Positions 1-64,000 of a DNA stretch of 64,000 nt are shown piece after piece. The number at the start of each line of letters is the position of its first letter. Within the stretch, counting starts at the first letter, position 1. Both the position numbers and the translations under genes were made by a program. The DNA is from Schmidtea nova (Eukaryota), in assembly GCA_044892505.1 (NCBI GenBank), contig CM097883.1, positions 250,604,001 through 250,668,000 of the forward strand. Direction: 5' to 3'. Below the pieces are notes generated by a model. That model made no database searches, was not told where the DNA came from, and worked only from the letters and a program-made list of their open reading frames with translations.

Positions 1-162
1 GTTGATTAATTACGCATACTCGGTTTACCCCATAATAGAGCTCAGCACATCTTTCGCTACGATGGTTAGGTTAGCATACACAGTGTAAATTTCGAAAGTT
101 GTCTTAATTCCTAATTTAAGAATTGTTGAAGAAAATTTAATTTTGTCCATAATGCTAGGTTT

Positions 163-1560
163 TTTGGTTGTACATTGGTAATTTCAATATATTATTGTTT
201 TCATATCTAGGGTCACGTCACAACACATAAATGTTCCCTGTGCGTATGACCATATATACGCATTGGTACTGTATACGACAGTCAAATGCAAGTCTGCAGA
301 TGAGCACCTGTGTTAGAACTACTCCCGACTTGTCATTCTGAACGGGTTCCTGCTGCCAATGAAAGGTCATACACGTCTAATTTCTTTCTACTTCCAAGGG
401 TCCTTTTAATTTATCAGTTATAAACTTTTTATATCTCACTTAAAATCTACACTTATTTATCCCAAAAATATCTAAATACCACCCCTTAATTTTCCCCTTC
501 CCTTGCCATTCTATACAATTCAATGAAACGATGGTACGGAGGAACCGATTATTCGATCCAAACACTTCTAACCGATCGGGGACTCGTGACTGGTGAGTCA
601 ATAGATTCCCTCCTAGAATAATTTTAACGGGAATCAAATTCAAACAGAGCAGAGAAAACAAACACGATTATATTTCAAAAATATTTATTAATCATATTAC
701 AAAATCGTACAAATTCAAATTAAATCAAAGAATAAAACATACTTGTAACAATCGTTTCCGCTTGAATCACTAAATACAATCAACTGGTGCTGGCTGGCAG
801 AAGGAATTCACAAACGTCTTTTCACAAAATAAAAATTAATGTTAAACTGTCTATCCGCACAATTTATGGTTAAAAGTGTTAAATTTATGATTTTTCATTG
901 TCTATTTATACTATTTTTTATACTTGGCATTGTGTTAATTGAAACAAGAATATTTAAAATTTATTTCATATATTTATTTTAATATTTTAATTATTTATTT
1001 TTATAAATTTATTTATTATCAGTAAATTTATTTTATTTATTTTTTAAATATTTATTTTTAATTCATTTAAACAATGTGTGTATTCACTTTTTGCGCGCGT
1101 TAATTGATTTATTAAAACAATAAAATTTAATTTCAATTCTATTTTCATTCCTATTTCTGTTATTTTAACGAGATTTTAATGGGGATTTATTCTATAATCT
1201 TTAATAAATTATTCTCTATTTTGATAACAATTTTATTCTTCAATTATACTTTTTATTAGCAATGATCTTCCCCATTCAATTCTTGCGCCGTCTTTCGTAT
1301 GTAAATTTGACCTGCACTCAAATTATGTGCTCTAATTTGAGATGCATCTTTTTATCGTTTCCTTCCTAACTCGACCTACTTATGAAATGCGGTTCGCATG
1401 CTTACTATTTATGTTTTAATATCCTATATACTTTCATGCTATTTTTCTGTTTAATACTTTTATGTACTAACATGCACTTTTAATTCTCCTCTTTTTTGTA
1501 TGTATTTAATTTTTGACGTATTAAAACAAAAATATAACTTCAACTTTTACCAACCCAACA
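163..1560 (-). mobile_element. U1: ~1.4-kb TG...CA element (solo-LTR-like or non-autonomous integrase-type element)
   Basis: Ends in CCCAACA at 1560 followed by gttt. The left end TTTGGT (TGTTGGT minus one G) is preceded by gttt at 159-162. Colinear with U2 (3784-4824 + 17756-17852 + 21002-21327). Confidence 0.7.
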
Positions 1561-1619
1561 GTTTTCAATAATAAAGTTACATATCTAATACTATTTCAAT
1601 AAAAGCAATAAGAAAACTA

Positions 1620-2200
1620 CTTATTCATTTAAAATTGTTCTCTTCTAAATCTACACTTTTTACAACTTTGGAGTCATTAATTCCATTCATGTAAAAGTAC
1701 TCGTTGCGGGAGGTAATGATTTCGTTTAAGGTATCTTCAATTTCAGTCTAATTCCTGAATTTTTCAATAGTTATATTAAAAATCTTTAGAGACAGGCTGG
1801 GTGGATATGGAGGGTGTGATAGGTTTTCGAACTTCAACTATTTTATTTTCAAAATATCATATTTATCACATAAAGATGTGTGCTATCATTCAATAAAATG
1901 ACAAACTTTCTATTCAATAAGCTAGGAAATGTTGTTATCAGTTTAAATGAATAATTTCAAGTTTTTCAGAGTAAAGTTGAGCATTAATGGCATCTCGGCA
2001 TCTGGCTTGAAATGGTTTGATATGAAAAATGAAGTGTTGCTGCTAGTTCTCACGCTGAAGTTATTGGTTCCTTTTCTACAGCAATCTTGATATCTTGGTC
2101 ATCAATTCGAGTTGTCCTATCGCGACTTTCAATGTTAATCACCTCCAGAAATATTAGGAACCAGAATCTCACTGTTTGTTAGTTAACATAAGCATCAAGA
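1620..2200 (-). pseudogene. Degenerate mariner transposase relic
   Basis: Minus-strand fragments IESRDRTTRIDDQDIKIAVEKEPITSA*ELAATLHFSYQTIS (mariner HTH region), LSHPPYPPSLS (HPPYSPDLAP motif) and YFYMNGIND; many stops and frameshifts. Confidence 0.6.
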
Positions 2201-3437
2201 AATGCAGAATTTATGTTCTTTGCAGTTGCATTATTAGGAATAACTGAGCTCACGATGTCTCGTCGTGTTTTGTCAAAGTTTATCTAAGTCCGAAAAATGT
2301 CACGTGATTAAGGTAAAATGTCGTTAGAACAAAGACATTTGTTACTATTGTTTAACTAAGATTGTTGTGAGCTCACAATGACTCGTCATTTTTCAGAAAT
2401 TTCTTTATATTATGAGAACCCCTTTCTCCCTTGACAAAGAACTTTTCAAAAATTTAAGTCCTTTTAACAAAGAAATATTTTTTACGGTGATCCCACTTAC
2501 CTACAGCTTGAACCAAAGGTTGTATAAACATATATTTAGTGTTTCGAAATCAGGAAAAATTCTAAGACTTTTATCTCAGAAATATTTTTTGTAAGTGCAT
2601 TCCGGTTGCCATAATTGGACTCTTAGCCTAAATATTGTTTTGGTGCAATTTTTTGTAAGTTTAAACAAAAAACAAAAACTTATATTTATATGAAATTATT
2701 TTAGAAATATTTTTATATGATATTGTTGTGTGCGTGTTAGTATTGTATTGCATTCGTATTACACTTGCATTGAATTTTTGATATTTCATTATTATTTTAT
2801 TAATTTTATTTTTTGAATTTGATGTGGGTCTATATGTGTGTTACTCATGTACAGGTATTTCATTTTTGTTATTTTATGATTATTTATTAATATTAATATT
2901 TGAACTTGATGTGGTTGTATGTATTCGTTACTCATTGCATTATTTTTATTATTAAATGGTGATACCAACCAAAAAATATTTATGAGCACCAACAGCGACA
3001 CTGATACCTGCTATACCATTAATTCATCCAATACCACCAATACCACAAATGATTCCAATAACAACAACATCTCCAATACCAAAAATATTCCAATACCACC
3101 AATGTTTCAAATGCCCCAAATGCTTCAAATTCTATAAAATCTCAAAGTCTTACTAATATCTTCATTTCTTCTAATGTTTCGGAAAATTATTTCATTCATA
3201 CGAATCTTCACCAAAATACTATAATCAGGAAAAATGATTATTCAATGAAACTTAATAGCATAATGCCGATATTAGACAGATATCCCATAAATGACATGGC
3301 ATATGCATAGAAAACTAAATCTGAAGCCCTCGATGAATTCATCAGGTCAACAGTCATCAAATAATTCTAAAATCGATAAATTCCCATCTACAAATCATTC
3401 AAAATACAACCAATATGAACCCAACAAGGAGGATGAC

Positions 3438-3530
3438 TCAAGTGTGTAAAGGCTGTACCGAAATATTGTGTACTTGTTTAAAGAAATTTTGATCTATAGT
3501 CTTACTATAATTGGAAATTATTGATACTAA
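3438..3530. repeat. Half copy of the foldback palindrome family P
   Basis: aaggctgtaccgaaatattgtgtacttgtttaaagaaattttgatctatagtctta matches the right arm of the palindromes at 21931-22109 and 36142-36291. Confidence 0.8.
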
Positions 3531-5424
3531 GACAAGGAATGTTATTTAAAATGCTGACGAATACATTATTTTGAAGGACTTATGTCGGATAATGATAAAG
3601 GTGATCAGTTTGAAAGATTTGATTTTATTCAGTTTTAAAAATATATTAAGGTGGTGGTTTCACCGTTGATTTTTTTTCTGAAGCATACCAAAGGTTGCGG
3701 TGGACGACAGTAATTACACCTAAAGGGAGGTCATTGCGATGTTTGATAATTTTGTTAACAACATTAAACAAATTCGATCATAGTGTTGGTATGGGTTGGA
3801 AAAAATTTTGTTTCTAGGGATTAGTGCAACATACATACCTTTATGAATATTGTTAATACTTCACCCAAACACCCATAGTTACTCCTTAGTAAATTATGTT
3901 GATATTGTACACGATGGCGAGAATCCAGAGAACAGATAAGCTTCATTGCCAAAATTACTCCTCGCTGTATTCTCTCTTTCGGGTCCCTTCTGATGATAGA
4001 ATAAGTTACGCATATATCAATTTAAACGATACTTTAAACTTATAAATTTTTATCTTCCTGTGATGTCATTTTATGATTCTACCCTATACGTTTATTTATT
4101 TCCCTAAAATTATCATAATAACAACCACAATATATCATTAATTCTCTTTCACCCCAGTCAATCTATATAATTTAAGTTTGATGATCCGGCCTCCCAATTG
4201 CACCTCTGCGAGAATGAATACCAGACACACCGAAGATCCACGACCTAATGGCCAACATGATCTTTGCACGAATTCAGTTTTTATCGGGAAAATTAACTGA
4301 ACAAAGCAAAACAAACAAATGTATGGTTAAACAAATATTTATTATTGATTACAAATAACATAAAACGCAATTACATATAAAGAATAATAGTTTCAACAAA
4401 CTTGATAGATACATAAAATAACAACATACTTGTTTCCGAGGTACCACAAAATTGAAAAGGAACAATACTGACTGGTGCTGGCTGGCAGAATTGAAATCCA
4501 TAAAAATCCCAGTTAATGTATCCTTCCGCAAAGGTAAGTAAAAATGTATTAACAGTAAGTTTACCGTTCAAAGTTATGATTTTTCAGCTTCTATTTATAC
4601 ATTTTTTGTGTGAAATCTACGCATTGTTAATTAAAACAAGAATATTTAAAATTTAATTCATATATTTATTCTAATATTTAAATTATTTATTTTAATAAAT
4701 GATTATTTATTTATTTTCCTTAAATTTAATTTTATAATTAATTTTAGTTTTTTCAAAATATTTATTTTTAATTCTATTAAATAATGGGTGTATATACTTT
4801 TTGCACGCATTAATTGATTGATTATGTCGGGCAAAAACTGCAAATTGTTTTAATAAAGCAGTAACCCATAAGTAGAGATCCCGCAAGATTCAATTTTAAC
4901 CCAAACATTCATTGAAAACCAAAGTGATTAAGAGAAAAACGTCAAAAAGGTGAAGTGGACTCAAGCACAGTAACCAGTAGAGTACGCGCTAGCTGTGAAT
5001 TTGCAAGTTCCTTCACTGAAATCTCGAGAAAAATTAAATATTATCCAAAGAAGAACGTTTGAAGGTTTGATTAAGCGGAAAACCCATTGAAAATGGTCAC
5101 AAAAAACAGAATTTTGTCGTAAACCTTCAGTGCAGAAAAATTAACACAATTTTAGAAGAAAATTGTGATTTTATCACAAAATTTCACATTTAACAATAGA
5201 AAGAACTAATATTGATCGAAATATCGTAAATTAAATCAAATCGAACAAATTTCGATTCAAAAATAAAAATTTTGAATTAAAATAAATTATTTGTGGTTTA
5301 TAAAAAATTATTACACAAAAATATGTATTTAATTTTCGGAAAATCATTAGAATTAATTTAGAAAAAATTAAAAAGAAAATTCTAGAACAATTTGTTTTAT
5401 TGCACTAGTGAAGATAGCGCAAAA

Positions 5425-5460
5425 TCGATGGTATATATACCGCCATCAAAATGGCAATAA
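5425..5460 (+). promoter_or_regulatory. Palindromic TATA (GGTATATATACC) next to YY1-like CGCCAT/AAAATGGC motifs in W
   Basis: Motif conserved in W2 at ~10010-10050 (reverse orientation). Confidence 0.5.
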
Positions 5461-6194
5461 TAAGAATTTGTAAGATTTTTCGTGAAAATTTAGAATTTGT
5501 GAAAATTATCAGATTTTTTAAGAATTTGTTATTGTCATTAAGAAAAATTTTGTTGAAAGAATATTTCCCGAGAATTTGTTAATGAATTTTCGTGAAGAAA
5601 ATCCTTTGAAGCGGAACTCTGAAATTCTAAGAAGGGATTAAAGGAAGAAGGAGATAAAATCGAGAACCCGATACAAAGATTTTTGCGCGAATTCGAAGAT
5701 TTTATCCGGAATATAAGGAGTAATTTTGTTTTATTATTTTTATTGGGGTTTGGGATCGTCGCTCATCATGCCTGACGATCATCCCATTCCTCGCACTTTG
5801 TTAATTAATATGCTATTTATTATTTTATTTTTATTGATTATGCATTTTTATTATGATATTATTAAAATATTTAATGTTATCAACTCAGTTTTTCAAATTT
5901 TCTTATTACTATTATTATTATGAATCATAAATTCCCAACATAATTAAAAGATTCTCTTTGCAAGCAGTTAACTAAATAAAATTATGAAAAATAAAGAATT
6001 TTTTTTCCTCCCATATCTTCTGACGATCCGTCCAGCCTTGCGTTGTGCGGATTTGTAAGTAGCCTGGGTGGATCATTGTCTGATTGGTAATCGGCCAGCC
6101 CATTTTTCCACTTTAAGGTGAGGCTCATACATCCATAATCACGTCATCCCAACTAAGGAATCGTGGTATGGCTAAGAGCAAGGATTTGTTATAT

Positions 6195-9100
6195 TGGTGG
6201 GTTGTTGATCGTCAATATGACCTTGACGTTTCTATGGCTCTCATCAACAACTCAACACATAAAACATTGAAATAACCATCTTGTTACCCGTCACTATGTT
6301 ACGTTGGTACTGTAACAAGTGGGTGGGTATTCGCAATCAGTGAGCGTCGTCAATACGAAACTATGATTGACCGAATATCTCCTGGGTCCAAGGGCTACCG
6401 ATAGAAGGTTTATTGCCCATTTTGTCCCATCTTACATGATTTAACTACAAATATCTATCTCAAAAATGAAATAATTTCACCGATAAAATCTTAATAATTT
6501 ATCTCAAATCAATACTTTCACACAGTTTTATCTAAATTCACAGGAATTTTCGCACTTTTATTCTATTTGCAAGCATGCATTCGAAGATGTTATCGCAACT
6601 CAATTGGGTGATCAATTATTCCTGCATATATTTGGGAATATACAAATTACCCTTATTTAGACCCAAATTTTTTTTTATTCTCGCGATTTTCTTAAATTAT
6701 TATGTCTTTTATATTTAAAATTCATGTAAACTCTATTTATATTCAAATCCTATTGTCTATCTTACTCTAAATTTATAATATAATTTTTATTAACATTTTA
6801 GCGATTTATACTTTAAATTTTTACCGCGGCCGTGACAACGGGTTTGATTCATTAAAACATTTCCATTTATAATTAATAGTCACATTGTTAAATATGGATT
6901 ACATTAGGAATTTTATTTGGTAAATCCCCCTTTTATTCTGTTCCAGGCAAATTTCACTTGGATTTTTGATCAAAAGGATGAAATCTACATGATCAAACTT
7001 TTCCATGCTAAAAATTTTGTTATAATGCATCAATTGATTTTACTTTCAATGACATTATTTCAAAGTTTCGTCAGCCAAATTCCCCAATTTCTCAAGTAAA
7101 ATTCTTTTACTAATTTTAGCTTAAAATGATTTTCCTTGTAGTATCATTTAATTCAAAACAAAAGCTATTCAATCTGGCATAATTGCTGGAATCCCTATTC
7201 AAATGCCTCGGCTACTCTGTTAGAATATTTTGAATATTCTCGTAATGAACCCATCCACCCAGTTTTCCGTGGACAAGTTTATAGATTTAAGAACTTTTGA
7301 TATTGTTATTTCTATTTTATGTGATGTTCAATAAAAGTTTTCCTGGTTTGATTTTAATTAGTTTATTGATTTTGTTTAGGGATAGGATGATGGCTAACGT
7401 CAGTAAAACTTCTTTTACGATGAAATTTTCCGATTAGGTTTTGATTAAATAAAATTAGTAATTATCCCTTTTCCCAGTTTTTAAAAAATAAAAATATATG
7501 TTCTGTTTCTATTACTTTATGGATAAAAAAAAATTTTCTGAATGTATTTTGTTATCATAAGGTATGTTTAACGAGTGAGGTGGGCTGATCTGTAGAGATA
7601 TGTGAGAAATCCAACTCTCAGGGGGGTGAAATTAATATAAATGCGGATTGTTGGCTAACATACATCGGGTGGGGTTTATGAATCGGCGTACTGTACCCTA
7701 TAAGGAAACTCTATATAGGATGTTGTAGTTTGCTGTGGTTTGGTGAGACGAGATGTAGTGATTGTAGGCTGGTGTGCATATGGTATAGAAATAATATGGT
7801 AATATATTGAAGTAGATATCCTATTGTTGTAGATGTATGTATTTGTATGTCGTTGTGGTTGAATGAGACGAAGTACAATGACTGTGTGTTATATTGTTTC
7901 TGTTATGTTTGCGTGTGATGTGTGGATATATGAAGGGAACAATTGAGTGCTTGTGAGTGTGGTTAGACGTACGATGCTAACTAACATGTCTGGGTGGAAT
8001 TTTCGGTATGATTTGCTTGTGTGTATATGATTGTTGAATGTTATTGAATGATACTGTGTATGTGTGTATATTGTATTTTATATGTATTGTTGCTGTATTA
8101 TCAGTATGGGTGATGCTATTGAATGAAATGGATGTAATTTTTTGCAATTAGAGATGCATCATGATTTTGAGATATCGTGGGGGTAGTTATAATATACTAT
8201 ATATAAATTATATAAAATATTTTTAGCTTTAAAATAATAATAATACTTTTTAAGTTAAAATACTAATAATAATTTTATAATACTTTTTGCAAATCTCACT
8301 TTATAATTTTCATGAAAATTAAATAACGATAAAATTTATAATTTTTATAATGTAGATTTTTGAATTTAAATTTTTATATTTTAAGAATAGATATATTAAT
8401 CATAAAATTTTTCTATAAAATTTTCGAATTCAGATTTTTACAAAATGATAAAAATTATTAATATAATAATAAAATTTCGATCTATAATTTTTATGGGGTT
8501 CGATATAACTTTTGATTTACAATTTTCTGGGATTTTATAAAATGATCAAATCTTTTATATAATAACAGTATTAGGAAAATTTTTGGTTTACAATTTTTCC
8601 ATGATAAAATCTTTGCAGCATATTAAAAAGCAAATCTTTATTCTTGATCAAAATGAAATAATAATAAATTTTTATCCATAAATTTCGAAATCCAAATAAG
8701 CATTCAACCTAAAAAGTTTTATACGCTGAATAAAAAAAAATAAAAATAACATAAGTTATAAATTCTTCAAAGAATATTTTTCGATATCGAGCAAAATGAA
8801 TTTCGGTTTTGTTGAGCATGAATTTCCCAATTAAAGTGCACGCGAATTTTTCGGGACGCTTCACTTAGGAATTTCAAGCTCTCGAAAACGAGGTTCACTG
8901 GAGAAACTTATTTAGACAATAATGAGTTTAATTCAGATCCAATCAATACTTGTTTCACAATTCGTTTCATTTCATGATCATTATACTAGCTTTGAGCATT
9001 ATTTCGAACAATTTTCTTTTCGACATTAGCTTCCGTTTTTCTTGCGTTTTTCGCATAAGATGATCGTTGTTGAGAGTGTGAAGGTGAAGGTGAGTACGAG

Positions 9101-10628
9101 TCGATTTTATTCAATAATATTTCCTATTTTAGATTTCAAGACATGAATTAGAAAATGTTTTGTTATATTACGAAATTTCTTATGTAAAATAATAAAAATA
9201 TGCTACTCTATTATAATAAAGATCATTAGTATAACAAATCCTTGCTCTTGGCCATACCACGATTCCCCAGTTGGGATGACGTGATTATGGATGTATGAGC
9301 CTCACCTTAAAGTGGAAATATGGGCTGGCCGATTACCAATCAGACAACGATCTACCCAGGCTACTAACAGATCCGCACAACGCAAGGCTGAATGAATCGT
9401 CAAAAGATATGGGAGGAAAAAAAATTTTATTTTTCATAATTTTATTCAAATAACTACTTGCATGGTATTTTAAGTATTTTGGGAATTTGTGAATATCAAG
9501 AAAATTCAAGATTAAACTGAATAAAAAATGAATTTAATATTTAAATAATACCATAACAACATATTAACATTAAATAAAATAAAATAATAGATGCATTATG
9601 AACTAATAAAGCGCGAGGAATGGGATGATCGACAGGCATGATTACCGACGATCCCATACCCCTCGAACAAGTTTAAAGAGAAAATAAAATAGAAATAAAA
9701 TAACCCTTACATTCCTGTATTCTCAATTTAATTTCTGCTCCAAAGGACTTTCTCCACGAAATAAATTAACAATTTAATTTCTGCCCAATGCTAAATTCTT
9801 TTAGAAAATTTTCAATAAGTTCTCCGGAAAGTTTTTCAGAAAAATTCTCAATAAAATTCGGCTGAAAATTTAAATTCTCCCGGAAAGTTCTTCAAATCCT
9901 TTTGGAAAAAATTTTTTTTAACAAGTTCTTCAACAACTTCTCTTAGAAAAATTTTAACAAACTAAATTCGATTAAAATAAAAATTTTTGTTACCACAAAT
10001 TCTGATTATTGCCATTTTGATGGCGGTATATATACCGTCGATTTTTCGCTATCTTCACTAGTGCAATAAAACAAATTGTTCTAGAATTTTCTCTTAATTT
10101 TTTCTAAATTAATTCTAATGATTTTCCGAAAATTAATTCCATATTTTTGTATAATAATTTTTTATAGACCATAAATAATTTATTTTAATTCAAAATTTTT
10201 ATGTTTGAATCGAAATTTGTTCGATTTGATTTAATTTATGATATTTCGATCAATGTTAATTCTTTCTATTGTTGAATGTGAAATTCTGTGATAAAATCAC
10301 AATTTTCTTCTAAAATTTTGTTAATTTTTCTGTACTGAAGGTTTATGACAAAATTCTGTTCTTTATGGGCATTTTCAATGGGGTTTCCGCCTATTCTAAC
10401 TTTCACGCTTTCTTCTTTTAATTTTTCCCGAGATTTCAGTGAAAAGACTTACAAATTCGCAGCTAGCGCGTACTCTACCAGTTGATGTGTTTTGATTCCA
10501 CTTCAACTTTTGGTGTTTTCCACTTAATTGTTGATTTTTAATGGATGCTAGGGTTAAAAATGGAATCTTGCGCGTTCTCTACCTATGGGGTTATCGCTGT
10601 ATTAAAAAAATTGCGTTTTAGCCCAACA
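6195..10628 (-). mobile_element. W2: 4.43-kb W-family copy inserted in reverse orientation into W1
   Basis: atat|TGGTGGG at 6191-6201 and CCCAACA|atat at 10622-10632. 9233-10628 is the reverse complement of 4825-6190, ~7950-9230 of ~10633-11980, and 6195-6430 of 14130-14245 + 17635-17751. Confidence 0.9.
8756..9036 (-). pseudogene. Disabled copy of W orfA
   Basis: Aligns to 10825-11108, with ATG>ACG, TGG>TAG and 1-nt indels. Confidence 0.75.
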
Positions 10629-10824
10629 ATATTAATGATCTTTATTATAATATAGTAGAATATTCATACTACTTTACATAAGCAATTCGTAATATAACAT
10701 AAATTCATCCAGCTCATGTCTTGAGATCTAAAATAGGCACTATATTACTGAATAAAATTGACCCGCACTCACCTTCGCCTTCACCCTCACAACAACTGTC
10801 ATTTTATCCGAAAACGCAAGTAAA

Positions 10825-11108
10825 ATGGAAGCTAATATTGAAAAGAGAATCGTTCGAAATAATGCTCAAAGCTGGTATAATGATCACGAAATGAAGCGAA
10901 TTGTGAAGACAAGTATTGATTGATCTAAATTAAACCTCATTTATTGTCTAAATAATTTTCTCCAGTGAACCTTGCTTTCGGGAGCCTGAAGTTTTTAAGT
11001 GAAGCTTCTCGAAAAAATCGCGCGCACTTTAGTTGGGAAATTCATGCTCGAACGAAACCGAAGTTCACTTTACTCGATGTCGAAAAATATTCTTTGAAGA
11101 ATTTATAA
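10825..11108 (+). CDS. W orfA: two-exon gene (10825-10912, 10966-11108), ~76 aa, unknown function
   Basis: MEANIEKRIVRNNAQSWYNDHEMKRIVKT/MNLAFGSLKFLSEASRKNRAHFSWEIHARTKPKFTLLDVEKYSLKNL. The 53-nt GT..AG intron carries several small indels versus W2. Exon differences are enriched for synonymous changes. Confidence 0.7.
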
Positions 11109-11669
11109 CTTATTTTATTTTTAATTTTTTTATCTCGGTATATAAAACTTTTTAGATTGAATTCTTATTTGGATTACAAAATTTGTTGATAAAAATTTAT
11201 TATTGTGTGGATTTCGTTTTGATCAAAATTAAAAATTTACTTTTATTATACTACGAAAGATTTTTAATGTAAAAATTGTAAACCAAATATTTTCCAAAGG
11301 ATTTGTAAATCCAAAATTATATCGAACCCCGTAAAAATTGCCAATCGAAAGTATTGTTATTATATAAAAGATTTTGTCATTTTATAAAATTTCTAAAAGT
11401 TTGTAAATCAGAAATTATATCGAAACCCATAAGTTTATAAATCGGAAATATTATTATTATATTAAAATTTTTGTCATTTTATAAAATTCCAAATCCAAAA
11501 TTTCATAGGAAAATTTTTACGATTAATATATATATTCTTAAATTATAAAAATTCGAATCTGAAAATGTATATTATAAAAATTTAGAAATTTTCTTATTTT
11601 CATAAAATTATAAATTTAAAAATTTATAAAAATCATTATAAAATTATTAGTATTATTTTAATTTGGAAA

Positions 11670-11675
<6 letters not shown>

Positions 11676-11731
<56 letters not shown>

Positions 11732-11740
11732 ATTATATAT
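11676..11740. repeat. (AT)n microsatellite inside W1
   Basis: Direct reading of the sequence. Confidence 0.95.
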
Positions 11741-12417
11741 TATTATTATCGAAACCCCCTCGATATCTCAAAATCATAAGGCATCCCTATTTGCAAAAAT
11801 TTACATCCATTCCATTCAATAGCATCACCCATACTGATAATACAGCAACATACAGATAAAATACAATATACACACATACACAGTATCATTCAATAGCATT
11901 CAACAATTATATACAAACAGGCAAACCATACAGAAAATCTACACAGTTATGTTAGTTAGCATCAAATCTCGCATATACAATCACATATTGATACATGCAA
12001 ACTTTTACATTCAAATTATCATATTAAGTCCCATCCATCCATTCGTAAAGTACAAAAATTTCATAAGTCAGTAATATATATCAACCAAGTACAATTATCA
12101 TGCACCGGTAAAACCTTAAGATTCCGATTACCCGAAAATATAATCCTCATTCATAATAAAGAAGAATCTAATGTTCTCTAAAAGTTTTATCTCTTATCGT
12201 TGATTTGAAATCGTTTTCCCGGACTGGATCGATGAAATTTCAAATCTCCGATCATAAAATTTTTTTTTTAATTTTTGTATAAAATTTCGATATTATGAAG
12301 AAAATAAATAAATTGAAGTAAGATTCCTAAGTTTTTAATTTTTTATTATTAATTATATCATGGAAATCGTAATCAAAAATTTAAGAGAAAATTCATAAAA
12401 TTTTTATTTTTACTTAC

Positions 12418-12836
12418 AACATGACAAATAATCACAAGTGTCTCCAATTCCAAATAACTATTTGTGGAAATAGTTCAGATATCGTGGCAACATTTCTTCT
12501 GAAAATTTCAATTGTCGGGGCGAGTTCCACGAGAGAATCAATAAATTCTGAAGTTATAATGTAAAAGATTGAATAATTTAATCTTATCCCACTTACGATT
12601 TCACTTGTCGAACGGCGATACCGATAGCTTCTTTGAATGGCTGGCATCTGAAACTAGTATCTAAATTAGGAATGAAATATCATAAAGGAGTAAATACAAA
12701 TCAACTTACCGCTAAATCCAGTTGAGATCAGGGGGAATCCTATTCTAAAAATAGAAAAATAATCAATAATTATAATATGCAAAATCAAATTCGTATACTA
12801 TAAATTAACCAATAGGAATCCACCAATTTTGCTTAC
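12418..12836 (-). other. Possible multi-exon antisense transcript in the W1-specific cargo
   Basis: Minus-strand GTAAG donors at 12836, 12709, 12596 and 12417, with TAG/CAG acceptors at 12745, 12661 and 12548 (introns of 92, 49 and 49 nt). No clean joined ORF found. Confidence 0.35.
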
Positions 12837-13455
12837 TCGTTTATATAGTTTTCTTCTTTCACAGGGGAACAGCGTTGTTTTCAGGGGTATCCGGATCCGA
12901 TTTGGATTTTCTAAAATGAAATTTAATTTGAAATCTGAAAATATGGAAAATATTTAGAATTAATAGATAATAATTAAATTAATTTTACTCAATATTTAGG
13001 TAGCTTATATTGATACCGTTGCCAATGCCTCGGTGAAAATTTAAATATAAATTTATTAAAACTTTAAAAATAAAATTCATAAAATTTCCATCAGAATAGC
13101 AAGTTAGACACTAGGTATAGGGGATTAAAAATCTTAGCTCGAATTTTTAGTGAAAGAAAAGGGCTAAGAAAAAATCGAAATTCTGAAGTAAATAAGCATT
13201 TGGACATAGATAAGAAAGAGCTAATACGTGATGATAAAAGATTCTTTCGTTTCGATTCCCGAATTGAGGCTTGATAGGCATACCCATGGAAAACTCGCGA
13301 TCGAATATGTGAGAGCTCCTTAAAGTATTGTAATAACAAATGAACTAATTAAATCTTAGTGTATGATGATAAATGTTGTAATTATTGTGCATTAATCATT
13401 ATCGATATGTATTAAAATACTTGAATACTTTTAGCAATGAACCCAATGCAACAGC

Positions 13456-13923
13456 TTGAGGGAATATACAAGTTATTACTCGAAAATGCAAGGCACAATA
13501 AAATTTCGGGCCCGCTGTCGCGAAATGGAAGCAACATGGTCCGACAAGGAAACAGTAGATCGATTGAAAAAGCAAAATCAACTAATGATGCAACAAGCCG
13601 CCGAAGACGCAATGAGATTGCGGGCGTGTCGTGTCTCAATGCGAGAGCAGGAGCTCGTGAATGAGAAACTAAGGGTAGATAGTGGCCTCATCTCGGCCAT
13701 ACTACCGAAATCTCAGCCTCCACCTCAGGAATTGTTCCCGGTGAGAGTGGAGGAAGAAATCGCAGCAGCAGCAGCTCCGACCAAGCCAAAGCGATGGAGG
13801 CCCAGTAAAGGAGCAAGAGCTAGGAATAAGCGTCGCCAAGAAGCGCGAGTATTAGGCCAATTGGGAGTAGAGGCCTCGAAAATCATTGATTTTAACATTG
13901 ATTTGACCAGTACACACATTTGA
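13456..13923 (+). CDS. W1 orfB: ~155-aa coiled-coil protein with an Arg/Lys-rich patch; true start uncertain
   Basis: Open, GC-richer ORF. A ttttag acceptor at 13434 is followed by ATG 13437 in another frame (possible frameshift); the first in-frame ATG is at 13486. Contains KPKRWRPSKGARARNKRRQ. AATAAA follows the stop. Confidence 0.65.
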   Translation: MREYTSYYSKMQGTIKFRARCREMEATWSDKETVDRLKKQNQLMMQQAAEDAMRLRACRVSMREQELVNEKLRVDSGLISAILPKSQPPPQELFPVRVEEEIAAAAAPTKPKRWRPSKGARARNKRRQEARVLGQLGVEASKIIDFNIDLTSTHI

Positions 13924-14249
13924 TGTGATCCTATAATAAATGTTGTTTTATGTTACAATTATAAGTTTTCAATTATGTTTTTTTCAATTTGTTTGTTTGA
14001 ATGAGGATACAGATAAAAATAAAAGAGTTCAAATAAATTAATTGATTAATAAATGAACCACGGTTTAGCGAAAATATTCAAATGGAGATCTCGTATGGAA
14101 AATCCACAGCGATAGAGCGGTTAATTTAAAGGGACAAAAATGGGCAATAAACCTTCTATCGGTAGCACTTGGACCCAGGAGATATTCGGTCAATCATAGT
14201 TTCGTATTGACGACGCTCACTGATTGCGAATACCCACCCATTTGTCCCA

Positions 14250-17200
14250 TTTGAGGCCCTAGGCAAAAATCAATTATTGTGGCCCCTCTAAGATTTTTTT
14301 TTAAATAATAAATAATTTTTTTTTCATGGCTTAGTTTCTAAATTTTGACCAAAGAAAGCCCATTTATAATATTTTTTTTCGTGATTTATTATTTGCAAAA
14401 TTATCAATTAAGGAGTCATAGTTAATTTTTTTGACTAGATCGCTTTCAATTGCCATGATAGCTAAGTGATTTAGTTTTTTTTGGCCAAGTGACGTCCTTA
14501 GGTAGTTTTTGACCCGCTTAAGAATGCTAAATGATCTCTCACCAGACGCATTTGCAATTGGGATTGTTAAAAATTTTTTTAGGATTATTTCAACGTTTGG
14601 AAATGTTGATGATAAACCTTCCATAATTGATGCATACATTTCAGGAAGTGTTAATAATTTTTCCAATTTTACAAAATGAAGGAACTGTTCAACCTCATCT
14701 TTGAATACTAATTGATTTATGTCATCTTTATAGTGTTCAGCTAAATTTGATACACACTGAGCAAATTTTTCTTCAGGCAAATCTAAATCAACAAATATTA
14801 GAAACTTTTCTAATACCTTGTCATAAACTACAGACCTTCTTTTTATTTCAAAGTTAAAAGTATCACAAATTGAGTAAAATGTTTCAACTTTGAATAGTTC
14901 TTTCCCACATAAAATTGTGTCATTATCAGAAGTTTCATCGAATAGTATTTTTCTTTTCCTGTTTCGATTTTTTGCTGTTGAGTATTCTGTACTACCAGAT
15001 AATTCGATTGCTTCTTTTTCCATTTGGTGAAAATATGCATCATTAGTTCGAATACTAAGTATGAATTCTGATAAAGATTTCAATAAATATGTTCCTTTTT
15101 GTAAGTTACATTCTTTGCTTTGTAACGACTTATTGGTGGCATTGATTCTTTGCAATAGCGTATTCCAAAAAATCAATAACAGAGCCGTCTCTAAATCTTC
15201 AAAACTGCTATGTAATTTTTTCGCCTCAATTTTTGCTATGGGTTTTTCAGATGGGTTAATACAAATTTCACCAAGAACAGTTTTTATGGAAAAAATTCAT
15301 TCTTACAGTTAATACAGCTTCAGCTCTAACTGACCATCGAGTGTCGCATATACGTTTTAAACTATGGCTTAATTTTTGATCAGTATTCATTAGCTGATCC
15401 CATCTCTTTGTCGAAGAGGAAAAAAACAAACAAATTTTGAATAAAATCAAAGAATCTAATAGCTTTAGAAAAACATTCTGCTGCTGTATTTCCAACTACA
15501 TTTAAAGAATGTCCTGCGCAAGGTACAAATTCAGCATTTTGCTGTAACATTTAATTTTGGCTTGGAGACCGTTATAAATGCCTGACATGTTCGCAGCATT
15601 ATCATACGTTTGTCCCCGGCAATTATTAATATTCAACCCTAATTCTGACAAGGCGGACAAAATCGTTTTTTCTAAATATGTTGCATCATGATGTTCAATC
15701 GAAATAAAACATATGAACCTTTCTTGAATTTTTTGATCCAGATCTACGTACCTGATAATAATAGTTAACTGGTCAGTATGGCTTGCATCAGGCGTGGAAT
15801 CAACTATAAGAGCAAAATAGTTAGCTTGGTTTATTTCATCAACAATGGATTTTTGTACGGTTTTGCCCATAAGTTCTATAAATTCATCACACGTGCTTTT
15901 AGATAAATAATTAACATGCCCACTTCCGCAATTACTGTATTTTTCTAAGTGAACCTTTAAGAAGTCATCAAATTCAGCCAAATATTCAATACAGCTGAAA
16001 AAATTGCCTCTGGAAGAATTATCATGTCCTCTGAACTCTAAACCCAAACTTCCCAAAAGTTTAACTGTAGCAACGACTCGTTTTAATACCTCTCACCAAT
16101 AAATTGACTCTTTTTCTATTACCTGTAAAAGTTTGGAATCGATGCGACCACTTATTTTAGCACGACGAACATAAGCACACATACAACTTTTATGTTCTTT
16201 CGACTCATCATGTCTTTTCAAAACGTCTACAATATTTTTCCAATCTGAATATCCTGAAACTAGAACATTAGATTTTTTACTAAATAGTTTACAAGCAAAG
16301 CAATAAACAGATTTCGTTGTTTCAGAATAAATCAACCATTCTCTTAGCTCTTGGACTCCGTTTATTTTAGTCGTATAAAAATGTACATCATTTAATTTTC
16401 GGTATATTTGTTGATCATTGTTATCTTTATAACATTTTTTAGAAGACTCTAAATCTCCCACATTTTTGGGTTTTGTACAGATACAATGTTCAATCACATC
16501 ATTAGTAATTATTTTTGGCCATAAACCAATGTCAGTAAAGATAGGATAAGTATTTGTACTTACTACTTCACTCTCAATTTCAACCTCAATGTCATTGGTA
16601 GTGGCAACGCAATTATCACTTGCACCTACTTCTGCACAAAGACTGCTTATCGAAAGATTAACATCGCTATCAGCTATTACTGGTAGTGAAACAGTTTTAT
16701 CTGCAGCCGCAGTACTGGTAGATGGAATATTTTTATCCAAAGACATAAATTTAGCAAGGGAGTTTCTTTGCTTTTCGTTTTCCTTCAATTGAATTTTTTT
16801 CGCAATTGTTTTTGTGCGCCAGACTCGAAAGTTCTTTTCATTTTAACGTATATTTGTCAATATTTTTTTTTTAAATAAAATGGAATAATTGTCGAGTGAA
16901 TTATGAAATATTAAATGACGAAAGCAAGAAGCAACAACGATTGGTTTCGGTAGTTTTAAAAAAACTGTTGATTATTCAGAAAATATCAATCTAAAATCAA
17001 AATTATGCTAATAATCAATACGTACAAATATTTATTTTCAATATTCAAAATCATGCAACGAAAATTTGATGTTAACGTAACAAAATTCAAACAATAAATG
17101 AAATGAAATTGCATATGAAATGCTATGACTATTGTTTGTATTTTTTAAAATAATTTTATTATTTTTCTTTTTAATTTTTCAGAGTTTAAAACCTATTCGT

Positions 17201-17634
17201 GGGGCCTCAAATTCAATTGATAAAATAAAATTAGTAGGCCTTTACAAAATAAAATATATTATATTCAAAAAATAAAATTCAAACCTTGCTTGGATGTTGC
17301 TTTTATCCTATTTGTTATTTTTTCTTATAAATTCTTATAAGTAAAAGAATTTGAACATATTCAAAAAGGAAAAAAGCAACATCCAAGCAATATTTTGTAT
17401 ATCATATATTTTATTTTGTAAAGGCCTACTAATTTTATTTTGTAAATTGAAATTGAGGCCCCAAAAGGTTTTAAACTCTGAAAATTTTAAAACTGTTAAA
17501 GTTTAAAATGTAAAATGCTACGACTATTGTTTTTTTTAAAAAAAAATTATAATTTTTTTTTGTATTTTGGAGGCCCTTATAAATCCGAGGCCCTAGGCAA
17601 ATTCCTAATCTGCCTACAGGTAAATACGCCGCTG
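14250..17634 (-). mobile_element. hAT DNA transposon inserted in the W1 terminal block; left end lost
   Basis: Intact terminus CAGCGGCGTATTT (minus strand, from 17634) and subterminal gaggccctaggcaa repeats at both ends. No matching terminus or TSD on the left. Confidence 0.8.
14364..16841 (-). pseudogene. hAT transposase (ZMYM1-like, TTF-type Zn finger, hATC dimerisation domain), frameshifted
   Basis: MKRTFESGAQK N-terminus; WLIYSETTKSVYCFACKLF; FALIVDSTPDASHTDQLTIIIRYV; CRGQTYDNAANMSG; CDTRWS; GERSFSILKRVKNYLRTSL. Split over at least 4 ORFs. Confidence 0.92.
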
Positions 17635-18184
17635 ATTACCAACGTTACTTAGTGACGGGCAACAAGATGGTTATTACAATGTTTTGTATGTTGAGTTGTT
17701 GATGAGAGCCATGGTAACTTCAAGGTCATATTGACGATCAACAACCCACTAATTAAAACAATAAAATTTAATTTCTATTCTATTTTCATTTCTATCTCTG
17801 TTGTTTTTAGATATTTTAACCGGGATTTCTTCTATAATTTTTAATAAATTATTGTTGGGTCCGCCAAATAGGCTAGAACAACAACAATAGAACGAAAGTT
17901 TAAAATAATAATAAAATAATAAACATAAAAATAGCAATAAAGACAAATTAAAAATAGGAATAAAATAGCAAATAATATTTAATAAGTTTCCAGTAAAAGG
18001 AAATTTTAAAAATAAAACGGTAAATAACAGCAAAGGGGGCCTGAAATAAGAAAATTAAGAATTAAATAAACTAATAGTACAAATAATTAATTAATTACTC
18101 GAAAAACCAGGACCACCCAGCGAGAAACCGGAAAAGGAAATAAAATAATGTTTGGATTTAAATAAAATAATAAAAACACTTTGA

Positions 18185-18245
18185 TGGACGGTCTGATCCT
18201 AATTGGTCAATCCGACCAGCCGGATCAGTATAAATACCGATCCGA
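18185..18245 (+). promoter_or_regulatory. Pol II-type promoter of V (ATTGG/CCAAT box + TATAAATA at 18229-18236)
   Basis: Block conserved in V' at ~32200-32265 (reverse) while flanking sequence diverges. Confidence 0.7.
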
Positions 18246-18527
18246 AAATCACAACTGTTAACTGTTATTTTTAACAAAACTCGTTCACTGACACACACAC
18301 AATTTTTACTTACTTATCGAGCAACCAATTTTTACTCAATTATCAATAATTTCGAGAATCGTTTTTAACCAAATCTTATATTCGAAGAAAAATTCAACCC
18401 AAAACAGGGTACGGAATCGTAACGTTTTATTTTAATTGTATTATAATGTTTTAATGTACCTATGATTTTTATTATTACAATTTTATATCTGATTTTATTT
18501 TTATCATTAATTTAATGCATATAGTTA

Positions 18528-18612
18528 TGCTTCCTAGGCTGCTCACGCGGCAAGGGAGCCCGAGTCGTCGTTGTGGGGCCTCACAGTCTCACGTGGCGGT
18601 TCCACCTTTTTA
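18528..18612 (+). ncRNA. Putative structured RNA element: two hairpins followed by T6
   Basis: GC-rich island conserved with V' 31818-31900; stems retained with compensatory or wobble changes, loops changed. Confidence 0.55.
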
Positions 18613-19323
18613 TGAATTAATAAAACATTTTCAATGATATCATTGACAAGTTTGCGTTAAAAATTTCATAATTCGGTTGCACAGAGGACAGGGCGCGAGA
18701 GATAGCGGGAAAAGATTTGAGGGTTTCCAGAAAGTGTGAAGCCTCCTACGGATGGCAGGTAACCGATGTCCGGTTAATACATTAAGGTTGTTTATTTTTA
18801 AGCCAGGAGATCACATGGGAAGCGAGAAATTTTTAGATTTTCGTTAACAATCGATTTTAGTGAAAAATTTCATAGAGGCCAAAGTCCACAATCAATCTAT
18901 CGACACAATTCAATTAAAATCTAAAATGTAATTATGATTGAATTCCGATCGTATTAGACGGAATTCCAACTAATACTATAAATAACTTTATGCCGATCGC
19001 TGTATATAGCGCGGTAACCCCGAACTTTATTATCCTAAACGTCGTACATGACGCAGGAAGAATTTAAAAATATATTAGTCCGACCGTGGTATATCGCGGC
19101 GAAGAAAAAGAATAGAATATCAATATAAAAAAAATCAACTCGAACAAAGTACAAGGATGAAAAATAAAAATCGAAAAACATGAATATTAGTACAGTTCAA
19201 GTCAATAAATCTTGCACGGAGTAAAACGGGAACGATAGATATCCGACGTGTTATAACTGAGACTAATTTACGGTCCATAATTTCGATTTATAATCTTTAG
19301 AAAATTTTTTCGAGGCAGCACAG

Positions 19324-19824
19324 ATGGCGGTAACAAGCCTAACCCAGATCCTAACCGAGCTCAGAAATTCGATGGACATACCCAAGGAGGGCGAGATGGA
19401 AGACACGCTCAAGGAACTTCCACCTCAAATTCTACGAACCATCAATGCGCAAATGTACAAATGGCGCCAGGGATTCGATAGAAAATGCCCGTTTTCCATC
19501 TGGAAAAAGGGGAGAGATCAGATTCTGTATAGAGGGGCCCCAGATGGCCAATCTCAGATGGCCAATCTCAGATGGCCAATCTCAGATGGCCATTATTCGA
19601 AAAAATTCGGCCAGCTACTGATCCGAATAACTGGCAAGGATAAAAGGGCAGATCAACTAATCTACTGGGGACACATACCGCGAAAGGAACTGCGCAACCT
19701 GAAGCTACAGGAGTTCATTCCTCGAAAGTCCTTCGGAAGGGAAGGCGCAGATGATCAACCTCCGTTTACGTGGGACAGGCTTCGTACAGCCCCAATTAAT
19801 CAGGAATTACATATTCTTTTCTGA
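19324..19824 (+). CDS. V orf1: 166-aa protein of unknown family
   Basis: Open ORF, homologous along its length to V' 30532-31040 (AQMYKWR/AQMFKWR, KCPFSIW/KCPLSIW, WPIS, YSKKFGQL/YSSKFGRL, YWGHIP, PINQELH/PINQGLH). CAG directly precedes the ATG; AATAAA downstream. Confidence 0.85.
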   Translation: MAVTSLTQILTELRNSMDIPKEGEMEDTLKELPPQILRTINAQMYKWRQGFDRKCPFSIWKKGRDQILYRGAPDGQSQMANLRWPISDGHYSKKFGQLLIRITGKDKRADQLIYWGHIPRKELRNLKLQEFIPRKSFGREGADDQPPFTWDRLRTAPINQELHILF

Positions 19825-19987
19825 AAATGACAATTATGTTAATTATATAACAATAAATGTGGTGTTAAATTATAATCTATTTGTTTTCCGTATTGCGTTC
19901 TATATTAATTCACTACAGACTGTTATTAAATTTAAATGATACATCAGCATACGAAAGATGGAACTTTAAAGTTTTCCAATTTTAGAC

Positions 19988-20584
19988 ATGAATTTAGAAG
20001 CCGCCCAAAGAGAGATTGAAAAGATGTGGCGGATCCGGAGAGCCCAGGACAAGGAGTTGGGTCTCCTCAAGGAAAGATTGGCCAAGTCCGAAGCGCAAAC
20101 TGCCTATTTCCGTAAAAGCTGGTTCGCTCCTGCTCGAATGAAGGAGCAGATTGGCAAAACCGAGCGCGCACAACGAACAGCGGACGACTACAAAATGGAA
20201 TGGGAAGCTACGGAAATCGAGCTTCGTAAATGCTTACATTCGGTAACCGCTTCCTACATCGAACAGGAGCTGCGGGATCAAATCCGACCGGTAACTTACC
20301 AAGAATGGACGGCGGAGAAAAAACTGGGAACGTCGATAGGCACAGACGTCGACGGCCTCATCGAAATTAGTAACGAGCAAGAACCATCGATCAATCCTGC
20401 CGCTCAAACTGCCAATACCCATCAGAAACGTAAGCGCATAGGGCAGAAAAGGCGTCGACAAAGAAAGCTGTTCGCTCAACGGATGCAGAACCAAATCGAC
20501 GATCTGCACAAATTAACCGAGAAAGCGCTATTGGACGAAATATTTCCTCCAGCAGGAATTTTTAGTGATTTGATCGAGAAATAA
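19988..20584 (+). CDS. V orf2: 198-aa coiled-coil protein with Arg/Lys-rich patch (KRKRIGQKRRRQRK)
   Basis: Open GC-richer ORF; ttttag acceptor 2 nt before the ATG; AATAAA after the stop; weak similarity to W1 orfB (LRxC..S..EQEL). Confidence 0.75.
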   Translation: MNLEAAQREIEKMWRIRRAQDKELGLLKERLAKSEAQTAYFRKSWFAPARMKEQIGKTERAQRTADDYKMEWEATEIELRKCLHSVTASYIEQELRDQIRPVTYQEWTAEKKLGTSIGTDVDGLIEISNEQEPSINPAAQTANTHQKRKRIGQKRRRQRKLFAQRMQNQIDDLHKLTEKALLDEIFPPAGIFSDLIEK

Positions 20585-21930
20585 ATACAAATTTTGAACG
20601 ATTATCATTCCTATTATTTTCTTCGGTTTAGTTTAATTAATAAAAATAAAGTAAATAAATAATTATGAGAGCACTAGATTAGAAAGTTTCATTCAACGTA
20701 AAAGATAATAAAGAACAATCCTCCGAAATTTTATTGTAAATTACATAGTATGTCATTAAAGCGTAAGTCCTTCAAACGGCCGCAATGAACCCGTAAACAT
20801 AAATGGGGAGTAGTACTAGCAATAGTGCTCACCTGCCCATCATTGTTTAATCACCCTGCGCATCACCAACTTGATTATCCAGGGAAATAATCAAGGGCGC
20901 TTGAGTGTTTAGTTGCACATTTTATGTATGATCATGGATGAGGGATTCCTAGTCATTGTTAGAACATTTTTCATCTAACCCCTCCATGAACCCAGCATTA
21001 TTCTCTTTATTTTGATACTAATTTTATTCTTCAAACATGCTTTTTATTAGCAATGATCTTCCCCATTCAATTCTCATGCGGTCTTTCGTGTGTAAATTGG
21101 ACCTGCATTCAAATTTGTGCTCTCTTTTGAGATGCGTATTTTTCATCGTTTTTCCCTAACTCGAGCGACGTATAAAATGTGGTTAGTATGACTTATATTT
21201 GTGCTTTAATATCCTATTTACTTTGATGCTATTTTCATGTTTAAAACTCTTATGCGTCATCGTGAGCTTTTAATTTAATTTTGAAGTATTAAAACAAAAG
21301 TTGAACCTCACTTCTACCAGCCCAACAATAGTGTTTATGCCGCGGTCTTGCCAATATATTCATCGAGTATGAAAACTATGTTGTGGATGATGTCTTTGTA
21401 GCTAGCTACCCTTGACTAGCCAAGACATGATCGCTATAGACAGCGAAATATTGATGCCCAGATCTAATTGATCTCAACTTTGGGAAACGACCCTTGTGGA
21501 CGCGAGTACTTGCCCAGTGTGTCTTTTAGGCAAAGGCATTTAATCCTCGCTCTTTAGGACTGACAATAATAAAGCACATTTACTTCGCCTTGATAGAATT
21601 TTTATAATAATGATTATTAAAAGTAATAAAAATCCTTAATAATAATTATACCAATTATAATTTATAAGAATTAATAAAAACAAAAAAATTATATTAATAA
21701 ATATAAAAATAATAATACTGAGAAAAAATACCAAATAATAAAAATAATTAATAATAAAAAAGCTTTTAAGAAGTAGTTAATAATAAAAATAATTGTAATA
21801 ATTAATAGTAATAATTATTAGTAATAATAATAAAATTTAATAAAGAAATAAAAATAATTATTAATAAAAATATTAATAATAAATAATATTATCATAATTT
21901 TCTTTTTGTTTCACCTTTGATCTTTTTTAA

Positions 21931-22109
21931 TATTAATACCAATAATTCCCATAATGGTAAGACTATAGATCAAAATTTCTTTAAACAAGTACACAATATT
22001 TCGGGACAGTCTTTACACACTTAATAAAGGCTGTGCCGAAATATTGTGTACTTGTTTAAAGAAATTTTGCTCTATAGTCTTAGCATTATGAGAATTATTG
22101 ATATTAATA
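21931..22109. repeat. Foldback palindrome (family P, MITE-like), ~80-bp arms
   Basis: gactatagatcaaaatttctttaaacaagtacacaatatttcgg ... ccgaaatattgtgtacttgtttaaagaaattttgctctatagtc. Confidence 0.85.
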
Positions 22110-22659
22110 ATAAATAATATACTTAAATACAATTAATAATAATATTATAAAAATAGTTATAAAAAATAATAAAACTTTTAAGAAATATTAATAAAAAAGA
22201 ATTATAATAATTAATAGCATTAATTAAAAAATAATATTAAATAATAAAAATAAAAATTATAAGAATTAAATTGGGGCATTTAAAATGACTTAATCAAAAT
22301 CAAAATGGTGAGTGAAAATTCATTATGTCTTGACCTCGAAAATGTTTTGGTTTTCAAAATCACTTTGATCTTGAAATGACCTTCAATATATTTTGCTTTT
22401 TCAGCTCTTCCCAACCTTCCATTGATCTACTTTTAAAAAATGAAATTTTTAGCCATTCATATGACTATAAAATAATTCGAGGAAAAATGAATAAAAATAA
22501 TATTTTAATGTTTTATTTGTTCATTTAAATAAATTATCACACGATGACAGAATTGAATTGATTACTCTGACCAATGAGGACTACAGAGTGCAAATGCTCA
22601 TGCTTTAATTTCCCATATCGTGTTCCTGTGTTCAACTTCTTATGAATAAACACTGAGAA

Positions 22660-23372
22660 CATTGCACTGCGGATGATTTTAAAAAAGTGGTCCTCCCAGG
22701 ATATCTACAATGAAAGATAATCGCTGTCTTTGTCGACTTTATATACAAGACTCCGTTAGGTATCTTGAAGATTGCAACAACAATAGTCAACTGAGATATT
22801 GTCTTCACTACTGTTCACACGGTTAGAAACAGATTGATCGTCATGGAACTTCATGGCAAAATCTCTCAAAGCAGACCAATAATCAGTGCAGCTAACGTGA
22901 AGCTTGGGTTAGACCGAGATCAGTTATGGTGTTAGGTGGATTCACAAAAGTTGATTTAACAGCATAAAGTAAACTGGCTCATGTTGATGGGAATATAAAT
23001 ACTTCTACTTAAATCGCCCTCCTTCAGTCGCATTTGCTTCCACTGCAACTACTACAATTGGCTATCACATTTCAATAAGATAATTCTCCTGTTCATAAAA
23101 GTCGAATAACTATGCGCTGGCTCCACAATAAGAATATTCCAATTATGGTTTGGCCTCCGCACTCACTCAATCTAAACCCTATTGAAAATAATTGGGCTGA
23201 TATTAAGCAGCAATTGCCGAACCGTGAAATTTATTGGAAACATGACTTGTGGCTGTATGTTCAACAAATTGGATTGAATATCCTACTGACTATTTTACAA
23301 AGTTTGCATACACAATTTCATCACGAATTGCAGCTGTTATTGATGCAAATGGGTCTAATGCACGGTTTTTGA
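22660..23372 (+). pseudogene. Tc1-type transposase relic, internally deleted
   Basis: KSGPPRISTMKDNR; TVRNRL; VMVLGGF; DNSPVHKS; WPPHSLNLNPIENNW (WPPQSPDLNPIENLW motif). Confidence 0.8.
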
Positions 23373-23844
23373 ATCGGTCGCGTTTCATATTCTAGGTCTG
23401 TACTAGGCTGTTTTTTATCATTAATTGTTTCTTATTTGTAATTCATTTGTTGAAAATCCGAGTGAAGACTTTTTACATGTAAATTTTAATATATTGTTGT
23501 TTTTTGCCTGGAAATTGTTAGTTTTATATATAATTTACCTTTTTTACTTTCGGAGAATCTGAGAATTGGCTGTTTTATATGTAAATTTGACTGTGTTGTT
23601 GGTTTAAACCTGAGAATTTTTAAGTTTTACTTTGAATGGACCATTTTTACATTTGACAATCAGAGAGTTGACTCTTACGTGGAAATTGTACTGTTTTAAT
23701 GCTTGACTATGTAATGATTATGTAATATACACACATGGGGTAGTGGTTCAGACTCCTCACGTCCACCTACTACAAAACTTCAAACGCCTTTTTCGTGCCA
23801 AAACCGGCCCGATCGAGTTTTTAGTGAAACAATAGATAGACAGA

Positions 23845-49100: not shown

Positions 49101-52100
49101 TAAATTAAACACAAAATCAAGCAAAAATTAACTAAAAAGTAATTATTAAACTTTTCAAGTCTAATCCGATGAAGTAGTTAAGAGATTTTTTATTTTTATA
49201 ATCAACCGCTTATAGAAAGCAAGTTCATGATGGTTTATGTCTCATATTAATTTGATCATGAAAATATTGCTACAAAGAATGCCCAATCAAAACAACGTGA
49301 TCAAAATTAGCCACTTCAAACAGCAAGTATTTGTCATTACAGCTACAAAAGACCTAAATCCTTTGATTTTGTGCAAAATTGCGCGAATTCCTATTTGTAA
49401 ATAATTAGAGACTTCTAAAGGCAAATCAGACTCTTATCTATTTTTGAACATTTTTTTCTTAATGAATCTAAATAATTTGAAATATAATATGCATATTATT
49501 AAGTAAGCCACGTATAAATCTTTCTTGTTATAATTAGTCAATTCTAGGACAAAATCCCCCTAACGAAATCTTTTTTTATTATTTACTCTTATCTCAAATA
49601 ATTCTTGTTTTCATCACAAATAAAATAAGTTTATAAAATTTAATGTATACAAAGACAGAATTTAAGTGCAAAAATTAATTAAAATTGTAAGAAATCAAGA
49701 AATTAATATCGTTCGGAGAGAAAAGATATGAGAGAGTCGCGAATGAAAATTTAAAGATGAATACATTATATGTCTCTATATATTGCAATTCAGAATTAGA
49801 TATTAATTAATTAAAATATTTGTTAAGGATACCTAAATAATAAATAATATTATAAATAATTTGAAAAACTTGGGGAAAACCGATAGGTGATCGAGCTAGC
49901 ATTCTGGAACTTGGAGAAAAAACGCAAAAGCAAAAAATTGAGAAATGATCAAAGGGTAAAAAAATAAAAAAATAAAAGAATAAAATAGAGAAAGGTCACT
50001 TATAATTAATTAGTGCAAGAAAATTAAAAAGAATTCCGAAATTCGAAAACGAAAACAAAAAACGATAACAAACCCGGTATCTCGACAGCTGTCAAAGATA
50101 ACACGGGAACTTGGAAAAACATTTGGGAAATGCCTGAGATAAAAAGGGGGAAAGCAAATTATTCCGAGTGCTGAACTGTTATGTGTAAAACGGGTGCTAA
50201 AAAGAAAAAGGGAAATGCCAGCGGTAGGAATGGTAAAAAATAAAAAACTATCACAAGTGCCGGAGAATGGCAAACTATAAAAAAGAAAATACACCAGTTT
50301 TAGACAGAAGTTTTTGTGAAACGAATTTGTAGCAGAAGTTTGTGGAGTTTTTGGCTCTTCATTTGATTAAGGTTAGCCAGGCCTGAACTAAAGATAAGTG
50401 AAAGGAGATTAATTAATAAAATGTGAATATTAAAAAAATGATCTAGTATTTATAAATAAAATTCATGATGCATATCTCGATCAGATCAATTTAACCATTT
50501 TCTATTCATTAATTATAATAAACAAAGTGTACATTTTGAGGGATTGCTAAAATTAATTAATCATATATGTTGGGAGTTTCGTTATTTATTTGATTAAATA
50601 CCAAAATGGGCCGGCAATTATTAAGGCAACAAGGGTAACGTTCTATTTTGACCTCAAATTTGAAACATGTCAAGTATGCGTAACAGTCAGTGTTGAGAAT
50701 ATAATTGGTTTAAAACTTAATTAATATAATTATTTAACAATTTTTATAAATAAAACAATAAGTTAGACATTTCATTATAAAATGCTATAATCATAAAAGA
50801 TAATTTGCGATAAAAATTCTAACGTTTTCGCTTTGTTTCATAGCTATATTTATCATCAGGATCTTCATGAGAATATTCACTAATATCGTCTTGACTATTG
50901 GATGAATGCATTTTCGATTCTAGTGGATTTCTACCCGATTTCTTTACGGACAAATGTGGAGAGCCTTGCTGATTTCCATAGAGAATCGCTTCATTGTCTC
51001 TCTTTCCTGATGTAACCGGTTAATTGAATTAAAATAATATTGAATAAAAATAGTCATTATATTTCATTATAGGACGAACAATTATTTGTTTTGTTAATTT
51101 TCGAAACAATTTAATCCTTTATAAATAATTATTTATATATTTATATAATTATTGAAATTTAATTATTTAAATAATTATATTATTGTTTATATTCCTTTAT
51201 ATATAATTATTTACATATTTATATAATTATTGAAATTTAATTATTTATATATTTATATAATTATTGAAATTTAATTATTTATATAATTATATAATTATTT
51301 ATATTTCTTTACATATCATTATTTAAATATTTATATAATTATTTATATTCCATAGTCTTTCTATCTCAATAACCTGTCTGAGATAATGAAATTTTCAACA
51401 ATTTTGGTTCAAAATAAGAACTTTATAAGCGCAAAAGAAATTTGTTTTAATCAAAAGAACTATTAAAAAACATAATGAGGAAATAAAATTTATTATTTAA
51501 AAAAATTAATAAAGATGGGGAATATGGAATCAAAAATAAATTAATAAATAGAAAATTTACTTAATTAACATAAATAAAAAATTACTATTGAAAAGAAGAA
51601 TATAAAGAAATTTTATGAAGACCCAAGTAAATTGATATTTGACATTGTGTAAATTTTTCGTAAACTTAAAAAAAACTTGTGAAGTCGAAGCTCAAAAGCA
51701 ACATATTGAATGTCACTTATTACGCGGAAATGAGACACGTATTACAGCACTTAGCAGCGATGTAGTAAGTTTTTGTTTGATGTTTAATACTTTAATATTA
51801 AAATGGGATTTTAATTTTTAATTTAAATATAAATATGCTTTTTAGTAAAAATTTGAAGATTTTTCTAATTTCTTTGTTAAAGGGTAATATTTTAAAAATG
51901 TTTATTTTAGTGTAAATTTTATTTAAATGCTAATTTACGTTTTTCAATGAGATTTCTGAGCACAAAGAATTGTTAAGAACATTCAAGATATCCGAAAAAT
52001 TTCCAAAAATCATTTTCATTAAATTTTAAATATCTGCAATAAGCGAATTCGAACTTAATTTATGTCCTTATGTGTTTATTTTTTATACAACTGTCTGCAA

Positions 52101-52249
52101 TTAACGGCCACAAAGACATTTATTACAGACAGTTGGTGAGTAATAATATTATGTTTTTTAACTATGTTTTAAGCTATTTTAGCATATTTTAAATTAAATA
52201 TTTTTGAAATACTGAAACAAGTAAGTCATTATAATTTTTATTTGACAAT

Positions 52250-52860
52250 AATTGTGTTCCTTTTTCTTCATTTATTAGGCTGATTGAAAGAAGCCGAATT
52301 TTTTCAGCTCTTTTAGGTTTAAAATCAATTTGACAGCCAAAATCTTAAATATTTTCACCCAGTTCCATTACTTTAATTAAGAATTTTTTTCTCATGTTCT
52401 GTATATCTTTGAAAAATTAGGTTAAAAATTCAAATTTATTTTATGTTTTTCATGATTTCCTTCTACAGTTTCGGCTAGTTGAAGAATAATAACTTCATTT
52501 TCTGCATTTCAAAAAGTATTTTTTATTAAATATTTTAATTTATTTTTAAATTTACATTTCTCCTTCATCCTCTCCTATAAATGGTATTGTTGATTTTAAC
52601 GAAACTTCTAAAATGTCTTCATAAATCATTTTATTTTTTAATTTTAAAATTATTTAATTAAACATTGTCACTTAATTTATGTCCATGTGCTTGCATTTTT
52701 TATTATAGGGTTGTGTATGTGTGTGTGTTTTTGACCTAATTTATTTTTCTTCTCTATAGTATAGGCCCGTTTTCTTATGTTTGTCCTTATCTGCAGGAGT
52801 TATATATATTTTTCTTTAGATAATATAAATTATTATTATAGATACTTTCAAGTGTTGCCA
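52250..52860 (-). repeat. Second copy of the 38.6-39.5 kb intron-containing relic
   Basis: gaagacattttagaagtttcg...ccatttataggagaggatgaaggagaaat|gt and YTEHEKKFL align with the first copy; upstream non-coding sequence also aligns. Confidence 0.6.
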
Positions 52861-54055
52861 AATTTTTTTGTCCTGCATTATCTGAGACTTCAAATTGATC
52901 TAAATTGCAGTGTAAATATGTTTAACTGTCTATAAATTCAAAATAACGGTATTATCTTTTTAGCTTCTGAAAAGGGAAACATTTTGGAAAATTATTTTTG
53001 GAAATATATGAAATGTTATATTAAAATTCATTAAAATAAAACTTACGACGTTATTTATTCATTTATTCGACATCTTCCCTGGGAAATATTCCAAATTTTA
53101 CCCAAAAACCATATTTTAAAAATAAATAAATTTATTATAGATCTCTTAATCGCGTAAAATCATTTACTTTATAAAGTTTGTATGAATTTTTCACTATGTG
53201 CTTTGTTTGTGTGTATAATTTATTTTTTCTTCCACTTTTTCTATCATATAATAAATATTTTCAACCATCTAAAGTCAAAATTTAACATCAACGTAAGTTT
53301 TCATTTGATATTGCTAATTTTTAACTTATATTATTGAATCTCTAAATGTATAAAACAGGTGTATGTACTTAATTTATGACTGCATTTAATTTTGTTCTAT
53401 CTGAAGTAGGTATGCATTTTTTCTATATCTATTTTGCTCGTAATTTATACTCTTTTTATATTAAATATATGGCAGTAGTCAGTGAGAAGCATGTTATTCA
53501 GCAAACTTGTGGATTTTTTTTATAAATTTGGTCAAGAAAACAACTAGCTAAGAGTGTATCTAAGAGAAGTCATTAAAATTTTGCGTTTTTAAAAGTCGAG
53601 TAAAAGTAATTGAGATAATATTCGATATTGTTATTTTCATAATGTTTTATAAATTTAATTAGTCATTCAATAATACTTCGTTATTAAACTGATTTATTTT
53701 ATTCAAAATCTTGTATAAAAGTAATTTACCATTAAATATTGCAGTAAGGGCTTAATGATTTCTGGTTTAGTGGTCAGCGTTAGAATATTAGGGTCAAGAT
53801 GATATTACATAGAATGTTGATTCCACTGTAATGATATCATGATAGACATTTTTATAAATTAAAATTTCAAATCGTTCTAAAACACATACAAAGAACTGGA
53901 ACAGTTGTTAAATTATCATGATTTTTAAAAGTGTTGTTTAGTGGGATAAAATCAAAAAATATTATTAGTTTCCATTCTTTGGCTGCTTGCCAAAATTATG
54001 AGCCCGTATACCAAGTCTTCATTAGGGGGGGTTTGTTCCTGTCAACTCACAACTA

Positions 54056-55349
54056 CGTGGTTGCTTCACGAAGTACCTGCACTCGATATCAAAAATAAGA
54101 GATATTATAATAACTTTATGCTTCCGTTGTAGAGAATTTATAAAAGGTTAGAAATCTTCATTTTGTTTTATTTAACCAATATTTGTTTAGAGCAAATATT
54201 TAATCAATCAAAATATGGCAATTTTAAGCATTGAATATCGGTCGGTGATTAAGTTTTTTGTAATGTGCGAGGCTTCAAGATTAGAGATATTAGCAATGCT
54301 CCAAGAGACGTATAAAGAAGACTGTCCATGTGATTGAACTATTTATTTTTGGATTAGTGAATTCAAAAGTGGAAGAATGTCAGTTATTGATGAATCAAAG
54401 CAAGGAAGACCGATTGAAATTGATGAAGACAGAAAGAAAAATCAGATTGAATCGTTAATTAAAGACGAACGAAGGATTACAGTAAAAGATTTGGCGAAGT
54501 ATGTCAATGTCAGTGTCGGTAAGTGTCATGAAATGATAAAAGAGATGGTGTGCGGAAGTTGTGCAGCAGGTTTGTTCCTTATTTTTTATCAGTTGAATTG
54601 TGTGAAAAAAGGCTAATGATTTGTGAACACAATCTTGCACTGTTCTAGGAACATGGTGAGTCATTTTTGAAAAACATTATAACGGAAGACGAGACACCAC
54701 TAAGTCTTTATATTCCAGAAAGTAAAAGATCTTCAGCAGAATGAAAGTTTCTAGATGAAAAGCCGACAAAGAAGCTGAAATCTCAACCATTCACCGTCGA
54801 AATTTGATGCTCTCGATTTTTTGGGATAGTGATGGAATAATCAATATTGATTTCGCAGATAGACAAGTTAAAATTAACAGTGTTTATTATTCTAATCTCA
54901 TTGAACAAACTCGGAAGCTTCGACGAAAAAAGAAAAAAACAAATTTGTGGCTGCTTCACGACAATGCTCCAATTCATGCATCAAAACTTGTGTCGGAGAA
55001 AATTGTTCGATGTGGCTTTTCAACATTGGAACATCCTGCTTATAATCCTGATCTGGCTCCAAGTGATTTCTATTTATTTAGACATTTGAAGAAACACTTG
55101 GCTCGTAAATTCTTTGTTTCTAGTGATTCGCTAAAGGAGGAAATAACAAAATTCTTCGACGAAAAACCAAAATCGTTCTACGATAACGGGTTTTTAGAAC
55201 TTCCTGTTTGTTGGAAAAAGTGTATTGAGAACAATGGCTCTTACATTGAAAAATAAGCCTAGACATGTCGTAGATTCTAAAAATAAATTTGTTTTGTCAA
55301 TATCTTTTGTTTTTGATACCGACTGCAGGTACTTAATGAACCAACCACG
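54056..55349 (+). mobile_element. Full-length mariner (1294 bp), transposase pseudogene 54215-55256
   Basis: ~50-bp TIRs TA|CGTGGTTG...GATATT; EYRSVIKF, ITEDET, LHDNAPIH and HPAYNPDLAPSDF motifs. Confidence 0.95.
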
Positions 55350-56981
55350 TATTTCTAGCATTGACGATGTAATCCTGGATTAAAAACGCAATTAATATGG
55401 AATTAATTTTTGATTAAAAGTGAAGCAGAAATATCATCGTAAATTTTAAATTGGAGAAAAATTTTAATTCATTTATTCAAATATTCAAATCAGATTTATC
55501 TTTTTTACACACCAGATTGTGAAGTAAATTAAAAAAGTAACTTAAATCTGTCCGATTTCAGAATTATTTTTAAATATTATAGAATTATTTGATATATTTT
55601 TTACTCAACAAAATTGAATTGTCAAAATGTGATTTATGAATTAACCGCCATGAGTTTGATTATGTCATAATTTTATCGTCGTAATTACATTCTATCCAAT
55701 CAAAAGAAACAGATTGATATAATTAATATTATAATTATTTTTTATTAATAAATTAAAATTTTTTTAAAATTTAAAATAGTTTAATTATGAATTTTGAAAT
55801 TTATTTATACTTTTATTAATTTTGTAATATATTTTTGTAATATATTTTGTAATAAATTTTAATTTTTAAATGAAGGAAAATATTTCATGTCATAAATAGT
55901 TCATTAAGCTTCTTTTTAAAATTGTGAAGTAATTGGGAAGTAATAAAAAAATAATCCGAAAAAAATTTAATACATGTTTATTTATAACATTTTTTATAAA
56001 GCTTAATATTTTGTGTACATAATGCCATAACGACGCCACTTAAAATAATTTACTACTTATTTATACCATTTTTTAAATGTCAAATACAGTGTTAAAAGTG
56101 GAAAACCAAATTATATATATATATACATTATTCAAACAAAACAATTATTATTGCAGAAACACCGTATAAAGGTCATTAAAAACAACAATGACCACAAAAA
56201 ATATAACAAATTTTCAAAGATGTTTACTAACTGTCAATGCATTTCTTCGTTTTCATTGTCAGATATAAAAGTATGTATTTTTTTTTATTTTCTATCTTGC
56301 TTTTCAACATAATTGTATGCCATAAAGAAGATTTTATACATTGTTAGCCAACCGTTAACGCACAGGTGAGTTTATTTTATATTATAGAATTTTATTATAG
56401 GGATTTTAATGCATGTTATACACCGTGTTTCACTCATTAGATTCAGCTATATAACTCGCGAGTGTGACAAACCCAAGGTAATTGGAAATCAATTTTTTTT
56501 AAATTTCATGTATTAGTTAACTTTTGTTGAGCTGGCAGAAGCGAGGTTCAATTTTTTTCCCAATTCGTCGAAAAGCAAATACACACAAAAAGAGGATAAA
56601 ATAAATTGCACGATAACACATAAGAGCATTAAACTGAAAAATAACTTAAGATTATATAGAATATTAAAGCGCAATATAGTAGGCATACGAATCGCATTTC
56701 ATAAATAGTTTGAGGTAGTGAAAAACCAATGAAAAAAATGCATCTCAAAAGAGATTACACAATTTGAGTGCAGGTCGGATTTATATACGAAGAACCGCAC
56801 GAGAATTGAATTGGGAATATCATTACTAATTAAAAGCATGATCGAAGAATAAGATTGTTATAAAAAAAAGAGAATAATTTATTAAAAATTAAAGAAAAAA
56901 CCCCCTTTAAAATATTGTAAAATTAACAGAAATATGAAGGAAAATAGAATAAAAATTAAATTTGATATTTTAAATTTGATT

Positions 56982-57813
56982 GAATTTAAGCATAAGATTC
57001 TCAAACATGTAGACAAGGATCAATTTAGGATTGTTTCCACATCTTGCAAAGTCAGCACTATATTCACTAATAAATGTCCAACGCCATTTGGTTTGTGTTC
57101 TTAGCTCGTGTATCAATTTTCATGTAATGGGTGTAATGCCACATACATTGGAGAGACTGCCCGTCATCTCTGCACCTGAGTTCTTGAGCATTGCCAACAA
57201 AAAGGACTGACTAATATTAGTGATCATTTTAGGAAATGTGTCAGTAAAAAATATGTATCTCTGATTTTAAAATTATTTCAAAAGGTTTCAGTAATTATTG
57301 GGAACGAGTAACTTGTGAGGCATTGTTGATTCGATATTTAAATCCAAAAATAAATGATCAAGTTGCCCGTTCCATGGATATTTTGAATGTATCTAAGTAA
57401 CTGAATGTTGAATGTTGCGAATTGTGTTTGTGGTATATTTATGTTTGTTTTTGTGAACATTTTCATTTTTTTTTTAAATTTGTAAATTGTATGATGAGTT
57501 TTAAATAAATTTTATTTTTGTTTATTAATTAATTTTTAAAATTTTATGTAATAAAATCTAAATGAAATTTTATTTTAAAAAATGGATGTTGAATTATGAA
57601 AAATGTTATATTTGCTTATTAATTTTTAAATTTTATTTTATAAAAAAAATTTAATTAAATTTAAAATTAAAATTTTGATATATTATGAGGATGATTATTA
57701 TTAATTAATTTGTTTAGATATTGCATATTTTCTATTTATTATTATTGATTATCCTGATTGCTGTCTGAAGAAGATTGTTATACAATCGAAATATATCGCG
57801 TTTATGTTGAATT
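56982..57813 (+). mobile_element. Second, shorter 5'-truncated Penelope copy (GIY-YIG + pseudo-LTR)
   Basis: Closely similar to 34857-35640; runs into an N gap. Confidence 0.9.
57762..57800 (+). ncRNA. Hammerhead ribozyme copy with a G.U-wobble stem I
   Basis: TGT-CTGAAGA-A-GATTGT TAT ACAATC-GAAA-TATATC-GCG. Confidence 0.7.
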
Positions 57814-59140
57814 NNNNNNNNNNNNNNNNNNNNNNNNNNNNNNNNNNNNNNNNNNNNNNNNNNNNNNNNNNNNNNNNNNNNNNNNNNNNNNNNNNNNNNN
57901 NNNNNNNNNNNNNNNNNNNNNNNNNNNNNNNNNNNNNNNNNNNNNNNNNNNNNNNNNNNNNNNNNNNNNNNNNNNNNNNNNNNNNNNNNNNNNNNNNNNN
58001 NNNNNNNNNNNNNNNNNNNNNNNNNNAAAATCTATTCATGCAATTTTTCAAAAACAAATTTAAAATTTAACTAAAAAATTCAAAGTTTACCCATTTAATT
58101 ATGTAAATAATAATTAACATTGAAAAAGAGTCAGTGAGATTTTAATATCCGTCGCTTATTAGAATTTGAATATGAGAAATATAAAGCTAAATAAATTTGT
58201 ATTATAAAATCAAGAAGTTTTCATAATAAATTTTTTTTTTAAATAAAAATAATATCGACAATAATTAAAAGAAATAAAAATATTTAAATTATACTGGGAT
58301 CTATTAAAAATTAATTCATAAACAAATTTATCAAATAAGAAATTTTTATATTATTTAAAAATATTATTTAATTTTTTTTTGTAATAAGGATGAAATTATT
58401 CATTAATTTCTGAAAAAAATTGAATTATTGATTTTGACAGCAGAGAATGACGTCGTGAATTTCACTTTTGTTTTAAATATATGCCATTGTTTCACATTAT
58501 TTGAAATTCGCATGAATTATATATTCGTTATTTTCAATCAATTTAACTATTTCACTGACTTAGTAAAACAAAATATTATTTATTTTGTAAATTTTATTTT
58601 TATTTTTGATTTCGATATCAAAGAAACGAAATAATTTATTTAAGAGTCAATTGAAAATATATTTGTGATAAAATATTAACATAATTTTGACCAAATATAA
58701 CCTAAATATTGTAAATATTTCTTCATTGAATGCTTTCGAAGCTACAAAAGTTTGCATTAACAGCCATTATCATACCGAAGTCATTCGTCAAAAGTTTTTT
58801 GAAATCGGTATAAATGACTAAATTTTCTTATGCATTGTTAATAAACTTTACCTTAATCGTATGGACAATTCGAAATGAATATTGGTATTTTTATATGATT
58901 TTTATTTAAAAGATAATCCGTCCTAATGTAACCTTTAATAACATAATTTACATATACTGGTGTAAAATATATAGATTTGCGCACTTTGGAAAAACAATGT
59001 AAATAGAAAGATTTCCAAGGCATTTGGTTTCGAAGAAACGAATATCATTTGCTTTTTATAAACCAATGATACAAAAACATTAGGTCTTTTTATAATTTAT
59101 GCTCCCATTCAAATTAAAAACAATTTGGCTCCTTTTTCAG

Positions 59141-59147
<7 letters not shown>

Positions 59148-59210
<63 letters not shown>
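59148..59210. repeat. (AT)n microsatellite
   Basis: Direct reading of the sequence. Confidence 0.95.
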
Positions 59211-59212
<2 letters not shown>

Positions 59213-59524
59213 TCGTATCGGGGTTGCAACTTTCATTGCTGATACCCCTAAAGCAAACGTTAATAAGAAAAATTCAAAAATAAACATTTATTTAAAAGAT
59301 ATCTTTCGTTGGTTAAAATTCTGCTTGTTGAAATTTTCTGCGTTTTTAGAATTTCAAATCAAATCTCATTTTTTCTTCTTTAAAACAAAACTTTTATATA
59401 TATATATATATCGATATTTTTATTTAATATAAATATGTTATATAATATCTTAAAATTATTTAAAATATAAATAAATAAATATATAAATAAATATATATTT
59501 AAATATATAAATAAATATATGTCA

Positions 59525-62500
59525 AGGGGGTCCCCTTCCGTCCGGGCCGCCATTCTCTTCACGGTCCTGTGGTTCCTCTCAACAATTCCGTTTCCCGATG
59601 GTCGGTAAGCGCATCGAAAAATACGACCAACACCCCACTTTGCACATAATTCCTCTAATTGACGAGACCTAAATGAACTGCGATTATCCATGAGCAACTG
59701 GCACGGAGGTCCGCGTTCTCTGACTATTTGTTCACAGATTCTAGTAATAGTCACAGCATCCTCGTTACAAATCTCTCTCCATATTGCGAATCTACTCGGT
59801 CCGCAGTCGATTCACGTCAAATAACGCTTATTCCGGCAGTGAGTCACTTCTAACGCCAATCTGGTGCAATTACACTTCACCGCCAAATTTCCAAATTTCC
59901 ATCTTACAGGTGCCGGATCTATCGTTCGACACTTAACACAGTTTGATATCACACCTTGTACCGCCCACGAGATACGTTAGGAAGCAAGTTCCTTACGAAA
60001 TACAGAGTTATATCCACTCCAAAGTGATGCGCCTCATGGCACTTCTTATTCTGTCGGATATCGATATAGTAGAACAACATACTTGTTTAACCCATGTAAG
60101 TCAAGCTTTCATAACTCTAGTTAAAACGTCGGCCTTGTTTTTCTCGGTCGGGACAAACTCCACAGCTGTCTTTAAGTTGTATGACAGTTGGAGTTCGTGA
60201 ACAATTTGTAGACGCCTACGAAATAGCATCTCGGAAGATCCGTGAGTTTTTACTCGATGACTATCTGTCAGTAATGACCCCAGCCAACTTTGGACCGTCG
60301 TAGAATCTGATTTCACGATTATCGACGACAGATCCCACTTAATCGCGAGGTTAATTCCTTTAATTACAGCATCGAGTTCAGCCACGTTTATATGCGCTGC
60401 GTCGTCTGTCTTTCTCATCCAAGTGGCATCCTCCACGATCTCTCCGTTGATTTCGAGACAAACTCCAAGAGCCAGATTGCTTGCATCACACCATACAACT
60501 TCATCTTTTGTCGGTGAAACATGCCAAACTCCACGAACTGGGTCATCTTTCTTAACGAGTTCGATAATTTCAGCTATTATCATGGAAGCATAATCTCCAA
60601 TTGTATCTTCCCACGTTGAACCGGTACTCTGGCGCTTAACATAACTACATGCAATCCGCAACCAGTCGGCAACCGGGTAGTGACCGACCAGCTGACCGCA
60701 CAAGGAAAACAGCTCCCTCCTCGTCATCGCTTCGTATGGTCCCATCTCATTGATTACGTTTCCTCTCCTCCAATATCTGCCTTCCATGCATCTAGAGATC
60801 TGTAATCCCAAAACTTTAGAAGTATCGATTTTTTCCAGTTTTTATTGCTAGCCCATATCTTGCCAGATAACGCACAACTTCGTCTAATTGTACTTTTGAC
60901 GTATATTTACAATGATATCGTCAATATAACTGTCGGTTGCCTCTTTAATGTCTGCGTAATCCTAACACTCTTCGCACTATGGCAGACATTATTTTCGGTG
61001 CTACATTGAGGCCGAAACCCAATCTTGTCAAAGCATATACCTTTCTTTTAAACCTGACTTTTTGAAAATTCCACAGATCGGGATTTATATGTATTTGTAG
61101 ATAGGCTTTGCTCAGATCGAGTATCTCGACGTTCTCTCCGAATCTTCGGCAACGCAGTAAAGATTCATCACAAGCTTTATTCTGACCCGTGTGGCTCGTT
61201 ACATATTTATTCAGTTCGCGATAGTCGAGTACTGGTCGTATTTTTCCTTTGTTAGACTGATTAACTGCCATTAATGGTAGTATACCATCAGAGTTTCCTT
61301 CATAAGGCGTTAACAAACTGTTCCTAATCCATTCTGTGATTTCCGTGTCGAATCCATTGCGTAGCTCTCGTTTTTACATGTTTTACCAAGTTCAGGAGGT
61401 TGATTTTTCCATTTCCAGCTCACTGTCCAATTGCCGGAAAGGAAATCGGCTTGAAAGTCTTCATCTCTTATTTCCAGAGACTCGGTATGTCGTTCGTCTG
61501 CCCTCAAGAAATCGGACTTTCTCCCCACAGAGCTGGCCAAAGGAAACGATACCCCTTGCCTTGATATATTCACCCCGCCAAGCATTCCTTTAACATCCAT
61601 TCCCAAAATTACACCAAAATCCCTTGGATGGTTTTCCATCACCAGGCAGAACACTGGCAGACTTGTCTTTCTAATAACAATGTTAACCTCGACGGTTCTC
61701 AAACTCTTGGCCAATGATCCATCAGCCACCAGCACACTCTCGCTCTTCCCATACGGTCCGCTGTCCAACGAGGACAAAATAATAGATTGGGTACAACCTG
61801 AATCTATTACAGCTTTGAAAGTCCTTCCGTTGACAGTTACAACAACAGTTTGCAGTGTCATTATTGCTTTTCCGGAGCGAACACTGGCGCACGTGTTACT
61901 CCGATAGCGTTTCCCGTCTGTTTCTTTGGGCACGATCGCGCGAGGTGAGCTTTATCACCACATATCCAACATTGTTTGTTTTTTCGGAAACATGAATCTT
62001 CATTGTGTCCTTTCTTTCCACAAAACGAACACATTTGGTCATTAGGATTGACAATTATTCTTTCTTTTACTCCCAGCATACAACTTTGCTGAGAAACTGC
62101 ATTACTTATCATAGCTCGAGCTATTTGTACGACCGCATCCATGTCATTGTTTCGATGTTCGCAATAGCCTGTAGTGACTGTGATATTGACGCTGGAAGTC
62201 CAGTAACGAATGAACATCTAATAACGACATCATTGACACCAGATGACTTACCCAGAGATGTTAGTTCGGCCAGATAAACATCGACAGGCTCGTTGCTCCA
62301 TGATCGATTCTTCAATTTCTCAAAGGCAAGAAACATCGACATAAAGAAGGCTCTTTTCATTGCTGCTTCGGTTTTGATGAAACTTCCTCTGACTTCATCG
62401 CTGAGATGTTGATACACCGCATATGCGTCTCCTTTCATCAGTATCGACAGAAACATCACCAGGTTCTCAATCTTTTGCATGAGAGCTATCGTTGGGAGAA

Positions 62501-62557
62501 CCATATCGTCACATCACCCGTGCCATCAAATTTTTCAATATATTTAATAACTTCCAT
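59525..62557 (-). mobile_element. Ty3/Gypsy-type LTR retrotransposon internal region (gag-PR-RT-RH-IN), degenerate, no LTRs seen
   Basis: Gag KFDGTGDVTIW and two CCHC knuckles; protease AVIDSG; RT IRPVLDYRELN, LDLSKAYLQI, YIDD; RNase H CDAS/NVAEL/SDS/NKAD; integrase HEAHH..CVKC, MDN, GIVERNHRTVKR, truncated near 59525. Confidence 0.93.
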
Positions 62558-64000
62558 GAATTTAGCCGCAATAGCTTGTAGTCGAACGCACAAGAATACT
62601 TTATTTTTCGATTAAAAAATTAACAATCACGTTTTTGATATTATTTAAACAAACACAATAATCAATTATCACAATCTATAGATCAAATTCTTTCATAATA
62701 TGTTCACAAAAAGCAGTGACATTTTGTTGCTGATTTTACTGTTGTTAGAAATTGAGATTGCAAAAATTTCGAGACCTTCAATTCTCAAATTTGTTATTTT
62801 CTTCAAGTGCTCCGATTAGTGGCTCTTAATGTTAATTTTCATCTTACTTAATTTTCTATTGTTTAATAGATGTAATGTTCTTTATAAAACTCAATTGTAT
62901 CTAAAATCGACTTCTTAATTTTCTGTCATTAAAATATTTAACCCCTCTCCCAGTACGATTGTATACTTCACAAAATTGATTCAGGTCGGTGGGTGTAGGA
63001 CACTTAGGATGATTGGTCTTTGTTTTTAATGTTCGCAACTGTTATTTTTAACTAAATTTTACTGAATTTCTAATTTTAATATTTACTTTATACCCACAAA
63101 ATTAATTTTAAGATATTTTATTAAATTATGTACAAAATATGTGATGCATAGAAATCGAAAGAGAATACGTTTCGAGGGCCACCTTATCTTTCAACTACAA
63201 TAATAACACGCTGTAATGTATTTTTGCATCTCAATTCTAGGGAAAATATCTGATAAGAGTTTAATGCAATTATAAATTTTGTCACATTAGTACCATCGGT
63301 GAGTGTCCGACACTCAGAGCTTCAAAAAATTTATCTTTTCGTCACAGAAAAATATTAAATCAGGCTAGGAATACTTAATTAATTTATCTAAAATCACAGC
63401 TACTATATATGTTGGATATAACAGTGTGGACAAAATAAAAATACATTCCGGGAGTCAAGCACGCAAGCGGCAGTACTCGATCAAACTTCTTTACATCTAT
63501 TTCATTTTTTTTCAAATAGATTATAAAATTATGTTGAATAAAAATATTTTTTTGACCTATAATCTTAAAAAAATGAAAATAAATAAAATTATTAATTTCA
63601 ACATTAGTTCAAAATCGTAAATCGTGAAATTTGTGTATCGTAATAAGCAATGCGAATTAATATCGTAATTATATTTTTTCCTATATATCGTAGCAAATAT
63701 TGTTAAATAATATCGTAAATTAGAAAACATATCAATATTCTACAATGTAAATTAAATGAGAAAACTGAAAATTAAAAAAAATATTACATAAGTCAATGAC
63801 TTTAATTATATTTTTAGTGTTATACTCTATATTTTATTAACATAATTAATTGAAATAAAATAAAATTTTGTTCTCTTTAAATTAATATTTAACATTCGGG
63901 AACCTTTATTTCAAAATGAAGTTTAAAATCATTGAAGGAGTGAGGAAAAACTCAAAGATTTACTGGCATGGAGACAATGGTCAACTTTTCTATTTTAAAA

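Follow-up and report, generated by a model that had tools for sequence, protein, structure and literature searches.

Antisense, intron-containing host DNA in a variable LTR zone of a Burro-type planarian retrotransposon, probably captured by read-through and template switching

The window, a stretch of 64,000 nucleotides of Schmidtea nova DNA analysed as a whole, contains two copies of a repeat, W1 and W2, which are confirmed as solo LTRs of an LTR retrotransposon. The family is a Burro-type Ty3/Gypsy element, and in the middle of its LTR lies a zone carrying host DNA that is antisense and retains introns; this DNA probably entered by transcriptional read-through and template switching. Such host content is observed for two genes, Y14/RBM8A and RPL37A.

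Two nested LTRs and the element that owns them

The features are listed in Table 1. W2 runs opposite to the W1 copy that encloses it. Circular permutation and a polydnavirus-like segment were also considered, and both are rejected because W2 is nested in W1. The earlier note described W without recognizing it as an LTR. Its statement that the two copies have ~2.7 kb of 5' arm and ~240 bp of 3' arm in common is borne out: within the 2.66-kb 5' arm they align over 647 bp at 87%, 449 bp at 83% and 1,331 bp at 79%, and the 234-bp 3' arm aligns over 115 bp at 97% and 113 bp at 92%, W1's being split by a hAT transposon. An AATAAA lies close to the start of the W2 3' arm, and in 5' LTRs the primer-binding site (PBS) follows this arm.

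Table 1. Features of the window (positions in the window; strand as +/-)
Feature	Position	Strand	Remarks
W1 solo LTR	4825..17751	+	~5.1 kb minus W2 and hAT; ends TG..TA; TSD ATTA
W2 solo LTR	6195..10628	-	4,434 bp; ends TG..CA; TSD ATAT; nested within W1
W2 3' arm	6195..6428	-	234 bp; 91-100% identity over 28 cargo types
M2, W2 middle	6429..7968	-	CA-rich resident zone followed by exon-like cargo in antisense, ~6881-7325 (+ strand coordinates)
W2 5' arm	7969..10628	-	2.66 kb; common to family members
M1, W1 middle	11968..14130	+	
W1 antisense cargo	12418..12910	-	exon-like segments 12910-12837, 12744-12710, 12660-12597, 12547-12418
Island common to M1 and M2	~13016..13090 (approximate)		74 bp
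orfB, sense accessory gene	13437..13923	+	190 aa in other copies; acceptor-like AG right before ATG
W1 3' arm, part one	14131..14245	+	
hAT-type DNA transposon	14246..17634	-	nested in W1 3' arm; end near 14246 eroded
W1 3' arm, end part	17637..17751	+	
V, separate element	17853..20997	+	TG..CA; TSD TTAT; two ORFs; resembles a solo LTR, no internal region seen
V', distant 3'-truncated V relative	30470..32599	-	begins 32599; lower boundary approximate

Among 12 further W copies with both ends readable, 10 have a matching 4-bp TSD. Exact junctions of the LTR end with the PBS, which we take to be of the tRNA-Pro type, number 1,809, with a 10-nt spacer and the start TGGGGGCTC; the reversed control gives 0. 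All three 5'/3' LTR pairs compared are near-identical (99.98, 99.71 and 99.88%), the first across its entire cargo and the other two with partial coverage, and the cargo occurs in both LTRs of young elements. In a check for a polypurine tract, the 30 nt preceding the 3' LTR proved to be the same in six elements, yet not purine-rich. The LTRs of the family range from 3.5 to 5.8 kb. Downstream of the LTR, ORFs of 1,808 and 3,197 aa, which come from adjoining stretches (L147 and L148) analysed separately, encode gag, CCHC, MATH, fusion-env, PR, RT, RH, IN and ankyrin domains. On these polyprotein domains (~5,000 aa, in-frame env), the W family is assigned to the Burro-type giant Ty3/Gypsy elements. 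Burro and GYPSM1 are giant Gypsy-like planarian elements, which in the portions of the paper used here have the same gag, CCHC, MATH, PR-RT-RH-IN and ankyrin content, with env in frame between gag and protease, as well as derivatives with BIR, RING and TRAF ORFs and copies in the thousands (PMC6431247). The additional domains described there sit in the internal region, and, in contrast to W, these portions make no mention of variable host-derived LTR DNA (PMC6431247).

The other repeat pair of the window behaves differently. V' has ~370 + 120 bp at 75% in common with the 5' part of V, and the earlier note saw in the two the same pattern after orf1. This does not hold, as no V-type 3' arm for V' occurs anywhere in the window, and past orf1 its sequence yields to a Polinton-like element.

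The variable zone and its contents

The middles were compared in the first 100 5' LTRs by position on one contig (C1), a sample that is not random; one LTR lacking the 5' anchor (L197) was left out, and the 99 with both arms make 101 middles together with W1 and W2. Between the conserved arms, these fall into 28 types, a number that hinges on the 60% coverage cut-off, and many of them are mosaic, with the same core seen beside differing neighbours in separate copies. A middle other than the major type is present in 45 of the 99 sampled LTRs. The left breakpoints between types spread from ~+87 to ~+827 of the middle; the cargo slot spans a zone and is not confined to a single base. The clustering of middles and mapping of breakpoints that the earlier note proposed thus uphold its cassette-like variable locus, and remove the fixed position it had given to it. 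Its description of the W1 and W2 middles as unrelated also holds apart from one island, because M1 and M2 share only 74 bp at 76% (local score 56 vs ≤36 in 30 shuffles). This island may be an antisense promoter or first exon.

One sense gene, orfB, lies in this zone. With a median dN/dS of 0.07 (381 pairs), orfB is under purifying selection and appears to be a maintained optional gene; the W1 copy is disrupted by a ~85-bp deletion near 13501. The gene belongs to no Pfam family, none of 407 candidates is a homologue, and its Atlas scores are ≤0.86; its AlphaFold model consists of four long helices (pLDDT 71, pTM 0.25). The analogy drawn in the earlier note with viral accessory genes survives for orfB alone, and fails for the antisense cargos, which in those tested are decaying host-gene DNA.

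Intron-like units in the middles are enriched on the antisense strand only: 29 vs 8.1±3.3 after shuffling, with none of 200 shuffles reaching 29, compared with 6 vs 7.7 on the sense strand. When 6 types are removed, the identified ones included, the antisense excess is still 19 vs 6.3, in a shuffle test that overstates independence because the cores have common ancestry. AATAAA occurs 141 times in sense and 70 times in antisense in the cores, contrary to what a straightforward removal of sense poly(A) signals would give.

Captured host genes and their route of entry

The Y14 and RPL37A cargos are host genes by origin. The Y14/RBM8A cargo is antisense, has introns, and is present in at least 150 copies: a cargo exon matches RBM8A (E 6e-19), and 150 of 231 candidates scored, mostly paired with partners ~15-21 kb apart. 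A degenerate-pattern search for the host gene gave 0 matches and a homologous-protein search none, and it was located via a database relative. This host gene (L254) is intact, with 5 exons and 175 aa; a GH31 gene is its head-to-head neighbour, and the 9 kb upstream are free of W and V matches. The Y14-bearing LTR copies align to L254 from 1006/1019 to 2188 at 92-98% identity and include introns together with flanking DNA, ~130-165 bp upstream and ~290 bp downstream. At this locus the 3' end of a W LTR lies exactly at the capture boundary; it starts at 2181 and is directed into the Y14 gene. The 7-nt LTR end, CCCACCA, is retained at two distinct junctions, each one base off the resident sequence, toward the LTR end, and the promoter-side junction has an overlap of 4 nt. 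Microsimilarity at the switch points is thus ~7-9 nt on one side and 4 nt on the other, in a single capture. Among ~45 middles inspected, CCCACCA is found only in the three Y14 copies and in the middle of one core (L178). CCAC is denser in the landing zone (9.6/kb) than in the remainder of the middle (1.7/kb). The LTR 3' end at the capture boundary and the 7-nt end kept at the junctions point to a combination of read-through and template switching, with Y14 as the sole capture whose donor shows such an LTR end.

The RPL37A cargo, also antisense and with introns, aligns to a host locus (L151), intron and upstream DNA included, with identities of 74-88% in the individual segments. Of the W 3' ends that face this locus, the nearest lies ~5 kb downstream and is 74% identical. 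Matches of the RPL37A family number 93, against two intact genes among the matches inspected. The tested antisense cargos (Y14, RPL37A, W1 and W2) are decaying, not maintained protein genes. All 36 Y14 cargo copies out of 36 are damaged, and RPL37A cargo substitutions by codon position are 12/15/20 vs 0/0/35 between the two host paralogues. No consistent codon bias is found in the W1 cargo, nor any codon bias in the W2 cargo. GT/AG is retained in 30-34 of 34 copies of the W1 antisense cargo, and its splice sites (0.028 vs 0.092 in exons) give a mere hint of conservation, based on 12 sites and weaker with a base-class control; at G sites this signal is absent in W2. In contigs from four runs of unknown kind no joints occur at predicted introns, which weighs neither way. 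A Pfam search over 265 ORFs names no cargo other than Y14 and RPL37A. The 20 protein matches (of 118) retrieved for the W1 core are all LTR and give no donor; the 20 (of 70) retrieved for the W2 core all contain LTR sequence and likewise give none. A W2 exon seemed kinase-like by its motif, for which PDB gave no support; a W1 ORF has no PDB match.

These observations can be assembled into a model. An LTR downstream of a host gene would read through the gene backwards, and reverse transcriptase would then change template at a few matching bases, placing host sequence in the LTR by an RNA-mediated capture. The variable zone would lie within U3, immediately upstream of R, where antisense pieces may persist because genomic RNA does not read their introns or poly(A) sites. 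Recombination between co-packaged RNAs could later exchange and trim the cargos, and the W1 and W2 cores presumably have the same origin as the Y14 and RPL37A cargo. Most antisense cargo is likely a decaying passenger.

The host-derived cargo could instead have been captured as DNA, by break repair or gene conversion via microhomology between LTRs, with retrotransposition amplifying it afterwards. Introns and flanking DNA on both sides of Y14 are present as in a genomic copy, and later selection at the RNA stage can explain the antisense bias under either route. This route is nevertheless unlikely, since the Y14 copy starts exactly at an LTR 3' terminus and extends the way that LTR is transcribed. 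Of the LTR on the donor side just 7-9 nt remain; repair by homology would presumably have exploited the long 3' arm.

If Y14 and RPL37A were exceptional, most middles, W1 and W2 too, might be old diverged LTR sequence reshuffled by recombination and nested insertions. Most types lack a donor or family, some middles have long additional insertions (5.4 kb in L095, 4.2 kb in L100, 4.1 kb in L210), and further V copies have middles that are divergent yet still alignable at ~66-68%. However, the W cores have no detectable mutual similarity although the flanking arm is 91-100% identical, the blocks common to different middles (90-97% identity) stop abruptly, and the antisense intron excess outlasts the removal of the identified types, which makes this quite improbable. 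That the middles are independent transposons at a preferred insertion site, with their own TSDs, is the outcome that the earlier note named as fatal to its reading; it is hardly credible. The arms do draw nested insertions (W2 into W1, hAT into the W1 3' arm), but W1-type cores adjoin W arms at 37 of 37 loci inspected, and W arm sequence is present at 49 of 50 for W2-type cores. Neither M1 nor M2 is flanked by terminal repeats, no transposase domains occur in the 265 ORFs (Pfam), and the 99 sampled middles include no empty-site allele, the shortest common type being 0.82-0.90 kb. The combination of own termini, TSD and free-standing copies that marks a nested independent transposon is not found for the W1 and W2 cores inspected. 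Capture by read-through and template switching remains the preferred reading.

Known systems and what the slot may mean

In retroviral transduction, transcription reads through into host DNA and a non-homologous switch follows; in the classical form, the host sequence is sense and spliced and comes to lie in the internal region. The proposed W capture has both steps in common with it, and differs in that its cargo is antisense, unspliced and within the LTR. Genes are also encoded in U3, as in MMTV sag and HIV nef, which like orfB are sense genes near the LTR 3' end; no sequence relation of orfB to a known protein was found.

The comparisons that follow concern parts of the cited papers. Retroviral transduction by read-through is mentioned in PMC5131818, which describes LTR-mediated retroposition in metazoans (Tan et al., 2016). 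As in W, templates are switched at short microsimilarities, copies are partial or chimeric, and they are amplified further as non-autonomous elements. There, spliced mRNA replaces part of the internal ORFs, whereas in W unspliced antisense DNA with its upstream flank lies inside the LTR, is duplicated along with it and stays behind in solo LTRs, and for one donor the LTR end is at the boundary; with its introns kept, this cargo is not an intronless mRNA copy in place of internal ORFs. In Adineta vaga, Penelope elements move intron-containing host genes, and an antisense template was proposed for intron retention (PMC3846280). Unlike W, this is another retroelement class, with rare events, genes between pseudo-LTRs, and no family-wide LTR zone described in that part. 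Maize Helitrons, Pack-MULEs and Sireviruses carry, like W, many chimeric decaying gene fragments, with possible small-RNA cross-talk or camouflage (10.1101/777037). Only 3% of Sireviruses hold fragments, and these without orientation bias, in contrast to the non-major middles and antisense-only intron enrichment of W. LTR swapping is the subject of a reference title within PMC6894440, and PMC11410931 and PMC8532177 give general background. The freely readable texts searched, without supplements, yielded no published account of host-gene capture within an LTR.

Since the capture site is the LTR and not the internal region, the cargo is doubled at each transposition and spread as solo LTRs. For Y14, the capture of a host gene by an animal retroelement can be followed from an intact donor through an adjoining LTR end and two junctions to more than 150 decaying copies descended from it. 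It is a doubtful but testable idea that the slot is a selected host-sampling device, which keeps loading antisense copies of essential housekeeping genes into a repeat transcribed by every copy as a shield or for host-gene knock-down. If so, small-RNA defence against the element would also strike the captured genes, or element RNA would silence them. Y14 would then be a pointed choice, given that in Drosophila the exon junction complex governs the splicing of piwi, and in planarians the maintenance of stem cells (PMC4197963, PMC4197968 and PMC8544814, each in part). LTR-borne cargo would also swell apparent gene families and muddle RNA-seq, RNAi and piRNA mapping. The entry route of intron-containing DNA into LTR elements, and the protection of transposons by captured fragments, are thereby opened to testing.

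LTR identity of the W repeat

The W repeat, of which W1 and W2 are the two copies in the window, is an LTR. Copies start with TG and end with CA, the 4-bp TSDs match in 10 of the 12 with readable ends, and in some copies a PBS-like motif follows after a 10-nt spacer. This junction of LTR end, spacer and PBS-like motif occurs 1,809 times, the reversed control giving 0. One such LTR is followed by ORFs of 1,808 and 3,197 aa, which contain gag, CCHC, MATH, viral fusion, protease, RT, RNase H, integrase and ankyrin domains. This is the same architecture as that given for the Burro elements of planarians (PMC6431247), and it makes a planarian host probable. Within three 5'/3' LTR pairs identity is 99.7-99.98%, and in one of them this covers the entire cargo. 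Other W elements (L131-L138, L145, L146, L149 and L150) are 15-21-kb non-autonomous derivatives, each carrying a number of separate ORFs (RING, ankyrin/protease, TRAF, BIR-RING and orphan ORFs); no RT was found in those scanned. The 30 nt before their 3' LTR are identical among them and not purine-rich. In the window, a hAT transposon is also present in the W1 3' arm.

Coordinates of features in the window and of two loci elsewhere in the genome
Feature	Position	Strand	Remarks
W1	4825-17751	plus	TSD ATTA; window self-comparison and flanks of genomic copies
W2	6195-10628	minus	4,434 bp; TSD ATAT; inserted inside W1; same basis as W1
Third repeat, ~700 bp	881-1560; 4570-4824, continued 17752-17852 and 20998-21327; 56525-56975		received W1 as well as V, at neighbouring AT-rich positions
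Two ORFs of V	19323-19824; 19970-20584		without Pfam family
Polinton-like element	23812-30454		tandem repeats at 23812-24860, then protein-primed PolB with endonuclease VII domain, with stops and frameshifts
Acidic/basic ORF	45563-46021	minus	152 aa; without Pfam family
Mariner remnants	47729-48793; 54338-55256		
Gypsy-type gag-pol	59380-62615	minus	degenerate
L254	G000:C1:579,613,126-579,616,278		intact five-exon Y14 gene, 175 aa
L155	G000:C3:24,181,612-24,184,740		stop-containing RPL37A copy; 87% identity with the LTR cargo; no W arms adjacent

A variable slot between the arms

The earlier note had described W1 and W2 as having common arms around unrelated middles, and this is upheld: the arms align in blocks of 647, 449 and 1,331 bp at 79-87% and of 115 and 113 bp at 92-97%, and the middles are unrelated except for one 74-bp island of 76% identity, whose score exceeds 30 of 30 shuffles. 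Its extension to V (a separate TG..CA element) and V' (a distant, 3'-truncated relative) fails, as only their 5' sequence is common and no other V-type 3' arm is found in the window. The middles of other V copies are diverged but still alignable. At the 24 V loci inspected, the flanks are diverse, with no common PBS-like flank.

The LTR sample consisted of the first 100 listed junctions, all on contig C1, with both arm anchors present in 99. Together with W1 and W2, these give 101 middles in 28 clusters. The commonest type (0.86 kb) makes up 54 of the 101, one with a long insertion, and the remaining clusters hold 1-5 each; 3' arm identity across types is 91-100%. The middle types are mosaics: blocks of at least 300 bp at 88% identity or more are common to 34 cluster pairs, the W1 module carrying orfB (a sense ORF) is combined with the cargo-bearing core of W2 in L236, L237, L240 and L241, and in L219 the first 409 bp of W2 lead into another core. 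Left breakpoints between types spread over positions from about +87 to +827, and the first 350 bp of the middle are CA-rich, with CCAC at 9.6/kb versus 1.7/kb in the remainder. By eye, the middles of L065, L073, L075 and L087 have in common a short antisense first-exon-like piece followed by differing sequences, which suggests a single old capture, overwritten several times. That the cores are free transposons was largely ruled out: W1-type cores adjoin W arms in 37/37 inspected loci, arm sequence is present in 49/50 inspected loci with W2-type cores, and a search for terminal repeats of cores found none.

Host-gene cargo and its capture

One core contains the RBM8A/Y14 gene, antisense and with introns; 231 candidates were examined for this cargo, of which 150 scored, and most of these lie in pairs. 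Another contains RPL37A, and aligns with host locus L151, intron and upstream DNA included. With the 3'-proximal portion of nine types, the major one among them, upstream DNA of L151 likewise gives alignments better than shuffles (z 4.3-18.6); with W1 or W2 it does not. The nine matches, in AT-rich DNA and against a simple shuffle, hint at an old capture later overwritten. The L155 RPL37A copy is possibly an intermediate or trimmed cargo. Across 29 cores, antisense donor-plus-acceptor units number 29 versus 8.1+/-3.3 in shuffles (reached in 0/200), and sense-strand units 6 versus 7.7; after removal of six identified or redundant types, antisense units are still 19 versus 6.3. Pfam named no further cargo among 265 ORFs. 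No donor was found for the W1 core among the 20 of 118 protein matches fetched (all LTR), nor for the W2 core among 20 of 70 (all with LTR sequence).

A GH31 glucosidase gene is the head-to-head neighbour of the Y14 gene at L254, in whose 9 kb of upstream DNA neither W nor V has a match. LTR copies match it at 92-98%, from ~130-165 bp before the ATG to ~290 bp beyond the stop. Exactly where this match ends, the 3' end of a W LTR starts, directed into the gene and now interrupted and truncated. At the LTR-end junction, CCCACCA is retained in two different resident backgrounds (LTR sequence already present where the segment landed); each resident has a near-identical motif, and each junction shows a one-base difference from its resident, towards the LTR end. 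The other junction is a 4-nt overlap. From this one donor sequence, the simplest reading is read-through and template switching. Transcription would read through from the LTR beside Y14, antisense across the gene, and reverse transcription would switch templates twice, placing the segment in U3; in antisense, the passenger would escape splicing of the genomic RNA. Copying of host cargo at the DNA level, instead of through RNA, seems less probable than this reading. For the read-through route, the RPL37A locus offers no clear second case of an LTR end at the capture boundary. Placement of the cargo in U3 is tentative, judged from an AATAAA near the 3' arm start. AATAAA is not depleted on the sense strand of cores.

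Fate of the cargo and known counterparts

Judged by its sequence, the cargo so far tested decays. Each of the 36 Y14 LTR copies compared with L254, 30 of them the closest matches to one damaged copy, shows damage: it lacks exon 1 or 54 bases of exon 3, or carries a frameshift. Codon-position substitutions are 12/15/20 in the RPL37A cargo versus 0/0/35 between two intact host paralogues. In the cores of W1 and W2, codon bias is not consistent and changes in length are frequent; at the few sites available, W1 core splice sites are somewhat more conserved than exons. By contrast, the 190-aa orfB, on the sense strand, is open in 29 of 53 copies, with a median dN/dS of 0.07, and occurs in 9 of 100 sampled LTRs alongside several different cores. 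Its predicted structure has long helices and a basic tail, and no relatives were found in Pfam or among 407 homologue candidates. In W1 it is disrupted by a deletion near 13501.

As read here, W capture works like retroviral read-through transduction. LTR-mediated retroposition (PMC5131818) is similar in its working, but its defining feature is intronless, internal copies, which W cargo does not show. For Penelope elements, an antisense template has been proposed for intron retention (PMC3846280), and the decaying chimeric fragments of maize Helitrons and Pack-MULEs resemble W cargo (10.1101/777037). The literature searched gave no description of a capture zone lying within an LTR and present throughout a family. 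The mechanism rests on a single donor; the variable W slot is a real feature, and the strengths of the case are a donor captured in the act and the scale of the phenomenon.

What the first reader, a model, noticed from the sequence alone, without database searches (positions are those of the whole stretch)
10825..11108. Spliced micro-gene in W that is absent from the ORF track and shows a purifying-selection signature
Seen: a two-exon 76-aa ORF. Versus W2 I count by hand about 12 synonymous and about 9 non-synonymous differences (two of them disabling), where neutrality would give roughly 1:3. The 53-nt intron has accumulated several small indels. The opposite-strand frame gives more amino-acid changes. 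No family recognised.
Basis: seen in the sequence. Interest (0 to 1): 0.7.

Follow-up and report, generated by a model that had tools for sequence, protein, structure and literature searches.

The report
Small ORF inside nested transposon copies
The 76-codon spliced reading frame exists and its two copies differ mostly by silent changes, but both copies sit inside two nested, decaying copies of one mobile element, so this is at best a transposon-borne mini-gene with modest support, not a demonstrated host gene.

Summary
That makes 76 codons plus a stop. Against the inverted copy W2 (9036-8756, minus strand) I count 14 synonymous and 11 non-synonymous changes. W2 carries four disabling lesions: lost start, premature stop and two 1-nt deletions. 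The silent excess is nominally significant (P about 0.01 to 0.0005, depending on the null). It is the top outlier among about 3,900 control windows. The ORF alone proves nothing, because 191 comparable two-exon ORFs occur in this window. The exons have as many substitutions as their flanks; they only lack transversions and indels, as does another GC-richer, non-coding patch. No relative was found by Pfam, PDB, the word search, the 1.84-billion-protein HMMER search, or metagenome and viral scans.

New context: W and W2 are not host paralogues. They are parts of two nested copies of a roughly 4.4-kb mobile element with TGT..CA ends and 4-bp target-site duplications. The outer copy is also split by a hAT transposon. 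My best reading is an element-borne small coding frame, selected while the family spread and now decaying. A chance ORF is nearly as likely. Only two copies were available, and there are no expression data.

The parts
10825..10912 (+). Exon 1 of the model: 29 whole codons plus the first base of a split codon. The start sits in an AAAATGG context.
10913..10965 (+). 53-nt GT..AG intron. The acceptor is good (TTTTCTCCAG). The donor is weak (CAA|GTATTG, with no G at -1 or +5). Against W2 it shows three 1-nt indels and 2 substitutions.
10966..11108 (+). Exon 2: two bases of the split codon, 46 codons, and a TAA stop that is kept in W2.
8756..9036 (-). W2 copy of the frame, broken in four places: start codon lost (9035), premature stop (8987), and 1-nt deletions between 8954/8953 and between 8814/8813. 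GT, AG and the stop are kept.
10633..11963 (+). Segment W (C part) of the outer element copy. It carries the intact frame, roughly 100-nt internal tandem repeats, an (AT)n run, and a tail (11755-11963) that is 91% conserved.
7973..9228 (-). Segment W2 (C part) of the inner element copy.
6195..10628 (-). Inner copy of the mobile element (4,434 nt). Read on the minus strand it starts TGTTGGGC at 10628 and ends ..CCCACCA at 6195. It has no internal LTRs or long TIRs.
6191..6194 (.). ATAT, one of the two 4-bp target-site duplicates flanking the inner copy. The other is at 10629-10632.
10629..10632 (.). ATAT, the second target-site duplicate of the inner copy. The two flanks together restore the uninterrupted X-C junction seen inside the inner copy at 9230-9232.
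4825..17751 (+). Outer, older copy of the same element. It starts TGTCGGGC and ends ..CCCACTA. It is flanked by ATTA at 4821-4824 and 17752-17755, and is interrupted by the inner copy and by a hAT element.
14246..17636 (-). hAT transposon remnant that splits the 3' end of the outer copy. Its ORFs are broken and carry DUF4371 and the hAT dimerisation domain. The borders are approximate.
4825..6190 (+). X part of the outer copy (Xa). It equals 10628-9230 on the minus strand (Xb), at 83-87% with patches of 94%.

Best explanation
The frame is a small coding sequence carried by a mobile element: 76 codons with one 53-nt intron, giving a basic, probably helical product.

Shown: the element is about 4.4 kb, has TGT..CA-type ends and makes 4-bp target-site duplications. 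That is the signature of insertion by a retroviral-type integrase. It is either a very long solo LTR of a Gypsy-like retrotransposon or a non-autonomous Ginger-like DNA element. A younger copy (holding W2) inserted, inverted, into an older copy (holding W). A hAT element later hit the older copy.

Inferred: part of the W-W2 divergence arose while the family was still spreading and the frame was being translated, which would explain the bias towards silent changes. After insertion both copies decayed. W2 collected four disabling lesions, and W is still open by survival, not by demonstrated host selection.

The product's role is inference only. The likeliest is an element-borne accessory protein, perhaps nucleic-acid binding, given a pI of 9.5-10 and no cysteines.
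For: Frame and splice signals. GT, AG, the pyrimidine tract and the stop are kept in W2.

Silent excess: 14 of 25 changes are synonymous, where 6.4-8.5 are expected (P = 0.00045, 0.007 and 0.0097 under three nulls). The annotated frame is the best of six and the only open one. In about 3,900 control windows and frames across the W/W2 and Xa/Xb alignments, the mean silent fraction is 0.22-0.24, and only one window, which holds 6 stops, reaches 0.56.

Indels: 2 events in 231 exon nt against 16 in 437 non-exon nt.

Mobile-element context: both copies have matching termini. Perfect 4-bp duplicates flank each (ATAT and ATTA). The inner copy's flanks restore the X-C junction. The 3' end of the outer copy matches the inner one at 97% and 91%, on either side of the hAT insertion. 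TGTNR ends and 4-bp duplications are reported for Gypsy LTRs and Ginger2 elements (PMC2836005).
Against: - Only two copies exist, so changes cannot be assigned to a lineage.
- The exons are no more conserved in substitutions than their flanks, and the intron is more conserved than the exons.
- Excess transitions and few indels also mark the GC-richer patch 5987-6193 (10 transitions, 2 transversions). The ORF in that patch changes 7 of about 48 residues, and one stop-ridden frame there reaches the same silent fraction.
- The donor site is weak.
- Such two-exon ORFs are common here: 191 in the window.
- No relative turned up in any search.
- Two disabling substitutions among 25 is about what fully neutral change would give.
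Confidence: 0.45

Rival explanations
1. It is a chance ORF in non-coding transposon DNA. On this view the silent excess is sampling noise, helped by transition- and CpG-dominated change in a GC-richer patch and by picking one frame out of many candidates.
For: - 191 comparable two-exon ORFs occur in the window.
- The split of changes by codon position, 4:9:12, is not by itself significant.
- With change type and CpG context held fixed, P is only 0.0097. That becomes roughly 0.1 after allowing for about 10 candidate frames in the alignable repeat.
- A clearly non-coding frame in the other GC-rich patch reaches 9 silent changes of 16.
- Substitution rates in the exons equal those in the flanks.
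- The donor site is weak.
- There are no relatives anywhere.
- W2 is broken four times.
Against: - The frame is the single most extreme case, and the only one with no stop, among about 3,900 control windows.
- P = 0.00045 under the flank mutation spectrum.
- Two of the four first-position changes are the rare silent Leu type.
- Indels are about four times rarer in the exons than around them, and three sit in the 53-nt intron.
- The start context, acceptor site and stop are all good and are kept.
Confidence: 0.35
2. W is a live host micro-gene, either domesticated from the element or born in it. Host-level purifying selection keeps it open, while W2 is its dead duplicate.
For: The older, outer copy has kept the frame open with a good start context, while the younger inner copy has four lesions. 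The silent excess is as described above.
Against: - The outer copy is otherwise wrecked by two insertions.
- The frame could stay open by chance: I estimate about 0.2, assuming half the observed changes fell on W (my own estimate, not a tool result).
- There is no orthologue, no annotated relative and no transcript evidence.
Confidence: 0.12
3. The constraint is not protein-coding. On this view the region is a structured RNA or a cis-acting DNA element of the transposon, in which transitions are tolerated (G-C to G-U).
For: Changes in the exons run 23 transitions to 2 transversions, against about 1:1 in the flanks. A 34-nt stretch across the stop codon (11080-11113) is identical in both copies.
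Against: - The folding energy is not unusual (z = -0.65).
- The two-sequence consensus fold has only one compensatory pair.
- There is no Rfam match.
- The changes do show a codon phase.
Confidence: 0.05

Closest known systems
Solo LTR of a Gypsy-like (Metaviridae) LTR retrotransposon
   Same: It has a 5' TGTNR start, a ..CA end, a short imperfect terminal inverted repeat and 4-bp AT-rich target-site duplications. It has no internal coding capacity for its own movement (the Gypsy end pattern is described in PMC2836005).
   Different: At 4.4 kb it is far longer than typical animal LTRs (my own knowledge). No full-length partner with two such LTRs and gag-pol is in the window. A spliced ORF inside an LTR would be unusual.
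Ginger2/Tdd cut-and-paste DNA transposons (non-autonomous derivative)
   Same: It makes 4-bp target-site duplications at AT-rich targets. It has TGTNR termini and an integrase-type insertion signature (PMC2836005). DNA transposon genes do carry introns.
   Different: Ginger2 has TIRs of 50-180 bp. Here only about 8 nt at the ends are inverted-complementary. The 3' end reads TGGTG/TAGTG, not TGTNR. There is no integrase-like ORF. The duplicates ATAT and ATTA are not the reported RTATAY core.
Accessory ORFs carried in retroelement LTRs, for example the sag gene in the MMTV LTR (my own knowledge, not tested)
   Same: It would be an extra small reading frame inside the terminal or non-structural part of an integrase-mobilised element, expressed through splicing.
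   Different: There is no sequence or fold relationship. The function here is unknown, and expression is not shown.
Small-ORF (micropeptide) genes of animals
   Same: The product is under 100 aa, was missed by ORF-length filters and has no recognisable family.
   Different: Accepted smORF genes are supported by conservation across species or by ribosome or peptide data. Here there are two copies in one locus and no such data.

Membership tests
Protein-coding gene under purifying selection | Open reading frame with start, stop and canonical splice sites | tested here: met
   ATG at 10825, a GT..AG intron at 10913-10965 and TAA at 11106-11108. The donor CAA|GTATTG is weak. Such ORFs are common by chance: 191 in the window.
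Protein-coding gene under purifying selection | Non-synonymous rate clearly below synonymous rate, in phase with the frame | tested here: inconclusive
   14 synonymous to 11 non-synonymous changes, raw pN/pS 0.19. P ranges from 0.0097 to 0.00045 depending on the null. It is the top outlier among the control windows. But there is only one pair of copies and 25 changes, and one copy is a pseudogene.
Protein-coding gene under purifying selection | Exons more conserved than intron and flanks | tested here: not met
   Substitution rates are 9.2% and 12.0% in the exons, 3.9% in the intron and 13-14% in the flanks. Only indels (0.9 against 3.7 per 100 nt) and transversions are depleted in the exons.
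Protein-coding gene under purifying selection | Homologues in other genomes or a known domain | tested here: not met
   Searched exon by exon. Pfam gave none. The word search on exon 2 gave none. HMMER against 1.84 billion representatives with exon 2 gave 0 hits. PDB gave nothing real. Metagenome and viral contig scans gave none. Exon 1 (29 aa) is too short for the large searches. The joined protein was not searched.
Protein-coding gene under purifying selection | Spliced transcript or translation evidence | not testable with these tools
   No expression data are available here.
Gypsy-type LTR (solo LTR) | TG..CA ends (TGTNR start) with a short terminal inverted repeat | tested here: met
   The inner copy runs TGTTGGGC ... 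CCCACCA. The outer copy runs TGTCGGGC ... CCCACTA. The pattern is described in PMC2836005.
Gypsy-type LTR (solo LTR) | 4-bp target-site duplication | tested here: met
   ATAT at 6191-6194 and 10629-10632. ATTA at 4821-4824 and 17752-17755.
Gypsy-type LTR (solo LTR) | Full-length relatives with two such LTRs flanking gag-pol | not testable with these tools
   None is in the window, and the source genome is not available here.
Ginger2 DNA transposon | TIRs of about 50-180 bp | tested here: not met
   No inverted repeat of 25 nt or more lies at the ends of the inner copy. Only about 8 terminal nt match.
Ginger2 DNA transposon | Integrase-like transposase gene | tested here: not met
   The ORFs I scanned in or beside the micro-gene region and the X patches have no Pfam match. 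The remaining ORFs of the two copies were listed but not scanned, and none is longer than 155 aa. The element could still be a non-autonomous derivative.
Structured RNA family | Stable or covarying structure, or an Rfam match | tested here: not met
   No Rfam match. Folding z = -0.65. One compensatory pair out of 78.

The most novel reading that the evidence does not exclude
An integrase-mobilised element, either a giant LTR-like unit or a non-autonomous Ginger-like transposon, carries its own spliced accessory micro-gene. That gene encodes a 76-aa basic helical protein with no known relatives, kept by selection in the element lineage and perhaps co-opted by the host in the still-intact W copy.
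Probability: 0.15. Interest if true: 0.5.

Novelty: new member of a known kind. Interest (0 to 1): 0.25.

Why it matters
If real, it would add an orphan, intron-containing accessory gene to a poorly classified family of integrase-type mobile elements in an AT-rich animal genome. It would also show that length-based ORF tracks miss such genes. The practical result is more sober. The two 'paralogues' are nested transposon copies, so their comparison measures the element's history and not host-gene selection. The signal is too thin to annotate a gene without more copies or transcript data.

Tried and rejected
1. Relatives of the product. All of these found nothing usable:
- Pfam on both exon peptides and on neighbouring small ORFs.
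- The word-index search with exon 2.
- The full HMMER search of 1.84 billion representatives with exon 2.
- PDB sequence searches. Exon 1 only matched designed repeat proteins through summed weak stretches, which I rejected as an artefact.

2. More copies of the element. None was found:
- tblastn and nhmmer within the window gave only W and W2.
I therefore used the contiguous 50-aa open frame 10956-11105, by reference. It found nothing in metagenome contigs or viral contigs.
- A degenerate exon-1 DNA pattern in metagenome contigs gave 0 matches.
- Exact-protein look-ups of the small X ORFs and of a Polinton ORF gave nothing on record.
- The word search with the X ORF gave nothing.

3. Structured-RNA reading. 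Rejected.

4. Internal LTRs or TIRs in the element. None found.

5. Identifying the organism. Only arthropod-like hAT relatives at about 45% identity turned up, plus near-identical hAT pieces in two ENA metagenome assemblies. A literature search on those accessions found nothing; one project number in that query was my own guess and is not used.

6. Structure. AlphaFold2 on exon 2 alone gave a helix-loop-helix at pLDDT 75. That is too generic for a fold search, so I ran none.

Full report
**What is there**

The window is AT-rich (about 28% GC) and full of mobile-element remains:
- a Polinton/Maverick-type polB at 27173-28869;
- a broken hAT transposase at 14364-16788 (minus strand);
- LTR-retrotransposon protease and RNase H pieces at 60101-62504.

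There are no tRNA genes and no Rfam matches.

- ATG at 10825 in an AAAATGG context.
- Exon 1, 10825-10912: 29 codons plus one base.
- A 53-nt intron, 10913-10965: GTATTG ... TTTTCTCCAG.
- Exon 2, 10966-11108: two bases, 46 codons, then TAA.

The acceptor site is good. The donor is weak (CAA|GT ATTG), lacking the usual G at both -1 and +5. That judgement rests on my own knowledge of the metazoan consensus.

**The pair of copies**

W (10629-11963, +) aligns with W2 (9232-7973, -) at 79% identity. W2's copy of the frame lies at 9036-8756. It has:
- lost the start codon (changed base at 9035);
- a premature stop (8987);
- two 1-nt deletions, opposite W 10908 and W 11050.

That is four disabling lesions, not two. 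GT, AG, the pyrimidine tract and the stop codon are all kept in W2.

**Substitution pattern**

I counted exon by exon. The split codon and the two codons hit by W2's deletions were left out.

- There are 14 synonymous and 11 non-synonymous changes. They fall at codon positions 4:9:12, and raw pN/pS is 0.19.
- Placing the same kinds of change at random in the same frame gives 8.2 silent changes on average (P = 0.007).
- Also keeping CpG context gives 8.45 (P = 0.0097).
- Drawing the spectrum from the well-aligned flanks gives 6.4 (P = 0.00045).
- The annotated frame has the most silent changes of the six frames and is the only one without stops.
- In sliding 225-nt windows over all frames of the W/W2 and Xa/Xb alignments, outside the gene, the mean silent fraction is 0.22-0.24. 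Only one of about 3,900 windows reaches 0.56, and that one holds six stops.

**Caveats on that signal**

- The spliced ORF is not evidence in itself. The same rules give 191 two-exon ORFs of at least 76 aa in this window.
- After an affine-gap realignment, substitution rates are 13.8% upstream, 9.2% in exon 1, 3.9% in the intron, 12.0% in exon 2 and 13.0% downstream. The exons are therefore not more conserved in substitutions.
- What differs is the kind of change. The exons have 23 transitions and 2 transversions, where the flanks are about 1:1. The exons have 0.9 indel events per 100 nt, against 3.7 outside them.
- The GC-richer patch 5987-6193 of the same element shows the same habit (10 transitions, 2 transversions, few gaps). 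The ORF on it changes 7 of about 48 residues between copies, so it does not behave as coding.
- Those two features may therefore reflect base composition. Only the codon-phase signal, with P about 0.01, speaks specifically for translation.

**Context: two nested copies of one mobile element**

A second repeat, X, occurs at 4817-6193 (+) and 10636-9230 (-).

Read on the minus strand, 10628 to 6195 is one unit:
- X, then C (which is W2), then a 1.8-kb tail.
- It starts TGTTGGGC and ends ..CCCACCA.
- It is flanked by ATAT on both sides (6191-6194 and 10629-10632).
- The sequences outside those duplicates, Xa's end and W's start, together restore the X-C junction seen uninterrupted at 9230-9232.

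So the unit holding W2 inserted, inverted, into an older unit made of Xa + W.

The older unit starts TGTCGGGC at 4825. Its 3' end is found at 14131-14245 (97% to the inner copy) and at 17637-17751 (91%), on either side of the hAT element. It ends ..CCCACTA and is flanked by ATTA at 4821-4824 and 17752-17755.

The two copies do not align in the middle part: 11964-14130 against 7972-6429.

There are no internal LTRs or long TIRs.

TGTNR ends with 4-bp duplications are the reported signature of Gypsy LTRs and Ginger2 transposons (PMC2836005). Ginger2's TIRs of 50-180 bp are absent here. Several other repeat families in the window also begin TGTTGGG.

I did not build any consensus or joined version of the element.

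**Relatives**

None was found:
- Pfam: none.
- Word search on exon 2: none.
- Full HMMER search on exon 2: 0 hits at E <= 0.001.
- PDB: nothing real.
- Metagenome and viral contigs: none.
- Further copies in the window: none.

Exon 1 is too short for the large searches.

The joined 76-aa chain was not searched or folded, so a weak match that needs the full length cannot be excluded.

Exon 2 alone folds as a helix-loop-helix at pLDDT 75. Both exon peptides are basic (pI 9.5 and 10.1) and have no cysteine.

**Rival reading as RNA**

The folding energy is ordinary (z = -0.65). The two-sequence consensus fold has one compensatory pair out of 78.

**Verdict**

- Most likely (about 0.45): a small coding frame belonging to the mobile element, filtered by selection while the family spread and now decaying. 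W is still open, W2 is broken.
- Nearly as likely (about 0.35): a chance ORF whose silent excess comes from sampling and mutation bias.
- Possible but unsupported (about 0.12): a live host gene in W.

The N runs (33399-33916, 35675-35805, 35952-36141, 36331-36565, 57814-58026) were left untouched.

Noticed in passing
window 26030-29704 (+), with 17850-18254 and 32192-32602: ORFs with Polinton/Maverick-type DNA polymerase B and an endonuclease VII-like domain. The flanking stretches are inverted relative to each other (74% identity), and both begin ..TGTTGGG. This may be one roughly 14.7-kb Maverick-like element.
   Followed up: partly
window 14246-17636; loci L001, L002: A hAT element with its transposase in three broken ORFs is inserted in the outer copy. 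Two ENA metagenome assemblies (ERZ28573524, ERZ27235085) hold contigs that match its DNA at 98% and 92%. DNA of the same or a close species therefore sits in those samples.
   Followed up: partly
window 5086-5471 / 10379-9995 and 5987-6193 / 9434-9230: Two patches of the X part are 94% identical between copies, while neighbouring stretches are only 53-78% identical. The first patch ends in a palindromic GGTATATATACC followed by GCCATCAAAATGGC, which looks promoter-like. The conservation is unexplained.
   Followed up: partly
window 60101-62504 (-): A GC-richer stretch (43%) holds LTR-retrotransposon remains: aspartyl protease, DUF7047 and RNase H-like domains.
   Followed up: no
window 33917-34402 and 35160-35646: A 99% identical inverted repeat of about 490 nt lies next to masked N runs. 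Related copies at 78-83% identity lie at 56982-57813.
   Followed up: no
window 23812-24860: A tandem array with self-matches at offsets of about 144, 288, 432, 576 and 720 nt (72-82% identity), in a stretch of about 20% GC.
   Followed up: no
window 13456-13923 (+): A 155-aa ORF with a TTG start, Ala/Arg-rich and GC-richer, sits in the middle part of the outer copy. That part has no counterpart in the inner copy. It was not scanned against any library.
   Followed up: no
window 1111-1560, 20997-21327, 56525-56975: A repeat family of about 450 nt (78-79% identity) whose end also reads TGTTGGG(C/T)TGG. It could be LTRs of another family that uses the same end sequence.
   Followed up: partly

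What the first reader, a model, noticed from the sequence alone, without database searches (positions are those of the whole stretch)
18528..18612. Dumbbell RNA element with covariation and an oligo-T end in V and V'
Seen: hairpin 1 is GCTTCCTAG..CAAGGGAGC (V) versus GCTTCCTCG..CGAGGAAGC (V'), with the loop changing TCAC to GAAC. Hairpin 2 is GTGGGGC/GTCTCAC versus GTGGAGC/GCTTCAC (a G-C to A-U compensatory change), with the loop CTCACA versus CTCGTA. Both end in ACCTTTTT. Established: T-runs terminate Pol III, foamy-virus LTRs encode Pol III dumbbell pri-miRNAs, and adenoviruses encode VA RNAs. Inference: an element-encoded small RNA or structured cis-signal; the stems are short for canonical miRNA hairpins.
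Basis: partly seen in the sequence, partly recalled or inferred. Interest (0 to 1): 0.72.

Follow-up and report, generated by a model that had tools for sequence, protein, structure and literature searches.

The report
Conserved RNA dumbbell in giant retroelement
This is a two-hairpin sequence kept in over a thousand copies of the long terminal repeat of a giant, retrovirus-like jumping gene, and it likely folds as a control signal inside the element's own messenger RNA rather than being made as a separate small RNA.

Summary
V (17853-20997) is a 3.1-kb solo LTR and V' a truncated LTR of a ~30-kb Burro-like Gypsy element. The two-hairpin element has at least 1,541 copies in the genome. It is a conserved island, folds best on the sense strand, and shows two-sided changes at five pairs across four lineages (few independent events). 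The Pol III reading is weakened. There are no canonical A or B boxes. The stems are too short for foamy-type pri-miRNAs. The ACC-T5 end belongs to only two lineages: the other two end in a splice-donor-like GTGAG and carry T4-T5 inside loop 2. The element lies 220-435 nt downstream of a conserved TATA/initiator-like motif. It is kept by short elements that lack RT, and a GT is nearly invariant at its 3' foot. Both LTR ORFs have a YAG just before their ATG. Best reading (0.5): a cis-acting RNA structure at the end of the Pol II leader exon, likely tied to the splice donor. A discrete Pol III-type RNA remains possible (0.22). No RNA data could be obtained.

The parts
17853..20997 (+). V: solo LTR (3,145 bp, TG...CA, 4-bp target duplication TTAT) of a ~30-kb Burro-like Gypsy element
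   Evidence: full-length relatives
18228..18252 (+). TATA box plus initiator-like motif, likely the Pol II promoter of the LTR (inferred)
   Evidence: found 222-435 nt upstream of hairpin 1 in 125 of 145 copies; shared by two otherwise different U3 types
18529..18559 (+). hairpin 1 (31 nt, up to 13 bp, UHAC tetraloop)
18564..18600 (+). hairpin 2 (37 nt, up to 15 bp, one bulge, variable 6-nt loop); ends in a G-GT that is nearly invariant
   Evidence: GT at this column in 145 of 147 copies
18601..18611 (+). class-I tail T-NN-ACC-T5 (class-II copies carry GTGAG(T/C) here instead)
18675..18683 (+). GGTTGCACA motif recurring downstream of the dumbbell, role unknown
   Evidence: 129 of 147 copies within 1 mismatch (no chance control run)
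19321..19824 (+). LTR ORF1 (ATG 19324) with CAG directly before the ATG; no family found
19983..20584 (+). LTR ORF2 (ATG 19988, 198 aa) with TAG 2 nt before the ATG and a conserved Arg/Lys-rich motif; no family found
20794..20849 (+). second conserved hairpin near the LTR end, usually GNRA-capped, with (A/C)ATAAA at its 5' foot; candidate poly(A) hairpin (inferred)
31817..31898 (-). V' copy of the dumbbell (type B)
30565..32598 (-). V': 3'-truncated LTR of the same family (homology ends after ORF1; no ORF2, no LTR end)

Best explanation
The element is a conserved two-hairpin sequence in the LTR of a Burro-like giant Gypsy retroelement, and it likely works as a cis-acting RNA structure at the 3' end of the element's predicted Pol II leader exon, where it would hold the likely major splice donor in the foot of hairpin 2. 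Shown: LTR location and sense orientation, conservation, pairing-preserving changes, a TATA/initiator-like motif upstream, a GT at one fixed column, a YAG before the ATG of both LTR ORFs, and retention in short elements without RT. Inferred: transcription from that TATA; use of the GT as a donor (good consensus in types C and D, weak and followed by a U-run in types A and B); control of spliced versus full-length RNA or of 5'-LTR polyadenylation; and binding by the Arg-rich ORF2 protein.
For: Orientation is fixed by a primer-binding site after the LTR end in 7 paired elements. The TATA+initiator-like motif lies 222-435 nt upstream in 125 of 145 copies. The sense strand folds better in 146 of 147 copies, with many G-U pairs. 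Two-sided changes occur at 5 pairs. Minor pair types shared by 4 or more copies are canonical in 23 of 39 cases against 10 of 41 for single-copy types (Fisher p 0.003, not corrected for relatedness). GT stands at one column in 145 of 147 copies; GTRAG in 52 of 53 class-II copies and in 15 of 18 further ones, with divergence right after it. YAG lies within 0-2 nt of the ATG in 93 of 96 ORF2 and 61 of 82 ORF1 copies against 50 of 356 background ATGs, so these ORFs look built to be reached by splicing. A family with a 1,739-bp LTR, another U3, no ORF1/ORF2 and no RT keeps the dumbbell. All 11 of 11 LTRs picked by their 3' end alone that still held the promoter part also held it. Precedent: a splice donor upstream of the poly(A) signal, gated by RNA structure, in foamy virus LTRs (PMC3694450, abstract).
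Against: No RNA evidence of any kind: start site, splice junctions and 3' ends are untested. In class I (94 of 147 copies, including V and V') the GT context is a poor donor (GTTNNA, 0 of 94 GTRAG) and no other donor-like site is shared by most copies. The GT could be conserved for pairing alone. The near-invariant T5 of class I is not explained by splicing except by analogy. The acceptors could be served by host trans-splicing (recalled for planarians, not checked). Several pairs are broken lineage-wide (3-29 in D, 8-24 in A, 10-23 in B, three outer pairs of hairpin 2 in C). Covariation rests on about four lineages; pairs with a two-sided change did not beat shuffles (75 and 64 of 500).
Confidence: 0.5

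Rival explanations
1. A discrete Pol III-type small RNA of about 80-95 nt (VA/EBER-like decoy or tRNA-derived), starting at the purine of hairpin 1 and ending in the T-run.
For: T4 or more lies within 30 nt of hairpin 2 in A 47/49, B 44/45, C 27/30 and D 20/23; in A and B at exactly 6 nt, with conservation ending there. Half A-boxes are present (GYNNANNNGG in 89 of 94 class I, TRGYNNA in 49 of 53 class II) and GGTTCRA in 12 of 49 type A. Pol III-promoter sequences in LTRs are known (Cassandra, Helenus, Ajax; PMC10886601, passages).
Against: Canonical A-box in 2 of 147 and B-box in 2 of 147. T5 or more inside the dumbbell in 21 of 23 type D, T4 in 22 of 30 type C; T4 to T6 terminates Pol III depending on species (PMC5356446, passages; the host's threshold is unknown). 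T4 distance is 8-118 nt in further class-II copies, and the surroundings are T-rich (52-69% of upstream 30-nt windows hold T4). No tRNA call in 8 loci, no Rfam match.
Confidence: 0.22
2. A signal used at the DNA level or during reverse transcription (factor sites, or a hairpin in single-stranded DNA), with RNA folding incidental.
For: Much of hairpin 1 is conserved in sequence rather than by covariation. A TATA-like AT stretch abuts it, and other short conserved motifs surround it.
Against: The stems depend on G-U pairs, fold better on one strand in 146 of 147 copies (partly a matter of G+T content), and loop 2 varies freely while the stems keep pairing.
Confidence: 0.1
3. An element-encoded spliced-leader-like RNA: the dumbbell ends in a donor followed by a U-rich Sm-like site and is trans-spliced onto the acceptors before the tandem accessory ORFs.
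For: Class II ends ATG|GTGAG followed by a U-rich stretch, in type D often ATTTTTG. Acceptor-like YAG stands before the ATG of both LTR ORFs and of 2 of 3 internal accessory ORFs looked at. That flatworm leaders end in AUG is recalled; the papers were not held.
Against: Class I has GCG|GTT and no AU5G. The U-run distance varies. No separate promoter at the 5' end of the dumbbell was found. Cis-splicing explains the same signals more simply. No Rfam SL match.
Confidence: 0.06
4. A foamy-virus-type dumbbell pri-miRNA.
For: Two hairpins in a retroelement LTR with a downstream T-run; the first 7 nt after the start of hairpin 1 are well conserved.
Against: Hairpins are 31 and 37 nt and span 69-72 nt together against 111-128 nt for foamy dumbbells (PMC6950176, passages). 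Arms of 13-16 nt cannot yield ~22-nt miRNAs (established knowledge). The arms of hairpin 2 differ between lineages.
Confidence: 0.04

Closest known systems
Burro giant Gypsy retroelements of planarians (host element)
   Same: About 30 kb, one very long polyprotein with CCHC Gag, fusion glycoprotein in frame before PR-RT-RH-IN, ankyrin repeats, a MATH/TRAF protein (PMC6431247 section 7).
   Different: MATH/TRAF lies in a separate downstream ORF; BIR, BCL2 and dUTPase were not found with Pfam at E 0.01; identity to named Burro families was not tested. LTR ORFs and LTR RNA structures are not mentioned in the section read.
Foamy virus R-region major splice donor gated by RNA structure; HIV-1 TAR and poly(A) hairpins
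   Same: Structured LTR leader downstream of the promoter, donor-like GT upstream of a candidate poly(A) hairpin, an element-encoded Arg-rich protein, and accessory ORFs with acceptors (PMC3694450 abstract; PMC2645353 search listing).
   Different: No sequence similarity is claimed. The host is a Gypsy element. The predicted repeated region would be about 0.9-2.5 kb and hold two ORFs. The donor is weak in class I. No binding or splicing was shown.
Foamy virus Pol III dumbbell pri-miRNA
   Same: Two hairpins in an LTR; T-run after them in class I.
   Different: Much shorter; no canonical A/B boxes; internal T-runs in class II; lies downstream of the likely Pol II start rather than in U3 (inferred).
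TRIMp3 elements (Cassandra, Helenus, Ajax)
   Same: Small-RNA-like structured block inside an LTR, also carried by non-autonomous elements.
   Different: No tRNA or 5S match; boxes only half present; the carrier is a 30-kb autonomous family, not a TRIM.

Membership tests
Burro-like Gypsy element (carrier) | Total length about 30 kb with long LTRs | tested here: met
   LTR pairs 26.5-27.1 kb apart plus 3.1-3.2-kb LTRs, 99.66-100% identical in 4 pairs
Burro-like Gypsy element (carrier) | Single ~5,000-aa polyprotein, Gag CCHC, env-like fusion domain in frame before pol | tested here: met
   open frames of about 5,650 aa in many copies; Pfam domains in one element
Burro-like Gypsy element (carrier) | Extra domains MATH/TRAF, ankyrin, BIR, BCL2, dUTPase | tested here: inconclusive
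   MATH/TRAF and ankyrin found; BIR, BCL2 and dUTPase not found by Pfam at E 0.01
Burro-like Gypsy element (carrier) | Sequence relationship to named Burro/GYPSM1 families | not testable with these tools
   original paper not held; 6 homologs of the fusion domain carry no names
Foamy-type Pol III dumbbell pri-miRNA | 111-128 nt with two miRNA-length hairpins | tested here: not met
   69-72 nt; hairpins 31 and 37 nt (PMC6950176)
Foamy-type Pol III dumbbell pri-miRNA | Pol III terminator at the 3' base and none inside | tested here: inconclusive
   met in types A and B; variable distance and internal T4-T5 in C and D
Foamy-type Pol III dumbbell pri-miRNA | A/B boxes or an upstream TATA suited to Pol III | tested here: not met
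   canonical boxes in 2 and 2 of 147; half boxes only; the TATA-like stretch abuts the hairpin instead of lying 25-30 nt upstream
Foamy-type Pol III dumbbell pri-miRNA | Discrete transcript and ~22-nt products | not testable with these tools
   no RNA run on record
Retroviral-type leader cis-element with major splice donor | Sense strand, downstream of the Pol II start | tested here: inconclusive
   sense shown; TATA/initiator-like motif upstream in 125 of 145; start site not mapped
Retroviral-type leader cis-element with major splice donor | Donor consensus at a fixed place and downstream acceptors | tested here: inconclusive
   met in class II (52 of 53), GT only in class I (0 of 94 GTRAG); acceptors before ORF1 and ORF2
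Retroviral-type leader cis-element with major splice donor | Kept by non-autonomous derivatives | tested here: met
   short-LTR family without ORF1/ORF2 and RT
Retroviral-type leader cis-element with major splice donor | Demonstrated effect on splicing, polyadenylation or packaging | not testable with these tools
   needs RNA data or experiment
TRIMp3 (tRNA/5S-derived LTR block) | tRNA- or 5S-derived sequence with conserved boxes | tested here: not met
Known Rfam families (ribozymes, Y/sbRNA, SL, snRNA) | Match to a covariance model | tested here: not met
   no hit over the dumbbell at E 10 in window 17500-33000 or at E 5 in 5 loci of all four types

The most novel reading that the evidence does not exclude
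Burro-like Gypsy elements run a complex-retrovirus-style circuit entirely from the LTR: the Arg-rich ORF2 protein binds the dumbbell like Tat on TAR or Rev on the RRE and switches use of the donor at its foot, which feeds an operon-like row of accessory ORFs; over a thousand LTR copies, many of them solo, would then be self-contained regulatory units in the host.
Probability: 0.15. Interest if true: 0.82.

Novelty: new variant of a known kind. Interest (0 to 1): 0.52.

Why it matters
Burro-type elements are reported as the most active transposons in planarian stem cells (PMC6884822, passage), yet I found no description of their LTR anatomy or RNA signals in the held library (searches; the original paper and Repbase were not available). 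A conserved leader structure with a donor, acceptors before the accessory ORFs and an Arg-rich LTR protein would give a Gypsy element the regulatory layout of a complex retrovirus. It is testable at once with total-RNA, long-read and small-RNA data. If the Pol III reading held instead, it would be an invertebrate parallel to foamy and adenoviral small RNAs.

Tried and rejected
Expression: no RNA holder listed. Four runs of unrecorded kind, held as contigs, were laid on 18521-19095. They cover it, with summed depth highest over the dumbbell, but contig depth cannot rank parts and that stretch is shared by the most copies; the three joints seen were not GT..AG. None of this is used as evidence. 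Rfam and ARAGORN: nothing. The metagenome scan gave 2 pattern matches, both chance by model score and context. ORF1 and ORF2: no Pfam family, no homolog (101 candidates, none at E 0.001, near lengths only), Atlas hits under 0.9. The ORF at 13441-13923 is not alignable to ORF2. A 3' splice site just before hairpin 1 was rejected because most class-II copies have ATAA, not ATAG. A second TATA at 18999 was rejected because it is one of several repeated palindromic motifs and was not found in the 5 type-D LTRs where both dumbbell and 3' block were located. Kissing-loop dimerisation was rejected because the loops are not self-complementary and loop 2 varies. A poly(A) signal at the dumbbell was rejected (AATAAA/ATTAAA nearby in 40 of 147). 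A Y/sbRNA-like GUG-CAC stem is a recalled resemblance only. Earlier findings of this scan: none. No formal R-scape test was available.

Full report
1. Observation. Both fold into two hairpins on that strand (z -2.2 and -3.2; antisense -0.05 and -1.9). The GAAC loop of V' occurs in 1 of 45 type-B copies and is decay.

2. What carries it. V is 3,145 bp, starts TGTTGGG, ends CA and has a TTAT target duplication; 19 of 22 stretches examined had both ends and all 19 show a 4-bp duplication. The LTR end has 804 exact matches in G000 (control 0). Pairs in the same orientation lie 26.5-27.1 kb apart; in 7 such elements the first LTR is followed by a primer-binding site (tRNA-Pro type, label recalled), which makes the dumbbell strand the sense strand. 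Four LTR pairs are 99.66-100% identical. One element gave zf-CCHC, a viral fusion glycoprotein, protease, RT, RNase H, integrase and ankyrin in one long frame, plus a MATH/TRAF ORF. This matches the description of planarian Burro elements (PMC6431247, section 7 read), so the host is likely a planarian (inference). V' is a truncated LTR of the same family.

3. Conservation. Against 7 other subfamily copies the dumbbell is 89-96% identical to V while the whole LTR is 70-76%; the first 400 and last 250 nt are similar islands. Of 20 LTRs picked by their 3' end alone, 11 held the promoter part within the 4 kb fetched and all 11 held a dumbbell; the other 9 were deleted or interrupted there. That sample revealed divergent types, which I expanded. 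A hairpin-1 pattern has 1,541 exact matches and the class-I 3' end 1,173 (controls 0).

4. Covariation. I aligned 147 copies by anchors (9 dropped for indels) and sorted them into my own types A 49, B 45, C 30, D 23; most were found by similarity to a dumbbell, and they are related, so they stand for about four lineages. Two-sided changes: hairpin 1 pairs 1-31 (GC/AU) and 12-21 (UG/AU); hairpin 2 pairs 15-26, 16-25 and 8-32 (the last broken in C). Four of 28 structure pairs against 27 of 2,183 other column pairs are at least 90% canonical with a two-sided change. Minor pair types shared by 4 or more copies are canonical in 23 of 39 cases, single-copy ones in 10 of 41. Against this, some pairs are broken in whole lineages, and the count of pairs with two-sided change was matched by 75 and 64 of 500 shuffles. 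Sense folding is better in 146 of 147. Verdict: a real, selected, strand-specific structure, with modest statistical power.

5. Is it a Pol III RNA? For: T4 or more within 30 nt in 138 of 147 copies, at exactly 6 nt in A and B, and half A-boxes. Against: canonical A and B boxes in 2 and 2 of 147; T5 inside loop 2 in 21 of 23 type D and T4 in 22 of 30 type C, where T4-T6 ends Pol III transcripts depending on species (PMC5356446, passages); first T4 8-118 nt away in 15 further class-II copies. The hairpins span 69-72 nt against 111-128 nt for foamy dumbbells (PMC6950176, passages; PMC3993851, passages, for the promoter and terminator needs). No Rfam or tRNA match.

6. Is it a Pol II leader signal? 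A TATA plus initiator-like motif lies 222-435 nt upstream in 125 of 145 copies and is shared by two different U3 types. The GT at the foot of hairpin 2 is present in 145 of 147; in class II (C, D) it reads GTRAG in 52 of 53 and 15 of 18 more, and sequences diverge right after it. In class I (A, B) it is a weak GTTNNA followed by ACC-T5, and no other donor-like site is shared by most copies. Both LTR ORFs have YAG within 2 nt of the ATG (ORF2 93 of 96, 5 without ATG not counted; ORF1 61 of 82, 16 not counted; background 50 of 356), so they look built to be spliced onto. A family with a 1,739-bp LTR that lacks ORF1, ORF2 and RT keeps the dumbbell (RT searched in 5 of the 6 stretches), as expected of a cis-signal. 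ORF2 has a conserved Arg/Lys-rich motif. Foamy viruses offer the nearest mechanism: a donor upstream of the poly(A) signal whose access is set by RNA structure (PMC3694450, abstract only).

7. Limits. No RNA run is on record for this sequence and the contigs laid cannot show starts, ends or levels, so every step about transcription, splicing and binding is inferred. The original Burro paper, its supplements and flatworm spliced-leader papers were not held; they could bear on novelty and on the trans-splicing rival. Searches for prior description: (listings seen; passages read in PMC8532177, PMC10886601, PMC6884822, PMC11410931; abstract of PMC8579622). None of what I saw described this element. 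The UNAC-type loop label comes from a search listing only.

8. Verdict. A genuine, previously unlisted structured element in the LTR of a Burro-like Gypsy family. Most likely a cis-acting leader structure tied to splicing (0.5); a discrete Pol III-type RNA 0.22; a DNA-level signal 0.1; leader-like trans-splicing RNA 0.06; pri-miRNA 0.04; the rest unassigned. Novelty: new variant of a known kind. Interest 0.52.

Noticed in passing
window 20794-20849 and L088, L100, L107, L200, L205, L209, L212, L216: A second long hairpin near the LTR end, usually GNRA-capped, with paired changes and (A/C)ATAAA at its foot, shared by long and short LTR types; it resembles a poly(A) hairpin.
   Followed up: partly
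window 20423-20470 (ORF2): The motif KRKRIG(Q/S)KRRRQRKLF is almost unchanged in ORF2 copies only 51-82% identical overall; it could be a nuclear signal or an RNA-binding motif. The likeness to Tat/Rev is recalled.
   Followed up: partly
L090 3851-7047, L093, L097: Three accessory ORFs follow the polyprotein (MATH/TRAF; coiled-coil; unknown); two have a TAG 2-3 nt before the ATG, an operon-like layout.
   Followed up: partly
L100-L105, L200, L205, L209, L211: A short-LTR family (about 1.75 kb, different U3, about 13-14 kb elements without RT in the stretches searched) carries either a class-I or a class-II dumbbell, and the long LTR also carries both classes, so the block has been exchanged between frameworks.
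   Followed up: partly
window 18999-19100: Two to three repeated palindromic CC...GG motifs upstream of ORF1, conserved across subfamilies; possible factor-binding sites.
   Followed up: no
window 13441-13923: A 160-aa ORF with an Arg-rich stretch followed by AATAAA, similar in make-up to ORF2 but not alignable; perhaps from another LTR family.
   Followed up: partly
window 25973-29704: Broken protein-primed-type DNA polymerase B with an endonuclease VII domain, in four pieces.
   Followed up: no
window 14364-16842 (-): Broken hAT transposase (DUF4371, dimerisation domain).
   Followed up: no
window 60101-61951 (-): Fragments of another retroelement (protease, RT, RNase H, DUF7047).
   Followed up: no
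window 23815-24860: Tandem array with a 144/288-bp period, also present in locus L040.
   Followed up: no
window 21920-22120: Near-perfect inverted repeat that scores weakly as mir-31 (35.8 bits, cutoff 51); repeated in the window, probably a MITE.
   Followed up: no

What the first reader, a model, noticed from the sequence alone, without database searches (positions are those of the whole stretch)
19324..19824. Unrecognised conserved protein family (orf1) encoded by V and V'
Seen: two well-diverged copies keep WR, KCPxSIW, LYRG, WPIS, YSxKFGxL, YWGHIP and PINQxLH, so the protein has been constrained. I recognise no domain. The aromatic- and basic-rich core could bind nucleic acid (inference).
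Basis: partly seen in the sequence, partly recalled or inferred. Interest (0 to 1): 0.7.

Follow-up and report, generated by a model that had tools for sequence, protein, structure and literature searches.

The report
Accessory gene inside giant retrotransposon LTR
This unrecognised gene sits inside the terminal repeat of a giant, virus-like jumping element that is scattered through the genome, has been conserved by selection on the element, and likely encodes a regulator that binds the element's own RNA; a relative's predicted shape matched none of the solved structures searched.

Summary
The ORF and its conservation are real. V (17853-20997, TG...CA, 4-bp TSD) is a solo LTR of a Burro-like giant Gypsy element: identical units flank ~29-kb elements with gag, env, pol, ankyrin and TRAF genes. 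ORF1 is an accessory gene inside that LTR, not a host gene. V' is a truncated, frameshifted sister LTR. ORF1 evolves under purifying selection between element lineages (dN/dS about 0.14). It has an AG directly before its ATG (32/37) and AATAAA after its stop (48/58), which points to a spliced mRNA from the LTR promoter; no RNA data tested this. A distant subfamily (HHalign 91.5%) gave a confident model (pLDDT 87.5) with no structural match (best Z 3.0); no sequence homologue was found outside this genome. Covarying bulged hairpins lie just upstream of the acceptor. Two elements 99.5% identical in RT carry ORF1s only 41% identical. Best guess (0.4): an RNA-binding regulator of the element's own splicing or export; main rival (0.3): host counter-defence. 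The scan noted similar LTR genes and leader splicing before on other genomes. LTR genes may be described in sources I could not read.

The parts
17853..20997 (+). V: 3,145-bp solo LTR of a Burro-like giant Gypsy element; ends TGTTGGG...CCCAGCA; 4-bp target-site duplication TTAT at 17849-17852 and 20998-21001
   Evidence: 17 of the 21 loci with both ends have a perfect 4-bp TSD; the same unit flanks gag-env-pol bodies
18202..18236 (+). CCAAT-like box (reverse) and TATA-like box; inferred LTR promoter
   Evidence: the 16-nt TATA motif occurs 1,271 times in G000, reversed control 1
18409..18410 (+). putative splice donor GT of a short leader exon (inferred; the weakest of the signals)
   Evidence: G|GTA found in 13 of 29 LTRs by a strict pattern; a GTA at the same place in the 7 LTRs that cover it in the alignment
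18529..18611 (+). conserved GC-rich two-hairpin block followed by a T run; role unknown
   Evidence: RNAfold z -2.4 in V and -3.0 in V'; no Rfam match
18992..19102 (+). array of three bulged hairpins (lower stem, 2-3-nt A-rich bulge, 4-bp upper stem, GTANAT loop) at about 18992-19015, 19033-19058 and 19079-19102; candidate RNA response element
19322..19323 (+). putative splice acceptor AG directly before the ORF1 ATG
   Evidence: 32 of 37 ORF1 copies; background 1,082 of 19,087 ATGs, 5.7%
19324..19824 (+). ORF1, the finding: LTR-encoded accessory protein, 166 aa here and 158-160 aa in close relatives; copy-specific 27-nt insertion at about 19544-19585
19852..19857 (+). AATAAA after ORF1; putative poly(A) signal
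   Evidence: within 45 nt of the stop in 48 of 58 copies, against 91 of 799 upstream 45-nt windows
19988..20584 (+). ORF2 (198 aa): second LTR gene with a coiled-coil-like N-terminus and an Arg-rich motif (read from the sequence); AG at -4/-3 of its ATG
   Evidence: dN/dS 0.18; AG in 50 of 89
30455..32599 (-). V': 3'-truncated LTR of a sister lineage (5' end at 32599), with promoter, structured block and two hairpins (about 31223 and 31183); no ORF2, no 3' end
30559..31040 (-). ORF1 of V', frameshifted near 30722

Best explanation
ORF1 is an accessory gene carried inside the 3.1-kb LTR of a Burro-like giant, env-bearing Gypsy element; it is likely expressed from a spliced mRNA, and its protein likely binds the element's own RNA to regulate splicing or export. 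Shown: LTR location, solo-LTR status of V, purifying selection between lineages, and conserved AG, AATAAA, promoter-like and hairpin sequences. Inferred: the TATA box at 18228 would start a transcript, a short leader would be spliced onto the acceptor in front of ORF1 (or ORF2, or internal accessory genes), and the RNA would be polyadenylated after ORF1. Because the copies examined keep the intron, the genomic RNA would need to stay unspliced and read through these signals. ORF1, alone or with the Arg-rich ORF2, would set that balance by binding the bulged-hairpin array 90-330 nt upstream of its own acceptor. It would work like a complex-retrovirus regulator (Rev/Rex/Rem logic) without being a member of those families. 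Odds: LTR accessory gene about 0.97; spliced expression about 0.8; RNA-regulator role about 0.4.
For: LTR: TG...CA ends with 4-bp TSD. LTR pair 3151/3152 identical with TSD ATAG round a body with zf-CCHC, PF24664 fusion env (E 1.6e-71), RVP, RVT_1, RNase H, rve, ankyrin and TRAF/MATH. The primer site matches a tRNA-Pro(TGG) of this genome. Selection: dN 0.169, dS 1.175 over 168 of 231 pairs (63 saturated pairs dropped) among 22 of 30 copies picked by non-coding DNA. Splicing: AG before ATG in 32/37; AG within 6 nt in 12 of 18 subfamily-B copies and in 4 of 4 internal accessory ORFs of one element. Hairpins: 38 of 47 subfamily-A LTRs. Found by 5' arm and loop only, 138 distinct instances pair on the 3' side with compensatory changes: loop-closing pair T-A 71, G-C 38, C-G 14; lower pair T-A 65, C-G 64; third pair T-G 37 against C-A 6. 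None in 180 kb of non-LTR sequence. Subfamily A pI median 10.2; no polar catalytic residue shared by both subfamilies.
Against: No RNA, binding or functional data. ORF1 has no Arg-rich motif; ORF2 has one and is the more obvious RNA binder. The hairpin array is unchanged between two LTRs whose ORF1s are only 41% identical, which a tightly co-evolving pair need not predict. Subfamily B has ORF1 but no such hairpins (0 of 30) and I found no replacement repeat; some B members are acidic. The loss of hairpins from A to B goes with change in both ORF1 and ORF2, so it does not single out ORF1. The donor is less well conserved (13 of 29 by strict pattern). The U3/R/U5 borders are inferred from motifs only. 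Pairwise dN/dS values and hairpin counts are not independent (related copies), and part of the G-U excess can come from CpG decay.
Confidence: 0.4

Rival explanations
1. ORF1 is an LTR-encoded host-interaction or counter-defence protein (for example against piRNA or chromatin silencing). It would act in trans and be exchanged between lineages as a variable cassette, in the manner of MMTV sag; the hairpins would serve ORF2 or a host factor.
For: Two full-length elements 99.5% identical in RT, 99.1% in Env and 97.2% in IN carry ORF1s 41% and ORF2s 62.5% identical. ORF1 averages 63% identity against 82% for ORF2 over 1,431 pairs from 54 of 68 LTRs; 230 of 422 pairs with ORF2 at 90% or more have ORF1 at 70% or less (the set holds a few duplicate loci and one internally frameshifted copy). 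ORF1 dS is saturated where ORF2 dS is 0.3-0.7. Burro elements carry apoptosis and ubiquitin domains (PMC6431247, section 7) and are repressed by SMEDWI-2 (PMC8532177, passages).
Against: Mean dN/dS is low; no site-wise positive-selection test was run. No similarity to a known suppressor or host protein. Swapping LTR DNA would also help escape piRNAs whatever the protein does.
Confidence: 0.3
2. ORF1 is a DNA-binding or co-activator protein that trans-activates the LTR promoter (foamy-virus Tas-like logic, recalled).
For: Basic protein in subfamily A; highly conserved promoter core across lineages; the hairpin stems are also short DNA palindromes.
Against: Bulges, a fixed loop and G-U tolerant covariation fit single-stranded RNA better than duplex sites; no known DNA-binding fold was matched (searches are inconclusive on this); no acidic activation segment is evident in subfamily A (by eye).
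Confidence: 0.12
3. ORF1 is a particle-associated structural or packaging accessory protein, or a small enzyme of unknown type.
For: Compact, well-folding alpha/beta domain; the element encodes Gag and Env, so particles are plausible.
Against: No His, Asp, Glu or Cys is conserved across both subfamilies, which argues against an enzyme; fast exchange against a near-identical body is unlike a core structural partner.
Confidence: 0.13
4. V is a non-autonomous DNA transposon or a host gene family, or the ORF is a non-coding by-product.
For: TG-type ends with 4-bp TSD also occur in some DNA transposons (recalled); most copies examined are solo units.
Against: The same unit flanks gag-env-pol bodies as near-identical direct repeats with a tRNA primer site; dN/dS about 0.14.
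Confidence: 0.02

Closest known systems
Burro / GYPSM1 giant gypsy-like LTR retrotransposons of planarians (PMC6431247, section 7 read whole)
   Same: About 29-30 kb with LTRs; Gag with CCHC knuckles, in-frame Env between Gag and protease, PR-RT-RH-IN, ankyrin repeats, MATH/TRAF, RING and coiled-coil accessory ORFs.
   Different: The section read mentions no protein-coding genes inside the LTR. Here TRAF/MATH is a separate ORF downstream of the polyprotein. BIR, BCL2, dUTPase and SUMO domains were not seen by Pfam at E 0.01. No Burro reference sequence was available for direct comparison.
MMTV sag, an LTR-encoded accessory gene (PMC11998498, passages)
   Same: Coding gene inside an LTR, so present in solo LTRs; highly variable and recombining against a conserved pol/env.
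   Different: Sag is a type II membrane superantigen; ORF1 has no evident membrane segment and no sequence similarity was found; the host-side target cannot be a T-cell receptor in an invertebrate.
Rev/Rex/Rem export regulators with their RNA response elements (Rem function from PMC11998498 passage and PMC2661877 abstract start; the rest recalled)
   Same: Small basic accessory protein likely made from a spliced mRNA, with a structured RNA element in the intron of the unspliced RNA.
   Different: ORF1 is a globular alpha/beta domain without an Arg-rich motif; ORF2 carries that motif; no homology; binding and export untested.
Lentiviral Tat/TAR (recalled)
   Same: Bulged stem-loop with a short upper stem and a six-base loop.
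   Different: TAR lies at the start of the transcript; these hairpins are repeated and lie about 750-870 nt after the TATA box, near an acceptor.

Membership tests
Solo LTR of a Ty3/Gypsy element | TG...CA termini with 4-6 bp target-site duplication | tested here: met
   17853-20997, TSD TTAT; 17 of 21 loci with both ends among 30
Solo LTR of a Ty3/Gypsy element | the same unit flanks a gag-pol body as direct repeats elsewhere | tested here: met
   G000:C1:183045631-183075408, LTRs 3151/3152 identical, TSD ATAG; G000:C2 93.90-93.92 Mb, TSD ATTT. These are related lineages (ORF1 57% and about 35% identical to V's), not V's own lineage.
Solo LTR of a Ty3/Gypsy element | tRNA primer-binding site after the 5' LTR; PR-RT-RH-IN order | tested here: met
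   site complementary to a tRNA-Pro(TGG) of this genome; Pfam order RVP, RVT_1, RNase H, integrase
Burro/GYPSM1 | about 30 kb total length | tested here: met
   29.8 kb and 28.7 kb
Burro/GYPSM1 | in-frame Env-like fusion domain between Gag and protease | tested here: met
   PF24664 at E 1.6e-71 ahead of RVP in one reading frame; that copy has an in-frame stop upstream
Burro/GYPSM1 | ankyrin and MATH/TRAF domains | tested here: met
   Ank_2 E 8.4e-13, MATH_2 E 6.2e-21
Burro/GYPSM1 | BIR, BCL2-like, dUTPase, SUMO-like domains | tested here: inconclusive
   not reported by Pfam at E 0.01 in one element; the paper used HHpred for several of them
Burro/GYPSM1 | sequence identity to Burro1-4 or GYPSM1, and whether their LTRs hold ORF1 | not testable with these tools
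   no Repbase; the original paper is not held
Rev/Rex/Rem | Arg-rich RNA-binding motif in the protein | tested here: not met
   absent from ORF1 alignments A1-A4; present in ORF2
Rev/Rex/Rem | expression from a spliced mRNA | tested here: inconclusive
   signals only; no RNA
Rev/Rex/Rem | structured response element in the intron, bound by the protein | tested here: inconclusive
   covarying hairpins present in subfamily A; binding untested
Rev/Rex/Rem | nuclear export signal and export activity | not testable with these tools
   needs experiment
MMTV Sag | encoded in the LTR; variable and recombining | tested here: met
MMTV Sag | type II transmembrane protein | tested here: not met
   globular models; no long hydrophobic run by eye; no membrane predictor was run
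Any known fold | structural match to a solved or predicted viral structure | tested here: inconclusive
   no row stands out; no AlphaFold DB library was on hand

The most novel reading that the evidence does not exclude
A Gypsy-class element runs a complex-retrovirus-style RNA switch entirely from within its LTR: ORF1 is an RNA-binding domain of a new fold that, with ORF2, reads a TAR-like hairpin array to choose between spliced accessory mRNAs and genomic RNA. Because the cassette has its own promoter, acceptors and poly(A) signals, the many solo LTRs would be self-contained expression units that regulate full-length elements in trans, and the cassette is swapped between lineages.
Probability: 0.25. 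Interest if true: 0.8.

Novelty: new variant of a known kind. Interest (0 to 1): 0.55.

Why it matters
Genes inside LTRs are known from a few complex retroviruses (MMTV sag; HIV nef, recalled), and my literature searches found none described for Burro or other Gypsy elements. If the reading holds, an abundant and stem-cell-active planarian element family (PMC6884822, passage) has retrovirus-like regulation, and its solo LTRs are potential protein-coding units that will contaminate host gene sets. ORF1 is also a small, well-folding domain with no structural match so far, which makes it a cheap structure target, and the hairpin array gives a direct binding test.

Tried and rejected
Sequence searches outside the genome found nothing: single protein and alignments against 5.8 billion proteins (near lengths only, so fused forms were not searched), the subfamily-A profile against 1.84 billion representatives (0 hits; subfamily B was not run there), PDB sequences (best E 0.53 and 2.4), Pfam (best stray hit Exostosin E 0.0014 in 5 of 47 members, disregarded), NCBIfam, ESM Atlas, viral and metagenome contigs. 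These collections probably hold little planarian repeat DNA, so this does not show absence in related animals. Fold searches gave no match: subfamily-A model (pLDDT 63.7) (best Z 2.5); subfamily-B model (pLDDT 87.5) (best Z 3.0, rmsd 4.0-5.0 over 70-76 residues, amine oxidase N-domains). Rfam had no match in the LTR. A pattern search for intron-less LTR copies found 0 among 1,271 promoter motifs; exact motifs make this a weak test. A suspected full-length subfamily-B element at C2:132.41-132.45 Mb had no gag-pol body; another B LTR is followed by RING, Gag and Env matches but is truncated. The window ORF at 13456-13923 is not detectably related to ORF2 (E 1.3 or worse). Zinc-finger, 2H-phosphoesterase and YTH-like readings, recalled from motifs, were dropped because the Cys, His and Trp involved are not shared with subfamily B. 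No complex prediction was run. The preprint 10.64898/2026.01.28.702291 (passages) was not relevant.

Full report
Observation. The ORF at 19324-19824 encodes 166 residues. A second copy at 31040-30559 on the minus strand is 41% identical over 116 residues and continues in another frame. Five of the seven motifs are in one frame in both copies; YWGHIP is split in V' by a frameshift near 30722. V' also stops at about 30455 and lacks ORF2 and the 3' end. V's ORF1 has a net 27-nt insertion and ends two codons early relative to its nearest relatives. So the family is real, but neither window copy is pristine.

What V is. Homology ends sharply at 17853 and 20997. The unit has TG...CA ends and a 4-bp TSD; 17 of the 21 loci with both ends, among 30, have a perfect TSD. 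At G000:C1:183045631-183075408 two such units, 3151/3152 identical and bounded by a TSD, flank a body with RING, Gag-CCHC, a fusion-glycoprotein Env ahead of the protease, RT, RNase H, integrase, ankyrin and a TRAF/MATH gene. The primer site matches a tRNA-Pro(TGG) of this genome. A second full-length element has the same plan. This is the architecture described for planarian Burro/GYPSM1 elements (PMC6431247, section 7 read whole). V is therefore a solo LTR, and ORF1 and ORF2 are genes inside it. The full-length copies examined belong to sister lineages, not to V's own.

Selection. To limit bias I picked 30 copies by the non-coding 3' end of the LTR. ORF1 was present in 28 and intact in 14; ORF2 was present in 30 and intact in 23. 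Among the 22 with both genes in one frame, ORF1 dN/dS was 0.14 (168 of 231 pairs; 63 with saturated dS dropped) and ORF2 0.18; close pairs gave 0.52, as expected from decay after insertion. Pairs are not independent.

Depth of the family. A distant ORF2 relative led to a second ORF1 subfamily, B. It aligns with subfamily A over 116 ungapped columns (HHalign 91.5%, E 8.5e-7), lies in the same position in 3-kb LTRs (TSD found in 9 of 20), and one such LTR is followed by RING, Gag and Env matches. Positions shared by both are mostly hydrophobic, Pro or Gly, plus two basic residues; no catalytic-type residue is shared. The A alignment gave a middling model (pLDDT 63.7). The combined alignment, with a B member first, gave a confident one (pLDDT 87.5, pTM 0.82) with the same helix-strand order in the shared core. 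No sequence or fold search gave a match; these results are listed under Tried and rejected, and a missing match does not prove a new fold.

Expression signals. A CCAAT/TATA block lies 0.9-1.3 kb upstream of ORF1 in the copies that have it. An AG sits directly before the ATG in 32 of 37 copies against a 5.7% background, and AATAAA follows the stop within 45 nt in 48 of 58 against 91 of 799 windows. ORF2 has an AG at -4/-3 in 50 of 89. A donor candidate at 18409 is less conserved (13 of 29 by strict pattern; positionally kept in the 7 aligned). After seeing earlier finding e1-8578977 I checked four internal accessory ORFs of one element; all four have an AG within 6 nt of the ATG. All of this is inference: no RNA run was listed.

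Hairpin array. One to three bulged hairpins were detected 90-330 nt before the ORF1 ATG in 38 of 47 A-type LTRs and 0 of 30 B-type. Searching by 5' arm and loop alone, the 3' arms of 138 distinct instances pair with compensatory changes at the loop-closing and lower-stem positions, and T-G outnumbers C-A 37 to 6 at one position; none occurs in 180 kb of non-LTR sequence. Whole-region RNAfold support is modest (z -1.8 in V, -0.4 in V'), and Rfam has no match.

Cassette exchange. Two elements 99.5% identical in RT and 99.1% in Env carry ORF1s 41% and ORF2s 62.5% identical, with LTR DNA alignable mainly at the ends. Across 54 of 68 LTRs ORF1 averages 63% identity and ORF2 82%, and ORF1 dS is saturated where ORF2 dS is 0.3-0.7. 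Recombination within the LTR is the simplest reading; no formal test was run.

Mechanism. All copies examined keep the putative intron (none without it, a weak test), so the packaged RNA would need to escape splicing and the internal poly(A) signals. A basic LTR protein with a structured RNA array beside its own acceptor fits a regulator of that choice (0.4). Against this, ORF1 lacks the Arg-rich motif that ORF2 has, the hairpins are stable while ORF1 changes, and subfamily B has no such hairpins. A variable host-interaction or counter-silencing role is nearly as likely (0.3), given the exchange pattern and PIWI repression of Burro (PMC8532177, passages). Transactivator (0.12) and structural or enzymatic roles (0.13) are less supported.

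Relation to what is known. The element works like, and on the testable features is, a Burro-type element. ORF1 is not a member of Rev/Rex/Rem (no Arg-rich motif) or Sag (no membrane segment; PMC11998498 passages), though it resembles them in logic and location. Searches found no description of genes inside Burro LTRs. The original Burro paper with its supplement and the Repbase GYPSM1 entry could not be read, nor figures, and they may mention such ORFs. PMC11410931 (passages) and PMC6884822 (one passage) only mention Burro.

Verdict. A real, selected accessory gene family without a detectable homologue, inside the LTR of a known kind of giant retroelement: new variant of a known kind, interest 0.55.

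Noticed in passing
window 18529-18611 (+) and about 31812-31900 (-): Conserved two-hairpin GC-rich block ending in a T run inside the LTR, with a related block in subfamily B; could be a packaging signal or a small Pol III-type RNA. No Rfam match.
   Followed up: partly
window 19988-20584 (+): ORF2: second LTR gene, coiled-coil-like with an Arg-rich motif kept in the distant subfamily (31% identity, E 8e-26); a better Rev/Tat-like candidate than ORF1.
   Followed up: partly
window 26030-29704 (+): Fragmented protein-primed DNA polymerase B with an endonuclease VII-like segment (Pfam), Polinton-like, close to the truncated end of V'.
   Followed up: partly
G000:C1:46566592-46569387 (L022-L025): ORF1 segment tandemly repeated with a 775-bp period inside one LTR, at least four copies.
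   Followed up: no
window 13456-13923 (+): 155-aa ORF with a coiled-coil-like part and an Arg-rich tail; no similarity to ORF2 by blastp; may belong to another element.
   Followed up: partly
window 45563-45982 (-): 139-aa ORF with several dibasic sites, reminiscent of a peptide-precursor exon (recalled resemblance); no Pfam match.
   Followed up: no
window 4817-11963: Nested long inverted repeats (for example 7973-9232 against 10629-11963 at 79%; 4817-5471 against 9995-10636 at 87%).
   Followed up: no
window 23815-24860: Tandem array with a 144-bp period.
   Followed up: no
window 33917-35646: 222-aa ORF at 34406-35074 with a GIY-YIG-like end (recalled motif; no Pfam hit) between 99% identical inverted repeats; Penelope-like.
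   Followed up: no
G000:C1 from 459.61 Mb (L251-L253): Large tandem tRNA-Pro(TGG) array with a 308-bp period; 1,105 genome-wide matches to the pattern.
   Followed up: no
window 14364-16788, 47729-48790, 54804-55256, 59380-62504: ORF fragments that look like hAT, mariner and ordinary Gypsy elements (by eye; not tested).
   Followed up: no
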